DNA of 64,000 nucleotides from Candidatus Omnitrophota bacterium. Its GTDB lineage: Bacteria > Omnitrophota > Gorgyraeia > 2-01-FULL-45-10. The position numbers were made by a program, and so were the translations under genes. The notes under the pieces are model-generated. The model was given only the letters and a program-made list of their open reading frames with translations. It was not told the DNA's origin and made no database searches. The stretch lies in NCBI GenBank assembly GCA_041661345.1, contig JBAZUO010000003.1:28719-92718 (forward strand). The letters are read 5' to 3'. Shown here one piece after another: positions 1 to 64,000 of the stretch (positions are counted from its first letter, which is position 1; each line of letters opens with the position of its first letter).

Positions 1-323
1 TTCTCTTTCTCCAGGCTCGAGCGTGAGCCCGGGACTTTGAACATATCTCCGAAGGTCGCTATTATTACGTCATCGCGATCCGCAAGGCTTATCGCCTTAT
101 CTATGAACTCATTGGGGGTAACGCATACCGGGCATCCCGGGCCGGATATGAGGCGTATATTTTTCGGCAGGATATCTTTAAGCCCGAACCTGAATATATT
201 CATCGTGTGCGTTCCGCACACTTCCATAAAATTATATGTACGAAGCGGGTCGACAGCCGCTCGGATCTCTCCGGCAAGCTTATCTATAATATGCCTGTCC
301 CTAAACTCATCGACGTATTTCAT
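1..323 (-). CDS. hypD: HypD hydrogenase maturation protein, N-terminal 107 codons only (the rest lies beyond the left edge)
   Basis: Absent from the ORF track because it runs off the window. Manual reverse-strand translation from ATG (323-321) gives MKYVDEFRDRHIIDKL..FMEVCGTHTMNIFRFGL..ISGPGCPVCVTP..ATFGDMFKVPGSRSSL. This is colinear with the conserved HypD N-terminus (CGxHT and GPGCPVCV motifs). Plus-strand ORF 37..336 is its antisense shadow. Confidence 0.9.
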   Translation of the reverse strand, partial: MKYVDEFRDRHIIDKLAGEIRAAVDPLRTYNFMEVCGTHTMNIFRFGLKDILPKNIRLISGPGCPVCVTPNEFIDKAISLADRDDVIIATFGDMFKVPGSRSSLEKE

Positions 324-784
324 ATCGGTCCCTTAAATTTTCCGGGTCCTGCCGCTCCCTTAGGCTTTTCTTTCTAGGGCTCGCACGGGGTTCACAATCA
401 ATTAGTATTATACACGTTGTGTCTGTATGCCCGCCAGGATTGCCTGCAACAGGACTAGTATAATCTAGGGCGCGGGCTTACTATTATGCAATCCTAAACA
501 GCGGGCACCCCCATCCCATGCTCGCTTCTCATCAATAAAAGCCTTCAGTCGCGTCACCCGTAAAATTTCTCGTCCACACTCCTAGTAAAATTTTTCGATC
601 CTCACCAAAATGTGATGTGGCGATGTGGTGAGCTTAGGCCTGAAAATTTTTTATGGATTGGTCCGCTGTTGTTAACTGGCGGCGGCATAAAAAATTTTCC
701 CCGGAGTGAGGTTTGCCGCTGGAGCAAACCGAACGTCCTAAGCGAACCACTCGATACAGCACATTATTGTAAAAGCGAAAAATT

Positions 785-991
785 TTACATCTCCCTCAAG
801 ACTTTAAGCGTCTTTTTCGCCTCGGATTCCTTGAGCCGCTCTATTGCAAACCCCGCATGCATGAGGATGTAATCTCCGGCCTTCACATGATTCATAAGCG
901 AAAGATTTACATCTTTCCGTAACCCCCCCGCCTCGACGATCCCTTTGTCGCCGTCTATTTTAATTACCTTCATCGGTATGCCTAAACACAT
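785..991 (-). CDS. hypC: HypC/HybG/HupF-family hydrogenase assembly chaperone
   Basis: 68 aa beginning MCLGIPMKV (invariant Cys2). Size and sequence are typical of HypC. Its start overlaps the stop of the upstream hypF-like gene by 10 nt. Confidence 0.9.
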   Translation of the reverse strand: MCLGIPMKVIKIDGDKGIVEAGGLRKDVNLSLMNHVKAGDYILMHAGFAIERLKESEAKKTLKVLREM

Positions 992-2061
992 CTTGCCCTC
1001 GAATTCGCTATGGCTATTTGTCCTATCGGTATGCCGGAGTCGTTTGTCGGCACTCCCGAGTGCACATACACTTTAAGCCCTGATCTTTCCAGAAGTTCCG
1101 CAGTTCTCACAGTCAACAGGCGGTTCTGAAATACGCCGCCGCTTAAAACAACATTACATAGTTTATACCTGTTGCTTAAGTCAGCAGTCACTTTATTTAT
1201 TATGCAGGCTATCGTGTTATGAAATTTCGCTGATACTACCGCCTTATTTTTTTTTGCCGATAGATCGGCCAGGACTCCCTTGACGACTTTGGATACATCG
1301 ACTAATGACAAACCACCTGACTTCCTGATATCAAATTTATATGCATCCTTCGTAGAATGATCCGCTATCGCCTCCAACTCCATCGGAAGCTCCGCCTCTT
1401 TACTAACTGCATTTTTTGACAAGATCAAGCTCCCAACAGCGTCGAAAAACCTTCCAACACTCGATGTCACCGGTGAATTAATATTCTTAGCTATTATCAT
1501 ATCTATCAGTTTTTGTTTTTTAAAATAAGTACTGCGCGCCTTTATCATATTTAAATAGCTTGCGGCCATGCGCCAGGGATCGCGGATAGCCTTATCGCCT
1601 CCGGGCATCGGTATATATTCAAAATGACCTGCGCGTTTTAAACTCTTCAGATCCCCTACAAAAAATTCACCGCCCCAAATCTTGCCATCAGAGCCGTAAC
1701 CCGTCCCATCGAATGCCACGCCGATGACCTTACCTTTAATGGCGTGGTCTACAATAGCGCTTGCTATGTGAGCCTCATGATGCTGGACTTTATATGGTTT
1801 TAAATTTTCGGCAAATCGGGTCGAAAAATAGCCGGGATGCAGATCGCAGGCTACAATTTTGGGCTTTATCTTCAGCTTCTTCAGCTGGAACTTAATGGCT
1901 TTTTCGTATTTTATAAAATTGTCGGGATCGCTAAGATCGCCAAATCCATCAACAAGCACAGCTTCGCTGCCTTTAGCTATCGCGAAAGCGCCCTTCAAAT
2001 CCGCCCCGCAGGCTAATATAGGTTTTTTTACCTTAAATGGCAGCGTTATCCGTCGGGTCAT
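982..2061 (-). CDS. hypF: HypF-like carbamoyltransferase, C-terminal Kae1/ASKHA-like domain only (359 aa)
   Basis: ILACGADLKGAFAIAKG, DLHPGY, HHEAHIAS and VLSGGVFQN resemble the C-terminal nucleotide-binding half of HypF. It sits next to hypC and hypD. No acylphosphatase, Zn-finger or YrdC-like region is encoded: only 125 nt separate it from an unrelated upstream gene. Confidence 0.7.
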   Translation of the reverse strand: MTRRITLPFKVKKPILACGADLKGAFAIAKGSEAVLVDGFGDLSDPDNFIKYEKAIKFQLKKLKIKPKIVACDLHPGYFSTRFAENLKPYKVQHHEAHIASAIVDHAIKGKVIGVAFDGTGYGSDGKIWGGEFFVGDLKSLKRAGHFEYIPMPGGDKAIRDPWRMAASYLNMIKARSTYFKKQKLIDMIIAKNINSPVTSSVGRFFDAVGSLILSKNAVSKEAELPMELEAIADHSTKDAYKFDIRKSGGLSLVDVSKVVKGVLADLSAKKNKAVVSAKFHNTIACIINKVTADLSNRYKLCNVVLSGGVFQNRLLTVRTAELLERSGLKVYVHSGVPTNDSGIPIGQIAIANSRARCV

Positions 2062-2126
2062 AGGCCAATATTATAGCATTATAAGGGAGCGGAGATTAAA
2101 AAAATTTTCAGTAACCATCTTAACCG

Positions 2127-2162
2127 AAAGACGCTTTCCGGATTGGCGCGGAAAGCGTCTTT
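2127..2162. repeat. REP-like palindrome, copy 1 (AAAGACGCTTTCCG-8 nt-CGGAAAGCGTCTTT)
   Basis: Perfect 14-bp inverted repeat. The arms share the AGACGCTTTCC / GGAAAGCGTCT core with the two hairpins flanking the transposase at 4370 and 4987. No U-tract follows on either strand. Confidence 0.6.
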
Positions 2163-2186
2163 GAATTAAAGGTCAAAATATCAATT

Positions 2187-4283
2187 TTACTGGCTGCCGC
2201 GAACGGGACGAACGCAGAGCGTGGTAGTCTTAAGGCTGTAGTCCGCGACGCCATCGATGAAACTCACGTACCACGCGTAGCCGGCGTCGACGGCGAGCGT
2301 AGTACTGGACCAGTAGGTGGACGAAGTGTTCGGAAAAGCCGCACGGTTTATAGTTGGGATATAGAGATTATAATTCACTATAGCCTCAAGCTCCTGTATG
2401 GTTGGCATGCGCCAGTCGGTATACCCGCCAAAGTCTAAGCCATCAGCCCAAGTGGCTGCTTGCGCCCAGGTACGAGTTCCTCCATCATAACAACCGGTGC
2501 CCATACCGTCGGAGGCCCAGATAAGGCCTGTGCCGAGATCTGTAGTGATTACGCCGTTAGAGGCAAAACCATCGCCATAGTTAGAGGTAAGGGTGTTATT
2601 GGTGAGTGTTGTGGTTAGAGTAGTGCCGCTTACTGATACAAGGGTCATGGCATAACCGGTGTTATCGGTGATGGTGTTATCGGTGATGGTAGCGGTCAGG
2701 TTGCCGCTATCGGGGACAAGCAGAATACCAGCGCCGAGATGGACAGTGTTATTAATGGTACCGATATTACTGGTGATGATGTTATGAGAGATGGTCGCGT
2801 TATTAGCGCTTGCCGAATAGATTCCCGCGCCTAGAGCGCCGGTGGCTTTAAGGCCCATGACCGTGTTGCCATCGCCAAGGGTTATGTCGTAGTGGCGGGT
2901 GGCTTCACCATCTATTACCGGATAGACTCCGCTTGTGGTAAGTCCGCTAAAACCTCCATTGTAACCCGATCCCCATAAGACGACGTTGTTTGCCAGGGTA
3001 ACGGCTTCTTTGTAATTACCCGAACCTTCCTTCACATAGACCCACTTATCCCCCACGACACCATCCACGCCCGCCTGAATGGTAGTGTAGGGATGTTCGA
3101 GCGTTCCATCCGAAGATCCTGTGTTGGAGTTATCTACGTAGGTAAGGTCATGCACCTTTGACTCAGTGGTACTGGGCTGGCTCGTTACGTCGATATCTCT
3201 AACAACTCTATCTACCATCCTCTCTCTTAAAGGACGTATACCTTTCTTATAGACCAAGTAATCCTTTACATATCCCAAGGGGTTGGTGATCTTAAATACG
3301 TTCATGGTATCAAGAGGAACTGTAACTATGCCTTCTACGAAGAACTCAGTAGGATTATAATTATCTTTCTTAAGTTCCAAATTAATTGTGAGAGCTTTGA
3401 CGGGCCTAAGCTCAATGCGCCCTTTAATACCGTTTAAGCCGTTACCTTCGCTCGGAAAATAGTTATATCCGCCTATAAAGGCTCTCGTCTCAAGGTATTC
3501 TGATAGATACGGTATGAGAATGCCGCCTTCATAGTCTAAGCCTGTTAAGGGCTCTTCGTAAGAGTTTATACCTACCAGGCTTCGGGACCTGAAGCCATAG
3601 CCGGTATAGCCGGAAGATATGGATTGCTTACCCGATATGGGGAAGTAGAAGTTACTCCTTAAATCTACCCACTTTGACAGGCCTTCCAGGCCGAATCCTA
3701 ACTGGTTATGCCTGATCTTACTCTCCGTGTATTTGGTGTCGTAGAAGAGGTTACCGCCTAATATGAGCTTCTCGTTAAATAACAGGCTTCTTGCGCCAAA
3801 GCCTATATTCTCTTCGTTTGTGTCAGAGGCTCCTAACACAGTCTTAACATCGGCAAACATTAGAGCGTCTTTTGTTCCGGCAAGAGGGATTAAGTTATCC
3901 TCATAGCCCTTTAACTTCTGTGTGCCGCCTCTCATACCGCCCATTATCTGCGAGGGCCACTCTTTAGGTGAATCTATAAGCCAGAAGTCCTTAGTAGGAG
4001 TGAGGGTAACCGTGGACGGAAGTTCTTTGGTGATCTTAGGGGTAGGCTTCTGGACTAGTTTTTCTGATACATCCCTGGTTTGTTCCGCGGATACTTTATC
4101 CGCGCGCTCATTTAATTGTTTTGCCAGTTGAGGGTTTACCTGTTGAAGATTTGCGGCCGCATCCCTTAGTAACTTAATATCGTCTTTGGTGATTTCACCG
4201 GCGGCAAAAGATGTGAGAGCGGAAAATAGAATTATTGCGAATGATACCATTACAGCAATACACAATACCTTTAATACCTTCAT
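2187..4283 (-). CDS. Surface protein: signal peptide + inverse-autotransporter-like beta-barrel + parallel beta-helix repeats + C-terminal DUF1566 (Lcl C-terminal-like) domain
   Basis: Start moved to ATG 4283 (MKVLKVLCIAVMVSF.., GGGGAGG Shine-Dalgarno upstream). GGNLFYDTKY..LGFGLEGLSKWVDLRSNFYFP resembles intimin/invasin beta domains. NTITDNTGYAM / NNTLTSNYGDG are beta-helix repeats. WAQAATWADGL..GYTDWRMPTIQELEAI..YWSSTT..AWYVSF..CVRPVRG matches the DUF1566 pattern. Confidence 0.65.
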   Translation of the reverse strand: MKVLKVLCIAVMVSFAIILFSALTSFAAGEITKDDIKLLRDAAANLQQVNPQLAKQLNERADKVSAEQTRDVSEKLVQKPTPKITKELPSTVTLTPTKDFWLIDSPKEWPSQIMGGMRGGTQKLKGYEDNLIPLAGTKDALMFADVKTVLGASDTNEENIGFGARSLLFNEKLILGGNLFYDTKYTESKIRHNQLGFGLEGLSKWVDLRSNFYFPISGKQSISSGYTGYGFRSRSLVGINSYEEPLTGLDYEGGILIPYLSEYLETRAFIGGYNYFPSEGNGLNGIKGRIELRPVKALTINLELKKDNYNPTEFFVEGIVTVPLDTMNVFKITNPLGYVKDYLVYKKGIRPLRERMVDRVVRDIDVTSQPSTTESKVHDLTYVDNSNTGSSDGTLEHPYTTIQAGVDGVVGDKWVYVKEGSGNYKEAVTLANNVVLWGSGYNGGFSGLTTSGVYPVIDGEATRHYDITLGDGNTVMGLKATGALGAGIYSASANNATISHNIITSNIGTINNTVHLGAGILLVPDSGNLTATITDNTITDNTGYAMTLVSVSGTTLTTTLTNNTLTSNYGDGFASNGVITTDLGTGLIWASDGMGTGCYDGGTRTWAQAATWADGLDFGGYTDWRMPTIQELEAIVNYNLYIPTINRAAFPNTSSTYWSSTTLAVDAGYAWYVSFIDGVADYSLKTTTLCVRPVRGSQ

Positions 4284-4369
4284 GCCTCCCCTTTTTTTGA
4301 TTCTGATACTGGTAAGTATACCTTCCCCCACCAGTATCTGTCAATGAGGAAACTGAAAAGTACACATAT

Positions 4370-4405
4370 ACAGACGCTTTCTGTGCTAATCGGGAAAGTG
4401 TCTGT
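4370..4405. repeat. REP-like palindrome, copy 2 (upstream of transposase)
   Basis: ACAGACGCTTTC-loop-GGAAAGTGTCTGT, an imperfect inverted repeat with one G:T mismatch. Confidence 0.6.
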
Positions 4406-4477
4406 ATTTAAAAATATTTAAAAATAATTGCAACAATTTTGCCACTTTTAGCATCTTTATATAGTAGGAGGTGTATT

Positions 4478-4963
4478 ATGCCAAGCGGGCCTAGAGTTAT
4501 TATAGAAAATGCCTTATATCATATTATGGTACGGGGAAATCAAAAACAGAAGGTGTTTGATGATGAGCACGATTTCGGGAAGTATTTGAAACTAATAAAG
4601 AGATATAAGAAAAAATGGGGGTTCAGATTGTACGGCTTCTGCCTTATGCCTAACCATATCCATTTGATAGGCGAGGCGCTCCACGGCGAGAATCTAGCAA
4701 AATTCATGCAGGGCCTCAATCGCTCATACACGGCTTATTTTAATAAAAAATATGGCAAGGTCGGACATCTGTGGCAGGGTCGATTCAATAGTAAAGTGAT
4801 ATTAAAAGACAAGTACGTCATCGACTGCATTAACTATATAGAACTAAATCCATTAAGGGCAAATATGGTTGGTTCACCGTGTGAATATAAGTGGTCGAGC
4901 TACAAAGAACGCATCTTAAGCGAAGAATCTGGGGAGCGATTATTAGAACTACTAAGCCTCTAA
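4478..4963 (+). CDS. HUH/Y1 tyrosine transposase (IS200-like, REP-associated RayT-like)
   Basis: Start moved to ATG 4478, preceded by AGGAGG. ALYHIMVRGN, the HUH motif in LMPNHIHLI, and YIELNPLRANMV carrying the catalytic-Tyr region match the Y1_Tnp (COG1943) pattern. Confidence 0.8.
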   Translation: MPSGPRVIIENALYHIMVRGNQKQKVFDDEHDFGKYLKLIKRYKKKWGFRLYGFCLMPNHIHLIGEALHGENLAKFMQGLNRSYTAYFNKKYGKVGHLWQGRFNSKVILKDKYVIDCINYIELNPLRANMVGSPCEYKWSSYKERILSEESGERLLELLSL

Positions 4964-4986
4964 ATGACACTTTTGCGGTTGCGGTA

Positions 4987-5018
4987 AGACACTATCCCGA
5001 TTAGCTCGGAAAGCGTCT
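4987..5018. repeat. REP-like palindrome, copy 3 (downstream of transposase, inverted relative to copy 2)
   Basis: AGACACTATCCC-loop-CGGAAAGCGTCT. The loop CGATTAGCT is the reverse complement of the copy-2 loop core. Confidence 0.6.
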
Positions 5019-5150
5019 CTATTACAATGTAATCTTATATGCCAAAAAGAGCGAACGGTTTTTCTCCAGCGAAGTCCGGCCACGCTGGGGCCGGACAAGC
5101 GGTCCCGCGAAACACCCATTCCTCGAGTTAAATATCTACTTATGAAAAAT

Positions 5151-5720
5151 TTAGAATAGAAATACGGCCGCGGCGACGACTGTGGAGAAACTGCCCTCGG
5201 GGCCTATTACGGCGGATTGAGTGATATTGAAGGTGCGGACGATCTTATCGCTTAAGTGGTATATCTCCTTATTCTCGTCCCATGACTTGTCCTCATCGAA
5301 CTCAAGGCCCAAGGTTGACGCTAACATTTCCACAGCCAGGTCTTCGGCAAGGTCTCCGGCGATCTTCTCGTTCTGGCCGAAGGCGTGATGCTCGCTCAAG
5401 TATCCATGCGCGAGCGGGTCGGCCGGGACTGCGCATCCGATACTCGCGGCTATAAGACGGTGCGGCTCATTCGCCGAGCACCGGGAAATGACCGCAAATG
5501 CTATCATGCCGGGATACATCTCTTTCAAGCCTTCATTGCGGGATACGACCTTGCATTCGGGCGGAAATATGCTCGACACCTTAACAAGGTTGCACTTCTC
5601 AATACCTGCATCACGAAGCGCAAGCTCAAAACTCCGAAGCTCGGCCTTGTGTGTGCCCACACCCTTGGTGAAGAATATCTTTTTTGGAACAAGTATATTT
5701 TTTCGCGGAACAAGCAGCAT
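5151..5720 (-). CDS. pdaD: Pyruvoyl-dependent arginine decarboxylase
   Basis: 189 aa with the VKVSSIFPP self-cleavage Ser-Ser site, FFTKGVG and GYLSEHH. Agmatinase lies immediately upstream. Confidence 0.85.
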
Positions 5721-5736
5721 TAGCCCCTCTCAAGTA

Positions 5737-6606
5737 TTACTTTTTACTGTAAAATATATAGCCGATCAGCTTGTAAATAAGCTTGGCCGCCAAAAAATCC
5801 GACGATATCTGCCCCGGAATCGGGCAGAGCTCTACGACATCGAATCCTACTATTTTTTTATCCTTCGATACATCTCTTAAAAGATCAAGCGTCTCGTACC
5901 ATCCGATGCCACCCGGCTCGGGCGTCCCGACGGAGGGCACAAGCGACGGGTCAAATACGTCAAGATCTATGGAGACGTAAACATTTTCGGACAGGCTTTT
6001 GGTCGCCGTATCCTTCCACATCGGATTCTCCAATATATCATAAACGCTTATGTTCTTCACCTTCCCGTTTGCCTGAGCGGCAATAAAATCCTTCTCTTCC
6101 TTGGACATGCTCCTTGTGCCAACCTGGACTATCGGGCAAATTTCACTTATCCTTCTTGCCACACAGCCATGGTTTAATTTCGACCCGAAATACTCATTTC
6201 TAAGGTCACAGTGGGCATCGAGATGAAGAACGGATAGATTTGGATAGGTTTCCTTGAAAGCCTTGACAACCCCCACCGATACGGAATGTTCTCCGCCCAG
6301 CATGACGGGAAACTTGTTGGATTTCAGGAGCTCCGAGGCCGACTTATGAACATGATCTACCATATCTTCCGACGATAAACCTTCGACTACAAGCGGCTCC
6401 ATCGTATGGATCCCGATCCTGTAGGTTTCCATATTGATCTCGTCGTCGAACAACTCCACGTATTTGGAGGCATCTATTATAGCGGCGGGCCCTTTAGATG
6501 TGCCGTGTATGTACGTCGTAGTCTTATCGTACGGAACCTGCAGTATCGATACCTTCGACTTTTTAAAGCTTGAATATTCTTCTTCAAGCCCGATGAAATT
6601 TTTCAC
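5737..6606 (-). CDS. speB: Agmatinase (ureohydrolase/arginase family)
   Basis: GGEHSVS, LHLDAHCDL and SIDLDVFDPS are the Mn-binding motifs of the arginase family. A 4-nt ATGA overlap links it to the upstream gene. Confidence 0.85.
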   Translation of the reverse strand: MKNFIGLEEEYSSFKKSKVSILQVPYDKTTTYIHGTSKGPAAIIDASKYVELFDDEINMETYRIGIHTMEPLVVEGLSSEDMVDHVHKSASELLKSNKFPVMLGGEHSVSVGVVKAFKETYPNLSVLHLDAHCDLRNEYFGSKLNHGCVARRISEICPIVQVGTRSMSKEEKDFIAAQANGKVKNISVYDILENPMWKDTATKSLSENVYVSIDLDVFDPSLVPSVGTPEPGGIGWYETLDLLRDVSKDKKIVGFDVVELCPIPGQISSDFLAAKLIYKLIGYIFYSKK

Positions 6607-7631
6607 CGCATCTCCTCGGATAACATGTTGGTAATTTCCAGGGCCTTCTTTGCGTTTTCCTTCGTCAATGTCCCCACGCCGCAGCTGGGGGTAATGAGCG
6701 ACGACACAGAACCTTTGGGGATCCCTTTTTCGGAAAGGCCGGACAATGTCGATTTAAATCTTTGCGTTAAGCCCTTCAACGTCTCTTTCTCTATCCCCTC
6801 GGAGCTGGGGACTATACCCCACGCGATAGATCCGCCCCTATCCAGATAATTTTTAACATCAGGCGCATATAACAAAAGCTCTTTCGTAAAATTATAAGCG
6901 TCGAAACTTAATATGTCAATATCCCTTTTTAAGACGGCTCCCCAGTCGGTATTACCGCAGCAATGGATACCGCATAAAGCGCCTTCCTGCCTTACCGACT
7001 TGATAAGCTCATCAAGCTTTTCGAAGGCAGCGGCAGTATTTATATTAACATAACTCGATCCTATCGAAACAAGATACGGTTCGTCTATGAAGATTATCAC
7101 CGAAGGGAACGCCTTTTTAAGCCTCTTTATCTGCCAGCGCACCTTCATCACCAACGTCTTGGTCAATACCTCAAACAGGTCCTTATCATAAATAACAGCG
7201 CGTTTATTCTGGTCCGTTACCGATAGGGCAAAGCTTATGGGGCCCGTGATATGCCCCTTGATTGCCTTTATTTCCTTCGAACCGGCTCCCACACCATCGA
7301 TGAATTTATAAAAACCTGCGGCGTGATCTTCAGAGATCTTAAAAAACTCGGTATCTCCTTCAAGATATTTAGCGTAGACGCTTTCTATCTCGGATGCAAC
7401 TCTGGAATTATCTATAAATATATTCTTCCCGGGTTCATCCACGACTAGGCCGGGCAGGCGTTCGGAAAACTGAACATACATATTTTCAAGATAGGATCTT
7501 TTGGGAAGTTGCGGCCAAAACGGGATCTTTTTAAAGTTATCGAAGATTATACGGCATGACTCCTGCGGATCCGAGAAAGGCATGCTCCCCAAACCTGTAG
7601 GCTCGAAATCAAACCTCAAGATTTTGCCCAA
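6603..7631 (-). CDS. MetE-C-terminal/URO-D-like TIM-barrel protein, specific function unknown
   Basis: 342 aa with IFIDEPYL and GIHCCGNTDW (His/Cys metal-site-like), resembling cobalamin-independent methionine-synthase-like or uroporphyrinogen-decarboxylase-like families. Motif-level assignment only. Confidence 0.45.
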   Translation of the reverse strand: MGKILRFDFEPTGLGSMPFSDPQESCRIIFDNFKKIPFWPQLPKRSYLENMYVQFSERLPGLVVDEPGKNIFIDNSRVASEIESVYAKYLEGDTEFFKISEDHAAGFYKFIDGVGAGSKEIKAIKGHITGPISFALSVTDQNKRAVIYDKDLFEVLTKTLVMKVRWQIKRLKKAFPSVIIFIDEPYLVSIGSSYVNINTAAAFEKLDELIKSVRQEGALCGIHCCGNTDWGAVLKRDIDILSFDAYNFTKELLLYAPDVKNYLDRGGSIAWGIVPSSEGIEKETLKGLTQRFKSTLSGLSEKGIPKGSVSSLITPSCGVGTLTKENAKKALEITNMLSEEMR

Positions 7632-8584
7632 TAGCTTAACCGCTTTATTCTTTTAAGCATATTCGGGTGCGTACTCAATAGCTCCATCAGCCTGTCACCT
7701 AACTTAAGGCTTATCGCGCGGGATTGCAAAACGCTTAACTCGGAAGCGGATATGGTACCGCTCCTGTCGAGATCAAGTTCTTTTAAGTCTTTCAGTTCCG
7801 AAAGCGCCCTTGACGGGTCACTCGCAAAGAATGCCTTCATACCCTCGACATCTTTTATCGCTTCTTTCGGCATCCTGGCGGCCCCATACACCAATTTATA
7901 TAAGGCCGACGCTAGGTTCGACGGGTTGTTCCCCAGCTCCACCGATCCTTTGTCCGCGAAATACTCGCGGATCCTTGAGGCATACAGCACCAGAAGATTC
8001 GTTATGAAATAAAATACGAACGCCGCGATCCCGATCAAAACGGCATTGGAGCCCGACCGATCGCGCCTGTCGCCAAAAAACAGGAACTGCCAGGCTATAC
8101 GGTACAGGATCATAGGTATGACCGAAAGCACTGTAATGGTAACAACGTCTCTATTCTTCAGATGGCTCATCTCATGGCCTAAAACCGCTCTCAACTCGTC
8201 ATCGTTTAATAGGCTCATTATACCTTCGGTGACGCAAATCCGACCGTCTTTGATCGTGCGGCCGAATGCGAACGCGTTAGGGATCGATATATTTGCGATA
8301 CCTATTCTCGGCGTAGGCATACCGGCTTTTTTTGCAAGCGACTCGACCATCGATTCTAATTTAATATTTTCGCCTTTTTTGATATATCTTACTTTCATCG
8401 ACCATTCAACTATTTTGGGGCCGATCATATACTGGATGAACATCATCACAAGTGACAGGATAAGATAAAAGTAAAAATTACCGATACCAAGCGAATAACT
8501 TATCGCGGATATGACCGCGTATATTATGGCAAATAAAACCGCCGTCAATAGCCACATCCGGATCTTCAGACTCCACATAAACAC
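7616..8584 (-). CDS. htpX: M48-family zinc metalloprotease, HtpX-like, with an inserted EF-hand-like loop
   Basis: Two N-terminal TM helices, HEMSHLKNRD (HExxH), a further TM pair, and LSTHPNMLKRIKRL at the C-terminus, which is typical of HtpX. It overlaps the downstream gene by 16 nt. Confidence 0.8.
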   Translation of the reverse strand: MFMWSLKIRMWLLTAVLFAIIYAVISAISYSLGIGNFYFYLILSLVMMFIQYMIGPKIVEWSMKVRYIKKGENIKLESMVESLAKKAGMPTPRIGIANISIPNAFAFGRTIKDGRICVTEGIMSLLNDDELRAVLGHEMSHLKNRDVVTITVLSVIPMILYRIAWQFLFFGDRRDRSGSNAVLIGIAAFVFYFITNLLVLYASRIREYFADKGSVELGNNPSNLASALYKLVYGAARMPKEAIKDVEGMKAFFASDPSRALSELKDLKELDLDRSGTISASELSVLQSRAISLKLGDRLMELLSTHPNMLKRIKRLSYWAKS

Positions 8585-8605
8585 AACACTCCTTTATTAT
8601 TTCGG

Positions 8606-8869
8606 CTACCCTGAATGAAAGATAGAATATATTAGCCCCTTAAGCACAAACCCTTCCCGCCTCTTCTGCTCTTCCAGGACAGTATCTATATCTTCCACAT
8701 CGATAATGCCTGTTTCGCTAAGAATAGTTCCGAGATTTTTCTGAATCTGTTTCGCCTCCCGGAGTTCCTTCTGAACTTTCAGGGCCTCGTCCACATCTTT
8801 TTGCGTGGCAAGGCCTCTTTCGACCAATATCTCGCCGAATTTCGGCCTCTTATTTTTAAATAGCCCCAT
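8606..8869 (-). CDS. Small protein with a T2SSE_N/MshEN-like domain
   Basis: 87 aa. FGEILVERGLATQKDVDEALKVQKE..LGTILSETGIIDVEDIDTVLEEQ resembles the N-terminal domain of GspE/PilB-type ATPases, but no ATPase domain is attached. Confidence 0.45.
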   Translation of the reverse strand: MGLFKNKRPKFGEILVERGLATQKDVDEALKVQKELREAKQIQKNLGTILSETGIIDVEDIDTVLEEQKRREGFVLKGLIYSIFHSG

Positions 8870-8895
8870 GCGGCTAACCGCCTTTTCGAATATAC

Positions 8896-9816
8896 TTAGA
8901 ACTGCGTCTGGACTTTTAAAACGACCTCTTGCGCCGCATTTGTATTAACGCCCCACGTGACCAAGCCGTATTGCAATTCTATATTGAACATCTTGCCGCC
9001 TTGTCTTAAGACGCTATCGCCGAAAACCTGCCAGACTCCGCCGATACGCCAGATGCCATAGCTCTCTTTCAAAGATCCTGTTCCGCTATGAAAAACGTAG
9101 CCATCAATTTCGGTCTTAACCAAAAAATACGGGGACGGCCAGAAACCGCATTCGAAGAAATATGGAACATCGTTACAAACGGTTTTGTTCCTCCACCTGT
9201 AACCTGTCTCCGCGCCCCAATATATCGGTAATTTCCATCTCGAGGTTACGGGAAACTGAAAAGATTGGCCCATAAGCCATCTTAGCTCGAACGCGTCGTC
9301 GCCTCTGCCTATACCAGGCTGGTACGGATATCCGTCTTCTCCGCCGTCCGGCTTTTCACTTACGTAATTTCCATAGCCGGGATATATAAAGAATCTACCC
9401 TGTAAGCTCATTACGAGAGGTTTTTCGAGGAAACGCCACTTACCGCCAATCTTAATGTTTGTGAGGCCGCCGTTTTTATGCGAAAAAGGCCCCCAATCAT
9501 CGGGCCTGTCGTATTCCTTGTAGTGGCCTTCCTTGAATTCCATACTGTAGAGGAGATTGAGATAGTCGGTAACACCGAATTCCAGCTTCGGTTCCTGCAC
9601 AAACTCCCACGCCCTGAATGCGTTCGTGCCGCCGCTGGTGAGACTGGTGGTATTACCTCTTTCGTTATAACTTTCCTTCGAATAGTTCCACTTCATGTAG
9701 TACTCCGCCCATACGTGATCTTTAGGTACCGTCCACGCGCCGGCGAACGCCGACTCTATGGAAATTAGCGAAGCAAAGATAAATACCGTAACGAGAAGCA
9801 CTGCCTGTTTCTTCAT
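8896..9816 (-). CDS. Putative outer-membrane beta-barrel protein
   Basis: Start moved to ATG 9816 (MKKQAVLLVTVFIFASLISIESAFA signal peptide, GGAGG upstream). The sequence is rich in aromatic/Gly alternation and ends in a C-terminal Phe (..VQTQF). Confidence 0.5.
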   Translation of the reverse strand: MKKQAVLLVTVFIFASLISIESAFAGAWTVPKDHVWAEYYMKWNYSKESYNERGNTTSLTSGGTNAFRAWEFVQEPKLEFGVTDYLNLLYSMEFKEGHYKEYDRPDDWGPFSHKNGGLTNIKIGGKWRFLEKPLVMSLQGRFFIYPGYGNYVSEKPDGGEDGYPYQPGIGRGDDAFELRWLMGQSFQFPVTSRWKLPIYWGAETGYRWRNKTVCNDVPYFFECGFWPSPYFLVKTEIDGYVFHSGTGSLKESYGIWRIGGVWQVFGDSVLRQGGKMFNIELQYGLVTWGVNTNAAQEVVLKVQTQF

Positions 9817-9899
9817 AACGCTGCCTCCGATTTTTACGAAGTAAAAATCGTCCCGAACCACGATAGCGGCGAGGGACTACACTTAATCATGTTATTATA

Positions 9900-11135
9900 C
9901 TACTTTTTAAGCAATCTCTCCAGCTGTGTTTTCGCAATTCCCAGTTCCTTCCGGGAGTCGCTTTTCTGCAGAATAATCTTTTGAATCGCTTCGTCAACAT
10001 ATTTGGCGCTCGTATCCCAGCTTGCTACGGCCGGAGGGCCTTTTGAGTCATTCGCCTGGGTTACCAGAATATCCTTAAACTTTGGATCCATCTTCAGCAT
10101 ACTCCAACCCTTCATGCTCGGAGGCAGGTATGTATCCTGTCTTGTGAGCGACGCTTCATAAAGCTTGGCCTGAATCTCGGGCCTGAATAGAAATTTTATG
10201 AACTCCCATGCCTCTTCTTTGTGTTTCGATTGGCTGAATATGCTCATTATCCTTCCGCCTATGAAGGCCGTACTTTTACCGGTCGGGCCTTTAGGCAACG
10301 TCGCTATAGACCATTTTCCCGCTATCTCCGGCGCCAACAACCTAAGATCGTCTATCTTCCAGTTGCCCGAAATCGCTATCGGGAAGTCGCCCGTCCTCAT
10401 GCCCTGTTCGAGCGGTATCTTTGACCTCGGGACATTGTGCCTGGTGTAAAGCCCCGAGAAAAAGTCCATCGCCTTTACCGCGGCTTCCGAATCCACCGTG
10501 GCAGCGGAAAGATCCTGATTGTAATAATCGCCGCCTGCCTGCCACAGGAACGGGGAATACCCGATCCAGCTTAAAGACCCCCAGTCAAATATCATGCCCT
10601 TGCCCTGTTTATTCAAATCCGTCAACAAGGTTGTCAACTCTTCCCACGTCTTTGGAGGATTCGCGATAATATCGTTCCTGTAATAGAGAACATACTCGGT
10701 CATGTCAAAAGGTATGCCGTAGACCTTCCCTTTATGCTCTATGGAATTCCAAAGGCCGGAAAATACGGTATTTTTTATCGAATCGATCTCACCGGGATAT
10801 TCCTTCTTCAGATCAACAATCGAATCGAGGTTGCCGAACTCGGATCCCCATGTAAGGCCCATCGTACCTATATCCGGCGCAACGCCTCCGGCGATGGACG
10901 TAAGGTACTTCGAATGCGCGTCGCCCCACGAGATCGCGTCGCATTTGACTTTTATTCCGGTTTCCTTATAAAACTCTTCTGCCAGCTCCTTTATCGTAAG
11001 CGCCTGCCCCTCGGAGCCGATAAGCCACATCGTTATCTGGGTCTTTCCGTCGGCACCTTTTTTCTCGGCGTGGTTATCTCCGCACCCTGCAAGCAAAAAA
11101 CATCCTAAAACGAATAGAATTAAGCCCCTCTTCAT
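9900..11135 (-). CDS. ABC sugar transporter solute-binding lipoprotein (family 1 SBP)
   Basis: Start moved to ATG 11135 (MKRGLILFVLGCFLLAGCG lipobox). The annotated longer start would overlap the ROK gene. The length and the W/Y-rich pattern are typical of carbohydrate SBPs. Confidence 0.8.
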   Translation of the reverse strand: MKRGLILFVLGCFLLAGCGDNHAEKKGADGKTQITMWLIGSEGQALTIKELAEEFYKETGIKVKCDAISWGDAHSKYLTSIAGGVAPDIGTMGLTWGSEFGNLDSIVDLKKEYPGEIDSIKNTVFSGLWNSIEHKGKVYGIPFDMTEYVLYYRNDIIANPPKTWEELTTLLTDLNKQGKGMIFDWGSLSWIGYSPFLWQAGGDYYNQDLSAATVDSEAAVKAMDFFSGLYTRHNVPRSKIPLEQGMRTGDFPIAISGNWKIDDLRLLAPEIAGKWSIATLPKGPTGKSTAFIGGRIMSIFSQSKHKEEAWEFIKFLFRPEIQAKLYEASLTRQDTYLPPSMKGWSMLKMDPKFKDILVTQANDSKGPPAVASWDTSAKYVDEAIQKIILQKSDSRKELGIAKTQLERLLKK

Positions 11136-11149
11136 GCGTTTCCCTATTT

Positions 11150-12409
11150 TTAAATTCTCGCGAATATCTGCTGCATTACAAGCGCCGACGCGCCGCATGC
11201 TATAGAATCTTCTCCGAGGCTCGCAGGAACGATCCTCGCAACTTTGAGAGATTCTTCATACGCCCACTTTTTAACGCTTCTCCTGACCGCATCCATAAAC
11301 AGATCGCCGCATTTTTCTATTCCTCTGCCTATAACGACGGAATCCGGATTAAATAGATTTATCATGAACGCGACCTTGGCGCCGAGATAATCTCCGGCCT
11401 CGGTCAAAATGTCCGCAGCAACCTTGTCCTGCTCTTTGCCGGCCTCTATGACTGTATTAAGCGATATTTTATCGGCCTTGCCGCCGGATAACTCCAATAT
11501 CTTCGAGGTAACATGTAAATTTCGGTCGAAGTATGCCCTGGCGCGCGCGCCTATACCTAAGTCTATACCCCTCGACCTGAAACCGCAGCCATAATCATAT
11601 TTTGCCCAACAATTGTCGTCCTGGTAATCTAATGAGGGCGGATTCAAATTAAGTTCTCCGGCGCTTTTGGAGGCGCCATAATAAAGCTCGCCGTTCAATA
11701 TAAGCCCGCAGCTTGAATCCGAACATATATATAATATGTTTTCCGATTCGCTGCTAAGCCCCAACCCCATCCACTTCTCTCCGATCGCCCCGGCAGTAGC
11801 ATCATGTTCGACAAGCGTCGGTGTATCGAATTCCCTTTCGATAGCGGACTGGAGCGCTGTGTAGCTGAAAAGCCCGCCATTTTCTACCGCGTACCGGACA
11901 GTGCCCTTATATCTATCCAGCACCCCCCATATACCAATACCCACGCCCCTTATCCTATCCTTCTGTATCTTGGACTTCGCATAAAGGTCGCGCACTAATC
12001 CCGTTACCCTCAGTATAAATTTTTCCTGGCTCTCTTCTTCTTTTTTTATTTTAACTTTTGACACCGTTCTGCCGGTGGTATCGACGATAACGCCTATCAC
12101 GCAGGAATCTTCGGTAATGTGGGGTGCACCCATGTCCAGGCCTATCGTGTAACCATACTTCGCATTGATCTCCAGAAGCTCCGGCCTGCGGCCTCCGGTA
12201 GAAACATCGAATCCTTTTTCGAGAACAAGCCCTTTAGAGATATAATCGTCTATGTAGTTGGATATTGTGACGATGTTAAGGTGGGTTATCTTTGATATTT
12301 CGGCTCTCGAAACCTCTCTCGTCCTTCTTATGATATCGAGTATAGCCAGGTTTCGCCGCTCTTTTTCCGTGAAGCGCTCACTTTTCAAAACGCCTTCCCG
12401 TAAAGCCAT
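11150..12409 (-). CDS. ROK-family transcriptional regulator (N-terminal wHTH + ROK sugar-kinase-like domain)
   Basis: NLAILDIIRRTREVSRAEISKITHLNIVTISNYIDDYISKGLV is the wHTH, followed by a ROK fold (GLDMG, GIGIWG, GAIGE). Confidence 0.8.
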   Translation of the reverse strand: MALREGVLKSERFTEKERRNLAILDIIRRTREVSRAEISKITHLNIVTISNYIDDYISKGLVLEKGFDVSTGGRRPELLEINAKYGYTIGLDMGAPHITEDSCVIGVIVDTTGRTVSKVKIKKEEESQEKFILRVTGLVRDLYAKSKIQKDRIRGVGIGIWGVLDRYKGTVRYAVENGGLFSYTALQSAIEREFDTPTLVEHDATAGAIGEKWMGLGLSSESENILYICSDSSCGLILNGELYYGASKSAGELNLNPPSLDYQDDNCWAKYDYGCGFRSRGIDLGIGARARAYFDRNLHVTSKILELSGGKADKISLNTVIEAGKEQDKVAADILTEAGDYLGAKVAFMINLFNPDSVVIGRGIEKCGDLFMDAVRRSVKKWAYEESLKVARIVPASLGEDSIACGASALVMQQIFARI

Positions 12410-12419
12410 CTATCACCTC

Positions 12420-12442
12420 TCAATTTTGCGAAGCAAAATTGA
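12420..12442. promoter_or_regulatory. 23-bp palindromic operator candidate TCAATTTTGCGAAGCAAAATTGA
   Basis: Perfect 10-3-10 inverted repeat, 11 nt upstream of the ROK regulator start codon and abutting its RBS. A near-identical site lies at 13609-13631. Confidence 0.55.
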
Positions 12443-12449
12443 CAATTTT

Positions 12450-13589
12450 TTACCAGCTCGACTCGAGATATATGACGCCGAAAGTTTTGCCGCCTTTAAA
12501 TCCGCCCTTCATAAGCGCCCAGTTCGAGATATATCTTATCCAGCACCATTTTAAAACTTTACTGCGGGGCGAAAGCGCAAACATCGGCCTGAAATATCTA
12601 TATCCGAAGAACAGGGTAAGGGCCAGCCATATCCAAAGCCAGATAGTCAGGTTTTGTGTGAATACCGTCTGCAGCAAGTTTACCACAAAAGCCAATCCAA
12701 ATAAATGCATAAAATGATAATCGCCTATATAGATTATCCCTCTCACAGATGAAGGTATGACAAGGGTGAGGTAATTGGGGGTATATTGCAATTGTATCTC
12801 GATAACCTTCTTCGCGTGCTTCAGGACGGCCAGCGGATGACCGAAACCATAACCGTAAAGCTGTTTGCAATACGCCTGTAATGTAACTCTGTGCATATGG
12901 TCAACTATAGCGGACGGCTTGTAATATAGCCTGAATCCTTTCTTTAGGATCCTTAAGCTAAAGTCGACATCCTCGCTTGTTATCTCGTGCCAGAATTCTC
13001 TGCCTATGGCGTCGGCTGCTTTCTTACTGACAGCCGCGTTAGCCGTAGCGAAAAACGGGCTGTGAATATTGCCGTTCATTTCGTGCGGCAAGTTTTTCTT
13101 TATTGTGGGATAATACCCTTCCTCTGTCATCAGGCATCGCCCGGCCACTGTCAGGAACTTCGTCTGTTCGCAGTAGGACTCGACATCGTTGTTTGGGTCG
13201 GTACGAAGCGTATGTATCTCGCCTCCGACCATGCCCACCTTGGGATCCTTTAAAAATGGCTCGAGTATCTTCATCGCCCAATCTTTTCTCGGCGCGCAGT
13301 CCCCGTCCGTAAAAAGTATATAATCGCCCTTTGCCATCTTAAGCGCGGCATTCCTTGCCTCGCCGGGTGATTTGGAATTCGGTACTATGACGAGCTTTAT
13401 GAGATCGTGACGCTTCTGCCAGTCTCTTATGATGTCAACGGTTTTATCGGTCGAACCGCCGTCGCCGAACACTATCTCCATTTTGTCTTTAGGATAGTCT
13501 ATATCCATCAGGTATTTAAGATTGGTCTCTATAGTCCTCTCAACGTTCCTTATCGGATTAATTATCGATATAAATGGTAAGTTACTCAT
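12450..13589 (-). CDS. Family 2 glycosyltransferase with C-terminal transmembrane segments
   Basis: Start moved to ATG 13589 (MSNLPFISIINP, GAAAGGAGAAG upstream). GDGGSTDKT, FTDGDCAP (DxD) and EDVDFSLR are present, followed by hydrophobic helices. Confidence 0.75.
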   Translation of the reverse strand: MSNLPFISIINPIRNVERTIETNLKYLMDIDYPKDKMEIVFGDGGSTDKTVDIIRDWQKRHDLIKLVIVPNSKSPGEARNAALKMAKGDYILFTDGDCAPRKDWAMKILEPFLKDPKVGMVGGEIHTLRTDPNNDVESYCEQTKFLTVAGRCLMTEEGYYPTIKKNLPHEMNGNIHSPFFATANAAVSKKAADAIGREFWHEITSEDVDFSLRILKKGFRLYYKPSAIVDHMHRVTLQAYCKQLYGYGFGHPLAVLKHAKKVIEIQLQYTPNYLTLVIPSSVRGIIYIGDYHFMHLFGLAFVVNLLQTVFTQNLTIWLWIWLALTLFFGYRYFRPMFALSPRSKVLKWCWIRYISNWALMKGGFKGGKTFGVIYLESSW

Positions 13590-13608
13590 TGTCTTACTAC
13601 TTCTCCTT

Positions 13609-13631
13609 TCAAATTTGCGAAGCAAATTTGA
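13609..13631. promoter_or_regulatory. 23-bp palindromic operator candidate TCAAATTTGCGAAGCAAATTTGA
   Basis: Perfect 10-3-10 inverted repeat, about 20 nt upstream of the GT2 start. It differs from the 12420 site only at one symmetric position per half-site. Confidence 0.55.
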
Positions 13632-13676
13632 TCCTGAGGCCGCAACGAATAGGAGCGGCCGAAGGATCTTCTTGCT

Positions 13677-16028
13677 TCATCCCATTACTACTTCTACAAC
13701 ATGGGTCTTTTTATCTTTTAACACCGGAACGACATTACCTTCGACTTTCATGCCGTCTAGAATTAACGACTTAACTCCCTTATTCACGCCTTTCGGATTC
13801 CTGACCGATATGTTATACATCGCGCCTCTAAATACTCTATTAACTTTAAATGATTTCCACTTTTTCGGAATACATGGATCTATTACAAGCCCGTTATAAT
13901 CGGGCCTTACACCAAGGATATAATTCATTATCGCTACCATATTCCATGCGGCTGTACCGGTAAGCCATGAGTTCCTTGCGCGGCCAAAATTCCGGTTGCC
14001 CTTACCTGTTATGAACTGCGAATATATGTAACACTCAGTAAGATGTATATCAGCTATCTTATTCTTCGTGGCCGGCAAAATCGTCTTGTAATATTTAAAT
14101 GCGGCATCACCTCTGCCGAGGATAGTCTCCGCTATCATAGCCCACGGATTCGAATGACAAAATATACCGCCGTTCTCTTTTAATCCCGGAGCGAATGTCG
14201 TAACAGCACCCAGCTTCCCGTCATATTCTTTGTACGGCGGCGAGATAAGCATGATACCATATTTCGTATCTAGATGCAATTTAACCATGTCCATGCACAG
14301 TTTCGCGCGGTCTTCACCGGTAATATGACTCATCACCGCCCACGCCTGAGGCAACAGGTCGATAATACCGCCTTCTTTGCACTTCGCCGAACCTACGGCC
14401 TGACCATACTTATCAATGCCTCTTATAAACCATTTACCGTCCCATGCGTTCTTATTAAAATTTTCCTTAATCCCTTCGGCGATCTCGGAGTACTTTTCAT
14501 AATCCTCGCTCCTTCCCAGAAAGCTTGCCATAGTCAGGAATTCGTGGATCTCCATATATAAGAGAAGCGGCACCCAGGTAGTCTCCGCCACTTCATTATC
14601 TATACCAAGATTAAGGCAATCGTTCCAGTCGGCAAATCGCATCAGGACAAACCCCTTAAGGCCTTTTTCACTCAGCACGAAGTCTATCGCCTTTTTAAGA
14701 TGCTCATACATCGGCGCAGGATCGCCATCAACATATTTAACCTTCTCGTCCAGAAAAGCGATATCGCCTGTTTCCTTGATGTATGCGGCCGTCGATAATA
14801 TCAGCCAGAGAGGATCATCCGAATATCCGCCTTTCTCACCGGTCTTTGTAAGAGGAAAGAATTTGTGATACGATGACCCGTTCTTAAACTGGTTTGATGC
14901 GAGCTCAGCGATCCTGGCCTTAACCCTGTCCGGGATCACGTGAACCACGCCTATCGTGTCCTGGTTTGAATCTCTGAATCCCATTCCGCGGCCGATACCG
15001 GCCTCGTAATAAGACGCAAATCTTGACCAGTTGAATGTGGTGCGGCACTGGTATTGGTTCCATATATTAACCATCGAGTTGACGTCTTTGTCGGGGGTTT
15101 CGGCCTGAAAACGGCCCAAGTATTCGCCCCAATAATTCTTCAGTTCATCAAGTTTGGCATATACATCTCTATCGCCGAGATATTTTCCGTGAACGCCCAG
15201 CGCCTCTTCTTTTGTCTCGGCGACTCCGAGCGAGAATATCAGATCTTTCGATTCTCCGGGTTTAAGCTTAACGCTTACGGAAACGCTCGCGATCGGATTT
15301 CCTCCGGAGGCTATGGAGCCGAAAGATTTGCCGCGTTCCACTGCAATGGGATTGGATTCCGAGCGATACTGACCTATAAACGTCTCTCTGTCGCAATCAA
15401 AACCTGATATCTTTTTATTACATCCGAAATACGCGAGCCCAAGCCTGCCGAATTTAGGCGCATAGCCGGTTTGATGAAATATAACATTGCCCTCGTTAAC
15501 AGCGCTGGCTATATTGAGAGTGTATTGAAAATCAGTCATGTCCATTTCGGCATGCCAGAGGCAGAATTCCGTATATGTGAAGATTTTTAAAGCGCGGGTC
15601 TTTTTCGAATCATTCTTTACTTTAAGCGCCCAGAATTCCATCTTCTCTCCGAGCGGAACGAAATAGCTGGCGGCGGTCGAGATGTTGTTATACTTGGATT
15701 TTATCACGGTGTAGCCCATTCCGTGCCTACACTCGTATTTATAACCTTTGTCTTTCAAAACGGGCTGCCACGTGGCGGACCAATAATCTCCTGAAGAGTC
15801 ATCGCGAAGGTATATGTAGCGGCCAGGCCTGTCGACCGGGATGTTATTGTATCTGAATCTCGTTATTCTTCTGTCTTTCGGATCGCGATGGAAACTGTAA
15901 CCACCGGCGGTATTCGACATAAGCGCGCAGTACTCATCGCATCCTAAATAATTTATCCACGGCGTAGGTGTATCCGGCCGCGTTATTACAAACTCCCTGC
16001 TCTTATCATCAAAATAACCGTACTCCAA
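13677..16028 (-). CDS. GH94 glycoside phosphorylase (cellobiose/cellodextrin/chitobiose phosphorylase family)
   Basis: 783 aa. The N-terminus MEYGYFDDKSREFVITRPDTPTPWINYLG is colinear with cellobiose phosphorylases, and the length matches GH94. Confidence 0.85.
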   Translation of the reverse strand: MEYGYFDDKSREFVITRPDTPTPWINYLGCDEYCALMSNTAGGYSFHRDPKDRRITRFRYNNIPVDRPGRYIYLRDDSSGDYWSATWQPVLKDKGYKYECRHGMGYTVIKSKYNNISTAASYFVPLGEKMEFWALKVKNDSKKTRALKIFTYTEFCLWHAEMDMTDFQYTLNIASAVNEGNVIFHQTGYAPKFGRLGLAYFGCNKKISGFDCDRETFIGQYRSESNPIAVERGKSFGSIASGGNPIASVSVSVKLKPGESKDLIFSLGVAETKEEALGVHGKYLGDRDVYAKLDELKNYWGEYLGRFQAETPDKDVNSMVNIWNQYQCRTTFNWSRFASYYEAGIGRGMGFRDSNQDTIGVVHVIPDRVKARIAELASNQFKNGSSYHKFFPLTKTGEKGGYSDDPLWLILSTAAYIKETGDIAFLDEKVKYVDGDPAPMYEHLKKAIDFVLSEKGLKGFVLMRFADWNDCLNLGIDNEVAETTWVPLLLYMEIHEFLTMASFLGRSEDYEKYSEIAEGIKENFNKNAWDGKWFIRGIDKYGQAVGSAKCKEGGIIDLLPQAWAVMSHITGEDRAKLCMDMVKLHLDTKYGIMLISPPYKEYDGKLGAVTTFAPGLKENGGIFCHSNPWAMIAETILGRGDAAFKYYKTILPATKNKIADIHLTECYIYSQFITGKGNRNFGRARNSWLTGTAAWNMVAIMNYILGVRPDYNGLVIDPCIPKKWKSFKVNRVFRGAMYNISVRNPKGVNKGVKSLILDGMKVEGNVVPVLKDKKTHVVEVVMG

Positions 16029-16041
16029 AACCGCATTCCTC

Positions 16042-16644
16042 TTAATCTGACAATTTTACATTATCGACGTATATCGGCCCTTTATACGTGATTTTACCGT
16101 TCGATTCAATGCGGATACCCATCTTCTTTACATCGCTTCTAAAACTATCATCTATAAACTTACGCCAAGCCATACTGCTTGCGGTAAGATCCAGTTTTAT
16201 CACCGTCCATTCGCCCGGAGTAAGCGGATACGCCTTATTCGCCTCCGTCCACTTCCACTCTTCGCCGACCGTCAGGATCACTCTCGCCCTTAAGCCCTGC
16301 GGCGCGTTCTTTGGAAAAAATATATCGACTGACAGGTAGTTGAAGGGGGTCCAGTCTGTTACATCTATAACGCGTTCGACATATGCGCCCTCCCAGCGCG
16401 GGCCGCCCGAAAATTCGACATCGAATTCCAACGAATATTTGCCCTCGCTCGCGTTAAATTCGGAGACGCTTATCTGACGCCCGACGTAATCCTGCTTGGC
16501 CTGTGTCCAGTCCGGTATCTCCCATCCCTGAGGGTCCTTCTCAAAACTGTAAAGAACAATCTCTTTGGAATACGATATACCTGACAGGTTCGCGAGGAGG
16601 AAAATTGTTATTAAAAGAATTATAAATATTTTTAACTTCGGCAT
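16042..16644 (-). CDS. Secreted CBM-like beta-sandwich protein (paralog B)
   Basis: Has a signal peptide. Shares YSFEKDPQGWEIPDW.., ..GEWT.I...L.., FR.DV(K/R)K.(G/A)IR(I/V)ESN and GPIY(V/I)DNV(K/R)L with 17772..18380. Confidence 0.55.
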   Translation of the reverse strand: MPKLKIFIILLITIFLLANLSGISYSKEIVLYSFEKDPQGWEIPDWTQAKQDYVGRQISVSEFNASEGKYSLEFDVEFSGGPRWEGAYVERVIDVTDWTPFNYLSVDIFFPKNAPQGLRARVILTVGEEWKWTEANKAYPLTPGEWTVIKLDLTASSMAWRKFIDDSFRSDVKKMGIRIESNGKITYKGPIYVDNVKLSD

Positions 16645-16652
16645 AAAAAATT

Positions 16653-17690
16653 TTAGTATTTCAACTTTGTTGGTGTATGCTTCTTATACCACTTCTCTAC
16701 GATCTTCTGGGCAGGTTTATTCTGGAAGACATAGCCCCTGTTATTGGGCCCGCCAAAATTCTTATTCGTGCCCCATCGCCACCAGTATAAGCCGTAGAAC
16801 CATTCCTTGTCCCAGAAAGTTTCCAAAAGAGCTTCGTAACAGTCCTCCTGAAGCTTCACATTCGTATTCCCTGTAAGGTCTTCCCACGGGGTTTTCGCCG
16901 TCCAGTCCGCGCTGCAATATCCTACCTCCGGAAATATTATCGGTTTATTGACCCTCTTCTGGAATTCTTCAATGTCCTTCACCCACGGCTCCCACCCCTT
17001 CTTTATCTCTTCTAATGTAGGGACAGCTTTATCTTCCACGATCGGGTAGTAGGCATCGATGCCTACATAGTCAAGGGCATCCCAGAATTTAATGTGCCCG
17101 TATTCATCGTTCCAATTTGACGCATATGTCAGCGGCCCCTTATAAACCTCTCTGACCGATTTAATTACTACATCTCTCCATTTATCTTCTCTCATAGCAG
17201 AAATGGATGTAAGCTCGGTACCAATACACAACATCTCGGCCTTATTCTCCTCCGCTAATACAGCATAATGTACGATGAAATTTTTATAGCTCTCGAACCA
17301 AGCGTCCAAATCGGTATCCAGTTTGCAACCTATATCTCCGCGCCAACTTCCATCGGAAGTATCTATTATATCGAGATGAGGCTTTATCATGACCTTCATC
17401 CCGAGGGAATGCGCTTCTTTTATTGCATGGACGATGCTTTCGTCGCTTGGGGTCTTATCGGTTGGGTGTATATCCGTGTCGTGGCAGCTATCCTGATACC
17501 AGGTAGTCAGGACGCTCACCCATGTCGCTCCCGTTCCTCGCAGTGTCTTTAGAGACTCATCGGAGGCCGGGGAAACATACTTATCCTTGGTCCATGTGGT
17601 ATAGCATATCCCTTTCTGCCATTCATAAGAGAATGCCGGAACACAAAACAGGATCGCGATCAGGCTTACTACTATAATTTTTTTGAGCAT
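16653..17690 (-). CDS. Secreted (beta/alpha)8 glycoside hydrolase, clan GH-A-like (family not assignable by eye)
   Basis: Has a signal peptide. MKVMIKPHLD, MLCIGTELTS (candidate acid/base Glu), IIFPEVGY (candidate nucleophile Glu) and GLYWWRW are present. It is a paralog of the C-terminal half of 20652..22259. Confidence 0.6.
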   Translation of the reverse strand: MLKKIIVVSLIAILFCVPAFSYEWQKGICYTTWTKDKYVSPASDESLKTLRGTGATWVSVLTTWYQDSCHDTDIHPTDKTPSDESIVHAIKEAHSLGMKVMIKPHLDIIDTSDGSWRGDIGCKLDTDLDAWFESYKNFIVHYAVLAEENKAEMLCIGTELTSISAMREDKWRDVVIKSVREVYKGPLTYASNWNDEYGHIKFWDALDYVGIDAYYPIVEDKAVPTLEEIKKGWEPWVKDIEEFQKRVNKPIIFPEVGYCSADWTAKTPWEDLTGNTNVKLQEDCYEALLETFWDKEWFYGLYWWRWGTNKNFGGPNNRGYVFQNKPAQKIVEKWYKKHTPTKLKY

Positions 17691-17712
17691 TTTTACCTCT
17701 TAAAGAGATCTT

Positions 17713-17741
17713 ATTATACCACTTTTTGCAGGCAGGGTCAA
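17713..17741 (-). promoter_or_regulatory. Sigma70-type promoter candidate TTGACC-18 nt-TGgTATAAT for the glycosidase gene
   Basis: Minus-strand reading: TTGACC (17741-17736), an 18-nt spacer, then an extended -10 TGGTATAAT (17721-17713), then GAGG 5 nt before ATG 17690. Confidence 0.5.
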
Positions 17742-17756
17742 CCCCTGCCTGCAAAA
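17724..17756. other. Perfect 14-bp stem / 5-nt loop hairpin (TTTTGCAGGCAGGG-TCAAC-CCCTGCCTGCAAAA)
   Basis: Lies 16 nt downstream of the stop of 17772..18380. The loop carries the -35 element of the promoter candidate. No U-tract follows the stem on the minus-strand transcript. Confidence 0.6.
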
Positions 17757-17771
17757 GGCAGCTTACTCAAA

Positions 17772-18380
17772 TTACTTATTAAGAACCAGCCTTACGTTAT
17801 CAATATAGATAGGACCGGTGTATTCCGGCTTCTTGTTCGACTCGACCCTTATTGCGAGCTTGCGAACGTCTTTTCTGAAATTATCATCCACAACCGTCCT
17901 CTTCCAGTCTTCGCTTCCGGGTAAAAGATTTGCGGTAATGGTAACCCATTCGCCTGGAACCAGAGCGGTTGATCTGGCCATCTCGATGAACTTCCAGCCT
18001 TCTCCTACCGTCAATATAATCTTACCCTTCAATCCAACCGGTGCCTCTTTCGGTATATAAATATCGGCAGATATAGCCTTGTAGGGCGTCCAATCAAAAT
18101 ACTCAAAATCTTCCACTAAGGCCGCACTCCATATCTTGCCCGGGAACGCTGCCATGATTTTAAGCGAGCCCTTGCCGTCTTTAGCAAAGTCTTTGGAAGA
18201 CTCCACCGTCTTCGCTACGTGATCCTCCTGCTCCAACGCCCATTCCGGTATCTCCCAGCCCTGGGCATCCTTCTCGAAACTGAAGACGACCTTCTCTTCA
18301 GCCTGGGCTATGCTTGAGAAGCCGAATGTAAAGGCTATCGCAAGAGCTAATGCTAAAGCTACTACTGTCAACCTTTTCAT
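17772..18380 (-). CDS. Secreted CBM-like beta-sandwich protein (paralog A)
   Basis: Start moved to ATG 18380 (MKRLTVVALALALAIAFTFGFSSIAQA signal peptide, GGGGG upstream). Paralog of 16042..16644. Confidence 0.55.
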   Translation of the reverse strand: MKRLTVVALALALAIAFTFGFSSIAQAEEKVVFSFEKDAQGWEIPEWALEQEDHVAKTVESSKDFAKDGKGSLKIMAAFPGKIWSAALVEDFEYFDWTPYKAISADIYIPKEAPVGLKGKIILTVGEGWKFIEMARSTALVPGEWVTITANLLPGSEDWKRTVVDDNFRKDVRKLAIRVESNKKPEYTGPIYIDNVRLVLNK

Positions 18381-18479
18381 ACAACTACCCCCTTTCAAAT
18401 TTTCGAAGAATCTCTCCTTCGTCACTTTAACTATACATTACCTGCGGTTAAAATAAGGTTAGAACAATATTAAATTATT

Positions 18480-19928
18480 CTAATGTAACGGCAAGGATAT
18501 AATAAATATTGTGCCTTTAGAGGGTTCGCTTTCGACCTTTATGGAACCGTTATGCGAGTCCACTATCGACTTGGCTATGCTCAAACCAAGGCCGAATCCG
18601 ACATTGGCCCTGGCCTTATCGGTTCTGTAAAACCTGTCAAATATATGGTCAACCTCTTCTTTCGTCATTCCGGCACCCGTGTCCTCGATCCTGACCACCG
18701 CCGACGGCCCGGACTTTTGCGATATTACCGTTATTCTGCCGCCCGGTTCGGTATACTTTATGGCATTATCAAGAATATTAAGGAGAAGCGCCTTCATCTG
18801 GCTTTCGTCCGCATCCAAAAATAACGGCTCATTCGCCCTGCAGGATAAATTTATATTTTTCGGTTCGGCTAAGGATTTGACATTTTTGGCTATTCCGCGG
18901 ACGATCAGATTGAGGTCAAGCCTCTTCTTCTCCGGGAATACCTCCTTCGATTCAAGCCTGGCCAGAAGGAGCAGATTTCCTGCGAGCCTCACGACCCTGT
19001 CGACTTCCTCTAGGGCGCTTTTTATTACAGATTCATACTCTCCCTGAGAACGCAGTTTCTTCAGCACCACTTCAAATTCTCCCTTTATTATGGTAAGCGG
19101 CGTCTTGAGTTCATGAGATAGGTTCTCGAAAAGCTTCTTCTGCGATATGAATGCGTACTCCAGGCGCTCAAGCATGCTGTTAAATGTCTCGGATAGCTTC
19201 TGGATCTCGTCTTTCGTGTTTGGGCTTTCTAATCTCAGCCTCATATTCTCAGCCGTGATCTGATGTATCGTATGTATCATCCTGTCGACCGGTCGAAGCG
19301 TGACCTTTGCCAGAAACGCGCCCATTATTCCGGTTAAGAGCACGGTGATAGGAAACAATATAAAAAGAGCCACCTTGATATTGTTAAGCGCTATCTGCAG
19401 CGGCGTAAGGGAGCTCGCGACCTGCACGATATATGCAACTTTTTCGTCCTCAAAAACCGGCGTCGTATATACCCTCATCGATCCTAATGTATCGAATCTG
19501 GCTTTGCCCTGGAGAACGGATATGAAGTCCCTGCTCGGGATCTGAGTAAGTCCATGTGTATTTTTGGATGAGGCTATCGCCGTACCGTCCGTATCAAATA
19601 CGGTGACTATTATACTCAAGAGTTCGGGGTCCTTTGACTCCTCTCTTACCCAGTTCTGGGCAACTTTCGTAAAATTGAAATTGCGCCTTTTAGTTAAAAC
19701 TTCATCGGGTTTTACACCGCTCGCAAGGGTCTCCAGGTTCGACGTCTCCCAGTATGTGTTAATAGCCTTTGATATACCTCCGGCTTTTGACTTCAGCAGA
19801 ATATCCATATTGTTACGCAGGCCCTGGGAGACATTATGATACAATACGGCGCTGAATGACGAGATGGTCAGCGCAAGGATCGCCATATACAGGATCGTTA
19901 TTTTGAAGCGGATAGATCTTAAGAACAT
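18480..19928 (-). CDS. Sensor histidine kinase (2 TM, HAMP, HisKA, HATPase_c)
   Basis: SHELKTPLT is the H-box, LLNILDNAIKYT the N-box, and DTGAGM / GFGLGLSI the G-boxes. There are two hydrophobic segments. Confidence 0.85.
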   Translation of the reverse strand: MFLRSIRFKITILYMAILALTISSFSAVLYHNVSQGLRNNMDILLKSKAGGISKAINTYWETSNLETLASGVKPDEVLTKRRNFNFTKVAQNWVREESKDPELLSIIVTVFDTDGTAIASSKNTHGLTQIPSRDFISVLQGKARFDTLGSMRVYTTPVFEDEKVAYIVQVASSLTPLQIALNNIKVALFILFPITVLLTGIMGAFLAKVTLRPVDRMIHTIHQITAENMRLRLESPNTKDEIQKLSETFNSMLERLEYAFISQKKLFENLSHELKTPLTIIKGEFEVVLKKLRSQGEYESVIKSALEEVDRVVRLAGNLLLLARLESKEVFPEKKRLDLNLIVRGIAKNVKSLAEPKNINLSCRANEPLFLDADESQMKALLLNILDNAIKYTEPGGRITVISQKSGPSAVVRIEDTGAGMTKEEVDHIFDRFYRTDKARANVGFGLGLSIAKSIVDSHNGSIKVESEPSKGTIFIISLPLH

Positions 19929-19938
19929 GAATGCCTTC

Positions 19939-20607
19939 TCACTCTTTCAAGGTGTAGCCTCTGCCGCGGATCGTATGGATCAGCTTCTTCGAGTGCCCTG
20001 CGTCGACCTTCTTTCTGAGATAATTGATATATACGTCTATCACATTAGTGAAGGTATCAAAATCGATATCCCAAACGTGCTCAGAGATCATCGTCCTTGT
20101 AACCACGGTTCCGGCGTTACGCATCAGGTATTCCAATAACGCGTATTCCTTAGCCGTCAAGATTAACTCCTTTCCCGCCCTCGTCACCCTGTGGGAGACA
20201 AGGTCAAGCAAAATATCGCCGATTTCAATCTTCGTAGCCTCTTTGGAACCCTTCTTCCTCAATATGGCGCGTACACGGGCAAGCAGTTCTTCGAATACAA
20301 AGGGTTTTGTAATATAGTCGTCGGCACCGGCGTCAAGACCGGCGACCTTGTCTTCAACGGTGTCCTTTGCGGTCAACATTATGATAGGAACATGGATTTC
20401 TTCTTTTTTCAGGTTTTTGCAGAGGGTTATACCATCGATCTTTGGAAGCATGAGGTCTAAAAGGATGAGGTCATAGCTATTGGTCTTCGCGAGGAACTGG
20501 CCCTGTTCACCGTCGTAAGCGGTGTCGACGGCGTAGCCTTCCTCTTTGAGACCGCGTTTTATGAAATCGGCGATTTTTTTCTCATCTTCTATGACTAAGA
20601 TACGCAT
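19939..20607 (-). CDS. OmpR/PhoB-family response regulator
   Basis: MRILVIEDE..DLILLDLMLP (receiver domain with a phospho-accepting Asp) plus the C-terminal winged helix LTAKEYALLEYL..IRGRGY. Confidence 0.9.
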   Translation of the reverse strand: MRILVIEDEKKIADFIKRGLKEEGYAVDTAYDGEQGQFLAKTNSYDLILLDLMLPKIDGITLCKNLKKEEIHVPIIMLTAKDTVEDKVAGLDAGADDYITKPFVFEELLARVRAILRKKGSKEATKIEIGDILLDLVSHRVTRAGKELILTAKEYALLEYLMRNAGTVVTRTMISEHVWDIDFDTFTNVIDVYINYLRKKVDAGHSKKLIHTIRGRGYTLKE

Positions 20608-20651
20608 GAATTCGCCTTAAATCCGAAACTCAAATATCGAAATTCGAATTT

Positions 20652-22259
20652 TTATTTCAGTTTATTGAACCACTCTATGAGAATCTTCTCGCCCTTCTTG
20701 CCTCTTAATGTATAACCTAGAGGGCCTATGTCGGGCCTCGGAAAGTAGTTCCACCAGTAGAAGCCTTTAAACCACGGCCGCTTCGTAAGGACCAGGAAAA
20801 GCGCTTCAAGGCAGTTTGCCTGTTCGTCCTGGCTCTCCCTGTATTTCGCCATCGTCGGCAGTACACGCCATGGCTGCTTGTTCGAACCTTCTATCGCATC
20901 GTATCCGACCTCGGTAAATATTACCGGCTTATTCAATCCACTGGCCTTAAGCCATGCCTCTATAGTATCGGCGTTCTTCTCCCAGCCGTTTATAAGCTCT
21001 TCTTTGGTAGGGTTTGTCTTGTCGGTAAGCGGGAAGTACGCATCCATTCCTATATAATCGATGGCGCTCCAGAACGAAACCGACTCATACTCATCCCAAT
21101 TCGCCGCGTACGTTATTGGCCCTTTATAGACAGCCCTGATCGCGGCTATGATATCTAACCACTGGGCCTTCCATTTCGAAAACGATGTATTCGACAGCTC
21201 TGTACCGATGCATAGTAGTTCCACATTGTACTTTGCCGCAAGCCGCGCGTAATGCAGGATAAACTCTTTGTAACTCGCGAACCATTCATCGCTGGCGATT
21301 ATATTAGTCCGCATCTCACCGTCTGCGAGATCCACGTGAGGCTTCAACATCACCTTCATGCCGAGGGCATGCATCGTATTTATTGTGTGCCCCAAAGATT
21401 CATCATTCGTGGTCTTTTCGGGATCGGTATAAATCTTCTTTGAAGCGGCATCCGCCTGATACCAAACGGCCATCAGCGCTATATGTTTGACACCCAGTTG
21501 CGATAGATATATAAGGCTGCAATCCGATAGATCCCCGGCAAGCTCTTCCGATCTCCACGAAGTGTAGTTGACGCCCTTCTGGAACTCTTTCAGCGTTATC
21601 GGATCGGGCGAGGCAACTATTGTCCCCCCTATCTTCTTCAAAAGCTTTTCTCTCTTATCCTCAAGTTCGATCTTCTCTTTGCTCGATTTAAAGATCTCTT
21701 CTTTAGGCAGCTCCCCGGGATTCTGCGCTTTTGGCCCATATGGCTCTATTTCCCAGATGGAAATGCCCCAGTCGGCATTCGCGCGTTTCATACCGACTAC
21801 CTTTATATATCTTGCGGTAATGGGTGCGAACTTTATATCGCTGGTATCCCCTTTTTGGCTCTTCAAAGATATAAGGCTATTCCAGGTGACGGCGTCACCC
21901 GAAGTCAGTATATCAAAATCCGTCGCGTAAGCCTGCTCCCATTTTATGGCCAGCCTCGATATCGTTTTCGGTTTGCCGAGGTCGAGATATATCCATTCGC
22001 CGTCTTTATATCCGCTAGACCACCTCGTCTCCATGTCGCCGTCGGCCACTGCCATAGCATCTGGCCTCGGCGCCCAATCCGGGCTTTCGTCGAACCCGGA
22101 GGCGACCGCATGCTCGACCTTAAGATATATAAGTTTTCCGGCATCGTTCTCTGCTATGGAAGGGGCCTTGGATTCTTCAGCCGCCTGGCACGATAAGCAT
22201 GAAAGTGCCAATATAAGCGCACTCATGCACAACATAACTTTTTTCACTCTTAGTCCCAT
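20652..22259 (-). CDS. Secreted F5/8 type C (CBM32-like) domain + clan GH-A-like glycoside hydrolase
   Basis: Start moved to ATG 22259 (AAGGGAG 7 nt upstream, lipobox-like LALSCLSC). DGDMETRWSSGY..WIYLDLGKP..I..L.IKWE is the discoidin pattern. The C-terminal half is paralogous to 16653..17690 (MKVMLKPHVD, LLCIGTELS, VIFTEVGY, GFYWWNY). Confidence 0.7.
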   Translation of the reverse strand: MGLRVKKVMLCMSALILALSCLSCQAAEESKAPSIAENDAGKLIYLKVEHAVASGFDESPDWAPRPDAMAVADGDMETRWSSGYKDGEWIYLDLGKPKTISRLAIKWEQAYATDFDILTSGDAVTWNSLISLKSQKGDTSDIKFAPITARYIKVVGMKRANADWGISIWEIEPYGPKAQNPGELPKEEIFKSSKEKIELEDKREKLLKKIGGTIVASPDPITLKEFQKGVNYTSWRSEELAGDLSDCSLIYLSQLGVKHIALMAVWYQADAASKKIYTDPEKTTNDESLGHTINTMHALGMKVMLKPHVDLADGEMRTNIIASDEWFASYKEFILHYARLAAKYNVELLCIGTELSNTSFSKWKAQWLDIIAAIRAVYKGPITYAANWDEYESVSFWSAIDYIGMDAYFPLTDKTNPTKEELINGWEKNADTIEAWLKASGLNKPVIFTEVGYDAIEGSNKQPWRVLPTMAKYRESQDEQANCLEALFLVLTKRPWFKGFYWWNYFPRPDIGPLGYTLRGKKGEKILIEWFNKLK

Positions 22260-22275
22260 TTTATTCTCCCTTATT

Positions 22276-23142
22276 CTATGTTTTTTCATACCCCTTAAGC
22301 CCCGTCATCGCTATTCCCTTCATGAAATACTTCTGGAACAACAGGAAGACGATGAGCATCGGCGTCGTCGCCACGACTGCGCCTGCCATGACCATCGCGA
22401 ATCTCGTGCCGAACTGGCTATTGATCACGGATAGGGCGAGCGGCAACGTGCGCATCTCACTCGAGTTTATCACTATGAGGGGCCATATGAAGTTGTTCCA
22501 TTGCTGCAGGAACGTCAATATCGCCAGTGTAGCGAGGACCGGTTTTATTAGGGGGAGTATGACGAGCCTGTAGATAGTAAATTCGCCGCAGCCGTCTATC
22601 TTAGCCGCGTCTATCAGATCGTCGGGTATAGCCATTATGAACTGCCTGCACAGAAATACGCCGAAGACGCTTGCCATGACCGGAATTATCAATGCGTTAT
22701 ACGAATTGAGCCAGCCTAGCTTCCTCATAAGTATGAATCCTGAAATGAGGTTGACCTGCCATGGTATCATGAGCGAGCCTAAGAGGACAAAGAATATCTT
22801 ATCACGGCCCCAAAACCGGTGTTTTGCGAATGCATAACCCGCCAGTGAACAGAAGAATAAGTTGGCGATGGTTACGGCAGCCGCGACGTATATGGAGTTC
22901 CAGATGTACCTAAGTATCGGGATAAGCTGGAATAGATCCTGATAGGGAAGTATGGTCGGATGCTTCACAATAAAAGAAGGCGGGTATGACTGCACCTCTT
23001 CGACGGGTTTTACGCTGGTGACGAACATCCAGACATAGGGAACCGCTATGGAGATCGCGCCGAGGATGAGAAACACGTATATCGCGCTCTTTATCGCGGC
23101 ATTATGGGACCACTTGCTCTTCCGAAATTCCATATGGTTCAT
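22276..23142 (-). CDS. ABC sugar transporter permease (MalG/BPD_transp_1-like)
   Basis: Start moved to ATG 23142, 4 nt after the upstream stop. Six hydrophobic helices and the EAA-like loop IDAAKIDGCGEFTIYRLVILPLIKP. Confidence 0.8.
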   Translation of the reverse strand: MNHMEFRKSKWSHNAAIKSAIYVFLILGAISIAVPYVWMFVTSVKPVEEVQSYPPSFIVKHPTILPYQDLFQLIPILRYIWNSIYVAAAVTIANLFFCSLAGYAFAKHRFWGRDKIFFVLLGSLMIPWQVNLISGFILMRKLGWLNSYNALIIPVMASVFGVFLCRQFIMAIPDDLIDAAKIDGCGEFTIYRLVILPLIKPVLATLAILTFLQQWNNFIWPLIVINSSEMRTLPLALSVINSQFGTRFAMVMAGAVVATTPMLIVFLLFQKYFMKGIAMTGLKGYEKT

Positions 23143-23146
23143 TATA

Positions 23147-24778
23147 TCAAAAATGGCGGACGATATCAACTAACCTCGGTATTATCTTCTCAACCCCTAT
23201 CCGCACTATTTCCCTCGCCCTCTCTAGCGAGTCGGCAATAGCATAATTCCTGAACTCCGGCGCGTTTCCGGATGGCCTGAGATGCGATATCTCACCATTG
23301 TCAAAAAGTATTTTTATGCCGTCTGTATAATTTATATTCTCAACTTTTTCAAAACCATCATCATTGAGAAATATTTCTTCTATTCTCTTTTTAATAATTT
23401 CGAGTTCTTCCCGGTCATTCAAATCTTTAGGGGTTAAATAACTTATTATAGCCTTGCTCGTCTCCATAGGAAATTCTTTAATTCTGTCCGAATGTGTAAA
23501 CCTTTTGGGGAGTGTTTTTAAAAATTGCGAAACGTCTTTACCGCTTTTTACGATCAGATGTATGACGCTTAGAAGCGGAAGCACCGCATCTCTGGTAGGC
23601 AGCGCTTTAAGGGTTTTATCTCCTATTCTTAAATCGGTCCCTGTTAAAAAACCGCCATTCGATTCCCATGAAAAGACATTCCATTTACCCGGATGGCTGG
23701 CGATGGAATCATTCATCGCGGCAATAACATAAGGGGAGCCTATCCTGGTCTGGGTCAATTCTATGCCCTTGTCCCTGCAGATCCTTTCGATAGAATCATT
23801 TGCGCTGACAGGAACACACACGGCATCTATCTTTATATTTAATTTTTCCAAACCCAATATAGCAAGTAATCCTAAAATATCGCCGGTTATATATTTTACA
23901 AGGTCCATCGGCTTACCTTTTTCATATTCCCTGTAAACCAGGAGCGGCCTATCCGAATCACCATCTAATGTTATCCCGATATCAATATTATTATCTACGA
24001 GAACACTCTTGAAGAGCGATAAAGTCTTATCGGAAACGCTTTCGGTGTCAACCGGAACAAACCTCTCACTTCTTAATGATTCATCGCCTATCCTAATATC
24101 AGGCGCAAAGACTTCGGCGCCTAAACTTTCAAAGATCCCCTTTACAATGTCTCTGCCGACAGCAGAATGTTGATATAGAAATATCTTCGTCTCTTTTGGA
24201 AAAAATTTATTGCCGAACACGTTTCTATATCTATCTATATATAATTCGCTGGCCTTGCCTGCATAAGACTCATCCCTTAAGAGCTTTGTAAACTTGGACT
24301 CGCATGTTGCCTTAAAAGTTCCATTTTTATCAAAAATCGAATCTTCGCCGGCAATGGAATAAACTTTTATCCTAATTTTTCTTACATTTTCCAAAATACC
24401 CGGCTCATCAGATTTTAATATTTCGCCTGTTCGTTTTGTAAATTTTATCCCATTCCTGTCAGCCGGTATATGACTGCCCGTAACCATGATGCTGGCCATA
24501 TTATTGCGCATTGCGTAATTTGCTAAAGCAGGGCTGGGGACTTGGCCTTGATCGTCTACCATGCCACCCATATCGCGGATAGCAGCCGCGACAGCCCTTT
24601 TTATCTTATACGTACTGGGCCTTCTGTCTCCGCCTATTACTACAGTATCGCCTTTTTTAAATTCTCCGCATCCAGCAAGATACGCAATAAAACCTCTGGC
24701 GTTGATATAGCATTCCATATCGGTCATATTTTCGACCGTATCTCTCAATCCGCTTGTACCGAACTTTAATTCATCCAT
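23147..24778 (-). CDS. Alpha-D-phosphohexomutase superfamily enzyme (PGM/PMM-like, divergent)
   Basis: Start moved to ATG 24778 (MDELKFGTSGLRD), because the longer N-terminus is encoded by the terminator hairpin. TGSHIPADRNG is the phosphoserine loop, TLDGDSDRP the metal loop, and RPSGNAPEFRNY the phosphate-binding loop. Confidence 0.8.
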   Translation of the reverse strand: MDELKFGTSGLRDTVENMTDMECYINARGFIAYLAGCGEFKKGDTVVIGGDRRPSTYKIKRAVAAAIRDMGGMVDDQGQVPSPALANYAMRNNMASIMVTGSHIPADRNGIKFTKRTGEILKSDEPGILENVRKIRIKVYSIAGEDSIFDKNGTFKATCESKFTKLLRDESYAGKASELYIDRYRNVFGNKFFPKETKIFLYQHSAVGRDIVKGIFESLGAEVFAPDIRIGDESLRSERFVPVDTESVSDKTLSLFKSVLVDNNIDIGITLDGDSDRPLLVYREYEKGKPMDLVKYITGDILGLLAILGLEKLNIKIDAVCVPVSANDSIERICRDKGIELTQTRIGSPYVIAAMNDSIASHPGKWNVFSWESNGGFLTGTDLRIGDKTLKALPTRDAVLPLLSVIHLIVKSGKDVSQFLKTLPKRFTHSDRIKEFPMETSKAIISYLTPKDLNDREELEIIKKRIEEIFLNDDGFEKVENINYTDGIKILFDNGEISHLRPSGNAPEFRNYAIADSLERAREIVRIGVEKIIPRLVDIVRHF

Positions 24779-24788
24779 AAGTTTCCCT

Positions 24789-24825
24789 AAAAAGCCGTAG
24801 GGGAGGTTTGAACCTCCCCTACGGC
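24789..24825 (-). terminator. Rho-independent terminator downstream of the GPH symporter gene
   Basis: On the minus strand: GCCGTAGGGGAGGTT / AACCTCCCCTACGGC (15-bp GC-rich stem) followed directly by TTTTT, 22 nt after the stop at 24848. Confidence 0.75.
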
Positions 24826-24847
24826 GAAGACTGAACAAGACAACTAC

Positions 24848-26302
24848 TTAAACCGTACCCCTGCGTTCCTCAAGGCTGGCGCGGATTTCTTCGGATTTTT
24901 GTTTTGTAAGAGGTATACGCAAAACAAAAATAATAGCAACGATCAGGCCCACGACCGGTAGAGAAGCAAGGCTTGCGCGGATCCAGAATATAGTCTGAGG
25001 CGCCTGCACATTAACTTTCCAAGTAAACCCCGACCATGTCAGAATAAGCCCGGAAACATAATACCCGAGTGAGTTTCCCAGTTTAAGTATATAGGAGCCG
25101 CAGGCGGTGAAAGACCCTTCCCTTCTCTTTCCCGTATTGAGCTCGTCGTAGTCCTGGATATCGGCACCGATAGCGCTATGGAGCATCCACAGAGACGCCG
25201 CGGCCATTCCCATCAATCCCGACGCGATCGTCTGCATCCATTTAACCTCCGGCGTATACAAAAACCACGAACCGCCGTAACCGCATATACCTATGAGGCA
25301 TGCTACTACTGCCGCCTTACGTTTGCCGATCTGATCCGCTATAAGCTTATGCACCGGCACCCCTATAAGGCCGCCCACCATGAAAGCCACACCCATCCAA
25401 AACTGCCAATTATCTCCGAGTATTCTGTTGCCTTCGGCTACGTAAAAGACCGTAGCATAGTAACCGAGCGAACCCACCATGCTCGTGCCCAGAGTGAAAG
25501 CGCCGCCCATGACCATTAGCTGACGGAACGGCTTACACCTGAGCGTCTCCCATAAGGAGCTCATGATGGAAATCTTCTCGGTGACCTTCACCACCACCGT
25601 ATGGTAGTAGCGTTCTTTGACCCTGAAAAAGATGATTACGGCAAAAATAGCCATTACCACACCCAATATCATCGTATAGATCCGCATTCCCAAAAGGGTA
25701 TTCTTTTGCGCTGTTCCGGGAACAAGGAACCAGGCCAGGTTGGTAAACCGCAAAGCGTAAAAATTACCCAATTCCGAAACCTTTTGGGTCATACTGCGAT
25801 AGGACATGATGGAGGTGCGCTCGTGATAATCAGGCGTCATCTCCGCACCCAAACTATAATAAGGAACGGTAAAGCAACTAACTATCGGATAATAAAGCAT
25901 GGTTGATACGATCATATACCAAAATACCGCGGAGATGCCGAGGAATTTCGCGTCAGCCCAGGACGGCGACACTAAAAACAAGACCGGCAGGCATAGCCCC
26001 GCTAAAATACCCCCGATCAAAATGAACGGGCGCCGGCGACCCCATTTGGTACGCAAATTATCGGAGATCCATCCCACTATAGGATCGATAAGGGCATCCC
26101 AAATGCGGATCAATGTAAGCGCCAAACCCACCAGCCACGGCTCAACGCCCAGATACATGTTGAAGACCGCAAAAGCAACGGACGGATACAGCCAGAGGCC
26201 CCACATATCGACTGCCGTACCAAGACTGTAAGCCATTTTGGTAGGCCTCGGAACGCGATCCCGCAGAGGTTTCTTACCACTAACTGCTTTATCTTCTTGC
26301 AT
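24848..26302 (-). CDS. MFS transporter, glycoside-pentoside-hexuronide (GPH):cation symporter family
   Basis: 484 aa with about 12 TM helices. DALIDPIVGWISDNLRTKWGRRRPFIL is the hallmark GPH loop 2-3 motif. Confidence 0.85.
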   Translation of the reverse strand: MQEDKAVSGKKPLRDRVPRPTKMAYSLGTAVDMWGLWLYPSVAFAVFNMYLGVEPWLVGLALTLIRIWDALIDPIVGWISDNLRTKWGRRRPFILIGGILAGLCLPVLFLVSPSWADAKFLGISAVFWYMIVSTMLYYPIVSCFTVPYYSLGAEMTPDYHERTSIMSYRSMTQKVSELGNFYALRFTNLAWFLVPGTAQKNTLLGMRIYTMILGVVMAIFAVIIFFRVKERYYHTVVVKVTEKISIMSSLWETLRCKPFRQLMVMGGAFTLGTSMVGSLGYYATVFYVAEGNRILGDNWQFWMGVAFMVGGLIGVPVHKLIADQIGKRKAAVVACLIGICGYGGSWFLYTPEVKWMQTIASGLMGMAAASLWMLHSAIGADIQDYDELNTGKRREGSFTACGSYILKLGNSLGYYVSGLILTWSGFTWKVNVQAPQTIFWIRASLASLPVVGLIVAIIFVLRIPLTKQKSEEIRASLEERRGTV

Positions 26303-26337
26303 TGCGTTTTCCCTCTTTCCTTTTTACAGATCTTTTC

Positions 26338-27279
26338 TTAACGATTATGACATGCATCGATAAGCCGCTGCAAACTTGTAGTGGCCACGCATTGAACCGT
26401 ATCAGCACCGCCGTAATAAATTTTGACCTCGCCGTCATCCTCCACCACAGCCCCGCAGGTAAAGACGACACTCGGAGTCTGCCCAACAAGCTCATAAAGC
26501 TCTTCAGGAATAAGGATCGCGTCCTGGGCCATAGCCTTGACTTTTGACGGGTCCTTTAAATCCAAAAGACAAACACCTAATTGATAAACAAAATGCGAAT
26601 GACATTGAGTGCGCACTCCGTGAAAAATAGTCAGCCACCCATCAGGTGTTTTAATAGGGACGGCTCCCGCTCCGATCTTTTTCCAGGCCCAGCGAATACC
26701 CTCCCAGTTCCTGAATACGCATTCACTCTTTCCCCAAAATATCAGGTCCGGCGAATAGGAAATCCAGATATCCCCGGTATCGGCTCCGGTATTGGGCCGG
26801 TCAAGGCGCGCATATAGTCCATTGATCTTCTCCGGGAAAAGCACCCCATTGCGATTATCTGTTTCGGAAATAAATCCCATCCATTTATACTTCTTAAAGT
26901 CCTCTGTCTTTACCAGGCTCAACCGGCAGGTGTGACCGCTGTGCGCGGCATGGGTTATATAATACGCATTCCCGAGCTTTGTTACGCGCGGATCGTAATA
27001 CATACTGGAGGCGTATTTATTAAAGACTGGGTCCTCATGGGGCATATCTACCGGCTTTGGCCACGGTTTAAAACTATAACCATCCGTACTCTCCGCGATC
27101 CAAAAACGGTCAAGTAAAGCGGAATTCTCCACCCGGCATACCATCAGATAAACATCATTGTATTTCACGATGCCGGAATTAAAAACATATTTAATATCGG
27201 CCTCGGCGGGAAAATCCTTGCCTGTCAGGATAGGATTGCCCTTATATCGCTTGCATATAGGATATTTGTTTGTTTTCAT
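26338..27279 (-). CDS. GH130 glycoside phosphorylase (beta-mannoside phosphorylase family)
   Basis: Start moved to ATG 27279 (GGAAAGTGGAG upstream). NPILTGKDFP, VFNSGIVKYNDVYLMVCRVE, DPRVT, NGVLFPEKINGLYARLDRP, GWLTIFHGV and IYYGGADT are colinear with GH130. Confidence 0.85.
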   Translation of the reverse strand: MKTNKYPICKRYKGNPILTGKDFPAEADIKYVFNSGIVKYNDVYLMVCRVENSALLDRFWIAESTDGYSFKPWPKPVDMPHEDPVFNKYASSMYYDPRVTKLGNAYYITHAAHSGHTCRLSLVKTEDFKKYKWMGFISETDNRNGVLFPEKINGLYARLDRPNTGADTGDIWISYSPDLIFWGKSECVFRNWEGIRWAWKKIGAGAVPIKTPDGWLTIFHGVRTQCHSHFVYQLGVCLLDLKDPSKVKAMAQDAILIPEELYELVGQTPSVVFTCGAVVEDDGEVKIYYGGADTVQCVATTSLQRLIDACHNR

Positions 27280-27353
27280 CTCCACTTTCCTCTCTTTTAA
27301 ATGTTTTGAAAGTATAACACCTTCAGAACTATTTGTCAATAAATGGGTTTTAA

Positions 27354-28265
27354 CTAATACTCAACCTTCGTTTTTACGAACTTTATGTTAATTATAGTTA
27401 TTATGAATACCACCGCGAATACTATATAACCCAACGCAGAGGCGTACCCCATCTGGAATTTCCTGAATCCCATGTCGTAAAGGTAGGCAACCACCGTGAG
27501 TGCGGAATCGAGAACGCCTCCGATGCCGAATTCGGTCTCCGTCATAATGTATATCCTCTCGAATACCTGAAATGAAACAATGAACCCCATTATGACGACG
27601 AATACCATCGTCGGCTTCAGGAGAGGAACTGTTATGTTCCAGAACTTATCCCATGTATTGGCGCCGTCTATGTCCGCCGCCTCGTAAACCGTCGCGGGGA
27701 TAGTCTGGAGGCCGGCTAAAAAGAGTATCATATTGTAGCCTATGCCGGACCATATCGACATTATCATGATAGCGGGAAGCGTCAAGGTGGGGCTCATCAA
27801 CCAATCCACCGGTTTAAGACCGATCAATATCAGAAAATAATTGATGAGGCCGTATTTTTCGCCGGCGAAGAGCCATTTCCATATGACCGATAACGCGATA
27901 ACGGATGTTACGGATGGTATAAAGTATATGACCCTGAAAAAATTCTTACCTTTTATCTGCTGGTCAACCGCAATGGCAAGGAGAAGCGAGAGCACCACGC
28001 CAGGCGGGATGACACCAACTGTATAGAATATTGTGTTGTAAATCGATTTCCAGAAACGCGGATCATTCGAAAATATCGTCTTATAATTAGCAAGGCCAAT
28101 CCATTTAGGCGCATGGATGCCGTCGTATTCGGTGAATGACCAGTATAGGGAAGCTATTAAGGGGCCCAGGACAAATATGAGGAATAGAAGCACTGCCGGC
28201 GCAATGAAGATGTAGGACATCTTCTGTCCATTAAGCTTCTCGAAAATCCCTTGTTTTTTCTTCAT
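27354..28265 (-). CDS. ABC sugar transporter permease (MalF-like)
   Basis: Six TM helices and the EAA loop YEAADIDGANTWDKFWNITVPLLKP. Confidence 0.85.
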   Translation of the reverse strand: MKKKQGIFEKLNGQKMSYIFIAPAVLLFLIFVLGPLIASLYWSFTEYDGIHAPKWIGLANYKTIFSNDPRFWKSIYNTIFYTVGVIPPGVVLSLLLAIAVDQQIKGKNFFRVIYFIPSVTSVIALSVIWKWLFAGEKYGLINYFLILIGLKPVDWLMSPTLTLPAIMIMSIWSGIGYNMILFLAGLQTIPATVYEAADIDGANTWDKFWNITVPLLKPTMVFVVIMGFIVSFQVFERIYIMTETEFGIGGVLDSALTVVAYLYDMGFRKFQMGYASALGYIVFAVVFIITIINIKFVKTKVEY

Positions 28266-29084
28266 TTAGAATGTTTCGTATTTTTTCATGAATTGCTTTA
28301 CCATCGCAAAACTCTTCGGCACGTACTGGAGCTCTTCTTCTTTGCCTTCGTATTCGATATTGAAGAAGCCGCGATAATTAGCATCTTTCAGTATCTTGAA
28401 TATCTTATCGAAATCGAATTCCAATTCTTTGCCGTCTTGCGATAACTTATGGATCTTGCAGTGCATATGTGTGACATAAGGCATAGAAGATCTCAGCGCC
28501 GCATACATGTCCTTATCCTGATAATTTCCTGTATCGAGATTAAGTTTCACCCATGGTGAGTCAACATCTTTGAGAAGTTTGTGTGTCTCGATCGACATCG
28601 GAAGATAGCCGCCGCCGTTGTGAGATTCTATCGCCATCACTACGCCCTTCTTCGCTCCGTAGGCAGCGCATTCCTTTATGCTCTTCACGACCTTAGGCCA
28701 GAGTTGGGCGTGTTTCTCTTTCGGCGCCCACCCGGCAAATATCCTTAAATTCGGCGCGCCGAGAATATAGGCGACATCAGTCCATCTTTTGATCTTCTCG
28801 ATCTCTGCCGACTCATCTTCCGGCTTATCTTTCCCGAAGCTGTTGCCCGGAGATACCGCGGATATTGTAATCTGCAGGTCCGTGGCAAGCTTCTTTATTT
28901 TGAGCAGGTAATCCATATCCTTCAGGAGCTTATTGACATCGTCTCCATTCTTGAAATGGATATCGATAATATCTACACCGCCTACCTTAAGATCATCGGC
29001 ACAAACATGGAGAAGCTTCTCCAGATCCATTTTACCTGCTTTAAATGTTCTATTATATGACCAGGTGCAAAGTCCAAGCTTCAT
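28266..29084 (-). CDS. Sugar phosphate isomerase/epimerase (xylose-isomerase-like TIM barrel)
   Basis: 272 aa. The pattern LGAPNLRIFAG.., MAIESHNG, LNLDTGN and HMHCKI is typical of the AP_endonuc_2 / IolE-like family. Confidence 0.65.
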   Translation of the reverse strand: MKLGLCTWSYNRTFKAGKMDLEKLLHVCADDLKVGGVDIIDIHFKNGDDVNKLLKDMDYLLKIKKLATDLQITISAVSPGNSFGKDKPEDESAEIEKIKRWTDVAYILGAPNLRIFAGWAPKEKHAQLWPKVVKSIKECAAYGAKKGVVMAIESHNGGGYLPMSIETHKLLKDVDSPWVKLNLDTGNYQDKDMYAALRSSMPYVTHMHCKIHKLSQDGKELEFDFDKIFKILKDANYRGFFNIEYEGKEEELQYVPKSFAMVKQFMKKYETF

Positions 29085-29096
29085 CGAGTGTACCCC

Positions 29097-30134
29097 TTAT
29101 TTAACCTTTACCCACTTACCTGCATCATTCGACTCATACGCGGCATTGATAACCTTCATCGTCTCTCTTCCCTCTTCGCCGGAGACAAAAGGCTTCTTTC
29201 TATTGATAATGCAATCTATAAAATAATGGACGGCATTCTCCCATCCGGTACCGGTGCCTATTTCAGGATACATCTCTTCGAGCGCAACATTCGGGTCTTT
29301 GCCTTTATTGGTATCCACTAATTGTACCTTAACCGGCTTCTCGGTGCCGATGGCCGTCATCATCTTGCCCTTCGAGCCGTATGTCCACGTCATTACTTCG
29401 TAGGGCCTGGTCGTCCAGGAACACTCGATCTCACCCTTGGAGCCGTCTGCGAATTTGAATAGGACTGTTGCGTTATCGTCGACTGGTACTTTCTTCTCGA
29501 TCGTCCTTATCGTGGCGAATACTTCCGCGATCGGCTTTGCCGCGAACCATCTGACGAGGTCCGTGATATGGACGCCTATGTCGATCATCGCTCCGCCGCC
29601 CGACTTCTTCTTATCGTAGAACCAGTGGGCCTTGCCTTCCGACCAGTATTCCGGTCCGGCATGCCCAATCCTGCCTCTTATATTATGGATCTTGCCGAGG
29701 ATGCCTGATTCCAGGACTTTCCTCGCGGCCTGGTGAACCGGGTCAAACCTCTGGGTCTGCTCTACCATAAGGTAGACGCCGTTCTTATTTGCGGCCTTGG
29801 CCATATTGTCTGCGGCTTTAGCTGTAATAGTTATCGGCTTCTCGACGAGAATATGTTTATTGTTTTTTGCGGCGCCTATGGCCATCTCTTCGTGCAGGTA
29901 GTTCGGCGTATCGACAAAAATAGTGTTGATATCTTTTCTAGTCACGACCTTCTTCCAGTCTTTGACAATATCGGCGCCTGAAATTTCAAACTTTTCTTTT
30001 AAATTTCTTGCTTTCGCTTCCTCTATGTCGCAGAGGACTTTTACTTCAACCTTTTCCTTATAATTCACTAAATTCGGTAAGCTCGCCCTCTCCGCTATCT
30101 TACCACAGCCAATGACTCCAACCCTAACTGCCAT
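29097..30134 (-). CDS. Gfo/Idh/MocA-family NAD(P)-dependent oxidoreductase
   Basis: VRVGVIGCGKIA is the Rossmann motif and LVEKPIT is present. The start is probably ATG 30134, after a G-rich Shine-Dalgarno; the ORF-track GTG 30149 is the alternative. Confidence 0.8.
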   Translation of the reverse strand: MAVRVGVIGCGKIAERASLPNLVNYKEKVEVKVLCDIEEAKARNLKEKFEISGADIVKDWKKVVTRKDINTIFVDTPNYLHEEMAIGAAKNNKHILVEKPITITAKAADNMAKAANKNGVYLMVEQTQRFDPVHQAARKVLESGILGKIHNIRGRIGHAGPEYWSEGKAHWFYDKKKSGGGAMIDIGVHITDLVRWFAAKPIAEVFATIRTIEKKVPVDDNATVLFKFADGSKGEIECSWTTRPYEVMTWTYGSKGKMMTAIGTEKPVKVQLVDTNKGKDPNVALEEMYPEIGTGTGWENAVHYFIDCIINRKKPFVSGEEGRETMKVINAAYESNDAGKWVKVK

Positions 30135-30203
30135 ACTCCCCCCAGTCACTCATCGTTTAGGTTACAGCTAACAGCAAACAGTTTACAGGTAAAAACATTT
30201 AAA

Positions 30204-30232
30204 ATGATAGCAAACTTGACTATTTTTGTAAA
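30204..30232 (-). promoter_or_regulatory. Sigma70-type promoter candidate TTTACA-17 nt-TATCAT
   Basis: Minus-strand reading within the 157-bp gap between the two oxidoreductase genes. It is flanked by the inverted 13-mers AGGTTACAGCTAA (30159-30171) and TTAGCTGTAACCT (30282-30294). Confidence 0.4.
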
Positions 30233-30306
30233 GAGCTAACCAATCCTGATATCATCTTAACAATCTCCTCGGCATCTCTTATTAGCTGTAACCTGTTTAC
30301 TGTATA

Positions 30307-31341
30307 CTAATCTGATATATAGACTTTTCTACCGCGCTTCGAAGATTCGTAGATCGCCCAAATCAATCTTTGAGTCTTCAACGCATCATCGCCCGTTATC
30401 GCAGGTTTTCTGTTATTGCAGAGCGCTTCGTAGAAATCCCTGATCTGATTATAGTGGCAATATCCCCAGTAATCTCTCACGCCGTCGCCGTAATCGATAT
30501 ATTCGTCGGCACGGGGCTCGGCCTTCTCATTCCGGCCGTTTGAGTATCCTATATAAGCAGAATCTTTCACTATATGAACTCTGGCTTTTTCGCAATCGAT
30601 ATCGATGAATGGATCGTCGTCGAACGAATAACAATTTATGAGATAGAACGCGAGGTAGAACCCGTTCCTGAATTTAACGATGCCTTCGGCGGAATCCTCG
30701 ACATTTGTAAAAGTGTGCATCCTGTTGGATACGCTTGCCTCGACATATTCTATCGGGCTGGGGATTAGCCACCTCACGATATCGAGATAATGGATCGCTT
30801 GATCGATGACAACGCCGCCGCCTTCCTTATTAAGACGCCCTTTCCAGTCGCTCTTCTTATAATAGCTGTCGGGTTTATGGTAAGTAAGGACGAGCTTTGC
30901 GGCCCTAAGCTTGCCAAGCGAACCGTCTTTTATCCTATTTTTGACCAGCTGTGAACCGGGATTGAATCTATTTTGAGAAATAACGCCAAGGGTTATGCCG
31001 GCCTTCTTCGCGGCCTTAATCTCTTTCTCGGCCTGCGCAGGATTAAGCCCCATCGGCTTTTCTGTGATCGTATCTATTTTTCTCTTTGCGGCCTCGTGAA
31101 TCATCGGCATGTGGAGGTAATGCGGGGTACAGATGTGGACAGTATCCAGATCGGCTTCGTCCAGCATCTTCTTATAATCGGTATAGTAACTGCATCTGTA
31201 GGCCTTCGCACGCTGCTTTGCCCGGCCTTCCTTAATATCGGAGACGGCGACAAGGCTAACGCCTTTTATATTCGCCAGCGACTGCGCGTGCATCGGGAAT
31301 ATCGTACCGCAGCCTATTATGCCTGCTCTCAATGTTTTCAT
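30307..31341 (-). CDS. Gfo/Idh/MocA-family NAD(P)-dependent oxidoreductase
   Basis: LRAGIIGCGTIF is the Rossmann motif and ITEKPMG is present. 344 aa. Confidence 0.8.
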   Translation of the reverse strand: MKTLRAGIIGCGTIFPMHAQSLANIKGVSLVAVSDIKEGRAKQRAKAYRCSYYTDYKKMLDEADLDTVHICTPHYLHMPMIHEAAKRKIDTITEKPMGLNPAQAEKEIKAAKKAGITLGVISQNRFNPGSQLVKNRIKDGSLGKLRAAKLVLTYHKPDSYYKKSDWKGRLNKEGGGVVIDQAIHYLDIVRWLIPSPIEYVEASVSNRMHTFTNVEDSAEGIVKFRNGFYLAFYLINCYSFDDDPFIDIDCEKARVHIVKDSAYIGYSNGRNEKAEPRADEYIDYGDGVRDYWGYCHYNQIRDFYEALCNNRKPAITGDDALKTQRLIWAIYESSKRGRKVYISD

Positions 31342-31397
31342 AATCGGTTTTTAGGTTATCACAGCAGCAGATATACCGTCAAGGTATTTTTAAACCA

Positions 31398-34300
31398 TTA
31401 TGCGGAGACTTCGAAGAGTTTCTTGAGGCGTTCCAAACTGGATATCTCGTCGGTGAATTTAATGATCCTTGGAAGCGCTTTGACAAGCCATTTGATCCTG
31501 CCGGCTAGGTCGCTGACCAGATCCGGCGGCATCTCATGGCCGGTAAACAAGTTATATGCCATTTCGAACAGGCTCATCTTTTCGTAAAGCACACCTACAC
31601 CCATTAAAGCCATCGCCTGAATATTGATAAAAGGAATCGTGGTTTTATCCAGGCCCTGTATCATGCCCGTAGTTATGGCGCAGTAATTCGTCCCGGCCTG
31701 ACCTTTGACTCCGGCTATGCCTTCTCTCGGATCCATGCCCCCGGTAAGTATATCATCGTCGAGTACCGCTATCCGCGCTTCTTTATCTTTACCAATAATA
31801 TCATTCATCGCGCTGATAAGCTCTTCGCGCGTCCCCACCTCTATAATTTCTTTGCCATTAAGCCCGGATACACCCTGCTTTACGATCTTTGCCAGGCGCT
31901 CCCGCACAGGCTCGGGCAAAGCCTTGACCCCTACAGCCGATTCCACAAGACCTTTTCTCATTATTATAAAATTATGACTAAGGTCAAGCCCTTCGCCTTG
32001 CCGATGAATATAGTCGGCCATTTCATCGGTCCCGGCTTTAACATCACGGACCGCTTCCCCTACCTTTTGGGCAACGTCTTCCGGCAGGATATTTAAAGTC
32101 TTAAAATCTTTAGAAATTAAAGGCTTCAATCCCTCCAGATAACCGCTGGCCGTGTCAAATTCAAAGGAAGCGTCTTTTGCGATCACACCGGATAGCATCA
32201 GTTTTCGCAATGCCTCGCGCTGAACAGCTTCGTTGCCCTTAAGCATGCTGAGCGGAACATATTCCGGAGCATACCATACCAAAAGGCCCATGATGGCATT
32301 CCTGGTCTCGTTATCACCGTCGGATAATATACTATAACCCTCCCCGAAATAAGCCGCTTTTTCAAGGCGGTCAAGAATAGCGAATATTGTAGGGTGAACT
32401 TGCAGCCTTCTGATCCATCCTGCCCTAGACCAATTAAAATTGGAGACAAACCTTACAAGCGTATTTGTGGGCAATATTGCGCGGAATTCTCTTATTTTTA
32501 GAAGGCTGGAGAAGAAGTCGTTATAATAAGCTCCTAAATAAAACCTGAGGCCGAATAACACGTCTTCGCGCGGGCTTCTCTTGGCCAGGTTCCAGGACTT
32601 ATCCGCCGAAAACCGTTTCGCGAAATCCCGGGGATTGCTTAATATATAATCGATAAGATCGGCGACGGTTGTTTTGGGGTTTGTTTTAAACACATCCTGA
32701 TACAAATCCTTCAAGATAATTTTTGTATTATTCTCGGTAAATAAATTTGACTCGTCGTTGATAAAATCTTCAAGCAGGAATTTGCGTGTTTTTGCAGAGA
32801 TGCGGCTTATCACATTCTTCTGGATAATTTTTTCTACCGTGTTCCTGACACCGGCTCTTTCGTCGGAATCATTAATTTGACGCCTGCCAAGCTGTGCTAT
32901 GGCAAGAAGCTCTCGCTTGACGATATCAATCTCTGCGGCGGCAAGGCCGCGCAGTTCGCTTCGCGCCAGGTACCGGTATGCTTTTTCCGACCGATCGACA
33001 ACTACCAGGCCCAACTTCTCGAGTTCATTTAATTCAACCTGTGCGGTGGTCCTATGCATATCATGCTTCGAGAGCCTTGCATTTTCAAAATCTTCGAATG
33101 TCACACCTTTAGTGAAGAATTCGTTCATTCCTAATAGCGTCTCGAGGCCGTTTTTAATGCTTCCGGCAAGCGCAGGCTGCGCATCCTGAATCATAGCGCT
33201 CTTATTATAAATACCCAGCCCCTCTTTCTTGGCGGCGGCCATACTCCACTGCCTTAAATATTCGGCAGCGGTGAGGCGGTTCACCGGAACACGGCTTATG
33301 GCTATGGCAGATAATTGATAAACAGCGCGGACTTGCGCAGACATCGCCAGGCCTTTACGCATTTCTGCGAGGTAAGCTTTTCGTAAGATATCCAGGACTT
33401 TATTAAGTTCCGGGTTATCCTTCTCTTTCTCCGCCCTTAATATTTTTCTAAGCATATCCTGAGTTACATTGACATCCGGAATAAATGTATTACCCTCACC
33501 CGCCACTTCTAAATTGATCGGTATGCCCTGGTCAACCAGTATGCCTTCCCCGTTTGGCCATGGCGGCGCAATAATTAATCCGCCGGTTACCGCAAAGTGG
33601 GTTTCAGAGCCTCCAGCCGCCTCTGTATTAGGATCTGAGTCAAGTATTCCAAAGTCGGTAGCGGCAAAGATATCTCTCTGCTCATTTATATTAAAGTATG
33701 GTATGAATATGAGCCTGCCCGTAACTCCGGGCTTGCTTCGCAATCTTGCAACAAGCGCTATCAAATCTCTTTCCAGCTGTATGCTGTCATCATAGCTCTG
33801 CACATTACCCGCAATGATTATCTGCGCGCCATTAGTAACCATCTCTTCGATATTCTCGTCGCACAATGCCCTGTTCCTACCGGCTTTCTCCGGAACAAGC
33901 CGGCCCGTATAAGACCAGACTGTTTGTTCGGAATTAAGCCTTATCTGCTGCTCATCACTCGAGCTGGTGGAATAATACCGGTTATTCGCGGGGTTCTGTT
34001 TTAAAGTGAACGATTCCTTTGACTTCTTTTTGGTTGTCAAAAATTGTTCGGGGGTCGGATGCTCAACATCTATATCCGGATAGAGTTCTTTCATAATTTT
34101 TCTGAAGACCACACCCGTCATCGGCCTGTCATCGCCGTTAGTAACCGCAACAATATTCATCTCAGGCCACCAGTAATCTTTCACTGTTACGTCCTGAACG
34201 TGCTTACGCGAAACACCGCCCTGCCAGTCGGATGTGCGCAGCAAACACGATGCATAATCATATACGTTATTAAAATCACGTTCGGCGTAATTCCAATATT

Positions 34301-37300
34301 TGGACGGAACTCCGCCGCGCTCAAGCATTCGCTTTCCGTACTCGCCAGACCCCTCCTGCCGGTTCTTATACGTATGAGTCGTGCCGGGCATAATAATGGA
34401 TTTACTGACCTCGTCATCACAATAGCGCATCCTCTGTCCGTTTCCGTCCATAAAGAATGTGTCGTCTCTGATCCTGTCGAGGCTGGTTAGTGATAACTGA
34501 CTGTCATTATTATGCAAGATAGGCGCTTTCCATGTGTCGGGATGCTCTGCGCGTTCTTTTGTCTCAACCCGCCTTACAAGTTCGAGAGTAGCCGCAGACA
34601 TAAAACTTGTAAATTGCTCCCAAGTAGGGAGGGTCACGCCGTCGCCATACCTATATATAGAGCCCGTCACAAAGTCATCCCTATCTTTTATGAGATATAC
34701 TTCTATGCCAAGCTCATTATAACCGCGATATACTATCGCCTCTGTTGTCCTGGGATGGTTTAGATCGCCATAGGTTACAGGAAATCTTTCAACAACTTCA
34801 AGCTCGCCAATTACAGGGTAAGACAGAACGTCAGAATGATAATCCAGATTGATCCACGCATTCCTGTTCTGCGGATCCGGACGCTTCGAATACATCGGTT
34901 CGATATGTCTTAGTTTAATATTGAATTTTTTCAATATCTCCTTCATGGCTTTCCCGTGAAACTGCATTACCCTGCCTAGGCCGCCTGCCGCGTACCATAT
35001 TTCCGAAGATGCCTGCCAGATAGATCGGCCGGCCAGATACGGCGCTTGCGTCTCAAGCCAATTATCAGGCAATTCTTCATCCAGCAAAAGAAGAATGGAA
35101 TCTACCATAGGAAGAGCCCTGATATTGCGCCTCTTGGCGAGGTTGGATTTCAGTATGTCGACAAGTTTGTCCTGCTCCGCTTTATCCAACAGCATAACTG
35201 CCCTGAGAAGCGGATACCGGCTCTCGATAGGATACTTGGCATTGTCACCGGCCGAAGCCGAATTATCGCAGGCTTCCAGAAATTCGAATAATGTATTTGC
35301 GCGGCGTTTATTTGAAATTTTTATAGCGCTCTTCAAGTCTACAAGAAGGGACTTCCAGTCATCTAAAGCCATCTTCTCCGCGAGTTTACTCTGTTCCAGG
35401 CGCCATTCGCGCACCGCTTTACCAAATTCGTTCTTCGAATGATTTTTTAGGTCGCGCGGATCAAGATACGGGATCTTTAGCTTTTCTGCGTCAGTCAAAT
35501 TCCAGTATAACAATGCCGTTAACCTCATAGCATCGACATGTGTTACAGCGGCAGTCTTTGCGTCCTCTACATCATCTCTGCGCTGACGCATCGCGTGAAA
35601 AAGTTCATGACAAAGCGCTTCTTCTCTGTGTTTATAGAAAGAGCTGCCTTCAGTAAAAAAGAGCGGGGATGCGCCAATAGATTTGGATGTGCCAAAACCG
35701 AGATAATAACGATCTGTACTTTCGTAACGCTCCGGCGATATTCCCAGCTGGCGCCCATCAATGCCTTCTTTGTATCTTCTGAGAGCAATTAATAAAGATG
35801 CGCGTATTTCTCTGGGGGCTTTCTCGCGGATTGTCTGCTCAAGACTTTTGATCGTCTCGACAAATATCGGATTATCTTCCCAATGTGTAATGGGGGCGTT
35901 GTTCAGCTCGCTTGAATTAAAACCGCGGCCAATAAGCGGCGCGGAAGTTTGTTCAGCAAAAATGCTTTGTCTTGCGACAAGATCAAGGCGCGTCCTGTAC
36001 TCGGCATCCGTGCCATGGCCGCGTCCCTGAAGGTGCTGAAATTCGTCTTTATCGAGCACCTCTTCGCGCAGGGACTCATTTCCTCGAGCCAATATGTGCT
36101 TTAGTAACCCTTCTCCTATATATATTACTCTGTCGTTTTCTCCGGCGTGGGCGATATTGGAGTGATCGATATCATTATTCCATCCTAATGCGGTTTTCCC
36201 GAGGGCAACTCTGAATTTGACAAGCTTATCATCGATTTGGTGTGTTTGTATCCATTCCTTTAATGTTGCAATTTCGTCTTTAGTTAAATTATCGGTAACG
36301 TTAACGGGCGGGCCGCGATATTCGTTAGGATCTGTTATGCCGGGTTTATATCCATTCACATAATTAACCTGATAACCCCTCATGACACCTTCTTCGAGGG
36401 CAAATTCTACCATACCGCCGCTCTTTATAATATCTCCTATAAGCGGGTTCGATTGCGGTGCTTTGGGACCTTTCAGCTCCCATTCCTTCGGCACGTGCTG
36501 CAAATCTTTGTCTGTAACGCCTAATACTTTCATGAGGGCTACGCTGACGCCTTCCAGGTAGAACATAGATGCGAGCTCAAAAGTACGCTTTACATCCCTT
36601 TCGGCCTGGCAGTCGGAATTATTTTCCATTATGTCTACCGTATGAGAAACTGTGGGCCTTCGCGAGATCGGTATCACCAGGTCAGCCTTCGCTGCCATAG
36701 GCGAATGAGGAGCTGCTGTAATAAATATAGTGGGGCACTCTTTTTCTTTCGCAACAAGCATCTTTTCTTCCATCTGTCCTCTTGCGCCGGAATTGGATAT
36801 GAATATCGCTATATCCCCTTTGTGCGGCGCCGATATGATATCCCTCGGGCCAGGCACCTGGACTTCGAATCCTATATTCTGGATCCTCCTCGCGAATAAC
36901 CTGATAACGTAATTATTTTGCCCTAACCCGAATAAAAATATCCCTTTTTTGGAGTAGGTTTTATCGTTATCGCCTTTTTTTATAGTCCCGTCGGAATTCC
37001 TCTCAACAGCCGACAGCAAATAGTCGATAAACTGCCCTGTTAAAGGTTCATTCTCCATTATCTTTTCTTTTAATTCATCCTTTATTGTCGACGGTGTCTT
37101 GCCTATCACGCCTCTGACGATCTTGGCTGCCTCATCTTTATTAAGGCCGTTGGCGCCGCCCTGGATCAGAGCTTCAATAATACCTTCGAGATACAACATG
37201 GTGCTGTATTCGAACGTCGATGAAAGAGGAAGATACTCCGCAGCCGGGTCTTTTTTAACTGAGCTCGCTATATCCTTAGTCCTTCCTTTTATCACCATGA

Positions 37301-40300
37301 CGCTATGATAAGAAGGACCTGTCTTCCATATCGGTGCATCCGGTGTTGCGGTTATTGAGAATATCCTTTTATTCAACTTTTTCTCTCTATGCAGCATATC
37401 GACGTTTTTCAAATTATTTACAACCGAAGATGTGCTTCCGGAGCCGGAGAATGTAAGAACAAGATCGTTCTCATTGACAAGGAATTCCGGCGTTATCTCT
37501 TTGAAATCATCTACCTGGAACCCGAGAGCGCGTAATTTCTGCTGAAAGAAAACCGCAACTTCTCCGACCCTGCCGGCAGCATTAATTATTACCCTGCCGC
37601 CATGTCTTTTTGTCTCGAGAAGAAGGTCTAGCAGTTCTTTTGTTTTATCGGCATCCAGATTAGGAATTACCTGTTCGTTTATATGCTGGTACATGGCCTT
37701 GATAGAATTATTGACATAATAACTAAGGCCGAATTTGAACTTGTCGATCTCATCCTGCTGAGAACCGAATACCCTTTCATATATAACTGCCGCCCATTCC
37801 CTTGTTATCTGGCCGTCAGGCGTGTCGAAAAATGTATATTTGTCCGGTCTCCTCTTTATGCTTGTAAGAGCATCGACTATCACGTCCTTAGTAAGGCCTA
37901 ATTTTGCGGGATCCGTCGGAAGGCCTAGCGATTCCAGCATATTCTTTATATCAAAAAACGCGTGAGGATCATATTCGGTACTGTAAAGATACCCTATTAT
38001 CATCGATGCTATGCCAACTATCTCGCAATGCAATCTCGGCGTATCGGCAGGCATTAATGCCTCTATTCTGTCGGCAAGGAGGTGTTCGGAGCCGTCTTTG
38101 GGCCTTGATACACCGTATCTCATATTAAGCAACGATGCTTCAAGCATGGCTTCCGAAAGTACTATCATGCCGAGATCAGTATTGTCCCGGATGTCGCCCG
38201 CATTTTCCGATGTAAGCTTCAGTATGTCCTGTCCGGCGGCGAAAATGACATCGTCTACATCTTCTTTGCCGTCTTTAGCGGCCAATTCCCAATCCTTCAG
38301 CGCCGGATATATGCTTATAAGATCGCCGGAACCGGCCCTATTGGCCCTATCACCGCTGATACCGGTCGCAGACCTTAGGCTCAACATGTCTCTGAGAATT
38401 CCCAAGTCTATAACGACCCTGCCCATCGGCCCGGGTTCTTCCGAGATCCTGTTCCTTTCGCCACCCACCCCTTTATAAAATATAGCTTTCTCTGTAAACA
38501 TTCCGTTCGTCGAAAGCGTGCTTGGGATGGATACCGCTTCTTTCTTAAGTTTTTTAGCGCAATATTTCGCCCAATCCGTAAGTGTACCTCCGCCAAGTGC
38601 CGCCAGGGTTGAGAAATCCATCCTGGAAAGCTCCGCAAAAAGATCATCCGGCGTTTTATAGCCATCTATAAATATTATCTTGTTTTCGTTAACAAGTTTT
38701 TCGAGCCAGGCATATTTCTTACTCATCATCAAAGTAAATGCCTCTTTTGAGATCAAAAGGCGCACATTGCCGTCTTTGGACTCGTCAAAAAATCTTTGAG
38801 CGGCATTATTCCCTATCGTTGTTACGGGAAGATCGTATTTCATACTCCAGTGCGGTTTATTAACGCCACGCAAAGATTCGCCGCGGGCAATAGCATATCT
38901 TGCCGCTCCTACAGCGCCGCCCAGGTCCGGGTCAGAACTTGTTACCGTCACCTTTATCTTGTCGGCATATTCAGGATATTTTTGCTTTATAATGCCGTTA
39001 GCCAGTTCCGCAAGCCGCGGACCAGTGGCCTGTTGCGAAACTCCTCCGGCCAGCACGATCTCGTTAGCTTGTGTAATTTTGTAAAGAGCTACGGCTTCGG
39101 CCGCTATTTTGCCGGCAATGTCGCTCTCCACTTCGAAGGTCTTCTGCATAATAGAGGGTTCCAAACTCTCCAGTTCATTTTTGCTTATGCCGTGCTTATT
39201 AGCCATTGCCTCAAAAGCACTCTTCGGCACATAACCGCCATAGCAGCCCGCAACTTCGCAACCGGGATCCTTATTGGCATCCGACGACATATCTATAACC
39301 ATGTGGCCGCCTTGATTCGGGATATTTTCTATATAGCCGTCTTTTATTTTTACATAGCCCGGCCCTGTCCCTATCGGAAGAACTATCTTTGTCCCTATAG
39401 TTCTTGGGTCAACCCCCTGTCTGATACGGTTATATATTTCCCCAAAACCAAAAGCATCGGCGTCGTTCAGGACAGCTATATTTTGAATATCGAGCTCCGT
39501 CCTTATAGTATCTGCTATCGAATTTAAAGCATTGTAATCGCCGGTAAAGTCGGTCCTGCCACCTCTTGCCTTAGCCCAAAATCGTTCAAAATTGGTAAGT
39601 CTGATAACTTTAAAAGAACCGTCGCGGCGTATTTCTATCGGAGAAGGGAACGTGAGGCCGATAGATTCCACTTTCTTACTGCTTTCCCTTCCTAGCCATA
39701 ATGATGCTTTTTTAGAACATTCGATGATCTGATCCTTTAATGATGCGCCGCCTCCGGTTTTATCAACCGGCGTCCAGTCTTTATATACGACTTTATCTCC
39801 ATACATGACAACCGTCTTTATATTAGTGCCGCCGACATCCACGCCAAGATAGTATTTATTTTTAAAAGCCCCATCGGTAAGATCAAGCCGGGGAGAAAGC
39901 TCCTTATCCATGGTGAAAGCAACATCACTACTATCGCTTATCGTTATAGGTTTCCCGAAATTACTGTATATCGGCATCCTTGCATATCTCTTGTCGATAT
40001 CCGCTTTAATCATGCCAACCAATAACTTTTCCGTATTTTTATTATCCACGAACAGGGCGATATTTGTAGCGCCCTCGCATACAACTGTATTGTATATAGC
40101 AGTCGATACATACTGCGCTAAAATATCTTTATTAGTTTTTAAAAATAACACGGAAGGGATGTTAAGGCGGAGGACCTTCAACCGGTTCTCTCCGCGCTCA
40201 AGCAGAACTTTAACCGTTACGCTTTTAGGATCGGCCTGTGCCACTGCGGCGATCGCGCTATCCCAATAGTTAATGTCGCCGTTAGATGACAGCCTACCTA

Positions 40301-40808
40301 CCAAAGAATTTGAATCTAAGGTTATTTTCGGACGGTTTGGCAGTGTTTCAGATTTCGGTTTTGCATCATTGTCAAGCCTGGTTATAACATATTCACCTTG
40401 CTCGGCTATAAATGCTACCCGATACAGGCTTGCAGGTTTATCCCTGAACTTGAATACACCTATCTGTTTTTCTCTATCGTAACTTACATACTCAACCGGG
40501 CCTAATTTCAGGTTTTCCTGTACAGCAGGCGCTTTTTCGTCCCAATATATTTTTCTTCTACCTTTATATCGATTTCTTAAAACTGAATTGACCGAGCGGA
40601 GATCCTCGCCTTTGTACAGTAGGATTGCGCCACAACGTATTTCGAATTCCGAAAGATTGGATAATGCGCGGCCTACGTTGGCATCCGGCTGGGTTAATTT
40701 AGGCGTGGCGAGGGAATCCGCATACACCAATTGCGTAAAGACCTGGCTCGATATTATAAACCAGGTCAGTACGCTAAAAAGTACCCGAGATTTTTTCATC
40801 CCGATCAT
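31398..40808 (-). CDS. Giant multidomain protein 1 (3,136 aa from ATG 40808): signal/anchor + ROK kinase-like + G1PDH/DHQS-like + 2x SIS + HExxH motif + GT35-like GT-B domain + wHTH-like + unassigned C-terminus
   Basis: Uninterrupted 9.4-kb frame. Start moved from 40913 to ATG 40808 (or 40799, MKKSRVLFSVLTWFIISSQVFTQLVYA), 10 nt after the stop of giant 2. The confidence value is for being a real CDS; the function is unknown. Domains are listed separately. Confidence 0.9.
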   Translation of the reverse strand: MIGMKKSRVLFSVLTWFIISSQVFTQLVYADSLATPKLTQPDANVGRALSNLSEFEIRCGAILLYKGEDLRSVNSVLRNRYKGRRKIYWDEKAPAVQENLKLGPVEYVSYDREKQIGVFKFRDKPASLYRVAFIAEQGEYVITRLDNDAKPKSETLPNRPKITLDSNSLVGRLSSNGDINYWDSAIAAVAQADPKSVTVKVLLERGENRLKVLRLNIPSVLFLKTNKDILAQYVSTAIYNTVVCEGATNIALFVDNKNTEKLLVGMIKADIDKRYARMPIYSNFGKPITISDSSDVAFTMDKELSPRLDLTDGAFKNKYYLGVDVGGTNIKTVVMYGDKVVYKDWTPVDKTGGGASLKDQIIECSKKASLWLGRESSKKVESIGLTFPSPIEIRRDGSFKVIRLTNFERFWAKARGGRTDFTGDYNALNSIADTIRTELDIQNIAVLNDADAFGFGEIYNRIRQGVDPRTIGTKIVLPIGTGPGYVKIKDGYIENIPNQGGHMVIDMSSDANKDPGCEVAGCYGGYVPKSAFEAMANKHGISKNELESLEPSIMQKTFEVESDIAGKIAAEAVALYKITQANEIVLAGGVSQQATGPRLAELANGIIKQKYPEYADKIKVTVTSSDPDLGGAVGAARYAIARGESLRGVNKPHWSMKYDLPVTTIGNNAAQRFFDESKDGNVRLLISKEAFTLMMSKKYAWLEKLVNENKIIFIDGYKTPDDLFAELSRMDFSTLAALGGGTLTDWAKYCAKKLKKEAVSIPSTLSTNGMFTEKAIFYKGVGGERNRISEEPGPMGRVVIDLGILRDMLSLRSATGISGDRANRAGSGDLISIYPALKDWELAAKDGKEDVDDVIFAAGQDILKLTSENAGDIRDNTDLGMIVLSEAMLEASLLNMRYGVSRPKDGSEHLLADRIEALMPADTPRLHCEIVGIASMIIGYLYSTEYDPHAFFDIKNMLESLGLPTDPAKLGLTKDVIVDALTSIKRRPDKYTFFDTPDGQITREWAAVIYERVFGSQQDEIDKFKFGLSYYVNNSIKAMYQHINEQVIPNLDADKTKELLDLLLETKRHGGRVIINAAGRVGEVAVFFQQKLRALGFQVDDFKEITPEFLVNENDLVLTFSGSGSTSSVVNNLKNVDMLHREKKLNKRIFSITATPDAPIWKTGPSYHSVMVIKGRTKDIASSVKKDPAAEYLPLSSTFEYSTMLYLEGIIEALIQGGANGLNKDEAAKIVRGVIGKTPSTIKDELKEKIMENEPLTGQFIDYLLSAVERNSDGTIKKGDNDKTYSKKGIFLFGLGQNNYVIRLFARRIQNIGFEVQVPGPRDIISAPHKGDIAIFISNSGARGQMEEKMLVAKEKECPTIFITAAPHSPMAAKADLVIPISRRPTVSHTVDIMENNSDCQAERDVKRTFELASMFYLEGVSVALMKVLGVTDKDLQHVPKEWELKGPKAPQSNPLIGDIIKSGGMVEFALEEGVMRGYQVNYVNGYKPGITDPNEYRGPPVNVTDNLTKDEIATLKEWIQTHQIDDKLVKFRVALGKTALGWNNDIDHSNIAHAGENDRVIYIGEGLLKHILARGNESLREEVLDKDEFQHLQGRGHGTDAEYRTRLDLVARQSIFAEQTSAPLIGRGFNSSELNNAPITHWEDNPIFVETIKSLEQTIREKAPREIRASLLIALRRYKEGIDGRQLGISPERYESTDRYYLGFGTSKSIGASPLFFTEGSSFYKHREEALCHELFHAMRQRRDDVEDAKTAAVTHVDAMRLTALLYWNLTDAEKLKIPYLDPRDLKNHSKNEFGKAVREWRLEQSKLAEKMALDDWKSLLVDLKSAIKISNKRRANTLFEFLEACDNSASAGDNAKYPIESRYPLLRAVMLLDKAEQDKLVDILKSNLAKRRNIRALPMVDSILLLLDEELPDNWLETQAPYLAGRSIWQASSEIWYAAGGLGRVMQFHGKAMKEILKKFNIKLRHIEPMYSKRPDPQNRNAWINLDYHSDVLSYPVIGELEVVERFPVTYGDLNHPRTTEAIVYRGYNELGIEVYLIKDRDDFVTGSIYRYGDGVTLPTWEQFTSFMSAATLELVRRVETKERAEHPDTWKAPILHNNDSQLSLTSLDRIRDDTFFMDGNGQRMRYCDDEVSKSIIMPGTTHTYKNRQEGSGEYGKRMLERGGVPSKYWNYAERDFNNVYDYASCLLRTSDWQGGVSRKHVQDVTVKDYWWPEMNIVAVTNGDDRPMTGVVFRKIMKELYPDIDVEHPTPEQFLTTKKKSKESFTLKQNPANNRYYSTSSSDEQQIRLNSEQTVWSYTGRLVPEKAGRNRALCDENIEEMVTNGAQIIIAGNVQSYDDSIQLERDLIALVARLRSKPGVTGRLIFIPYFNINEQRDIFAATDFGILDSDPNTEAAGGSETHFAVTGGLIIAPPWPNGEGILVDQGIPINLEVAGEGNTFIPDVNVTQDMLRKILRAEKEKDNPELNKVLDILRKAYLAEMRKGLAMSAQVRAVYQLSAIAISRVPVNRLTAAEYLRQWSMAAAKKEGLGIYNKSAMIQDAQPALAGSIKNGLETLLGMNEFFTKGVTFEDFENARLSKHDMHRTTAQVELNELEKLGLVVVDRSEKAYRYLARSELRGLAAAEIDIVKRELLAIAQLGRRQINDSDERAGVRNTVEKIIQKNVISRISAKTRKFLLEDFINDESNLFTENNTKIILKDLYQDVFKTNPKTTVADLIDYILSNPRDFAKRFSADKSWNLAKRSPREDVLFGLRFYLGAYYNDFFSSLLKIREFRAILPTNTLVRFVSNFNWSRAGWIRRLQVHPTIFAILDRLEKAAYFGEGYSILSDGDNETRNAIMGLLVWYAPEYVPLSMLKGNEAVQREALRKLMLSGVIAKDASFEFDTASGYLEGLKPLISKDFKTLNILPEDVAQKVGEAVRDVKAGTDEMADYIHRQGEGLDLSHNFIIMRKGLVESAVGVKALPEPVRERLAKIVKQGVSGLNGKEIIEVGTREELISAMNDIIGKDKEARIAVLDDDILTGGMDPREGIAGVKGQAGTNYCAITTGMIQGLDKTTIPFINIQAMALMGVGVLYEKMSLFEMAYNLFTGHEMPPDLVSDLAGRIKWLVKALPRIIKFTDEISSLERLKKLFEVSA
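33540..35010 (-). other. Domain in giant 1: GT-B fold, glycogen/maltodextrin-phosphorylase (GT35)-like, with the PLP-lysine position occupied by His
   Basis: WYAAGGLGRVMQF (compare GGLGRLAACF), GGVSRKHVQD (compare NGVAxLH), VTNGDD (compare TNG) and TEAAGGSETHFAVTGGLIIA (compare [20 protein letters not shown]). Confidence 0.6.
36515..36945 (-). other. Domain in giant 1: SIS domain 2
   Basis: IFLFGLGQNNYVIRLFARRIQNIGF..GDIAIFISNSGARGQ. Confidence 0.6.
37155..37645 (-). other. Domain in giant 1: SIS (sugar isomerase/sugar-phosphate binding) domain 1
   Basis: GGRVIINAAGRVGEVAVFFQQKLRALGF..DLVLTFSGSGSTSS is the classic SIS Rossmann-like pattern. Confidence 0.7.
37700..38680 (-). other. Domain in giant 1: glycerol-1-phosphate dehydrogenase / DHQS-like (Fe-ADH superfamily) fold
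   Basis: ALGGGTLTDWAKY, IPSTLSTNGMF, GSGDLISIYPALKDWELA, GSEHLLAD and RLHCEIVGI are colinear with the G1PDH/AraM pattern. The metal-binding Asp in the S-x-D-G position is Asn here. Confidence 0.55.
38880..39855 (-). other. Domain in giant 1: ROK/glucokinase-like sugar kinase
   Basis: YYLGVDVGGTNIKTVV is the ATP-binding DxGGT motif. GGHMVID..DPGCEVAGCYGGYV is a partial ROK His/Cys zinc motif, and the domain ends with GGAVGAARYAI. Confidence 0.75.
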
Positions 40809-40818
40809 ATTGATATCT

Positions 40819-43800
40819 TTACACGCTCCAGAGCAACTGACGCCTTTCACGCACGCCTTCGTCGGCCTTGTAAGGCTCGAGTTTAACCTGCAGGTGTTTG
40901 AGCAGGAAATCAACCCTTTGTTCGAACGAAATCAGGTCGGGTGACTTTGCCGCAACCAGGGCATTCAGCATATCCCAATCGATCGCCTTGTTGCCGGTCA
41001 ATTTTGACATCACAGTCTTCAACCATCCGGCCATCGCGGTCTTGTCCCGTATATCCTTTTCGGTAGTATTGCCGAGTATCACACCGGCCGATTCGATCTC
41101 CCTGATGAATGGAATGCCGCGGTTTTCGGCAAACTTTACATTGGGCAGGACCATTAACCTTGTATTCTTTAATAGCTTGTCGATTTCGCTATCTTTTTTA
41201 ATCGAATCAAATTCGTCTTCAGTGAGCTGGACGACATATGTCACACCCTTTTCGGCTCCGACGAGGCTTTTCAAATTATCTTTTAGTTTTTCTATACTGC
41301 TCGTCTCGATCGCCTTAACGTCGACCATGCCGTTTGAGATGGCGCTTAAGACATCTCTCTCATGTTTCCACGAACCCGGCGTATGCTCGTTTCCGCGCCT
41401 GAACGCCTTCTCGGTCGTGATCAGGTGCACCTTGTTGCTGCGCACTGTGGGAAGGTTCGCGCGTATCGCTTCGAAGCCGGTTATTACGAGAGACTCGGCT
41501 GATAGCGGGCGATAACTCGTGCTTACAACAGAGTCCTCCTCGGCCTTGATAGTGTAGCTGCCCATCTTCGCCAGCATAGGTATCTGTTTTCCAAGCTCTG
41601 CCGTAAAGGGTTCGCCCTTTTCCGGAGTAACCGTAACTTTGCCTTTTTCGACAAAAATAACATGATATGTTTCCGGCGGTATCAGGGCGCCGCTTGCTAC
41701 AGAATGACCTGCCGATATCGTATACCTGCCTCCGACAAAACCTTCGGTCATACCCATAATTTCCGCTCTTGCTACATTCTGAGTCGCCTCTTCGCTTGCG
41801 AGAATGGATGGGAATTCGAGATCCTTCGGCTCGATCCGGTTCAAACTGCCGTTGGCAACGAGCGTATCCAATATCTTATCGATCTTGGCCTGGTCCAGGC
41901 CGGTTATATTATTAGCCGCGTCCTTCGTGACCATAGTAAGAAGGTCTTTATTTTCACGCAGAAGTTTTGACTCGATCAATTTTTTCGCCGCTTCCACTGG
42001 TATATTTTCGGCTACTATCGCGGCAACCTTCGCCATGTCTTCGGCGCTTAGCTTCAGCCAATCGCCGAATGATGTGGTGCGCTTACTATCCTGAGACGCA
42101 GGCACATCTTTTGATTCTGATACGAAATTGTCCGCATCATACGCATGAATAGTGAACGCGGGTATCACATAGAGCTTATCCTTTTCGACCTTCACACGAT
42201 GGAATATGCTTCTATCGTGGGCTTTCATTGCCGCGGCAAACTCATCGCGGGTCAAAGACTTCTTGAGCCCGACATACGCGTAACCATCTTGAAGGGGTCG
42301 TATCATCTCGACAAAATCATGTATCTGTATCGAGAGGGTCTTTGCCGAGGCAAGGCGTTTATTCGTAATACCGCTGTCGATGCCTACCTCCTGCACATGC
42401 CTTGCGCCGTATACTTCGTTGGGCCAGAACGCGCCCAGCACTTCTACGGGTAAGAGATATCCTGTCCCCACATCGATATCGCCGGCGCCTTCCCAAAGCT
42501 CGGCAAGAACCTCGCCAACCTTGATCTCTTCCTTAAGCCACTCATCGAAAGGCGATTTCTCTCCGGGGATCTTATTATATTCTTTCTCGTATGCGGCCTT
42601 CTGTTGAGCCGTCAAGTTGTTCATTACCGTCTCAATCTGTTCTTCCAGGGTAGCCTTTCCCAACTGCTCAAGTATAGGATTGAGCACCTGTGCCCCAGCC
42701 TTTTGGGTCACTATCGGGTTTCCCCATGTATATCCGTCTATGCCCAGCCTCATGAAGAGCCGCTGGACTATAGGCTGACCGGAGTGAATAATCTGGTCCA
42801 GGGTTTCGAGCGCTTTGACATAATCTTTAATGTCTTTAGGCTCCACCGGCTTCAATTGACCGGCCGTCTTTGCTGTTCTGGGCCTTATAGCTAACTGGGC
42901 TATGAATGCATCGATCATAACGCTTCCACTTGTAACGATATCGGTTAATTGCCTAAAACTGTTTACTCCGAATATTTCGAAGAGATCATTATATGGAACA
43001 AGCTGAATAACGTCCAGCGCTTTTTCATTGACCTTGATAAGCGCGGGAGATCCTTTACCGTAGCTAACGATCGTATAGCCGGCCTGTGAAGGTTTTTCAT
43101 GGGTGATTGCGTGTTCTATTATCGCGAGATTGTCATTAATAACCTGCTCGATTGTTTTACCGGCCACATTAGTTTTTAAGCCGGGGTTAAAATTCAATAC
43201 ATGCGCCGGCGCAAGTCTCGCGCTGACGTCGTTAAAGACGGCTATGCGGCTTATCGGTGAAATGTAATCGACAGAGCCGGGAATGGATAATGCGGCCTCA
43301 CCCTCCCCTATATTTTGCGCATAGTTGGCCGTCATCTCTCCTTTGGTGTTGTAAATATCCGAGAACTGCACCATTTGGCCTCTGACCATACGTTTCATAT
43401 CCAGCTTATCCGACTGGAAGTGCCCTCTGCCGGTCGAGATATGTTGTATGGAGCCGGGAAGCCTGTTATGTAAAAATACCGTCGTGTGCATACCGCTTAC
43501 ATGTAGCATCGTATACATTACGAGCCTATCGAGCTTATCCTTATTCTCGGCATAAACTGCTTCTGGAATTATATTCTCGCCGTTCTTGCCGAGCTTCGAG
43601 ACGCTCTCCGCACCGCGCCAGTAGATGCCTTCAGCGCCTTCTTTTATAGCGACTACCATTCCCCCAGGTATCGACAGTCCGTTAATATAGCTCGGCCCCC
43701 TGACAGCGTCCGGCGCTTTTAACATTTCGGCGAGGTTTGTGGTAAGGGTGATCTTCTCTGCCCCCTTTATGCCGTTATCGATCAGGTTCTGGAGCGCGAT

Positions 43801-46800
43801 CGTATTACCTACCATTATCTGAAGGCCCTTCGCTACATTTATATCTTTTATGGTCAGAGCCCGTTCGGACATCGCCGCGTAGACCCTCTCGAATACCGGC
43901 CACGCCGCATTCCGCTCTTCCTGCGTCATCGCCGCGTATCGCTTGTTCAATTCATTCGATACGACAGCCAACGCGTCCAGATACCGGGGTTCTTCAATAT
44001 ATTTGAACATTTCGCTTACAACTTCATCACCGGTTGCATAATTTCCTAATATCGAGGTCATAATTCTATCCATATCCTTCTGCGCAAGTGGCGCAATTTC
44101 AGGCGCATTTATTTCCTGCGGCGGTGAAAGCCTGGAGAATTCCTCAATGGCCATTTCCAATTCCGCGATGCGGACAGGATCCTGCGATTCCTGTACCACC
44201 GGTAGAATCTGTTTCAAAAATCCGGCGGGGCTTTCTTGGACTAAGGTTATAAAGTATTCGAGCTTATCCTGCGGTATCACATTTAATTCGTCCCTAAGAA
44301 CCTTTAGAGCAGTATCGCTGACCCCAAGCTGTATCTTGAGTTCTGCCACAAGGGACTTTATCTGATTGGAGCGTTGTCTGTCAAAAGCGGAAACAGCGTA
44401 TATGCCGGGGGTAGTCTCTTGCTGAACGGTTTTCTGTTGGGCATTAGAGGCCGTCGTGCTCGTTCCTGCTGCGAAGTCCTGTATTAGATGCACGAGAACG
44501 CCTGTACCCGACATCTTCGCGGCATCTTTTAATTCATTGGCACGCGCCTGCGTACTCGCTTCAGCATACATCCTGAACTGTGCAGCATTGCCTGACGGCC
44601 TAAGATGCACAATCTCGCCGTCTATATTATTAAGGTATATGCGGACTCCGTCAAGGTAATTTATCCTGTTGATGCCGACTCCTTTTAATCCGGGCAGCAT
44701 ATTTATGTAATTCTGCAGCCGTTGCGTTATCTTTTTGGCAGAATCGGCAAGTTCGGCCGGAGCCTCCCGCCTTTCTTCTGAGTCCTCCGTCGTGTAATAG
44801 ACCTTACCGTCTTCAAATATTATATTCGTAATTCTGGCTGCGTCCGGAGACTTCGGTGTAAAGCTCGCGACTATAGCAGGCCCCATTTCGGCTTTGTAAA
44901 CTTCACATCCGGGTGTGCATTTGCCTCCCGGCACATTTTCCACAAGCCCGGCAGCGGCGTAACTCTCATACTCACCCGAGAATTCGCTGGCAATTAGCTG
45001 GGAGACCGACATATTCTTCTGCATAGCGAGCAGCATTGCCGATAGCATAGGCAGAAACGCATCTCTGGTAGGTAAGGATTTTAACACCTTACCGTTAGAC
45101 ATTGTAAGATCGGACATAAGTATATAGCCGCCGTTACATTCAAAACCTGCTTTTCTGGTTAACTTTCCACCAGCTGCAATTTCTCGTTCTTCCTGCCTCA
45201 TCGCGGCTTCTATAACATACGGCGAACCTACGCGTGTGTTTACAACTTGTATCCCATATTTTTTTGACATCAATTTGAGCGCATTCGTATTAGCGGTAAC
45301 AGGCAAATCGGTAAATTCGACGCCCAGGAATATATTCGTAAGTACGCCGAGTTTATCGCCGTAGAGAAATTCTCCGTTTTCATCGCAGAATACCGGCCTA
45401 TCGGAATCACCGTCAAAGGTTATGATAGCAAACGGCTTCGTCCCGATCTCTTTTTCGTATTCTTTGGAATAACGGCGCATCCTATCTTTTACTTCGTCGC
45501 TTAAGTTTTCCGTGTCAACCGACGCAAATTCTTCAGCGGAATCTTTGCGGATAACAGTTGCTCCTAATGCTTCAAAGACCAGAGGAATGATATCTCTTCC
45601 AACTGCCGACTGCTGCCAGCAGATTATAGTCTTTCCTTTTAAAGGCTGGCCGAAGGCCTCAACATACCTATTTAAGTACAACGCATCCGCAGGAGAAAGT
45701 TTCAGGTCAGACGGCATCGTCCCGGTCTTTGGGACTGATACGATCTTCGTATTCTTAACGTTGCTAAGCGCAAGGCTGCCATTCGGATCCTCAAGGACTA
45801 ACTCACCAGCTCTTCTCAAAAGATCCGCGCTGGCTGGATCCGCCAACTCGTTAATACCCCTGAGAGCTCCGTTAAAATCGAACATCGAATCTTCCCAACT
45901 CTTGGCATACTCCTCCTGCCTTACTGCAGTTATATATTTTGCCAAAAGCGGCTCTTCAAGCTTCAGCAATTCACCGTTCAAACGGTCTGTCTTCACGCCA
46001 TTCTCGTTCTTCGGATTATGGCTTGCTGTAACTTCGGAATTGGTCATGGGATTATTGCTATTAAGGCCATAATTCGCTATTACCGGCGAAGCTGTTAATC
46101 CCTGAAAATCTACCTTCACTCCTTCAGCCAATGCGGCTAAAGCTATAGCTCTACAGAGGCGCACCGTGGACTCCCTGCGGTCTCCGCCTAATGCAAACAC
46201 TCCGTCGTTCGCCGGTAACGCACCTGCAATAACCTGGGACAGCACATAATCATTGTTCAGGTTTTGAATATCTTTAGCTGCGCAGAGATAACGCAGTTCG
46301 GCTCTCAAGTTGATATAAACTTCTAAATCTGTAAGAACAAAATTGACCGGATCGTTAATATTTGCGTTGCCCCTCAGGCCGCTAGTGCCCATCTTGACGG
46401 GTTTGAACTTAGTCTTGCAATATTCGGCCCTGTTTAACGCGGAACATACTTTAAGCATGGCAAGCCTTCTGGCTAAATCAAATATGCGTTCATTCGCGGC
46501 TTTGCCGCACGGCAAATTTCTTATGTCACCGAATGAATACGCGTTGTCTCCGAATTTTACGCCATCCGACATTTTTGCTGCCAAGGCCTTGTCTGCCGGC
46601 TTCGGATCGTAGCCTACCGGACCTCTCATTCTCGTATGGCCATCTTGGAATCTGGCATCCCTTATGACAGGCCTGTACGCATCAGCAACTATCTCTTTCT
46701 TAGCAGGTATCTCTTTTTCGTCAAGGGCATTGATAATTATACTGTTATACGCGCTTATCATCGATGATGTTGAAGATTCGACATATGAATTTTGTGCCTG

Positions 46801-49800
46801 GATTAACCCCTGGGAATTATTGATAACACTGCTTAAGATAACGGAACCCGGCAGAAGAACGGTGTTGCCCTGTATAATAGAACCTCTCACCCTAACTCCG
46901 TAACCTTCCCAGCCGTTACGAACCTGCTCGGCGTTAAGAGTGACCCTGTGGCCGCTGACTTCGAATACGCACACCGCGTCATCTTTTATCGACCTCAGCC
47001 TACGGGCGTCCTCAGCTCTTACTTTATCCCACACGTTCGGCTGGGTCTTCGTCGCATCGCCGTTAGGTTCCAGAGCAATGTTGGTTCCCGCCAGATCTGC
47101 GAGCATAAAGAACTTCTCGTTGCCCATATCGAGCAATCTCTTATACGCGAACCAATGGCTGGACGGGCCGAAGTCTATGATGCCGAATCCTTTCGAAAGA
47201 TTGACTTTGTGTTTGTACCTTATAAAGAACTCTATCGTCTCATATATGGCATTCATGTTATCGGGTTTGCCTGCATCAAGTTCTTTCTTGGCTTTATTAT
47301 GAAGGTCTTCTAATACAGCCTTGTACTCTGGACTCATTATGTTTATCAATGCGTTATACGCCTTGTCTAAAACCGCATTTTTATAGGAACCGAAAACGGA
47401 ATTCAAATCTGCGATGCTTGGAAGCTTACCTAACATGGCCTCTTTGCCTATAATTCCATTCACTAACGGAACCATGATCTGGGTCATGTGCGGATCTATC
47501 TCTCGCGATATTCCGGCCCTTCCTTCTTTATCGCCACCCATGACATGGAATATATTTTTGACATCGCGCCAGTATTCTAAAAGTGCATTCTGCATATCGA
47601 GGCTCATGCTGAATGAGCCGTAATCGAAATATGCCCTTCCCTCGCGAGCCGCTTCCATCAGTTCGTTGTATTGAGCCTGCCAGTCCGGGTTGGGAATGTA
47701 TTTACCGTCCGGGCCCTTCATGGTAAGCCTCTTATTTCCGATGAATTTCAATATTCGGCCGTCTTTAGTCGCGATCAAAGTACCGTAATCGAACAGGTCC
47801 TTCATGTCCGGATTGGCGGGCAGAGCTACTGCAAATTTATTGAAAACGTAATCGTGGCGTTCTGTGCTAGGTGCTGTTCCAAACTCTATCTGGTTAGCCC
47901 AGTAAACATCATGGCGCGTGCCGTCATTAGAAGCCGCATTATAGGAAGTACTCAAAATTACCGCCAGAAGAAGATTCAATTCAACCGGCTCGCCCTGTTT
48001 ATTGAATATATTGCCCACAAGCAGCTGATCTGCTCTCGAGAGATTAAGCGCCTGCCCCGCAGGAGAGAATCTCTCTGCCTTGCCGCCGTTATGGTATGTA
48101 ACGATCTTGGATCTTTTCTGGGACTGGAGTTTCGCGAGGTCTGTCTCCGGCAGATTATTGTCGCGGGCCCATTTCTTGAACGCTTTGCAAGCTTCGACCC
48201 ACGTATTATCCTGTCCTATAAGGTTATTACCCTCTGAGGAATCGAGCACCGAAAGGACGCATACCTTATTACCCATATCCTTGTTCGATGTTTTAACACC
48301 TTTGAAAACTTTTTCGAGCTTTGCCTGCTGGTCTTTTGCTTCGCCTTCGGTCGTGGAGCTTATAATAATGACATCGTAGCCGTTATAGGGCTCAGTCAGT
48401 ACTTTCTTTATCCGGTCTATATTATTTCTACGCTCATAAACTGTCTTGGCAAACTCACCGGCCTCATATGATTTGCCTTCATTCCTTAGCCTTACTATCT
48501 CATCGCGGGCGGCCGTACCATAATTACTGTCGGTAAGGACAGTCTCTTCTATCTGATAGACAGCGTTTCGTTTCCGCTCTTCATCTATATTCGCAAGAAA
48601 TTGCCTTATAGTCATATTACCGCGCAGCCAACCATATGCTTTCCTGGTGTCAGCGCCCGGTACGCGACGATCGACAATAAGTTCCTCGTCTACGCCTGGG
48701 CTTCTCAAGGCTGCCCTGTAGGCTTCTGAATTTTCTTTGTTGGCAATCTGTATGTGGGCGAGCTCATGCGTACCGATAATTCTAAGCGCTTCTTTCAAGC
48801 CTGCATTCGTCAGGTTTTCGAATCTGAATGCGCTTATGTGGCCCTGCCTTAAACCATGCTGGAACACTTCGCCGCCTCTTCCGGGATGCACCCTATCTGT
48901 CGGAAGATTCGTACCGTGTTCCTTATTATATTTTTCAATTCTCGCTTCGAGGCCGTAATGAACTACAAACTGGAAATCACCCAGCTCCGTGAAACCGAGC
49001 TCTTTTGCTGTAACTATCTTGTAGGTCTTATCCGCGAAGCTCTGGCGCAGTATCTCATCCATCATCCGTGCTTCTTTGTATGTAAGCTCTTTCGCGGCTA
49101 AATTATCGCCATCGATAGCCTTCGTGCCCGGGCTCGACTCATCGGATTGCACGGCGCCATCCCGGCGAGCTTTCAAGTTCCTGCGCTCTGCCACTTCCGC
49201 CGCACGCGCCGTAAACTCCTTTTCGAATCTTTCACGAATGGACGGAAACTCGGCTTTTACCATCTCTACCAGGGCTTTTCTGACATCGGAATTTACCCTG
49301 TATCTGGCGCATCTATTATTTATCTCATCTATGATGGAGGCCTCTATTTCATTCTGCGTCTTAAGCCCTCCAACCTCTTTAAGCATGTGCGCAACGATAC
49401 CATTTATATTTATTGCGGCTGTTTTTACACCGTCGATCTCTATCGCGGCCCACCCATTCCTGAAATCCAAATGCCTGTCCACGGGCGTACGGCCATCGGG
49501 GCCGGGAATAAATTCGCTTTTCAACTTTTCAAGCCCTTTGGGACTGAGCGCAATCCACTGCGTCATCAGCTGTGCCGCCACCGATCCTTCTTTGGCATGG
49601 GCAGTGCCGACCAATATATTTTCGAGAGGTGTCCTCTGGTTAGTTAAAATTTCGATATACGGCGTGGGGACGTCCTTAGTGATGGACGGGCAGACGACCA
49701 TATAGGAGACGCCTTCTTTTTCCAGAAGTTTCGCGATGCCTTCCGAGTGGAAGCCGCCTGTGACAAGGACCGCGATATTCTGCTTCTCTTTCTTCATCGC

Positions 49801-51183
49801 GTTTAATGTGTTATCAACAAGCGCCTTATCGCGCTTTATCGCTATCGAATAAAAATCCTCCAACTGCGGGATACTCTTCGCCACCGCTTCTGTGGGCGGG
49901 GTGATCTCGTATGCAAACCCGTACTGTGTAGTCTTCTTCTTTATGAAGTCGATAAAATATTCGGATGTGAATTCAGCCTTATTCGCCTGGTAATAATCGA
50001 AATCACCGTTCATGAGCTTTATATTGATAAGCCCCAGGAGTATATCGATATGGCGGGAGAGCTTTTCGAGCGTCCTCTGGTCGTCATTGGTAAAAAGTTT
50101 CTCTTTGACAGCGATCTCTATATTTTTCAGGTCCTGGAACAGTTTCTCATTCTCGATCTTGGAGTAGACGGCGTTATATATTATATAGTTGTAGAGATTA
50201 GGATATTTCTTCGAAAGGTCGATGCTGTTAGAGGCGGCGAGGTTTTTCAGGTACGCGTAATATTCGGCGGATGAAATCCTGCCTGATTTAAAAGATATGG
50301 ACAGCGATACTAACTGCTGAAGCTGGTCTTTTGTGATCGCTTTACTAAGCTCATCTATGAGAGCGCTTCTCTCTTTGTCGGTGAGATTAAAATCTATCTT
50401 CTTTTCATATATCAGAACACTAACTAATCTAAAGAAATTATCGTAGCTTCTTAAATTTATCTGATGATGTTCCGCAAGCGCCTGCAGGAACCTTATGTAA
50501 TCATTGAATTGGATCTTCTTCGACTCGTAATCCTGGACCTTCGCGTCAAGGGCCTTGAGCTCTTCACTATATATGTAACCTTTCAGGCGGCTCAAGACCG
50601 TCTTTATCGAATTGAAATATTTTTCAGTTTCGCCCTTCAGGGGGTAACTTGCGGTAAACGCATTTAAATTCTGAATGTAATATGAGCGTGTCTCGGCGCC
50701 AAATAGCTTAAACGGCAGGTCCGTCGTAATCGATAAAAATTCAGGGCCAGTTATCTCGCCCTTTTTCATGAAGTAATCCGCGACCTCTTTTCTCACCTCA
50801 TCGTCCGGGAACGCCTTAAACCACGACGTATCTATAAAGCCGTCCGCGCCTTCTACCGATACCAGGCCAAGATTGTAATTCTTTATTAATCCCTCTACTA
50901 TCTTTACTATATTGGACTGGGCTTCATAATTACAATGGGCATCCTGGATGTGGACTATAAATTTACCGGAATTGCCGGTAAATTTATTCTTTACGAGGCC
51001 AAAATCACGAGGCACAACTACGGAGTCCGGAGTTATAGCAATATCCTGTTTTTTTGCAGAGTCAATGTTGGATTTGGTAGGTAACGCGAACGCTATATTC
51101 GACAGAAGAAAAGCCTGGATGAGTAAAATGGAGATCGTTTTATTTACGATCTTACACCGCCTGGAATGGTCCCAGATCATCAT
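40819..51183 (-). CDS. Giant multidomain protein 2 (3,454 aa): signal/anchor + ChaN/TIKI/TraB-like region + HExxH motif + fucokinase-N-type NDP-sugar pyrophosphorylase-like + phosphohexomutase + PMI-like cupins + unassigned regions
   Basis: Uninterrupted 10.4-kb frame. The N-terminus MMIWDHSRRCKIVNKTISILLIQAFLLSNIAFA is signal-peptide-like. The confidence value is for being a real CDS; the function is unknown. Confidence 0.9.
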   Translation of the reverse strand: MMIWDHSRRCKIVNKTISILLIQAFLLSNIAFALPTKSNIDSAKKQDIAITPDSVVVPRDFGLVKNKFTGNSGKFIVHIQDAHCNYEAQSNIVKIVEGLIKNYNLGLVSVEGADGFIDTSWFKAFPDDEVRKEVADYFMKKGEITGPEFLSITTDLPFKLFGAETRSYYIQNLNAFTASYPLKGETEKYFNSIKTVLSRLKGYIYSEELKALDAKVQDYESKKIQFNDYIRFLQALAEHHQINLRSYDNFFRLVSVLIYEKKIDFNLTDKERSALIDELSKAITKDQLQQLVSLSISFKSGRISSAEYYAYLKNLAASNSIDLSKKYPNLYNYIIYNAVYSKIENEKLFQDLKNIEIAVKEKLFTNDDQRTLEKLSRHIDILLGLINIKLMNGDFDYYQANKAEFTSEYFIDFIKKKTTQYGFAYEITPPTEAVAKSIPQLEDFYSIAIKRDKALVDNTLNAMKKEKQNIAVLVTGGFHSEGIAKLLEKEGVSYMVVCPSITKDVPTPYIEILTNQRTPLENILVGTAHAKEGSVAAQLMTQWIALSPKGLEKLKSEFIPGPDGRTPVDRHLDFRNGWAAIEIDGVKTAAININGIVAHMLKEVGGLKTQNEIEASIIDEINNRCARYRVNSDVRKALVEMVKAEFPSIRERFEKEFTARAAEVAERRNLKARRDGAVQSDESSPGTKAIDGDNLAAKELTYKEARMMDEILRQSFADKTYKIVTAKELGFTELGDFQFVVHYGLEARIEKYNKEHGTNLPTDRVHPGRGGEVFQHGLRQGHISAFRFENLTNAGLKEALRIIGTHELAHIQIANKENSEAYRAALRSPGVDEELIVDRRVPGADTRKAYGWLRGNMTIRQFLANIDEERKRNAVYQIEETVLTDSNYGTAARDEIVRLRNEGKSYEAGEFAKTVYERRNNIDRIKKVLTEPYNGYDVIIISSTTEGEAKDQQAKLEKVFKGVKTSNKDMGNKVCVLSVLDSSEGNNLIGQDNTWVEACKAFKKWARDNNLPETDLAKLQSQKRSKIVTYHNGGKAERFSPAGQALNLSRADQLLVGNIFNKQGEPVELNLLLAVILSTSYNAASNDGTRHDVYWANQIEFGTAPSTERHDYVFNKFAVALPANPDMKDLFDYGTLIATKDGRILKFIGNKRLTMKGPDGKYIPNPDWQAQYNELMEAAREGRAYFDYGSFSMSLDMQNALLEYWRDVKNIFHVMGGDKEGRAGISREIDPHMTQIMVPLVNGIIGKEAMLGKLPSIADLNSVFGSYKNAVLDKAYNALINIMSPEYKAVLEDLHNKAKKELDAGKPDNMNAIYETIEFFIRYKHKVNLSKGFGIIDFGPSSHWFAYKRLLDMGNEKFFMLADLAGTNIALEPNGDATKTQPNVWDKVRAEDARRLRSIKDDAVCVFEVSGHRVTLNAEQVRNGWEGYGVRVRGSIIQGNTVLLPGSVILSSVINNSQGLIQAQNSYVESSTSSMISAYNSIIINALDEKEIPAKKEIVADAYRPVIRDARFQDGHTRMRGPVGYDPKPADKALAAKMSDGVKFGDNAYSFGDIRNLPCGKAANERIFDLARRLAMLKVCSALNRAEYCKTKFKPVKMGTSGLRGNANINDPVNFVLTDLEVYINLRAELRYLCAAKDIQNLNNDYVLSQVIAGALPANDGVFALGGDRRESTVRLCRAIALAALAEGVKVDFQGLTASPVIANYGLNSNNPMTNSEVTASHNPKNENGVKTDRLNGELLKLEEPLLAKYITAVRQEEYAKSWEDSMFDFNGALRGINELADPASADLLRRAGELVLEDPNGSLALSNVKNTKIVSVPKTGTMPSDLKLSPADALYLNRYVEAFGQPLKGKTIICWQQSAVGRDIIPLVFEALGATVIRKDSAEEFASVDTENLSDEVKDRMRRYSKEYEKEIGTKPFAIITFDGDSDRPVFCDENGEFLYGDKLGVLTNIFLGVEFTDLPVTANTNALKLMSKKYGIQVVNTRVGSPYVIEAAMRQEEREIAAGGKLTRKAGFECNGGYILMSDLTMSNGKVLKSLPTRDAFLPMLSAMLLAMQKNMSVSQLIASEFSGEYESYAAAGLVENVPGGKCTPGCEVYKAEMGPAIVASFTPKSPDAARITNIIFEDGKVYYTTEDSEERREAPAELADSAKKITQRLQNYINMLPGLKGVGINRINYLDGVRIYLNNIDGEIVHLRPSGNAAQFRMYAEASTQARANELKDAAKMSGTGVLVHLIQDFAAGTSTTASNAQQKTVQQETTPGIYAVSAFDRQRSNQIKSLVAELKIQLGVSDTALKVLRDELNVIPQDKLEYFITLVQESPAGFLKQILPVVQESQDPVRIAELEMAIEEFSRLSPPQEINAPEIAPLAQKDMDRIMTSILGNYATGDEVVSEMFKYIEEPRYLDALAVVSNELNKRYAAMTQEERNAAWPVFERVYAAMSERALTIKDINVAKGLQIMVGNTIALQNLIDNGIKGAEKITLTTNLAEMLKAPDAVRGPSYINGLSIPGGMVVAIKEGAEGIYWRGAESVSKLGKNGENIIPEAVYAENKDKLDRLVMYTMLHVSGMHTTVFLHNRLPGSIQHISTGRGHFQSDKLDMKRMVRGQMVQFSDIYNTKGEMTANYAQNIGEGEAALSIPGSVDYISPISRIAVFNDVSARLAPAHVLNFNPGLKTNVAGKTIEQVINDNLAIIEHAITHEKPSQAGYTIVSYGKGSPALIKVNEKALDVIQLVPYNDLFEIFGVNSFRQLTDIVTSGSVMIDAFIAQLAIRPRTAKTAGQLKPVEPKDIKDYVKALETLDQIIHSGQPIVQRLFMRLGIDGYTWGNPIVTQKAGAQVLNPILEQLGKATLEEQIETVMNNLTAQQKAAYEKEYNKIPGEKSPFDEWLKEEIKVGEVLAELWEGAGDIDVGTGYLLPVEVLGAFWPNEVYGARHVQEVGIDSGITNKRLASAKTLSIQIHDFVEMIRPLQDGYAYVGLKKSLTRDEFAAAMKAHDRSIFHRVKVEKDKLYVIPAFTIHAYDADNFVSESKDVPASQDSKRTTSFGDWLKLSAEDMAKVAAIVAENIPVEAAKKLIESKLLRENKDLLTMVTKDAANNITGLDQAKIDKILDTLVANGSLNRIEPKDLEFPSILASEEATQNVARAEIMGMTEGFVGGRYTISAGHSVASGALIPPETYHVIFVEKGKVTVTPEKGEPFTAELGKQIPMLAKMGSYTIKAEEDSVVSTSYRPLSAESLVITGFEAIRANLPTVRSNKVHLITTEKAFRRGNEHTPGSWKHERDVLSAISNGMVDVKAIETSSIEKLKDNLKSLVGAEKGVTYVVQLTEDEFDSIKKDSEIDKLLKNTRLMVLPNVKFAENRGIPFIREIESAGVILGNTTEKDIRDKTAMAGWLKTVMSKLTGNKAIDWDMLNALVAAKSPDLISFEQRVDFLLKHLQVKLEPYKADEGVRERRQLLWSV
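41495..42520 (-). other. Domain in giant 2: type I phosphomannose-isomerase-like cupin pair
   Basis: ELWEGAG.., LSIQIHDF (compare LSIQVHPD) and PAFTIHAYDADNFVSE (compare PAGTVHAxGxGxxxxEIQ), then a C-terminal small cupin (YTISAGHSV..YHVIFVEKGKVTV). Confidence 0.5.
44555..46400 (-). other. Domain in giant 2: alpha-D-phosphohexomutase (PGM/PMM-like), complete four-subdomain signature
   Basis: KMGTSGLRG, TASHNPKNENG (phosphoserine loop), FDGDSDRP (Mg loop), LPTRDAFLP and RPSGNAAQFRMYAEAS. It belongs to the same unusual subfamily as the stand-alone gene 23147..24778. Confidence 0.85.
46715..48390 (-). other. Domain in giant 2: L-fucokinase N-terminal-type (GDP-sugar pyrophosphorylase-like) nucleotidyltransferase + hexapeptide beta-helix
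   Basis: YDVIIISSTTEGEAKDQQAKLEKVF (compare the WDxIVLTAxxxxQAxxYxxQL pattern) and TYHNGGKAERFSPAGQALNLS (compare hSGGxSxRLP). It is followed by the Ile/Val/Ser-rich hexapeptide-like stretch GSIIQGNTVLLPGSVILSSVINNSQGLIQAQNSYVESS. Confidence 0.5.
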
Positions 51184-51289
51184 TTTATAAGCCTCCGAAT
51201 TTTTTATACATACTTTGTAAAACGACTGAATTATCCAGATTATAAAAATCCCTCTCGCGCTATATTAAATATAGCGTTAAGGTACTAAA

Positions 51290-51318
51290 AGTATAGCTTA
51301 TATTTATTACTTAGTCAA
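51290..51318 (-). promoter_or_regulatory. Sigma70-type promoter candidate TTGACT-17 nt-TATACT upstream of giant ORF 2
   Basis: Minus-strand reading: TTGACT (51318-51313), a 17-nt spacer, then TATACT (51295-51290), about 105 nt upstream of ATG 51183 in an AT-rich 268-bp gap. Confidence 0.5.
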
Positions 51319-51413
51319 TGGTACAATTCTTACTTTTTTATAGTCTAACGGTAGCCTATCCTCGCCTTGTATGAAGCCGCTTGGCGGGGCCCATACACGG
51401 CGAAGATAAGCCA

Positions 51414-51442
51414 TCTAACCTGGTTAAACTAACCAGGTTAGA
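51414..51442. other. Perfect 13-bp inverted repeat TCTAACCTGGTTA-AAC-TAACCAGGTTAGA
   Basis: Lies 9 nt downstream of the giant ORF 3 stop codon (51452-51454). No clean U-tract follows, so it could be a weak terminator, an RNA stabiliser or a dimeric-protein binding site. Confidence 0.6.
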
Positions 51443-51451
51443 CTAAATTCA

Positions 51452-54400
51452 TTATGCTGCGGCGGCGAGCAGTATCATCGCGTCGCGATACGCACCGATC
51501 TCTTTATTGTAGTCATACGGCACTATCGGAGATGTGAATACGATCCTGCCACGTTCGTCTATCTTAAGGCCTGGGATTGCCAGGCCTTCGAGTGTCATCG
51601 TTCCCTTCAACTTGGTAACGACTTCCAATGTGATTTCGTATGTGTTGATCGAAACGTAGACCTGTTCGCCATTTATGGTTACAGGTTTTATCTCTATGAA
51701 TTTCCCGAGAACCGGGCCCTGGCCGGCATTCATAAGCTCGTTATCATTCGCCCTTATACCTATGTCATTGTAGAGATCGAGAGTCGTTCCAAACCTCTTA
51801 TATACCTCACTTTGTATTTCCATCACGATATCATTACGCGCCTTCGTTCCATTTTTGCTGTCGATAAATACGATGGATTTCATCACCTCATCGATACTTC
51901 CTTCATTAAGGCCCTGAACCCGCAGGCCTGCCCTGGCAAACGCGGTGGCATCTTCAAGAGTCTTAATCTTATTGCCGTAGATGATCGGGCTAACGATACC
52001 CTGCTTGGAAGCCTTGATGATTTTATCGAATAGATAGATGTCATTCTCGGCTATTGTATCGGTAGTGCCTACCGCAACCTGATTATTGAACTGACCTTCA
52101 GACGGGGCCATCGCGCTATATGCCCTGGCGAGCCTTGTCTGCTGTTCGCGTAAGAGCACGGGAAGTATCGCGTTTATTCTTTTCGTATATCTCGACATTC
52201 TCTCGCCTTTGGACAAGAGCCTCTGCTTGGCTGTGTCAATATCGAATTTATCCATGAGATCAAGTTTCTTCTTCAGGAAATTAACGAATCTGCGCAGTTT
52301 CTCACCGTTCTTGTCTGCTGCAATCGTTTGAATCGCTTCCACATATAATTTGAAATCGGGGTTCTTTATATCGGCTATCCTGATATTGCCGTTTATAACG
52401 ATGCCGGGCGTGCGGCGAGCCGTCTCCGCTTTGAATAATTCCTCATTTGTAAATACTTTGGCCGATGAGCCGAGAGATTCACCGAGAGCCTGCCTTACAT
52501 CCTCAGCGCCCTCCGGAATCAGAATCGCTATCGACGGCGGTGCCTTAGGCTGGGCGCGCTTGCCAAGAGCTTCTTCGATCGGCGCGGTGCTGTCGATTAA
52601 AATTTGCCTGATCAACTCCGGATCGTCCTTCAATGCATTGAACAATTTTTCTGTATCGCATATGATGTAACCTGCATGTTCAGCAGCAGCCAAGCCAGCC
52701 TGGCTTTCATTGTCTATCTCGATTAATGAAGCAGGTTTCTCTGTACGAACCGCTTCTATGGCAAACGCGAATTGTCCATTAATTAATGTGAAATTTATGC
52801 TCGGAATAAGCGATTTTGCTGAAATGGCCTGTGTATCTTTCAGCACAATCTCACCGATCTTCGATAAGTCGCTTCCTATAATAAACTTGGCAGGAAACGC
52901 CCTATTAGTACTATATTCAACCTTAACCCGATCAGTGCTCTCCTCTAGTGAATGCCTATTATTTAGAACACCGTTTTGATAGTTTTCCCAAATAGTACTC
53001 GTTTTTTTGAATACCTGCCAGTGATAATGGATATGCGCGAGGCTTTTTCTTTCCGGATTGAGCGAATTAAATATAGCCTCATACCTTTCGCCTTTTTGCT
53101 CCATGAATTTGGCGATATCCTCTATCTGATCCTGACTGGTTATGACTTGCGGCCGCGGCTGGGTGCTGACGAATAATTCATGATCTTCGGCAAAATGTGA
53201 TTTTGGCGGAACAACGAAATATTTTTCCGTTCCATGCTTTTCCTTACACAACGGGCACAGAGATTCATTATGGTTTAATGGCAAAGCCTGCGGCGATCCA
53301 GCCATTAATTCCTGAAGCTGTTTTGCAGCGGCTGCTTTATACTGGCCTCTGCAGGGAAGAAACGCTAATTTGAACTTCAGACCGTCTGTTAATGTGACAT
53401 CTTTGCATATAGGCGGCGCCTGAGGACGAGCCGGTGATGCAAACTCAGCGGCGTTGAGCGGGCTGCGACTGTAAGCGACTGCAGCGCCAAACTGGCTATT
53501 CACTATAATGCCCTCAGCGGCGTTCAGAGCGGCCTGTAAAGACGGGACTGAGGCGAACTTCCTGTTAGTTAGAAAAGAGAGCGTATCTTCCGGAGCTTCG
53601 AATTGGGGCTTTCCCAATCTTTCCAATATAGCTGCGCTGTTCTTTTTATAATAATTATTTCCGAATTCGAAAGAATCGGATATTGCAAGGCACGCATACA
53701 GGTCTCTTCTTTCCTTAGACCATCCTGCAATTTCCTTTTCTGAAGGTACTGTCATATGGCGCGATATCACGAATCTTACATCGTCCGGTAATTTAACTCC
53801 GGCATTATCAAGGATCCTTAATGAATTATTACCGTGATCCATAACCGGGACAAGCCGCGCCTGCGCCGGCGTAAGCAGAACACCTTTACGCGAGAATTCA
53901 TCGACTACATCCTGCGGATTCCTGCCCATATATTGGACGGAATTATCTCTTGCCAATTTAAGTAAGCTTGATTCCACATCCGTGTCGGGTTCGTAGCCTA
54001 ACATACCCCCTATGTCATGCGCAAAACAGACGACACGCAGATTATTCATGAATTCGCTGTCTTCGGCATATCCGAGTTCGAGTGCTATCGGCCTTGCATA
54101 ATTCCAATCGGCTACAGAATGTTTCTTGAGCTCATTATATTTTGGATTTGCAAATCCGAGGATCTCGGTACTGCTCATGGCGAGAATGTTTCGCGCGGCC
54201 GGCAACGCCGGAGATTTAGGTTGCGGCTGGGAAGATTTACCAAAAATTAGAAGCGATGTCAACCGGTCTCTTCCCATAAATGACGGCACTACAAAATTAC
54301 CGCCTATATTCATCATCGCATCACCGCCGCTATCTAAAGCAATAGCGCTGACGACGCCCATATTTTCCAGCTCCGACTGAGCCTCCTTAAATGTGATGCC

Positions 54401-57400
54401 TACCTTGTTGGACTTCCCGGCGACAACCATCGAAAAAACAAGATTTCCGTCGGCATCTATACCGCATATATTGTGCGGATTTATCCCGCGCATAAATCCT
54501 ATCTTGATCAAGCCTTTGGATATATAGTATGTGCCATACGCAACGTCCGCGTCGCTCTTGGCAGGCTTATAGCCTTTTTCAGTCAGCCCGGTTCTTAATT
54601 CTTCGATCTGATCTTCTGAAAGAGGCGCTTTATTCATCTCAAGATTCAAAGTGATGGGCCTGCTTACCGCGCAGACAAGGAACCCCGGAATTAGAGAGCC
54701 GTCGTCGGCGTAAAATTGACTTACTCCGAAATGGGTATTAAATGATGGCATAAAAGGAAAATCTAGATAGTTCCTGACTTCATAATGCTGCCTATAGTTA
54801 TCCTCTACAGAATAAGGCATAGCATTGCCGTTCCCATCCGACTTGAGTAGGCCTATACCGGAATTGGTGAAGATCACATCTTCTGTTATGTTTTTGCCGG
54901 TAGAAACCTGAGTTACCTTTTCATCCGGCGTAAACGAGACTTCCTCTATGCTGTAACGGCCGTCTTTCCACATAATGAGCGAGGGATATTTTCCGCTCTC
55001 TCCGCTATGGATAAGATTCCTTTCCTGCTCGATGGCATAAAGCCGCCCGCCGACATATGAAGCAAGGCCGGGGTTCGCGAGAATATTCCCATTCCCTACA
55101 AAGCCGAGCACTTCCACGTCCGGGTGGTCTTTCCTAAATTCGGCAAGATGCCGTTCTATGGTCCATACATCTTTTCTTACATTTTTGAAGTCGGGCGCGA
55201 CATCATTCACATCCTGGAATTCCCCGTTTTCCAACCGGTACCCGAAATGCATGGGCACCCTGTCCCTTTGCATGCCCCGGCTTTCGGCCAGATTTTTCTG
55301 GAAAACCGGATAGATGGTAACCTCGTCTGTCCTGATCCCAGCCACAGCCATCGTCGTCGACGGCCCACGTTCGCTCGTGAATGGTTTTACGGCTACCGTT
55401 ATCGGCGGCGCCGTGGGCTGAATCTCCGGCCGAACCTCAATAGGAGCCAGCAGATTCATAATATAATCTATAAAAAGTAACGGGATATTGTAGACAGCCC
55501 TAAGGTTGAATATGCTGAGCCAGCCGCTTTCGGCGTACGTCGCGCCAAGTTCTTCGGCGCCATTTAAATGGGCGTATTCATGACGGAGTATTCTCTTAAG
55601 AGTTTTTTCGTTTCCGGGCCATAGTAAGGATGGGGCTATCGAAATGGTTCTATTTATTCTATCGCTCGTGGCGATCTTGGGCGGAGAAGTCTTGAATAAT
55701 TCCATAAAAGCATCGAAAGGATTGTCGGGCATTTCTTCGGCGGTCCATATCAGAGATTTTACACTATCGATATTTATATCTATACCTTCTTTTTTATAAA
55801 GCTCGCTCAGCGCAAGCTTTAATGAATTATATTCTATGGAATACCAATCGCCATTGCGAAGGCCTTCCCTATTGGCCTTGATATTGATTATGCTCAACCT
55901 TGCCGCGGCGTGCTTCTTTCCTGCCAGGTAAAATCCTGTAAGCGACAGCCCCAGGCCTGCGCCCAGAGATAGCCATGGATTAATATGCGCAACGGCGAGA
56001 TAATTCAGTATAGCTATAGTGCCCAGGCTTATCAAACTTCCGACCAACCAACCACCTGTAAATATGCCGATAGGCTTGACCGGCTCAAGATTATGGCTTG
56101 TAGAAGTCGAAGGCGCCTTCTTGTCAACATTGATCTTGAACTCATTTTCATCAAACTCAAACCCAATACCTATCGCCCCCATCGATTCTGTTATAAAATT
56201 ACGCAGGGTATTTATCTCGCCTTCGCCGGTCGCTTCTGTCATATCCCAATCGCGCACCTGCTTCCTTATTATGGCGACATAAGCGCCATATTCAGCTTCT
56301 ATCAGTACGGTCAATCTTTGTGCTTCTTTTCCGTTGATACCATTCGGAGATTTGGCAAAATACGCAAGGTCATCCAAATGACCTTTCAGGAGGCCCTTCT
56401 CTTTTATTTCGCCTTGCTCCTCAAAAGACGCAAATATCTCCTTATAACAATCATACTGGCTGAATACGTCCTCAAGCCTCGCCCGTAACGCCTGCGTAAG
56501 TTTTACCGGATCATCGCCGGCGGCTTCGATATCTGCCCGCACATCTTGTGGCAATTCGGGAAACGGCAGCACTTTCTGATCCAACATACCCCACTTCAGT
56601 TTATCGGCCATAGTCGGTGCTTCGATAAACTTGCGGCCGGCAAAAGCATCATAATATGGTGTGATATACCGCGCCCTTACCTCCGGCAGTTCCTGATATT
56701 TATACAGGTAATCCCTGCGGGCGCCTACCAGCATGATGGCCCATATAGCTACTGTAAAAACTAGCGTCTTTATGATAAATCTGCTGAATTCTATGAAACT
56801 GAATCGTCTTAAAGGCCTGTTGTCCTTTATCTCGCCTGACGTGTCACCGTAGTTATATCTATGCGTCCATCGTAACCCAAATATCACAACCTCCCCGACG
56901 TCCTCGCCTTCGGCGCCGTGTGCGGTCTTGGACCAATAGTGAGCAAGGCCACAAACCATCTCCTTCAGTCCTATCCATGCGCCTATTATCAGACTCTGCA
57001 TATATATGACGTTGAAAACCGCAGCCGCTGAAATAGAGACCTTTTTTGCGGTAATGGGGCTAGCTTTCCCCGCAATCGTAATTAACACGGAAATCGCTAT
57101 GAAACTCAAGGCAATATATTTTGGCGGTACAAAACCGGGATAGAACAGATTAATCATGATAGCGGGTATAGCCAGAGCCAGCGCCAAATAAGCATAGGTA
57201 GCCATATCGAGAACACCAGTGCGGATATTTCCGGCGTCTCTCTCAAGCGATTCGGCATGAGATATAACAACGTCACTCCTGTCAACAATACATCTCTTCA
57301 ACGAGTTTCTCAAAATCGGTACCTGGGTCACGGCGGCTTCGTCGTCATGGCTCCTCAAATACCTGACCATAGCATCCAATCGCGCTTCATCCGTATTAAG

Positions 57401-60400
57401 ATTGGCATATTCTCCGACGCCATTCATTATTTCTCCCATGGCACCTGCGTTGTCATTATATGCCCTGACAGCGATCCGGTAGCTATTTGCGTCGCTCTCG
57501 AGATCGCTCGCCGATTTTTCAAGGCCTATACTGACTTTAGAACCGGGCCTAATGGGCCGGTCTGCCGCGTTAGGCAGCCACACCGCTATCTGCGAATAGA
57601 GGGTCTGGGCTACGAAGGAATATAGGAAAAAGATCGGGCCCGCGAGTTCCGGTTTTAACCTGACGTGCCAGAACCATTGATAAATTTCTACAACATTGGC
57701 CCTCCATCCGGCGATGCTCAGATCCGATATGGGAAGGTACGCGAAATACGCCAGTACGGCAAGCATTGTTACCCCGTATATTATCGGGACCATAGACATC
57801 GCGATCCTCGATGGGCTTCTATTATATCTCAGCCTTGCATATAACTCCTTCGTGCCCTTATAGATCCAGGAAGCGGCAGATTTGGCTATTACGAAGACGG
57901 CTATCACAATAAATATTTGCGGTAAGTACGCCAGCCAGAAAAATATAGCCGGCATATAATACTTTGCTATGAAATTTACGTTCCCGAGCGAATACCCGAT
58001 GGCTAACGTAAGTATCGCTACTAGAGCAATACCCGATGCCCATACGATAGTACCGCCTTTTACATTTCCTACTTTTTCTTTAAGCCGCGCTATCTTCTTA
58101 TTGAGCGGGCCGTACATGATATCATCTTTCTCGCCCGATATCTGATACCAAAGATGGATCGCTATAAGAATAGCTGCTGTGAGGCCGATACCGTAAGAAA
58201 CGGGATAAGCTAACGTCGGCTGCGGCAAATAACTTAAGCCCCAGAATAATGTCGTACCAGCCGTTATCATGAAGAAGAGGGCCGATACCGCGCCTCCGGC
58301 AATCATGACAAAAAATTCCCATACTCCGGTGGCGCCCCTGCTCTTATAGATAGACCTCATATTGTCATAGGTCATGAATTTTACGAGTGTCTGCATGTAG
58401 CCCTTGGTCCACCGCGATCTCTGATTGACCCATCTCTGCCAGTATTGTTCCGGTATTGCCTCTTCTAAAGTGTTGTCAAATAGGACTGCCGTCCTGTATC
58501 CTCTCTTCCATAGCTCCATGCCGAGATGCTCGTCCTCCGTTACGTTGAACCCATCCCAGCCGCCGAGATCCAGAAGGGTTGGAACATAAAAATAGTTAGA
58601 GGTGCCGCCCAGAGGGATGAGAGTCCCGGTCGCATTCAAACCCGGTAAGAGTAACTTGAACCATGCCTCGTAATCTGCCGAGAAATTCTTTGTCGTCCAG
58701 CTCTTGTACCAGTTGAACCAGTCGAGCTGACATTGTATTACGGCAGGTATACTTATCTGCTTAAATTTCTCTATAATGCTATCTTTCGTCACCTCGACAT
58801 GCTCGAGCTCGAGCATCTTGATTACGAAAGGAATGTGCAGATTTATGCCGAATCTGAAGACCGAGTCGTATATTTCCTTACCGCTTGGACGGGTTGGGGT
58901 CGCGGGTAAAGATAAGAGGTACTCTTTAAAATTTTCTTTCGTCAACTTATTCGGCTCGGGGCACGCGTCATCCCTTAAAATCTCTTCCAGATACCTTAAT
59001 GTTCTATGAATCCTCTGATATGTAAATATGACCTTATCGACCTGATAAAGGCCGGGCGCGTCTTCTCCATCCCATATGACGGCGTATTCGCCCTTAGTAT
59101 ATCCGACACCGTAATCTGTGGCATACGGCTTTGTTTGCGGCTGAGGCGATTCTCCCACTATATCACTCGGGGCTCGTATAGGTGTCGCTACAATTCTAAA
59201 ATTCAGGAACTCCGGCACTCTATTACGCTCAAGCATAGATAGAACGGGGGTTATGGTAGCCTCATCGCCTTCTTCTCCCGATATGAGTACCTGGATCTTG
59301 GGATAATTCAAATTTGAAACGTTTCTGACAAGTTTACCTACAACGTTCGGTTCATTGAATACGGGTAGATAAACGGTAACGAGGGGCAATAGATGGTAAG
59401 CGCCTATCGTGAACCTATCGTTCACGTCCAGAGAATTTATGATATCATCTCTGTCGTCTATAAGCCTGGTAACCTTGCCGGTCAGGTCAACGCTTACGAT
59501 GCCTTTTTCTACCAGCGAATGGGCTGATATGCATCTCAAGAGCGACTCGGCATCTCTTGATGTAACTTCAAATAGAGCATTTATAACATTCTCTTTCCAA
59601 GCCTGGATCTCAGCCTCCGGCCTGCCGGCTGGATTAAAACTATACAATTCCGGATAGGCTGCCTGGAAAGACCTTAGGATCTCTACCGGTACTCCGTCAA
59701 CATTTATCTCGTGTTCTCTAAAATTATATGTATAAGTCGAGATCTGCGCGTTACGATCCGCCGGAATAGTTATGAGGGCTTTGAATCTGGCAGGATCCAT
59801 AAACTGTATCGTCTCTCTCGGGAGACTGGCTACCTCTTCATCCGAGGCATTCAGCGGCGGATTATAATCGAATACCTTGGATAATGCTGTCGATCTTGCC
59901 ACGAATCCTCTCGCGCCTATGATCCTCTTAAAAACGTCGATTATCAATCCTAAAAATACCGCGGTATTTACGGCGATCGCAATCGGGACCAGGAACGGGT
60001 AACCAAACAACCAGCCAACGGCGCTTAAACCCAGAAGTGCCGCTGCCGGGACCAGGATAAACATACTCTTCTGTACAGGTGTAGCCCATACAAAACACGC
60101 CAGGTCCTCATTTTCATACTTCATGTATAGATCTATCATTCCCGCCTGGGCTTTAAATCTCCTGGCCTTGGCTTCCTGCATAAGATGGGCCAAATTTACA
60201 TTGTCTTCAGCCCTATTTCTTGCCCTGTAAACATCGCCAAGCGCCTCATATCTTACAACCTGCCGGTATCCGGAAATAACCCTCAAGAGTTCCTGGAAGC
60301 GCAACTCCGCGCCTGATTTTTTCCTTAGATAGTGCTTTACCGCAACCTGGGCCGCCTCTATCTTTTCTCCGCTCACAAGAAGCTCGCTGATCTCGGCTAT

Positions 60401-63400
60401 CGATTCGGCAAGGCTTTGGTTTAGAGATTTGTTACAAACCTCCCCGACAAAGCCGGGCCCGCCGTGGATCCTCTTAAGCATCGCGATCTCGCCCACGCTG
60501 TCAGTCGTGATCGCCCCGGCTGCTGCGTTATTCTGCGCAATAATATCCTGAACCGCCAAAAGCTTTTCCCTGATGAGTTCCAGGGCCTGCCGGCTCTGGC
60601 CTTGCTGAACCAATTTCTGCGCACGCTTGCCGCCGGACCTGGCATTAACAACATCGGCAAATTGCCGTTCCAGGTTTCCAAGAAAGTTGTTGAAATTATT
60701 TATTCTCTCTATCGTCTGATCTATATTTCCCATGCCGGCCGCCATATTCTTAACCTCGACGCCGGGTTCTTCTTTAACGAATTTTGTCGTCTTGACGACA
60801 AAATCTCTTATATTTTGCTTCAACAGGCCCTCATCGCCGATCTGAGCCCACTGGCCGTGCAATACTTTATAAAGATTTCTCGAATTTAACAATTCGCTTA
60901 TTTGATGATTGCGGTCGTATCTGTGATTCGTAAATGCCCTTACGCTTTCCTGGACATCTTTATTCCTCAGGAAGACACCTCTGTATAGTATCGAATCCTT
61001 ATATAGCGTCTCGACTTCGTCTTCTGTCCTGTCTTCTTCTGATTTGGATAACGCATGCTTGTGATTATAGGCGTGGAATAAGCGCTCTCCTAAAACAGAC
61101 AGAGCGCCCATGGCGAGGCGATTCGTATGAAGCGAAGCGAAGATTATATCAGCAAAATCCCGCGATAAGATTATCTCTACTTTAACAACTCTGCCAAACA
61201 CGTCTTCGGTAATTCTTTCTTTGACATTCGAATCCTCAAAATTCTCTTCGGCGACCTCGATAAATACAGGCGGCCCCCTTCTAGTCTCGATACTGCTCCA
61301 TATACTCGTAAGCCTTCTATCCCCGGATTCACGGATAACATCTCCTAAATGCTCGGTCGCTAATGTCACCGCGGTAGCAAGTATCATCTGCGGCGCCATA
61401 TTCTCTATCTCATCTTCATGGACTATATTTTTGATCTTTATTCCTTTTGTCTCAAACTCACCGGCCGCTTCTCCCATCGCCACGGTAAAGCTCTCATTTA
61501 TCCTTATATTAGCCGCAGAAGCGCTGCCGCCGACGCTTACGCTGCCGCCCTCACCGATCGTGTAGATATTCTTAACTTCGATCTTGCCGGCCTTAAATGT
61601 AATGCCGGCTTCTCTCTGCAATATTTGCCTGGTCTCGTAAAGATCCTTTGTTTCCTGATATTTCCTTACCACAGTAAATATGGCCGCCAGTACATTATCA
61701 TTTGCCTTCTTAACTTCTGTCGCAGTCGACGGCTGGCCTATAATCTCTAAGGCGATATTCTTAATGATCGACCTCAATATCCTGTCCTTGTCGAGCACAA
61801 CGGGTAAATCTTCGAGATCGCCATAATTGCCGGACCTGATAAACCTGTCTATAGACCAGAAAAATATGTCCGAGAACTTGCTGTAATTATTTTTATTCAC
61901 TCCCAGCTCATCATATAACGAAACCATCTCTTTATGTACGACCAGAGCACATCCCATCAATTTATTCATCTGGCCGTCATCGAGTTTATATTTCCTCTTC
62001 AGCGAGTACATCGTATCGAGAAGCTCTTCATCCGGATATTTTAAAAACGGATAATCATGCGCGGGCTGGAATTGTTTTAAAAGATCCGTCAGCCTCTTAC
62101 GCTCAAGCAAATTTTCGCCTATCTGGAAATCTATTTTATTCGGCGTATCGTCCGGATTCTGGTAAAAAACCGCTTTCCCGTCCACATCTTCACCGCTAAG
62201 CCGGACGCCCGTTTCGTTCGACAGTGCACCTATTGTATCTTTAGTTATGAGCTTTTTCGACCAGTGCATGTCTTCTTCGACCCTGCATGTCAAGGGCTTA
62301 TCCTTATTGCCCACAAAAGATGAGATCGGCTTGCCGCCGGCGGTTTTTACGCCGTTTAGCGACTGAATTTTTTCGATACCGTTCGTATCAAGCTTTAGCT
62401 GGTGCTTCGCGTCCTTCTTAACAAGCATCCTCGCGCCATATCTTTCATCAATACCGCCCGTCTCTTCCTGACTGGCCGGATGAATGTACGCTATGGCCTT
62501 ACCATCCACTATTCCATTTTCGACATCGGTAAAGAAGACCACGATAGGAGTTTTCGTATTTCTATATTTTTCGTTATTTATGGACGTCGCGAAGATACCG
62601 TGCAATATGGCGTCTTCCGGCTTTATAGCGGTAACCTCGGCGCTCGGCACATCAGAACTGGATACCTGAGATCTCTTAAGAAAATCTTCTAAATCCCTGG
62701 CTCGATCGCCGGTTTTGGGTGTAATCTTGAATCTTGCCATCGGGATATTCCTGCCGTCCTGCAGCATCTTGTTAATGTAAAAATATCCGTTCTCAAAGCC
62801 GCTGCCGGTAAGCGGTATGCCGAAAACGATATTCGAATCGGCCTGGTCATACAGATACATCGTCGTTCCAAACCGCGACACATCTTTTTCTTTGCTCAGG
62901 TCCAGATTTTTACCTGTTACCGGATCGACAAGTATAATTTTACCCGTATACTGGTCGGTCTTGCAAAAACCATTGACAGGATTTACTTCGACATATCTCT
63001 TATCTATTTCGAAATATTCCCTCACTCTGCGTTTACCGTGCACGCCGTAGAATTCGTATACGCCTTTACCTATATAGGCACTCTTTACGCTGTGTCTGCC
63101 GGTCTTTTCGTCTTTCGTAAGATGCACCGTGATATAGAAATCATCGTTAAGTTTGACCCTGTAGACCGAAAGCTTGCCCTCAACGCTGTCTATCCAGAAT
63201 CTTCCATCGGGCATCTCGGCAAGCGTTCCCACCCATTTCTGTGTTTCAAACTCTTCCTGTTCTTTTTCCGTTAGCAGAGTTCCCGCGATCGGAGTAACCA
63301 GGCCTATAACTCGCTGGCCGGCCTTCAAAGTCTCTGTTTCAGCCAGGTAACCGTCTCCGCTCGGCCTGTGCATCCTGTCTATTATGAGCCTTTCCTGCAA

Positions 63401-64000
63401 CTGGCCGCCATATGAATATTCCATGCTCTCGATGAGAGCGCCCTTCTTATTATTAACGATATCCCAGGTCTTACTCAGAACCGGTTTGTCTCCTGCATAA
63501 GCGCCGCCAAGTGCCCTGTCCATATCGTAACCGTATTCGGTCACATATTTTCTCTTCGATGATTCTTCGGTCAAGAGCAGCCATTTATCGCCAATTTCGG
63601 AGTTACGCTGTCTCAATATCCTGGAAACCTTTTCGAGTATCAATATCTCCGGATCGCTTTCCTTCTGGCGGTATGTGGTATGTTCTTCCATAGAAGACGT
63701 GTCCTCGTTATACACGAGTACCTGGTGGACAATACCGTTACCATAATAATGGGTAACTATATCCTGGTACATCGGTTTTCCGTAGGCATCATATATGCCG
63801 AATGAATTTTCGTTCTTTATGGTATCTACCTTAGACTGGACTATCCAGAGCGCTCCCTGCGGAATAGGATATGATTTAAATGGCTGCCCATGAGGGCCTG
63901 CCGCAAAATCGGCTATCAGCCCGCCTTTTTTATTCGAACGAACTGTGCCGACAACCCTATCTCCCACTTTTAATTCTTTCGTCTCTGCCCTTATAGCATG
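51452..64000 (-). CDS. Giant multidomain protein 3 (>=4,182 codons, N-terminus beyond the right edge): unassigned N-region + 2 TM + processive GT2 synthase + polytopic membrane block + HExxH motif + NAGPA-like + HD-like + HIT-like + unassigned C-terminus
   Basis: The ORF track starts at GTG 63967, but the frame stays open for the remaining 11 codons to position 64000 (HAIRAETKELK-VGDR..), so the true start is probably outside the window. The confidence value is for being a real CDS. Confidence 0.9.
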   Translation of the reverse strand, partial: HAIRAETKELKVGDRVVGTVRSNKKGGLIADFAAGPHGQPFKSYPIPQGALWIVQSKVDTIKNENSFGIYDAYGKPMYQDIVTHYYGNGIVHQVLVYNEDTSSMEEHTTYRQKESDPEILILEKVSRILRQRNSEIGDKWLLLTEESSKRKYVTEYGYDMDRALGGAYAGDKPVLSKTWDIVNNKKGALIESMEYSYGGQLQERLIIDRMHRPSGDGYLAETETLKAGQRVIGLVTPIAGTLLTEKEQEEFETQKWVGTLAEMPDGRFWIDSVEGKLSVYRVKLNDDFYITVHLTKDEKTGRHSVKSAYIGKGVYEFYGVHGKRRVREYFEIDKRYVEVNPVNGFCKTDQYTGKIILVDPVTGKNLDLSKEKDVSRFGTTMYLYDQADSNIVFGIPLTGSGFENGYFYINKMLQDGRNIPMARFKITPKTGDRARDLEDFLKRSQVSSSDVPSAEVTAIKPEDAILHGIFATSINNEKYRNTKTPIVVFFTDVENGIVDGKAIAYIHPASQEETGGIDERYGARMLVKKDAKHQLKLDTNGIEKIQSLNGVKTAGGKPISSFVGNKDKPLTCRVEEDMHWSKKLITKDTIGALSNETGVRLSGEDVDGKAVFYQNPDDTPNKIDFQIGENLLERKRLTDLLKQFQPAHDYPFLKYPDEELLDTMYSLKRKYKLDDGQMNKLMGCALVVHKEMVSLYDELGVNKNNYSKFSDIFFWSIDRFIRSGNYGDLEDLPVVLDKDRILRSIIKNIALEIIGQPSTATEVKKANDNVLAAIFTVVRKYQETKDLYETRQILQREAGITFKAGKIEVKNIYTIGEGGSVSVGGSASAANIRINESFTVAMGEAAGEFETKGIKIKNIVHEDEIENMAPQMILATAVTLATEHLGDVIRESGDRRLTSIWSSIETRRGPPVFIEVAEENFEDSNVKERITEDVFGRVVKVEIILSRDFADIIFASLHTNRLAMGALSVLGERLFHAYNHKHALSKSEEDRTEDEVETLYKDSILYRGVFLRNKDVQESVRAFTNHRYDRNHQISELLNSRNLYKVLHGQWAQIGDEGLLKQNIRDFVVKTTKFVKEEPGVEVKNMAAGMGNIDQTIERINNFNNFLGNLERQFADVVNARSGGKRAQKLVQQGQSRQALELIREKLLAVQDIIAQNNAAAGAITTDSVGEIAMLKRIHGGPGFVGEVCNKSLNQSLAESIAEISELLVSGEKIEAAQVAVKHYLRKKSGAELRFQELLRVISGYRQVVRYEALGDVYRARNRAEDNVNLAHLMQEAKARRFKAQAGMIDLYMKYENEDLACFVWATPVQKSMFILVPAAALLGLSAVGWLFGYPFLVPIAIAVNTAVFLGLIIDVFKRIIGARGFVARSTALSKVFDYNPPLNASDEEVASLPRETIQFMDPARFKALITIPADRNAQISTYTYNFREHEINVDGVPVEILRSFQAAYPELYSFNPAGRPEAEIQAWKENVINALFEVTSRDAESLLRCISAHSLVEKGIVSVDLTGKVTRLIDDRDDIINSLDVNDRFTIGAYHLLPLVTVYLPVFNEPNVVGKLVRNVSNLNYPKIQVLISGEEGDEATITPVLSMLERNRVPEFLNFRIVATPIRAPSDIVGESPQPQTKPYATDYGVGYTKGEYAVIWDGEDAPGLYQVDKVIFTYQRIHRTLRYLEEILRDDACPEPNKLTKENFKEYLLSLPATPTRPSGKEIYDSVFRFGINLHIPFVIKMLELEHVEVTKDSIIEKFKQISIPAVIQCQLDWFNWYKSWTTKNFSADYEAWFKLLLPGLNATGTLIPLGGTSNYFYVPTLLDLGGWDGFNVTEDEHLGMELWKRGYRTAVLFDNTLEEAIPEQYWQRWVNQRSRWTKGYMQTLVKFMTYDNMRSIYKSRGATGVWEFFVMIAGGAVSALFFMITAGTTLFWGLSYLPQPTLAYPVSYGIGLTAAILIAIHLWYQISGEKDDIMYGPLNKKIARLKEKVGNVKGGTIVWASGIALVAILTLAIGYSLGNVNFIAKYYMPAIFFWLAYLPQIFIVIAVFVIAKSAASWIYKGTKELYARLRYNRSPSRIAMSMVPIIYGVTMLAVLAYFAYLPISDLSIAGWRANVVEIYQWFWHVRLKPELAGPIFFLYSFVAQTLYSQIAVWLPNAADRPIRPGSKVSIGLEKSASDLESDANSYRIAVRAYNDNAGAMGEIMNGVGEYANLNTDEARLDAMVRYLRSHDDEAAVTQVPILRNSLKRCIVDRSDVVISHAESLERDAGNIRTGVLDMATYAYLALALAIPAIMINLFYPGFVPPKYIALSFIAISVLITIAGKASPITAKKVSISAAAVFNVIYMQSLIIGAWIGLKEMVCGLAHYWSKTAHGAEGEDVGEVVIFGLRWTHRYNYGDTSGEIKDNRPLRRFSFIEFSRFIIKTLVFTVAIWAIMLVGARRDYLYKYQELPEVRARYITPYYDAFAGRKFIEAPTMADKLKWGMLDQKVLPFPELPQDVRADIEAAGDDPVKLTQALRARLEDVFSQYDCYKEIFASFEEQGEIKEKGLLKGHLDDLAYFAKSPNGINGKEAQRLTVLIEAEYGAYVAIIRKQVRDWDMTEATGEGEINTLRNFITESMGAIGIGFEFDENEFKINVDKKAPSTSTSHNLEPVKPIGIFTGGWLVGSLISLGTIAILNYLAVAHINPWLSLGAGLGLSLTGFYLAGKKHAAARLSIINIKANREGLRNGDWYSIEYNSLKLALSELYKKEGIDINIDSVKSLIWTAEEMPDNPFDAFMELFKTSPPKIATSDRINRTISIAPSLLWPGNEKTLKRILRHEYAHLNGAEELGATYAESGWLSIFNLRAVYNIPLLFIDYIMNLLAPIEVRPEIQPTAPPITVAVKPFTSERGPSTTMAVAGIRTDEVTIYPVFQKNLAESRGMQRDRVPMHFGYRLENGEFQDVNDVAPDFKNVRKDVWTIERHLAEFRKDHPDVEVLGFVGNGNILANPGLASYVGGRLYAIEQERNLIHSGESGKYPSLIMWKDGRYSIEEVSFTPDEKVTQVSTGKNITEDVIFTNSGIGLLKSDGNGNAMPYSVEDNYRQHYEVRNYLDFPFMPSFNTHFGVSQFYADDGSLIPGFLVCAVSRPITLNLEMNKAPLSEDQIEELRTGLTEKGYKPAKSDADVAYGTYYISKGLIKIGFMRGINPHNICGIDADGNLVFSMVVAGKSNKVGITFKEAQSELENMGVVSAIALDSGGDAMMNIGGNFVVPSFMGRDRLTSLLIFGKSSQPQPKSPALPAARNILAMSSTEILGFANPKYNELKKHSVADWNYARPIALELGYAEDSEFMNNLRVVCFAHDIGGMLGYEPDTDVESSLLKLARDNSVQYMGRNPQDVVDEFSRKGVLLTPAQARLVPVMDHGNNSLRILDNAGVKLPDDVRFVISRHMTVPSEKEIAGWSKERRDLYACLAISDSFEFGNNYYKKNSAAILERLGKPQFEAPEDTLSFLTNRKFASVPSLQAALNAAEGIIVNSQFGAAVAYSRSPLNAAEFASPARPQAPPICKDVTLTDGLKFKLAFLPCRGQYKAAAAKQLQELMAGSPQALPLNHNESLCPLCKEKHGTEKYFVVPPKSHFAEDHELFVSTQPRPQVITSQDQIEDIAKFMEQKGERYEAIFNSLNPERKSLAHIHYHWQVFKKTSTIWENYQNGVLNNRHSLEESTDRVKVEYSTNRAFPAKFIIGSDLSKIGEIVLKDTQAISAKSLIPSINFTLINGQFAFAIEAVRTEKPASLIEIDNESQAGLAAAEHAGYIICDTEKLFNALKDDPELIRQILIDSTAPIEEALGKRAQPKAPPSIAILIPEGAEDVRQALGESLGSSAKVFTNEELFKAETARRTPGIVINGNIRIADIKNPDFKLYVEAIQTIAADKNGEKLRRFVNFLKKKLDLMDKFDIDTAKQRLLSKGERMSRYTKRINAILPVLLREQQTRLARAYSAMAPSEGQFNNQVAVGTTDTIAENDIYLFDKIIKASKQGIVSPIIYGNKIKTLEDATAFARAGLRVQGLNEGSIDEVMKSIVFIDSKNGTKARNDIVMEIQSEVYKRFGTTLDLYNDIGIRANDNELMNAGQGPVLGKFIEIKPVTINGEQVYVSINTYEITLEVVTKLKGTMTLEGLAIPGLKIDERGRIVFTSPIVPYDYNKEIGAYRDAMILLAAAA
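53000..53400 (-). other. Domain in giant 3: HIT-superfamily (GalT/Apa2-like nucleotidyl transferase/phosphorylase)-like
   Basis: CPLC (53245-53256), followed about 70 residues later by NSLNPERKSLAHIHYHWQVF. This contains an H-phi-H-phi-H-phi-phi histidine triad (53021-53035). Confidence 0.4.
54235..55270 (-). other. Domain in giant 3: phosphodiester glycosidase (NAGPA / DUF2233)-like
   Basis: GIDADGNLVFSMVVAGKS..GITFKEAQSELENMGVVSAIALDSGGDAMMNIGGNFV resembles the C-terminal core of the NAGPA family (..G.t..ela..l..lG...AlnLDGGGS..m). Confidence 0.45.
58400..59385 (-). other. Domain in giant 3: processive family-2 glycosyltransferase catalytic core (BcsA/HAS/chitin-synthase-like)
   Basis: VTVYLPVFNEPNVV (59343-59385), YAVIWDGEDAP (DxD at 59060-59071), GGTSNYF, VTEDEHLGMEL (TED at 58532-58540) and QRSRWTKG (QxxRW at 58409-58423). 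It is preceded by two TM helices (about 59940-60075) and followed by multiple TM helices (about 56750-58330). Confidence 0.8.

Follow-up and report, generated by a model that had tools for sequence, protein, structure and literature searches.

Two adjacent genes in the metagenome-assembled genome of a Candidatus Omnitrophota bacterium encode giant multi-enzyme polypeptides of 3.1–3.5 kaa, whose N-terminal leaders we read, as the most probable account and with moderate confidence, as real Sec-type signal peptides that would send the whole chains across the cytoplasmic membrane. The genes lie on the same strand of the analysed stretch of 64,000 nucleotides (the window), giant 1 being the next open reading frame after giant 2, and only its first ~30 codons fall within the interval flagged by an earlier sequence-only reading.

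31398..40799, minus strand: giant 1 coding sequence, 3133 aa from the ATG at 40799 (MKKSR), with an alternative ATG at 40808; starts 10–19 nt past the giant 2 stop
40819..51183, minus strand: giant 2 coding sequence, 3454 aa, with 100% identity to NCBI 'WC738_01260 hypothetical protein, Candidatus Omnitrophota bacterium'
51452..64000, minus strand: upstream giant, cut by the end of the window, with 4182 aa or more inside it; context, outside the finding

The upstream giant combines many membrane segments with two domains, one GT2 synthase-like and one NAGPA, and its ortholog is 7356 aa long. The genes beside the giants make up a locus for beta-mannan/cellodextrin utilisation whose phosphorylases, GH130 and GH94, are cytoplasmic.

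The N-terminus of giant 2 is organized into three parts.

51085..51183, minus strand: giant 2 signal peptide, aa 1–33, with n-region MMIWDHSRRCKIVNK, h-region TISILLIQAFLL and c-region SNIAFA; predicted signal peptidase I site A33/L34
51037..51084, minus strand: variable linker, aa 34–49, modelled with low confidence (residues 33–48 have pLDDT below 50)
49675..51036, minus strand: conserved N-module, aa 50–503; alpha/beta core with a ~300-aa helical insert and a weak Tiki/ChaN/erythromycin-esterase likeness

The n-region has a net charge of +3, the hydrophobic core is free of charge, and A occupies both -3 and -1 ahead of LP. The same leader is present in 119 of 119 giant 2 homologs and a signal-like leader is kept in all 76 complete loci from GTDB genomes, which bears out the claim of the sequence-only reading that these N-termini are Sec-signal-like in their n-h-c layout. 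In an alignment of 97–110 leaders of the giant 2 family, K/R is found at -19 in 96 of 97 and F at -9 in 97 of 97, and the h-region consists of 12 uncharged residues (-18 to -7) with a 10-residue Kyte-Doolittle mean of 2.5. Position -1 is occupied by A (89), G (5) or S (3) in the 97 leaders, -3 by A/S/G/V/I and +1 by A/V/D/S/E, and conservation collapses immediately after -1; signal peptidase I specificity shows the same substitution spectrum at -3 and -1. The near-invariant motif reads K-x-[IV]-S-[LIV]-x-L-x-x-x-F-x-[FL]-[SY]-N-[IV]-[AS]-F-A, and a pattern so conserved is well beyond chance. Furthermore, the first 18 mature residues have a net charge of zero or below in 84% of cases versus 68% of internal 18-mers, and of +2 or more in 3.6% versus 15.6% (p=1e-4, for sequences that are not independent). 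Sec substrates are subject to a constraint against positive charge in the early mature region, and these figures agree with it.

The leader segment is the only part of giant 2 that reaches a 19-residue Kyte-Doolittle value of 1.6 (best window 2.04; family median uncharged stretch, 20 residues), and in the AlphaFold2 model the leader is a helix (3–33) that stands clear of the globular module, with a disordered linker between them. Neither giant has a further membrane segment, and none was found in 112 of 127 relatives, so that a single N-terminal hydrophobic segment would leave the whole enzyme array on one side of the membrane. The mean charge of the family leaders is +3.8 before the hydrophobic segment versus -0.9 after it, which, together with the positive-inside rule, places the array outside. 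As for an uncleaved type II anchor, the length permits membrane spanning and the conserved -3/-1 pattern points to cleavage; cleaved or uncleaved, the bulk of the protein is predicted to be outside. Tat, lipoprotein and prepilin signals were considered and rejected. Giant 2 contains SRRCKIV, but the RR of a Tat signal is not kept in homologs, where the single K/R at -19 is conserved, and the Pfam/NCBIfam scans gave no match to a TAT model. A lipoprotein signal (signal peptidase II) lacks its Cys at +1 in giant 1, giant 2 and the family, while a true lipobox (LAGC) is carried by the solute-binding protein of the window, and the G/F-x-x-x-E motif of type IV prepilins (class III; cut between G and F) is absent from both leaders.

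The leader of giant 1 is built similarly.

40719..40799, minus strand: giant 1 signal-like leader, aa 1–27, MKKSR / VLFSVLTWFII / SSQVFTQLVYA, predicted cut before DS

With an n-region of +3, an 11-residue core of ~2.6 and a long polar c-region, it is weaker than that of giant 2. It is kept in the orthologs P0126, P0123 and P0138, and the cleavage region of giant 1 and its orthologs reads [VA]-Y-A with D following the cut. The P0126 leader differs by conservative substitutions and an in-frame indel, and its gene is preceded by an unrelated 140-aa gene. On a crude n-h-c score of our own, used as a surrogate for a trained predictor with in-window proteins as controls, giant 2 obtained 3.42 and giant 1 2.21, compared with 3.6–4.1 for six exported proteins of the window and at most 2.5, or no such layout, for cytoplasmic enzymes. 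The same leader design is seen in the exported GH113 enzymes, CBM27, solute-binding lipoprotein and inverse autotransporter of the window, whereas its cytoplasmic enzymes are devoid of it.

Signal peptide, linker and the ~450-aa, hydrolase-like N-module together constitute a conserved cassette found at the head of over 350 loci, behind which differing sets of sugar-phosphate and nucleotide-sugar enzymes are fused. Every one of these loci bears the label Omnitrophota, apart from some in TPA assemblies that are labelled 'uncultured Planctomycetia'. The invariant residues of the N-module are H83, C84, E111 and H479. It weakly resembles the Tiki/ChaN/erythromycin-esterase (TraB/PrgY/GumN) superfamily in its alpha/beta core and in the His…Glu…His of HIQDAHCN, VEGA and GGFH, but its helical insert has no counterpart in that superfamily. 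Pfam PF04187 (ChaN) matches giant 2 with E=0.05 and gives weak matches in 11 of 22 members (best E=0.013). The Foldseek matches of highest probability, EreC (0.44, E=0.33), 3b55 and ChaN (0.16), include none that is significant (E>0.08), and a profile search of PDB sequences with the N-module returned no match.

The remainder of the two proteins contains several recognizable enzyme modules.

48754..48768, minus strand: HELAH (HExxH), giant 2 aa 806–810, unchanged in all 12 aligned homologs; may belong to a metallohydrolase module
46429..48543, minus strand: sugar-nucleotide pyrophosphorylase module, giant 2 aa 881–~1585; ADP-glucose-pyrophosphorylase fold, NGGKxERxSP invariant
44521..46245, minus strand: phosphoglucomutase/phosphomannomutase domains I–IV, giant 2 aa 1647–2221; loops TASHNP, DGDSDRP, ECNGG and RPSGN..R intact
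38886..39524, minus strand: ROK-family sugar kinase of giant 1 (Pfam 5e-8), with DVGGTNIK and NDADAFG motifs
37788..38645, minus strand: giant 1 module similar to NAD(P)-dependent glycerol-1-phosphate dehydrogenase / Fe-ADH (E=1e-35)
36648..37673, minus strand: two SIS sugar-phosphate isomerase modules of giant 1
33576..35021, minus strand: GT-B alpha-glucan synthase/phosphorylase-like module of giant 1; borderline (GT5 21.1 bits vs cut-off 22.7; TIGR02094 E=0.001)
23147..24838, minus strand: phosphoglucomutase encoded on its own and lacking a signal peptide; the genome's second copy, of cytoplasmic type

In the AlphaFold2 model of giant 2 aa 881–1620 (pLDDT 79, pTM 0.81), the predicted nucleotidyltransferase fold, C-terminal left-handed beta-helix and glycine-rich NTP loop suggest a GlgC-like module. 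Its top Foldseek match is 1yp4_A (E=1e-4, probability 1.0), and the top 30 are all ADP-glucose pyrophosphorylases with probabilities of 0.9–1.0 and TM-scores of only 0.2–0.4; the Pfam and NCBIfam scans returned no match for this module. Pfam recognizes phosphohexomutase domains I–IV in giant 2, domain II below its cut-off, and the phosphoserine, metal, sugar and phosphate loops are invariant across 50 giants whose mutual identity is only 35–60%. The GT-B assignment in giant 1 is borderline, with no PDB sequence match, and the module could alternatively be a phosphorylase. The signal-less phosphoglucomutase lies 16 kb from the giant, hence the copy in the giant need not be a housekeeping enzyme. 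The enzyme folds announced by the sequence-only reading are thus present, and from their motifs the modules look functional. Its statement that they need ATP or NTP holds for the kinase and the nucleotidyltransferase, but the phosphoglucomutase and the SIS isomerases need sugar phosphates only.

If the leaders act as signal peptides, translocation through SecYEG and cleavage would yield soluble enzyme arrays of ~350–380 kDa in the periplasm or at the cell surface. More tentatively, giants 1 and 2 might there convert glucose to G6P (ROK kinase) and then to G1P (phosphoglucomutase), and G1P might subsequently be turned into NDP-glucose by the GlgC-like module and into alpha-glucan by the GT-B module. 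Such a pathway would require extracytoplasmic sugar phosphates and nucleotides, and by analogy with Chlamydia the space concerned may plausibly be host- or prey-derived. ATP/ADP translocases are encoded in some Omnitrophota genomes (PMC10066038), which suggests that external ATP is sometimes available.

Several observations argue against export. The ROK kinase, the nucleotidyltransferase, the NAD(P)-dependent dehydrogenase-like module and any synthase that uses NDP-sugars depend on ATP, NTP or NAD(P)H as well as on sugar phosphates. To our knowledge, none of these compounds is known in the periplasm of a free-living bacterium. The strict conservation of catalytic residues indicates that the enzymes are used as enzymes, and the beta-mannan/cellodextrin neighbours point to a saccharolytic, possibly free-living organism in which they would logically serve cytoplasmic sugar-phosphate metabolism. 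In addition, the giant 1 leader is only moderately hydrophobic, and P0131 and P0133 are homologs of the giant 1 enzyme cassette without a signal.

We consider the strongest alternative unlikely yet worth serious attention: the N-terminus would target or tether each giant to the membrane's cytoplasmic face, the enzymes would stay inside as a metabolon, and the resemblance to a signal peptide would be misleading. Such a metabolon might provide the membrane GT2 synthase, whose gene lies just upstream, with nucleotide sugars, or serve the adjacent sugar-utilisation pathway. All fused modules are of cytoplasmic type with intact catalytic residues, and the genes are flanked by the GT2-containing membrane giant on one side and by a cytoplasmic sugar-phosphate pathway on the other. 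The order of a giant followed by an N-module giant is also conserved: the analysis took in ~2.75 kb upstream of the N-module gene, and in 37 of 48 loci one ORF on the same strand fills at least 80% of this stretch. Furthermore, the leader is far more conserved than ordinary signal peptides, which would fit a structural or partner-binding helix, and KofamScan detects hexokinase and glucose-6-phosphate isomerase in fewer than half of the complete Omnitrophota genomes, so that these steps could reside in the giants. However, the charge bias predicts an N-in/C-out orientation, and a second membrane segment that could return the chain is absent. A ~12-residue h-region followed family-wide by A/G/S at -1 and a small residue at -3 would be pointless in an uncleaved tether, and positive charge is depleted in the early mature region as in exported proteins. 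We know of no mechanism by which a Sec-type leader would stay in the membrane while the chain C-terminal to it is kept from crossing.

Export would pose no cofactor problem if the enzyme-like modules served in a surface coat to bind carbohydrate or to adhere, acting as moonlighting or pseudo-enzymes that need no ATP. A role as surface coats or adhesins has been suggested for giant Omnitrophota proteins (PMC10066038), and signal-bearing giants are common in this phylum. Nevertheless, the coat is very improbable, because the four phosphoglucomutase loops and the nucleotidyltransferase signature are invariant, the ATP-binding and catalytic motifs of the ROK kinase are present, and the Pfam/NCBIfam scans found no adhesin or CBM domains in giant 1 or giant 2.

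Finally, the leaders might be artefacts of misplaced start codons.

51192..51196, minus strand: GGAGG ribosome-binding site, 8 nt 5' of the giant 2 ATG
51290..51318, minus strand: promoter-like TTGACT-17-TATACT 5' of giant 2; consensus match only
51413..51443, minus strand: terminator-like hairpin directly 3' of the stop codon of the upstream giant; consensus match only

The idea that the real proteins are ordinary cytoplasmic fusions draws on giant 1, whose ATG has no Shine-Dalgarno sequence and whose JGI gene call (P0121) begins at codon 28 (GTG), without the hydrophobic segment, but it is hardly tenable even there given the protein-level conservation of that segment in the orthologs, and for giant 2 it is effectively refuted, since a ribosome-binding site precedes ATG1 and ATG2 only, no further in-frame start occurs before codon 57, which lies within conserved protein sequence, and the leader is conserved. 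A downstream start with a better ribosome-binding site, which the sequence-only reading had named as a refutation, therefore does not exist for giant 2, while for giant 1 the alternative start is in use in one annotation and is contradicted by the orthologs. The start codons are accordingly judged correct.

Predicted export of such proteins has precedents within the phylum. West-Roberts et al. 2023 (bioRxiv 10.1101/2023.11.21.568195) report giant proteins with glycolytic and phosphoglucomutase domains predicted to be extracellular, and a 2026 preprint (10.64898/2026.06.07.730766) puts the share of 'signal-peptide-only' long proteins at 9–13% and describes a multi-enzyme class, its DeepTMHMM analysis of other Omnitrophota long proteins separating signal-peptide-only from signal-peptide-plus-TM classes. 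The present giants, with their Omnitrophota origin, many distinct enzyme domains per ORF and N-terminal signal, are multi-enzyme proteins of this kind. They share with the multi-enzyme long proteins or 'Archaeovorins' the phylum, the fusion of phosphoglucomutase, starch synthase and ROK kinase, the predicted signal peptide and the paradox of cytoplasmic-type enzymes predicted outside. In contrast, they are 3133 and 3454 aa long, against at least 10 kaa in the DeepTMHMM corpus screen of 2026 and at least 30 kaa in 2023, and they have no membrane segment, which makes the 'overlooked TM' explanation offered for the 2023 giants inapplicable. The Pfam/NCBIfam scans found no C39/S8 peptidase, HEAT, TPR or dockerin domains in giant 1 or giant 2, and the passages seen of the two preprints contain no mention of the cassette of conserved signal and N-module. 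The view that any outcome would be unusual thus stands for bacteria in general and not for Omnitrophota, where the pattern is recurrent and has been reported before.

Chlamydia trachomatis, also of the PVC group, exports glycogen synthase, other glycogen-metabolism enzymes and the phosphoglucomutase CT295 out of its own cytoplasm (PMC4829429, PMC9251005). There, a housekeeping enzyme gained a secretion signal, and the exported enzymes use host-supplied nucleotide sugar and sugar phosphates. However, they are separate, normal-sized proteins with type 3 secretion signals that deliver them into the inclusion lumen, whereas the giants have Sec-type signals and fused enzymes that include a kinase and a pyrophosphorylase. 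The giants likewise bring together the ROK kinase, phosphoglucomutase, ADP-glucose-pyrophosphorylase fold and GT-B alpha-glucan enzyme of the classical GlgC–GlgA pathway, but the classical enzymes are separate, cytoplasmic and free of signal peptides, unlike two signal-bearing giants with many uncharacterised segments. Sequence-conserved signal peptides of very large secreted proteins are also represented by ESPR (autotransporters/TpsA), YSIRK-G/S and KxYKxGKxW, which resemble giant 2 in that the signal itself is conserved family-wide. They differ from its motif, K..S.L...F.[FL][SY]N[IV][AS]FA, and their models gave no match to the giants in the Pfam and NCBIfam scans.

To conclude, signal-bearing multi-enzyme giants in Omnitrophota have already been described in the 2023 and 2026 preprints, and giants 1 and 2 offer a clean test case among them, with no membrane segment to blame. 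The puzzle they pose is the site of action of apparently active sugar enzymes that stand behind conserved secretion-type signals.

The interval flagged by the earlier sequence-only reading falls within a row of three very long minus-strand genes, and a sugar-utilisation locus follows them.

51452 to beyond 64000, minus strand: upstream giant, at least 4182 aa within the window
40819–51183, minus strand: giant 2, 3454 aa
31398–40799, minus strand: giant 1, 3133 aa, starting 10–19 nt past the giant 2 stop codon
about 9900–31341, co-directional: beta-mannan/cellodextrin utilisation locus, downstream of the giants
23147–24838: stand-alone phosphoglucomutase/phosphomannomutase, 563 aa, without a signal peptide, within the mannan locus

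Giant 2 matches, at 100% identity, an NCBI 'hypothetical protein' from a Candidatus Omnitrophota MAG, encoded on a 94-kb contig. Giants 1 and 2 were both recovered in the protein searches, whereas the upstream giant's own sequence was absent from the results; its syntenic ortholog is 7356 aa long. In the upstream giant there are about 12 membrane segments, a GT2 synthase-like domain (aa ~1750–1920, counted within the in-window part) and a NAGPA phosphodiester-glycosidase domain. It further bears an HExxH motif and has a tail of 1500 aa that lacks membrane segments and carries a HIT-like HIHYHWQ motif. The membrane segments that bear on the placement of its GT2 domain relative to the N-terminus were counted by hand, and their parity is ambiguous. 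A metagenome scan and a further homolog search for this N-terminus gave no match. An Rfam scan of 40600–51600 found no RNA family.

Judged by their sequences, the leaders of both giants are real Sec-type signal peptides, and they are probably cleaved. In the leader of giant 2, a basic n-region precedes an uncharged core of 12 residues, and the c-region reads SNIAFA; this design is present in all 119 homologs retrieved (2.0–5.6 kaa), and wherever the source names the organism, it is an Omnitrophota. Among 97 register-aligned leaders of this family, K or R occupies position -19 in 96, S position -16 in 77, F position -9 in every one and N position -5 in 75. Position -3 is A, S, G, V or I, position -2 is F, Y or L, and position -1 is A in 89, G in 5 and S in 3, all residues at -3 and -1 being ones that signal peptidase I allows, and conservation collapses from +1 on. 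The charge, +3.8 ahead of the core and -0.9 behind it, is also in line with export, and the 18 residues that follow the site have a net charge of at least +2 in 3.6% of cases, compared to 15.6% of internal 18-mers. Furthermore, 62 of 78 GTDB genome loci carry the strict motif, and the remaining loci with a complete 5' end all keep a signal-like leader. A crude n-h-c score gives 3.6–4.1 for six exported proteins in the window, 3.42 for giant 2 and 2.21 for giant 1, and cytoplasmic enzymes either reach at most 2.5 or lack the layout, which makes the giant 1 leader plausible but weaker. With this reservation, the layout, the -3/-1 pattern and the charge bias bear out the Sec-signal-like N-termini that had been noticed from the sequence. 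Tat, lipoprotein and prepilin signals are ruled out by the leader sequence and the family pattern. The leader helix is likewise not a piece of a globular fold, since in the AlphaFold2 model (22-sequence alignment, mean pLDDT 78.8) a disordered linker (33–48) sets the helix (3–33) apart from the globular module (50–503).

A downstream start codon with a better ribosome-binding site would remove the hydrophobic segment, as the sequence-only reading had pointed out. For giant 2 there is none. Its ORF opens with an ATG at 51183 preceded by GGAGG 8 nt upstream, and within the first 110 codons the frame offers just two more starts, ATG2 and a GTG (codon 57), the latter lacking a ribosome-binding site, so a downstream start is rejected. 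A TTGACT-17-TATACT element about 100 nt upstream of the ATG and a terminator-like hairpin after the stop codon of the upstream giant are consensus matches only. In giant 1, the ATG lacks a Shine-Dalgarno sequence and the gene call of the JGI pipeline (P0121) puts the start at codon 28, but the leader is kept in orthologs. The ortholog P0126, from the syntenic locus in a related MAG with a 140-aa gene inserted ahead, reads MRKYRIIINTLAWLVIISQAFTLSPVYA before the predicted site and DSLATPKL after it, compared to MKKSRVLFSVLTWFIISSQVFTQLVYA and DSLATPKL in giant 1; 13 of 27 leader residues are identical, the rest are conservative changes, and there is one in-frame indel. The giant 1 leader is also retained in the orthologs P0123 and P0138. 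The synteny and the leader comparisons favour the upstream start, and a downstream start is unlikely despite the JGI call. The giant 1 frame stays open for 38 codons further upstream (TTG 40913; 40799–40913), overlapping the final part of giant 2, which is read in a different frame; this extension, rich in Cys and without conservation in the ortholog, is unlikely to be translated.

Beyond the leaders, the two giants lack membrane segments. Giant 1 has no 19-residue window of at least 1.6, and giant 2 has such a window in the leader only; among 127 relatives, 112 have no further window of at least 1.7, and the others have one or two borderline windows. Consequently, the entire enzyme array must lie on one side of the membrane, and the overlooked transmembrane helix put forward for larger Omnitrophota giants in passages of a 2023 preprint (10.1101/2023.11.21.568195) is not applicable here.

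The module matches show that the description of these proteins as carrying kinase, mutase and pyrophosphorylase domains was correct, the three being a ROK kinase, phosphoglucomutase domains I–IV and an ADP-glucose-pyrophosphorylase fold. The phosphoglucomutase of giant 2 has Ser, metal, sugar and phosphate loops that do not vary across 50 giants. Residues 881–1620 of giant 2 have no Pfam or NCBIfam match and are predicted to adopt the pyrophosphorylase fold (AlphaFold2 pLDDT 79, pTM 0.81); the top 30 Foldseek matches are all ADP-glucose pyrophosphorylases (E=1e-4, probability up to 1.0, with low TM-scores), and the NGGKxERxSP loop of the module is invariant. In giant 1, the ROK kinase is accompanied by a glycerol-1-phosphate-dehydrogenase-like module (E=1e-35), two SIS isomerase modules (E=7e-28) and a GT-B alpha-glucan synthase/phosphorylase module with borderline scores, whose GT5 assignment found no match by PDB sequence search. 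Jointly, the two giants would cover the route from glucose through G6P, G1P and NDP-glucose to glucan, the glucan step being borderline. A mannose-6-phosphate isomerase in the C-terminal third of giant 2 was discarded, as the likeness is at motif level only (E.W.G … LSIQIH) and Pfam, PDB and BLAST gave no support. Two homologs of ~1350 aa (P0131 and P0133) carry a giant 1-type cassette, composed of a 260-aa domain and ROK, G1P-dehydrogenase-like and two SIS modules, and lack the signal-like N-terminus.

Giant 2 also contains an HELAH motif (aa 806–810; 48754–48768) that is preceded by conserved histidines (H766, H776, H782) and does not vary in any of 12 aligned homologs; this region may be a metallohydrolase or processing module. 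One HExxH motif occurs in each of the other giants (HELFH at aa 1731 of giant 1, HEYAH in the upstream giant). A processing-protease module common to all three was rejected, because no similarity is detectable between the giants around these motifs.

The signal peptide, the linker and the N-module behind them form a leader cassette (aa 1 to ~545) that is common to every giant 2 homolog, with little else common to all. The Pfam lists behind it include phosphofructokinase, phosphoglycerate kinase, FBPase, transaldolase, two kinds of glucose-6-phosphate isomerase, UDP-glucose pyrophosphorylase, CofD, epimerases and methyltransferases. Scanning one genome for each species turned up at least 351 cassette loci, with two copies in several genomes; those listed all bear the label Omnitrophota or, for some TPA assemblies, 'uncultured Planctomycetia', presumably a mislabel. 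The N-module (49675–51036, ~450 aa) always stands straight after the signal peptide and has invariant H83, C84, E111 and H479 and a helical insert of ~300 aa. It gave repeated weak ChaN/Ere matches (Tiki/ChaN/erythromycin-esterase superfamily), nothing by phmmer or by profile against PDB sequences, and no significant Foldseek match. The signal peptide of giant 2 (51085–51183; homologs P0002–P0120) shows much the same degree of conservation as the N-module that follows. Such sequence conservation is unusual for Sec signals and brings to mind the motif-carrying signals known from other secreted proteins of very large size; Pfam and NCBIfam scans of the giants' leaders matched no known conserved-signal model.

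Comparison with the related MAG shows that enzyme cassettes are swapped within giants. Genes in the same position keep their N- and C-terminal parts and differ in the enzyme modules between. The near ortholog of giant 2 (P0007, L082) aligns only over aa 12–813 and 2565–3454, which indicates that the middle has been exchanged, and it has an NTP_transferase Pfam match; P0126 (L081, 1969 aa) has a phosphofructokinase in place of the ROK, SIS and GT-B modules of giant 1. The 140-aa gene (L081 9510–9932; L082 20255–20677), which has a '23S rRNA intervening sequence protein' domain, separates the giant 2-like and giant 1-like genes there, where the window has the gap of 10–19 nt. The ~2.75 kb preceding the cassette was analysed in 48 loci; in 37 of them, one same-strand ORF fills 80% or more of it. 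In 16 other loci (17 including the syntenic relative), the preceding sequence encodes a stretch that resembles the C-terminal part of the upstream giant.

On these sequence features, export of the giants across the inner membrane is somewhat probable. The chief rival reading, that the array instead stays at the cytoplasmic face, is unlikely: such a placement would suit the cofactor needs of the modules, whose catalytic sites are intact, and the neighbouring genes for cytoplasmic sugar-phosphate enzymes and a GT2 synthase, but the charge bias, the short core and the conserved cleavage-site pattern speak against it, and we know of no mechanism that would keep the array of such a leader there.

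The mannan locus encodes two mannanases of family GH113, CBM27 proteins and a solute-binding lipoprotein, all secreted, together with mannan-binding proteins, ABC permeases and an MFS sugar transporter, cytoplasmic GH130 and GH94 phosphorylases with two GFO/IDH oxidoreductases, a ROK-family regulator and a two-component system (histidine kinase and response regulator), as well as a GT2 and a xylose-isomerase-like TIM barrel. Its signal-less phosphoglucomutase, 16 kb off, means that the giant copy is not the sole one, which fits two compartments; the related MAG (L081) has the same arrangement of a free and a giant-embedded copy. In addition, a 714-aa protein at 2187–4331 combines an inverse-autotransporter beta-domain, a beta-helix and an Lcl C-terminal domain, which implies an outer membrane and surface adhesins.

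A working kinase, mutase, pyrophosphorylase and glucan-enzyme pathway outside the cytoplasmic membrane, fed with ATP, NTP and sugar phosphates from an attached or surrounding host or from elsewhere, with the unusually conserved signal motif and the N-module serving giant arrays as a cassette devoted to export or sorting, is a doubtful proposal. In a variant of it, the leader would target an internal membrane-bounded compartment. Chlamydia, like Omnitrophota a member of the PVC group, exports glycogen enzymes and a phosphoglucomutase (PMC4829429, PMC9251005), but by type 3 secretion rather than by Sec-type leaders as here, and some Omnitrophota encode ATP/ADP translocases (PMC10066038). On these grounds, a host-fed extracytoplasmic pathway is conceivable; however, the mannan locus of this MAG resembles one from a free-living sugar fermenter.

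Signal-bearing multi-enzyme giants of Omnitrophota, and the paradox they raise, are already described in passages of two preprints (10.1101/2023.11.21.568195; 10.64898/2026.06.07.730766), and giants 1 and 2 are smaller members of this known type, without membrane segments. The preprint passages found by term search make no mention of the conserved signal and N-module cassette or of the unusually conserved signal motif, which may be described elsewhere. Giants 1 and 2 lend themselves to testing better than the published giants of 10–147 kaa do, because their size allows cloning in parts and they have a single leader and no further membrane segment, and one result would generalise, since the giant 2 cassette occurs in more than 350 loci. 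If the arrays stay inside, a canonical signal peptide with a cleavage site serves another purpose, and topology predictors would be systematically wrong for the giant proteins of this phylum. If they are active outside, nucleotide-dependent carbohydrate metabolism would take place in a bacterial extracytoplasmic space, glycolytic steps scored as 'present' or 'absent' may belong to the wrong compartment, and the genomes of a widespread uncultured phylum would be read differently as to metabolism and lifestyle.
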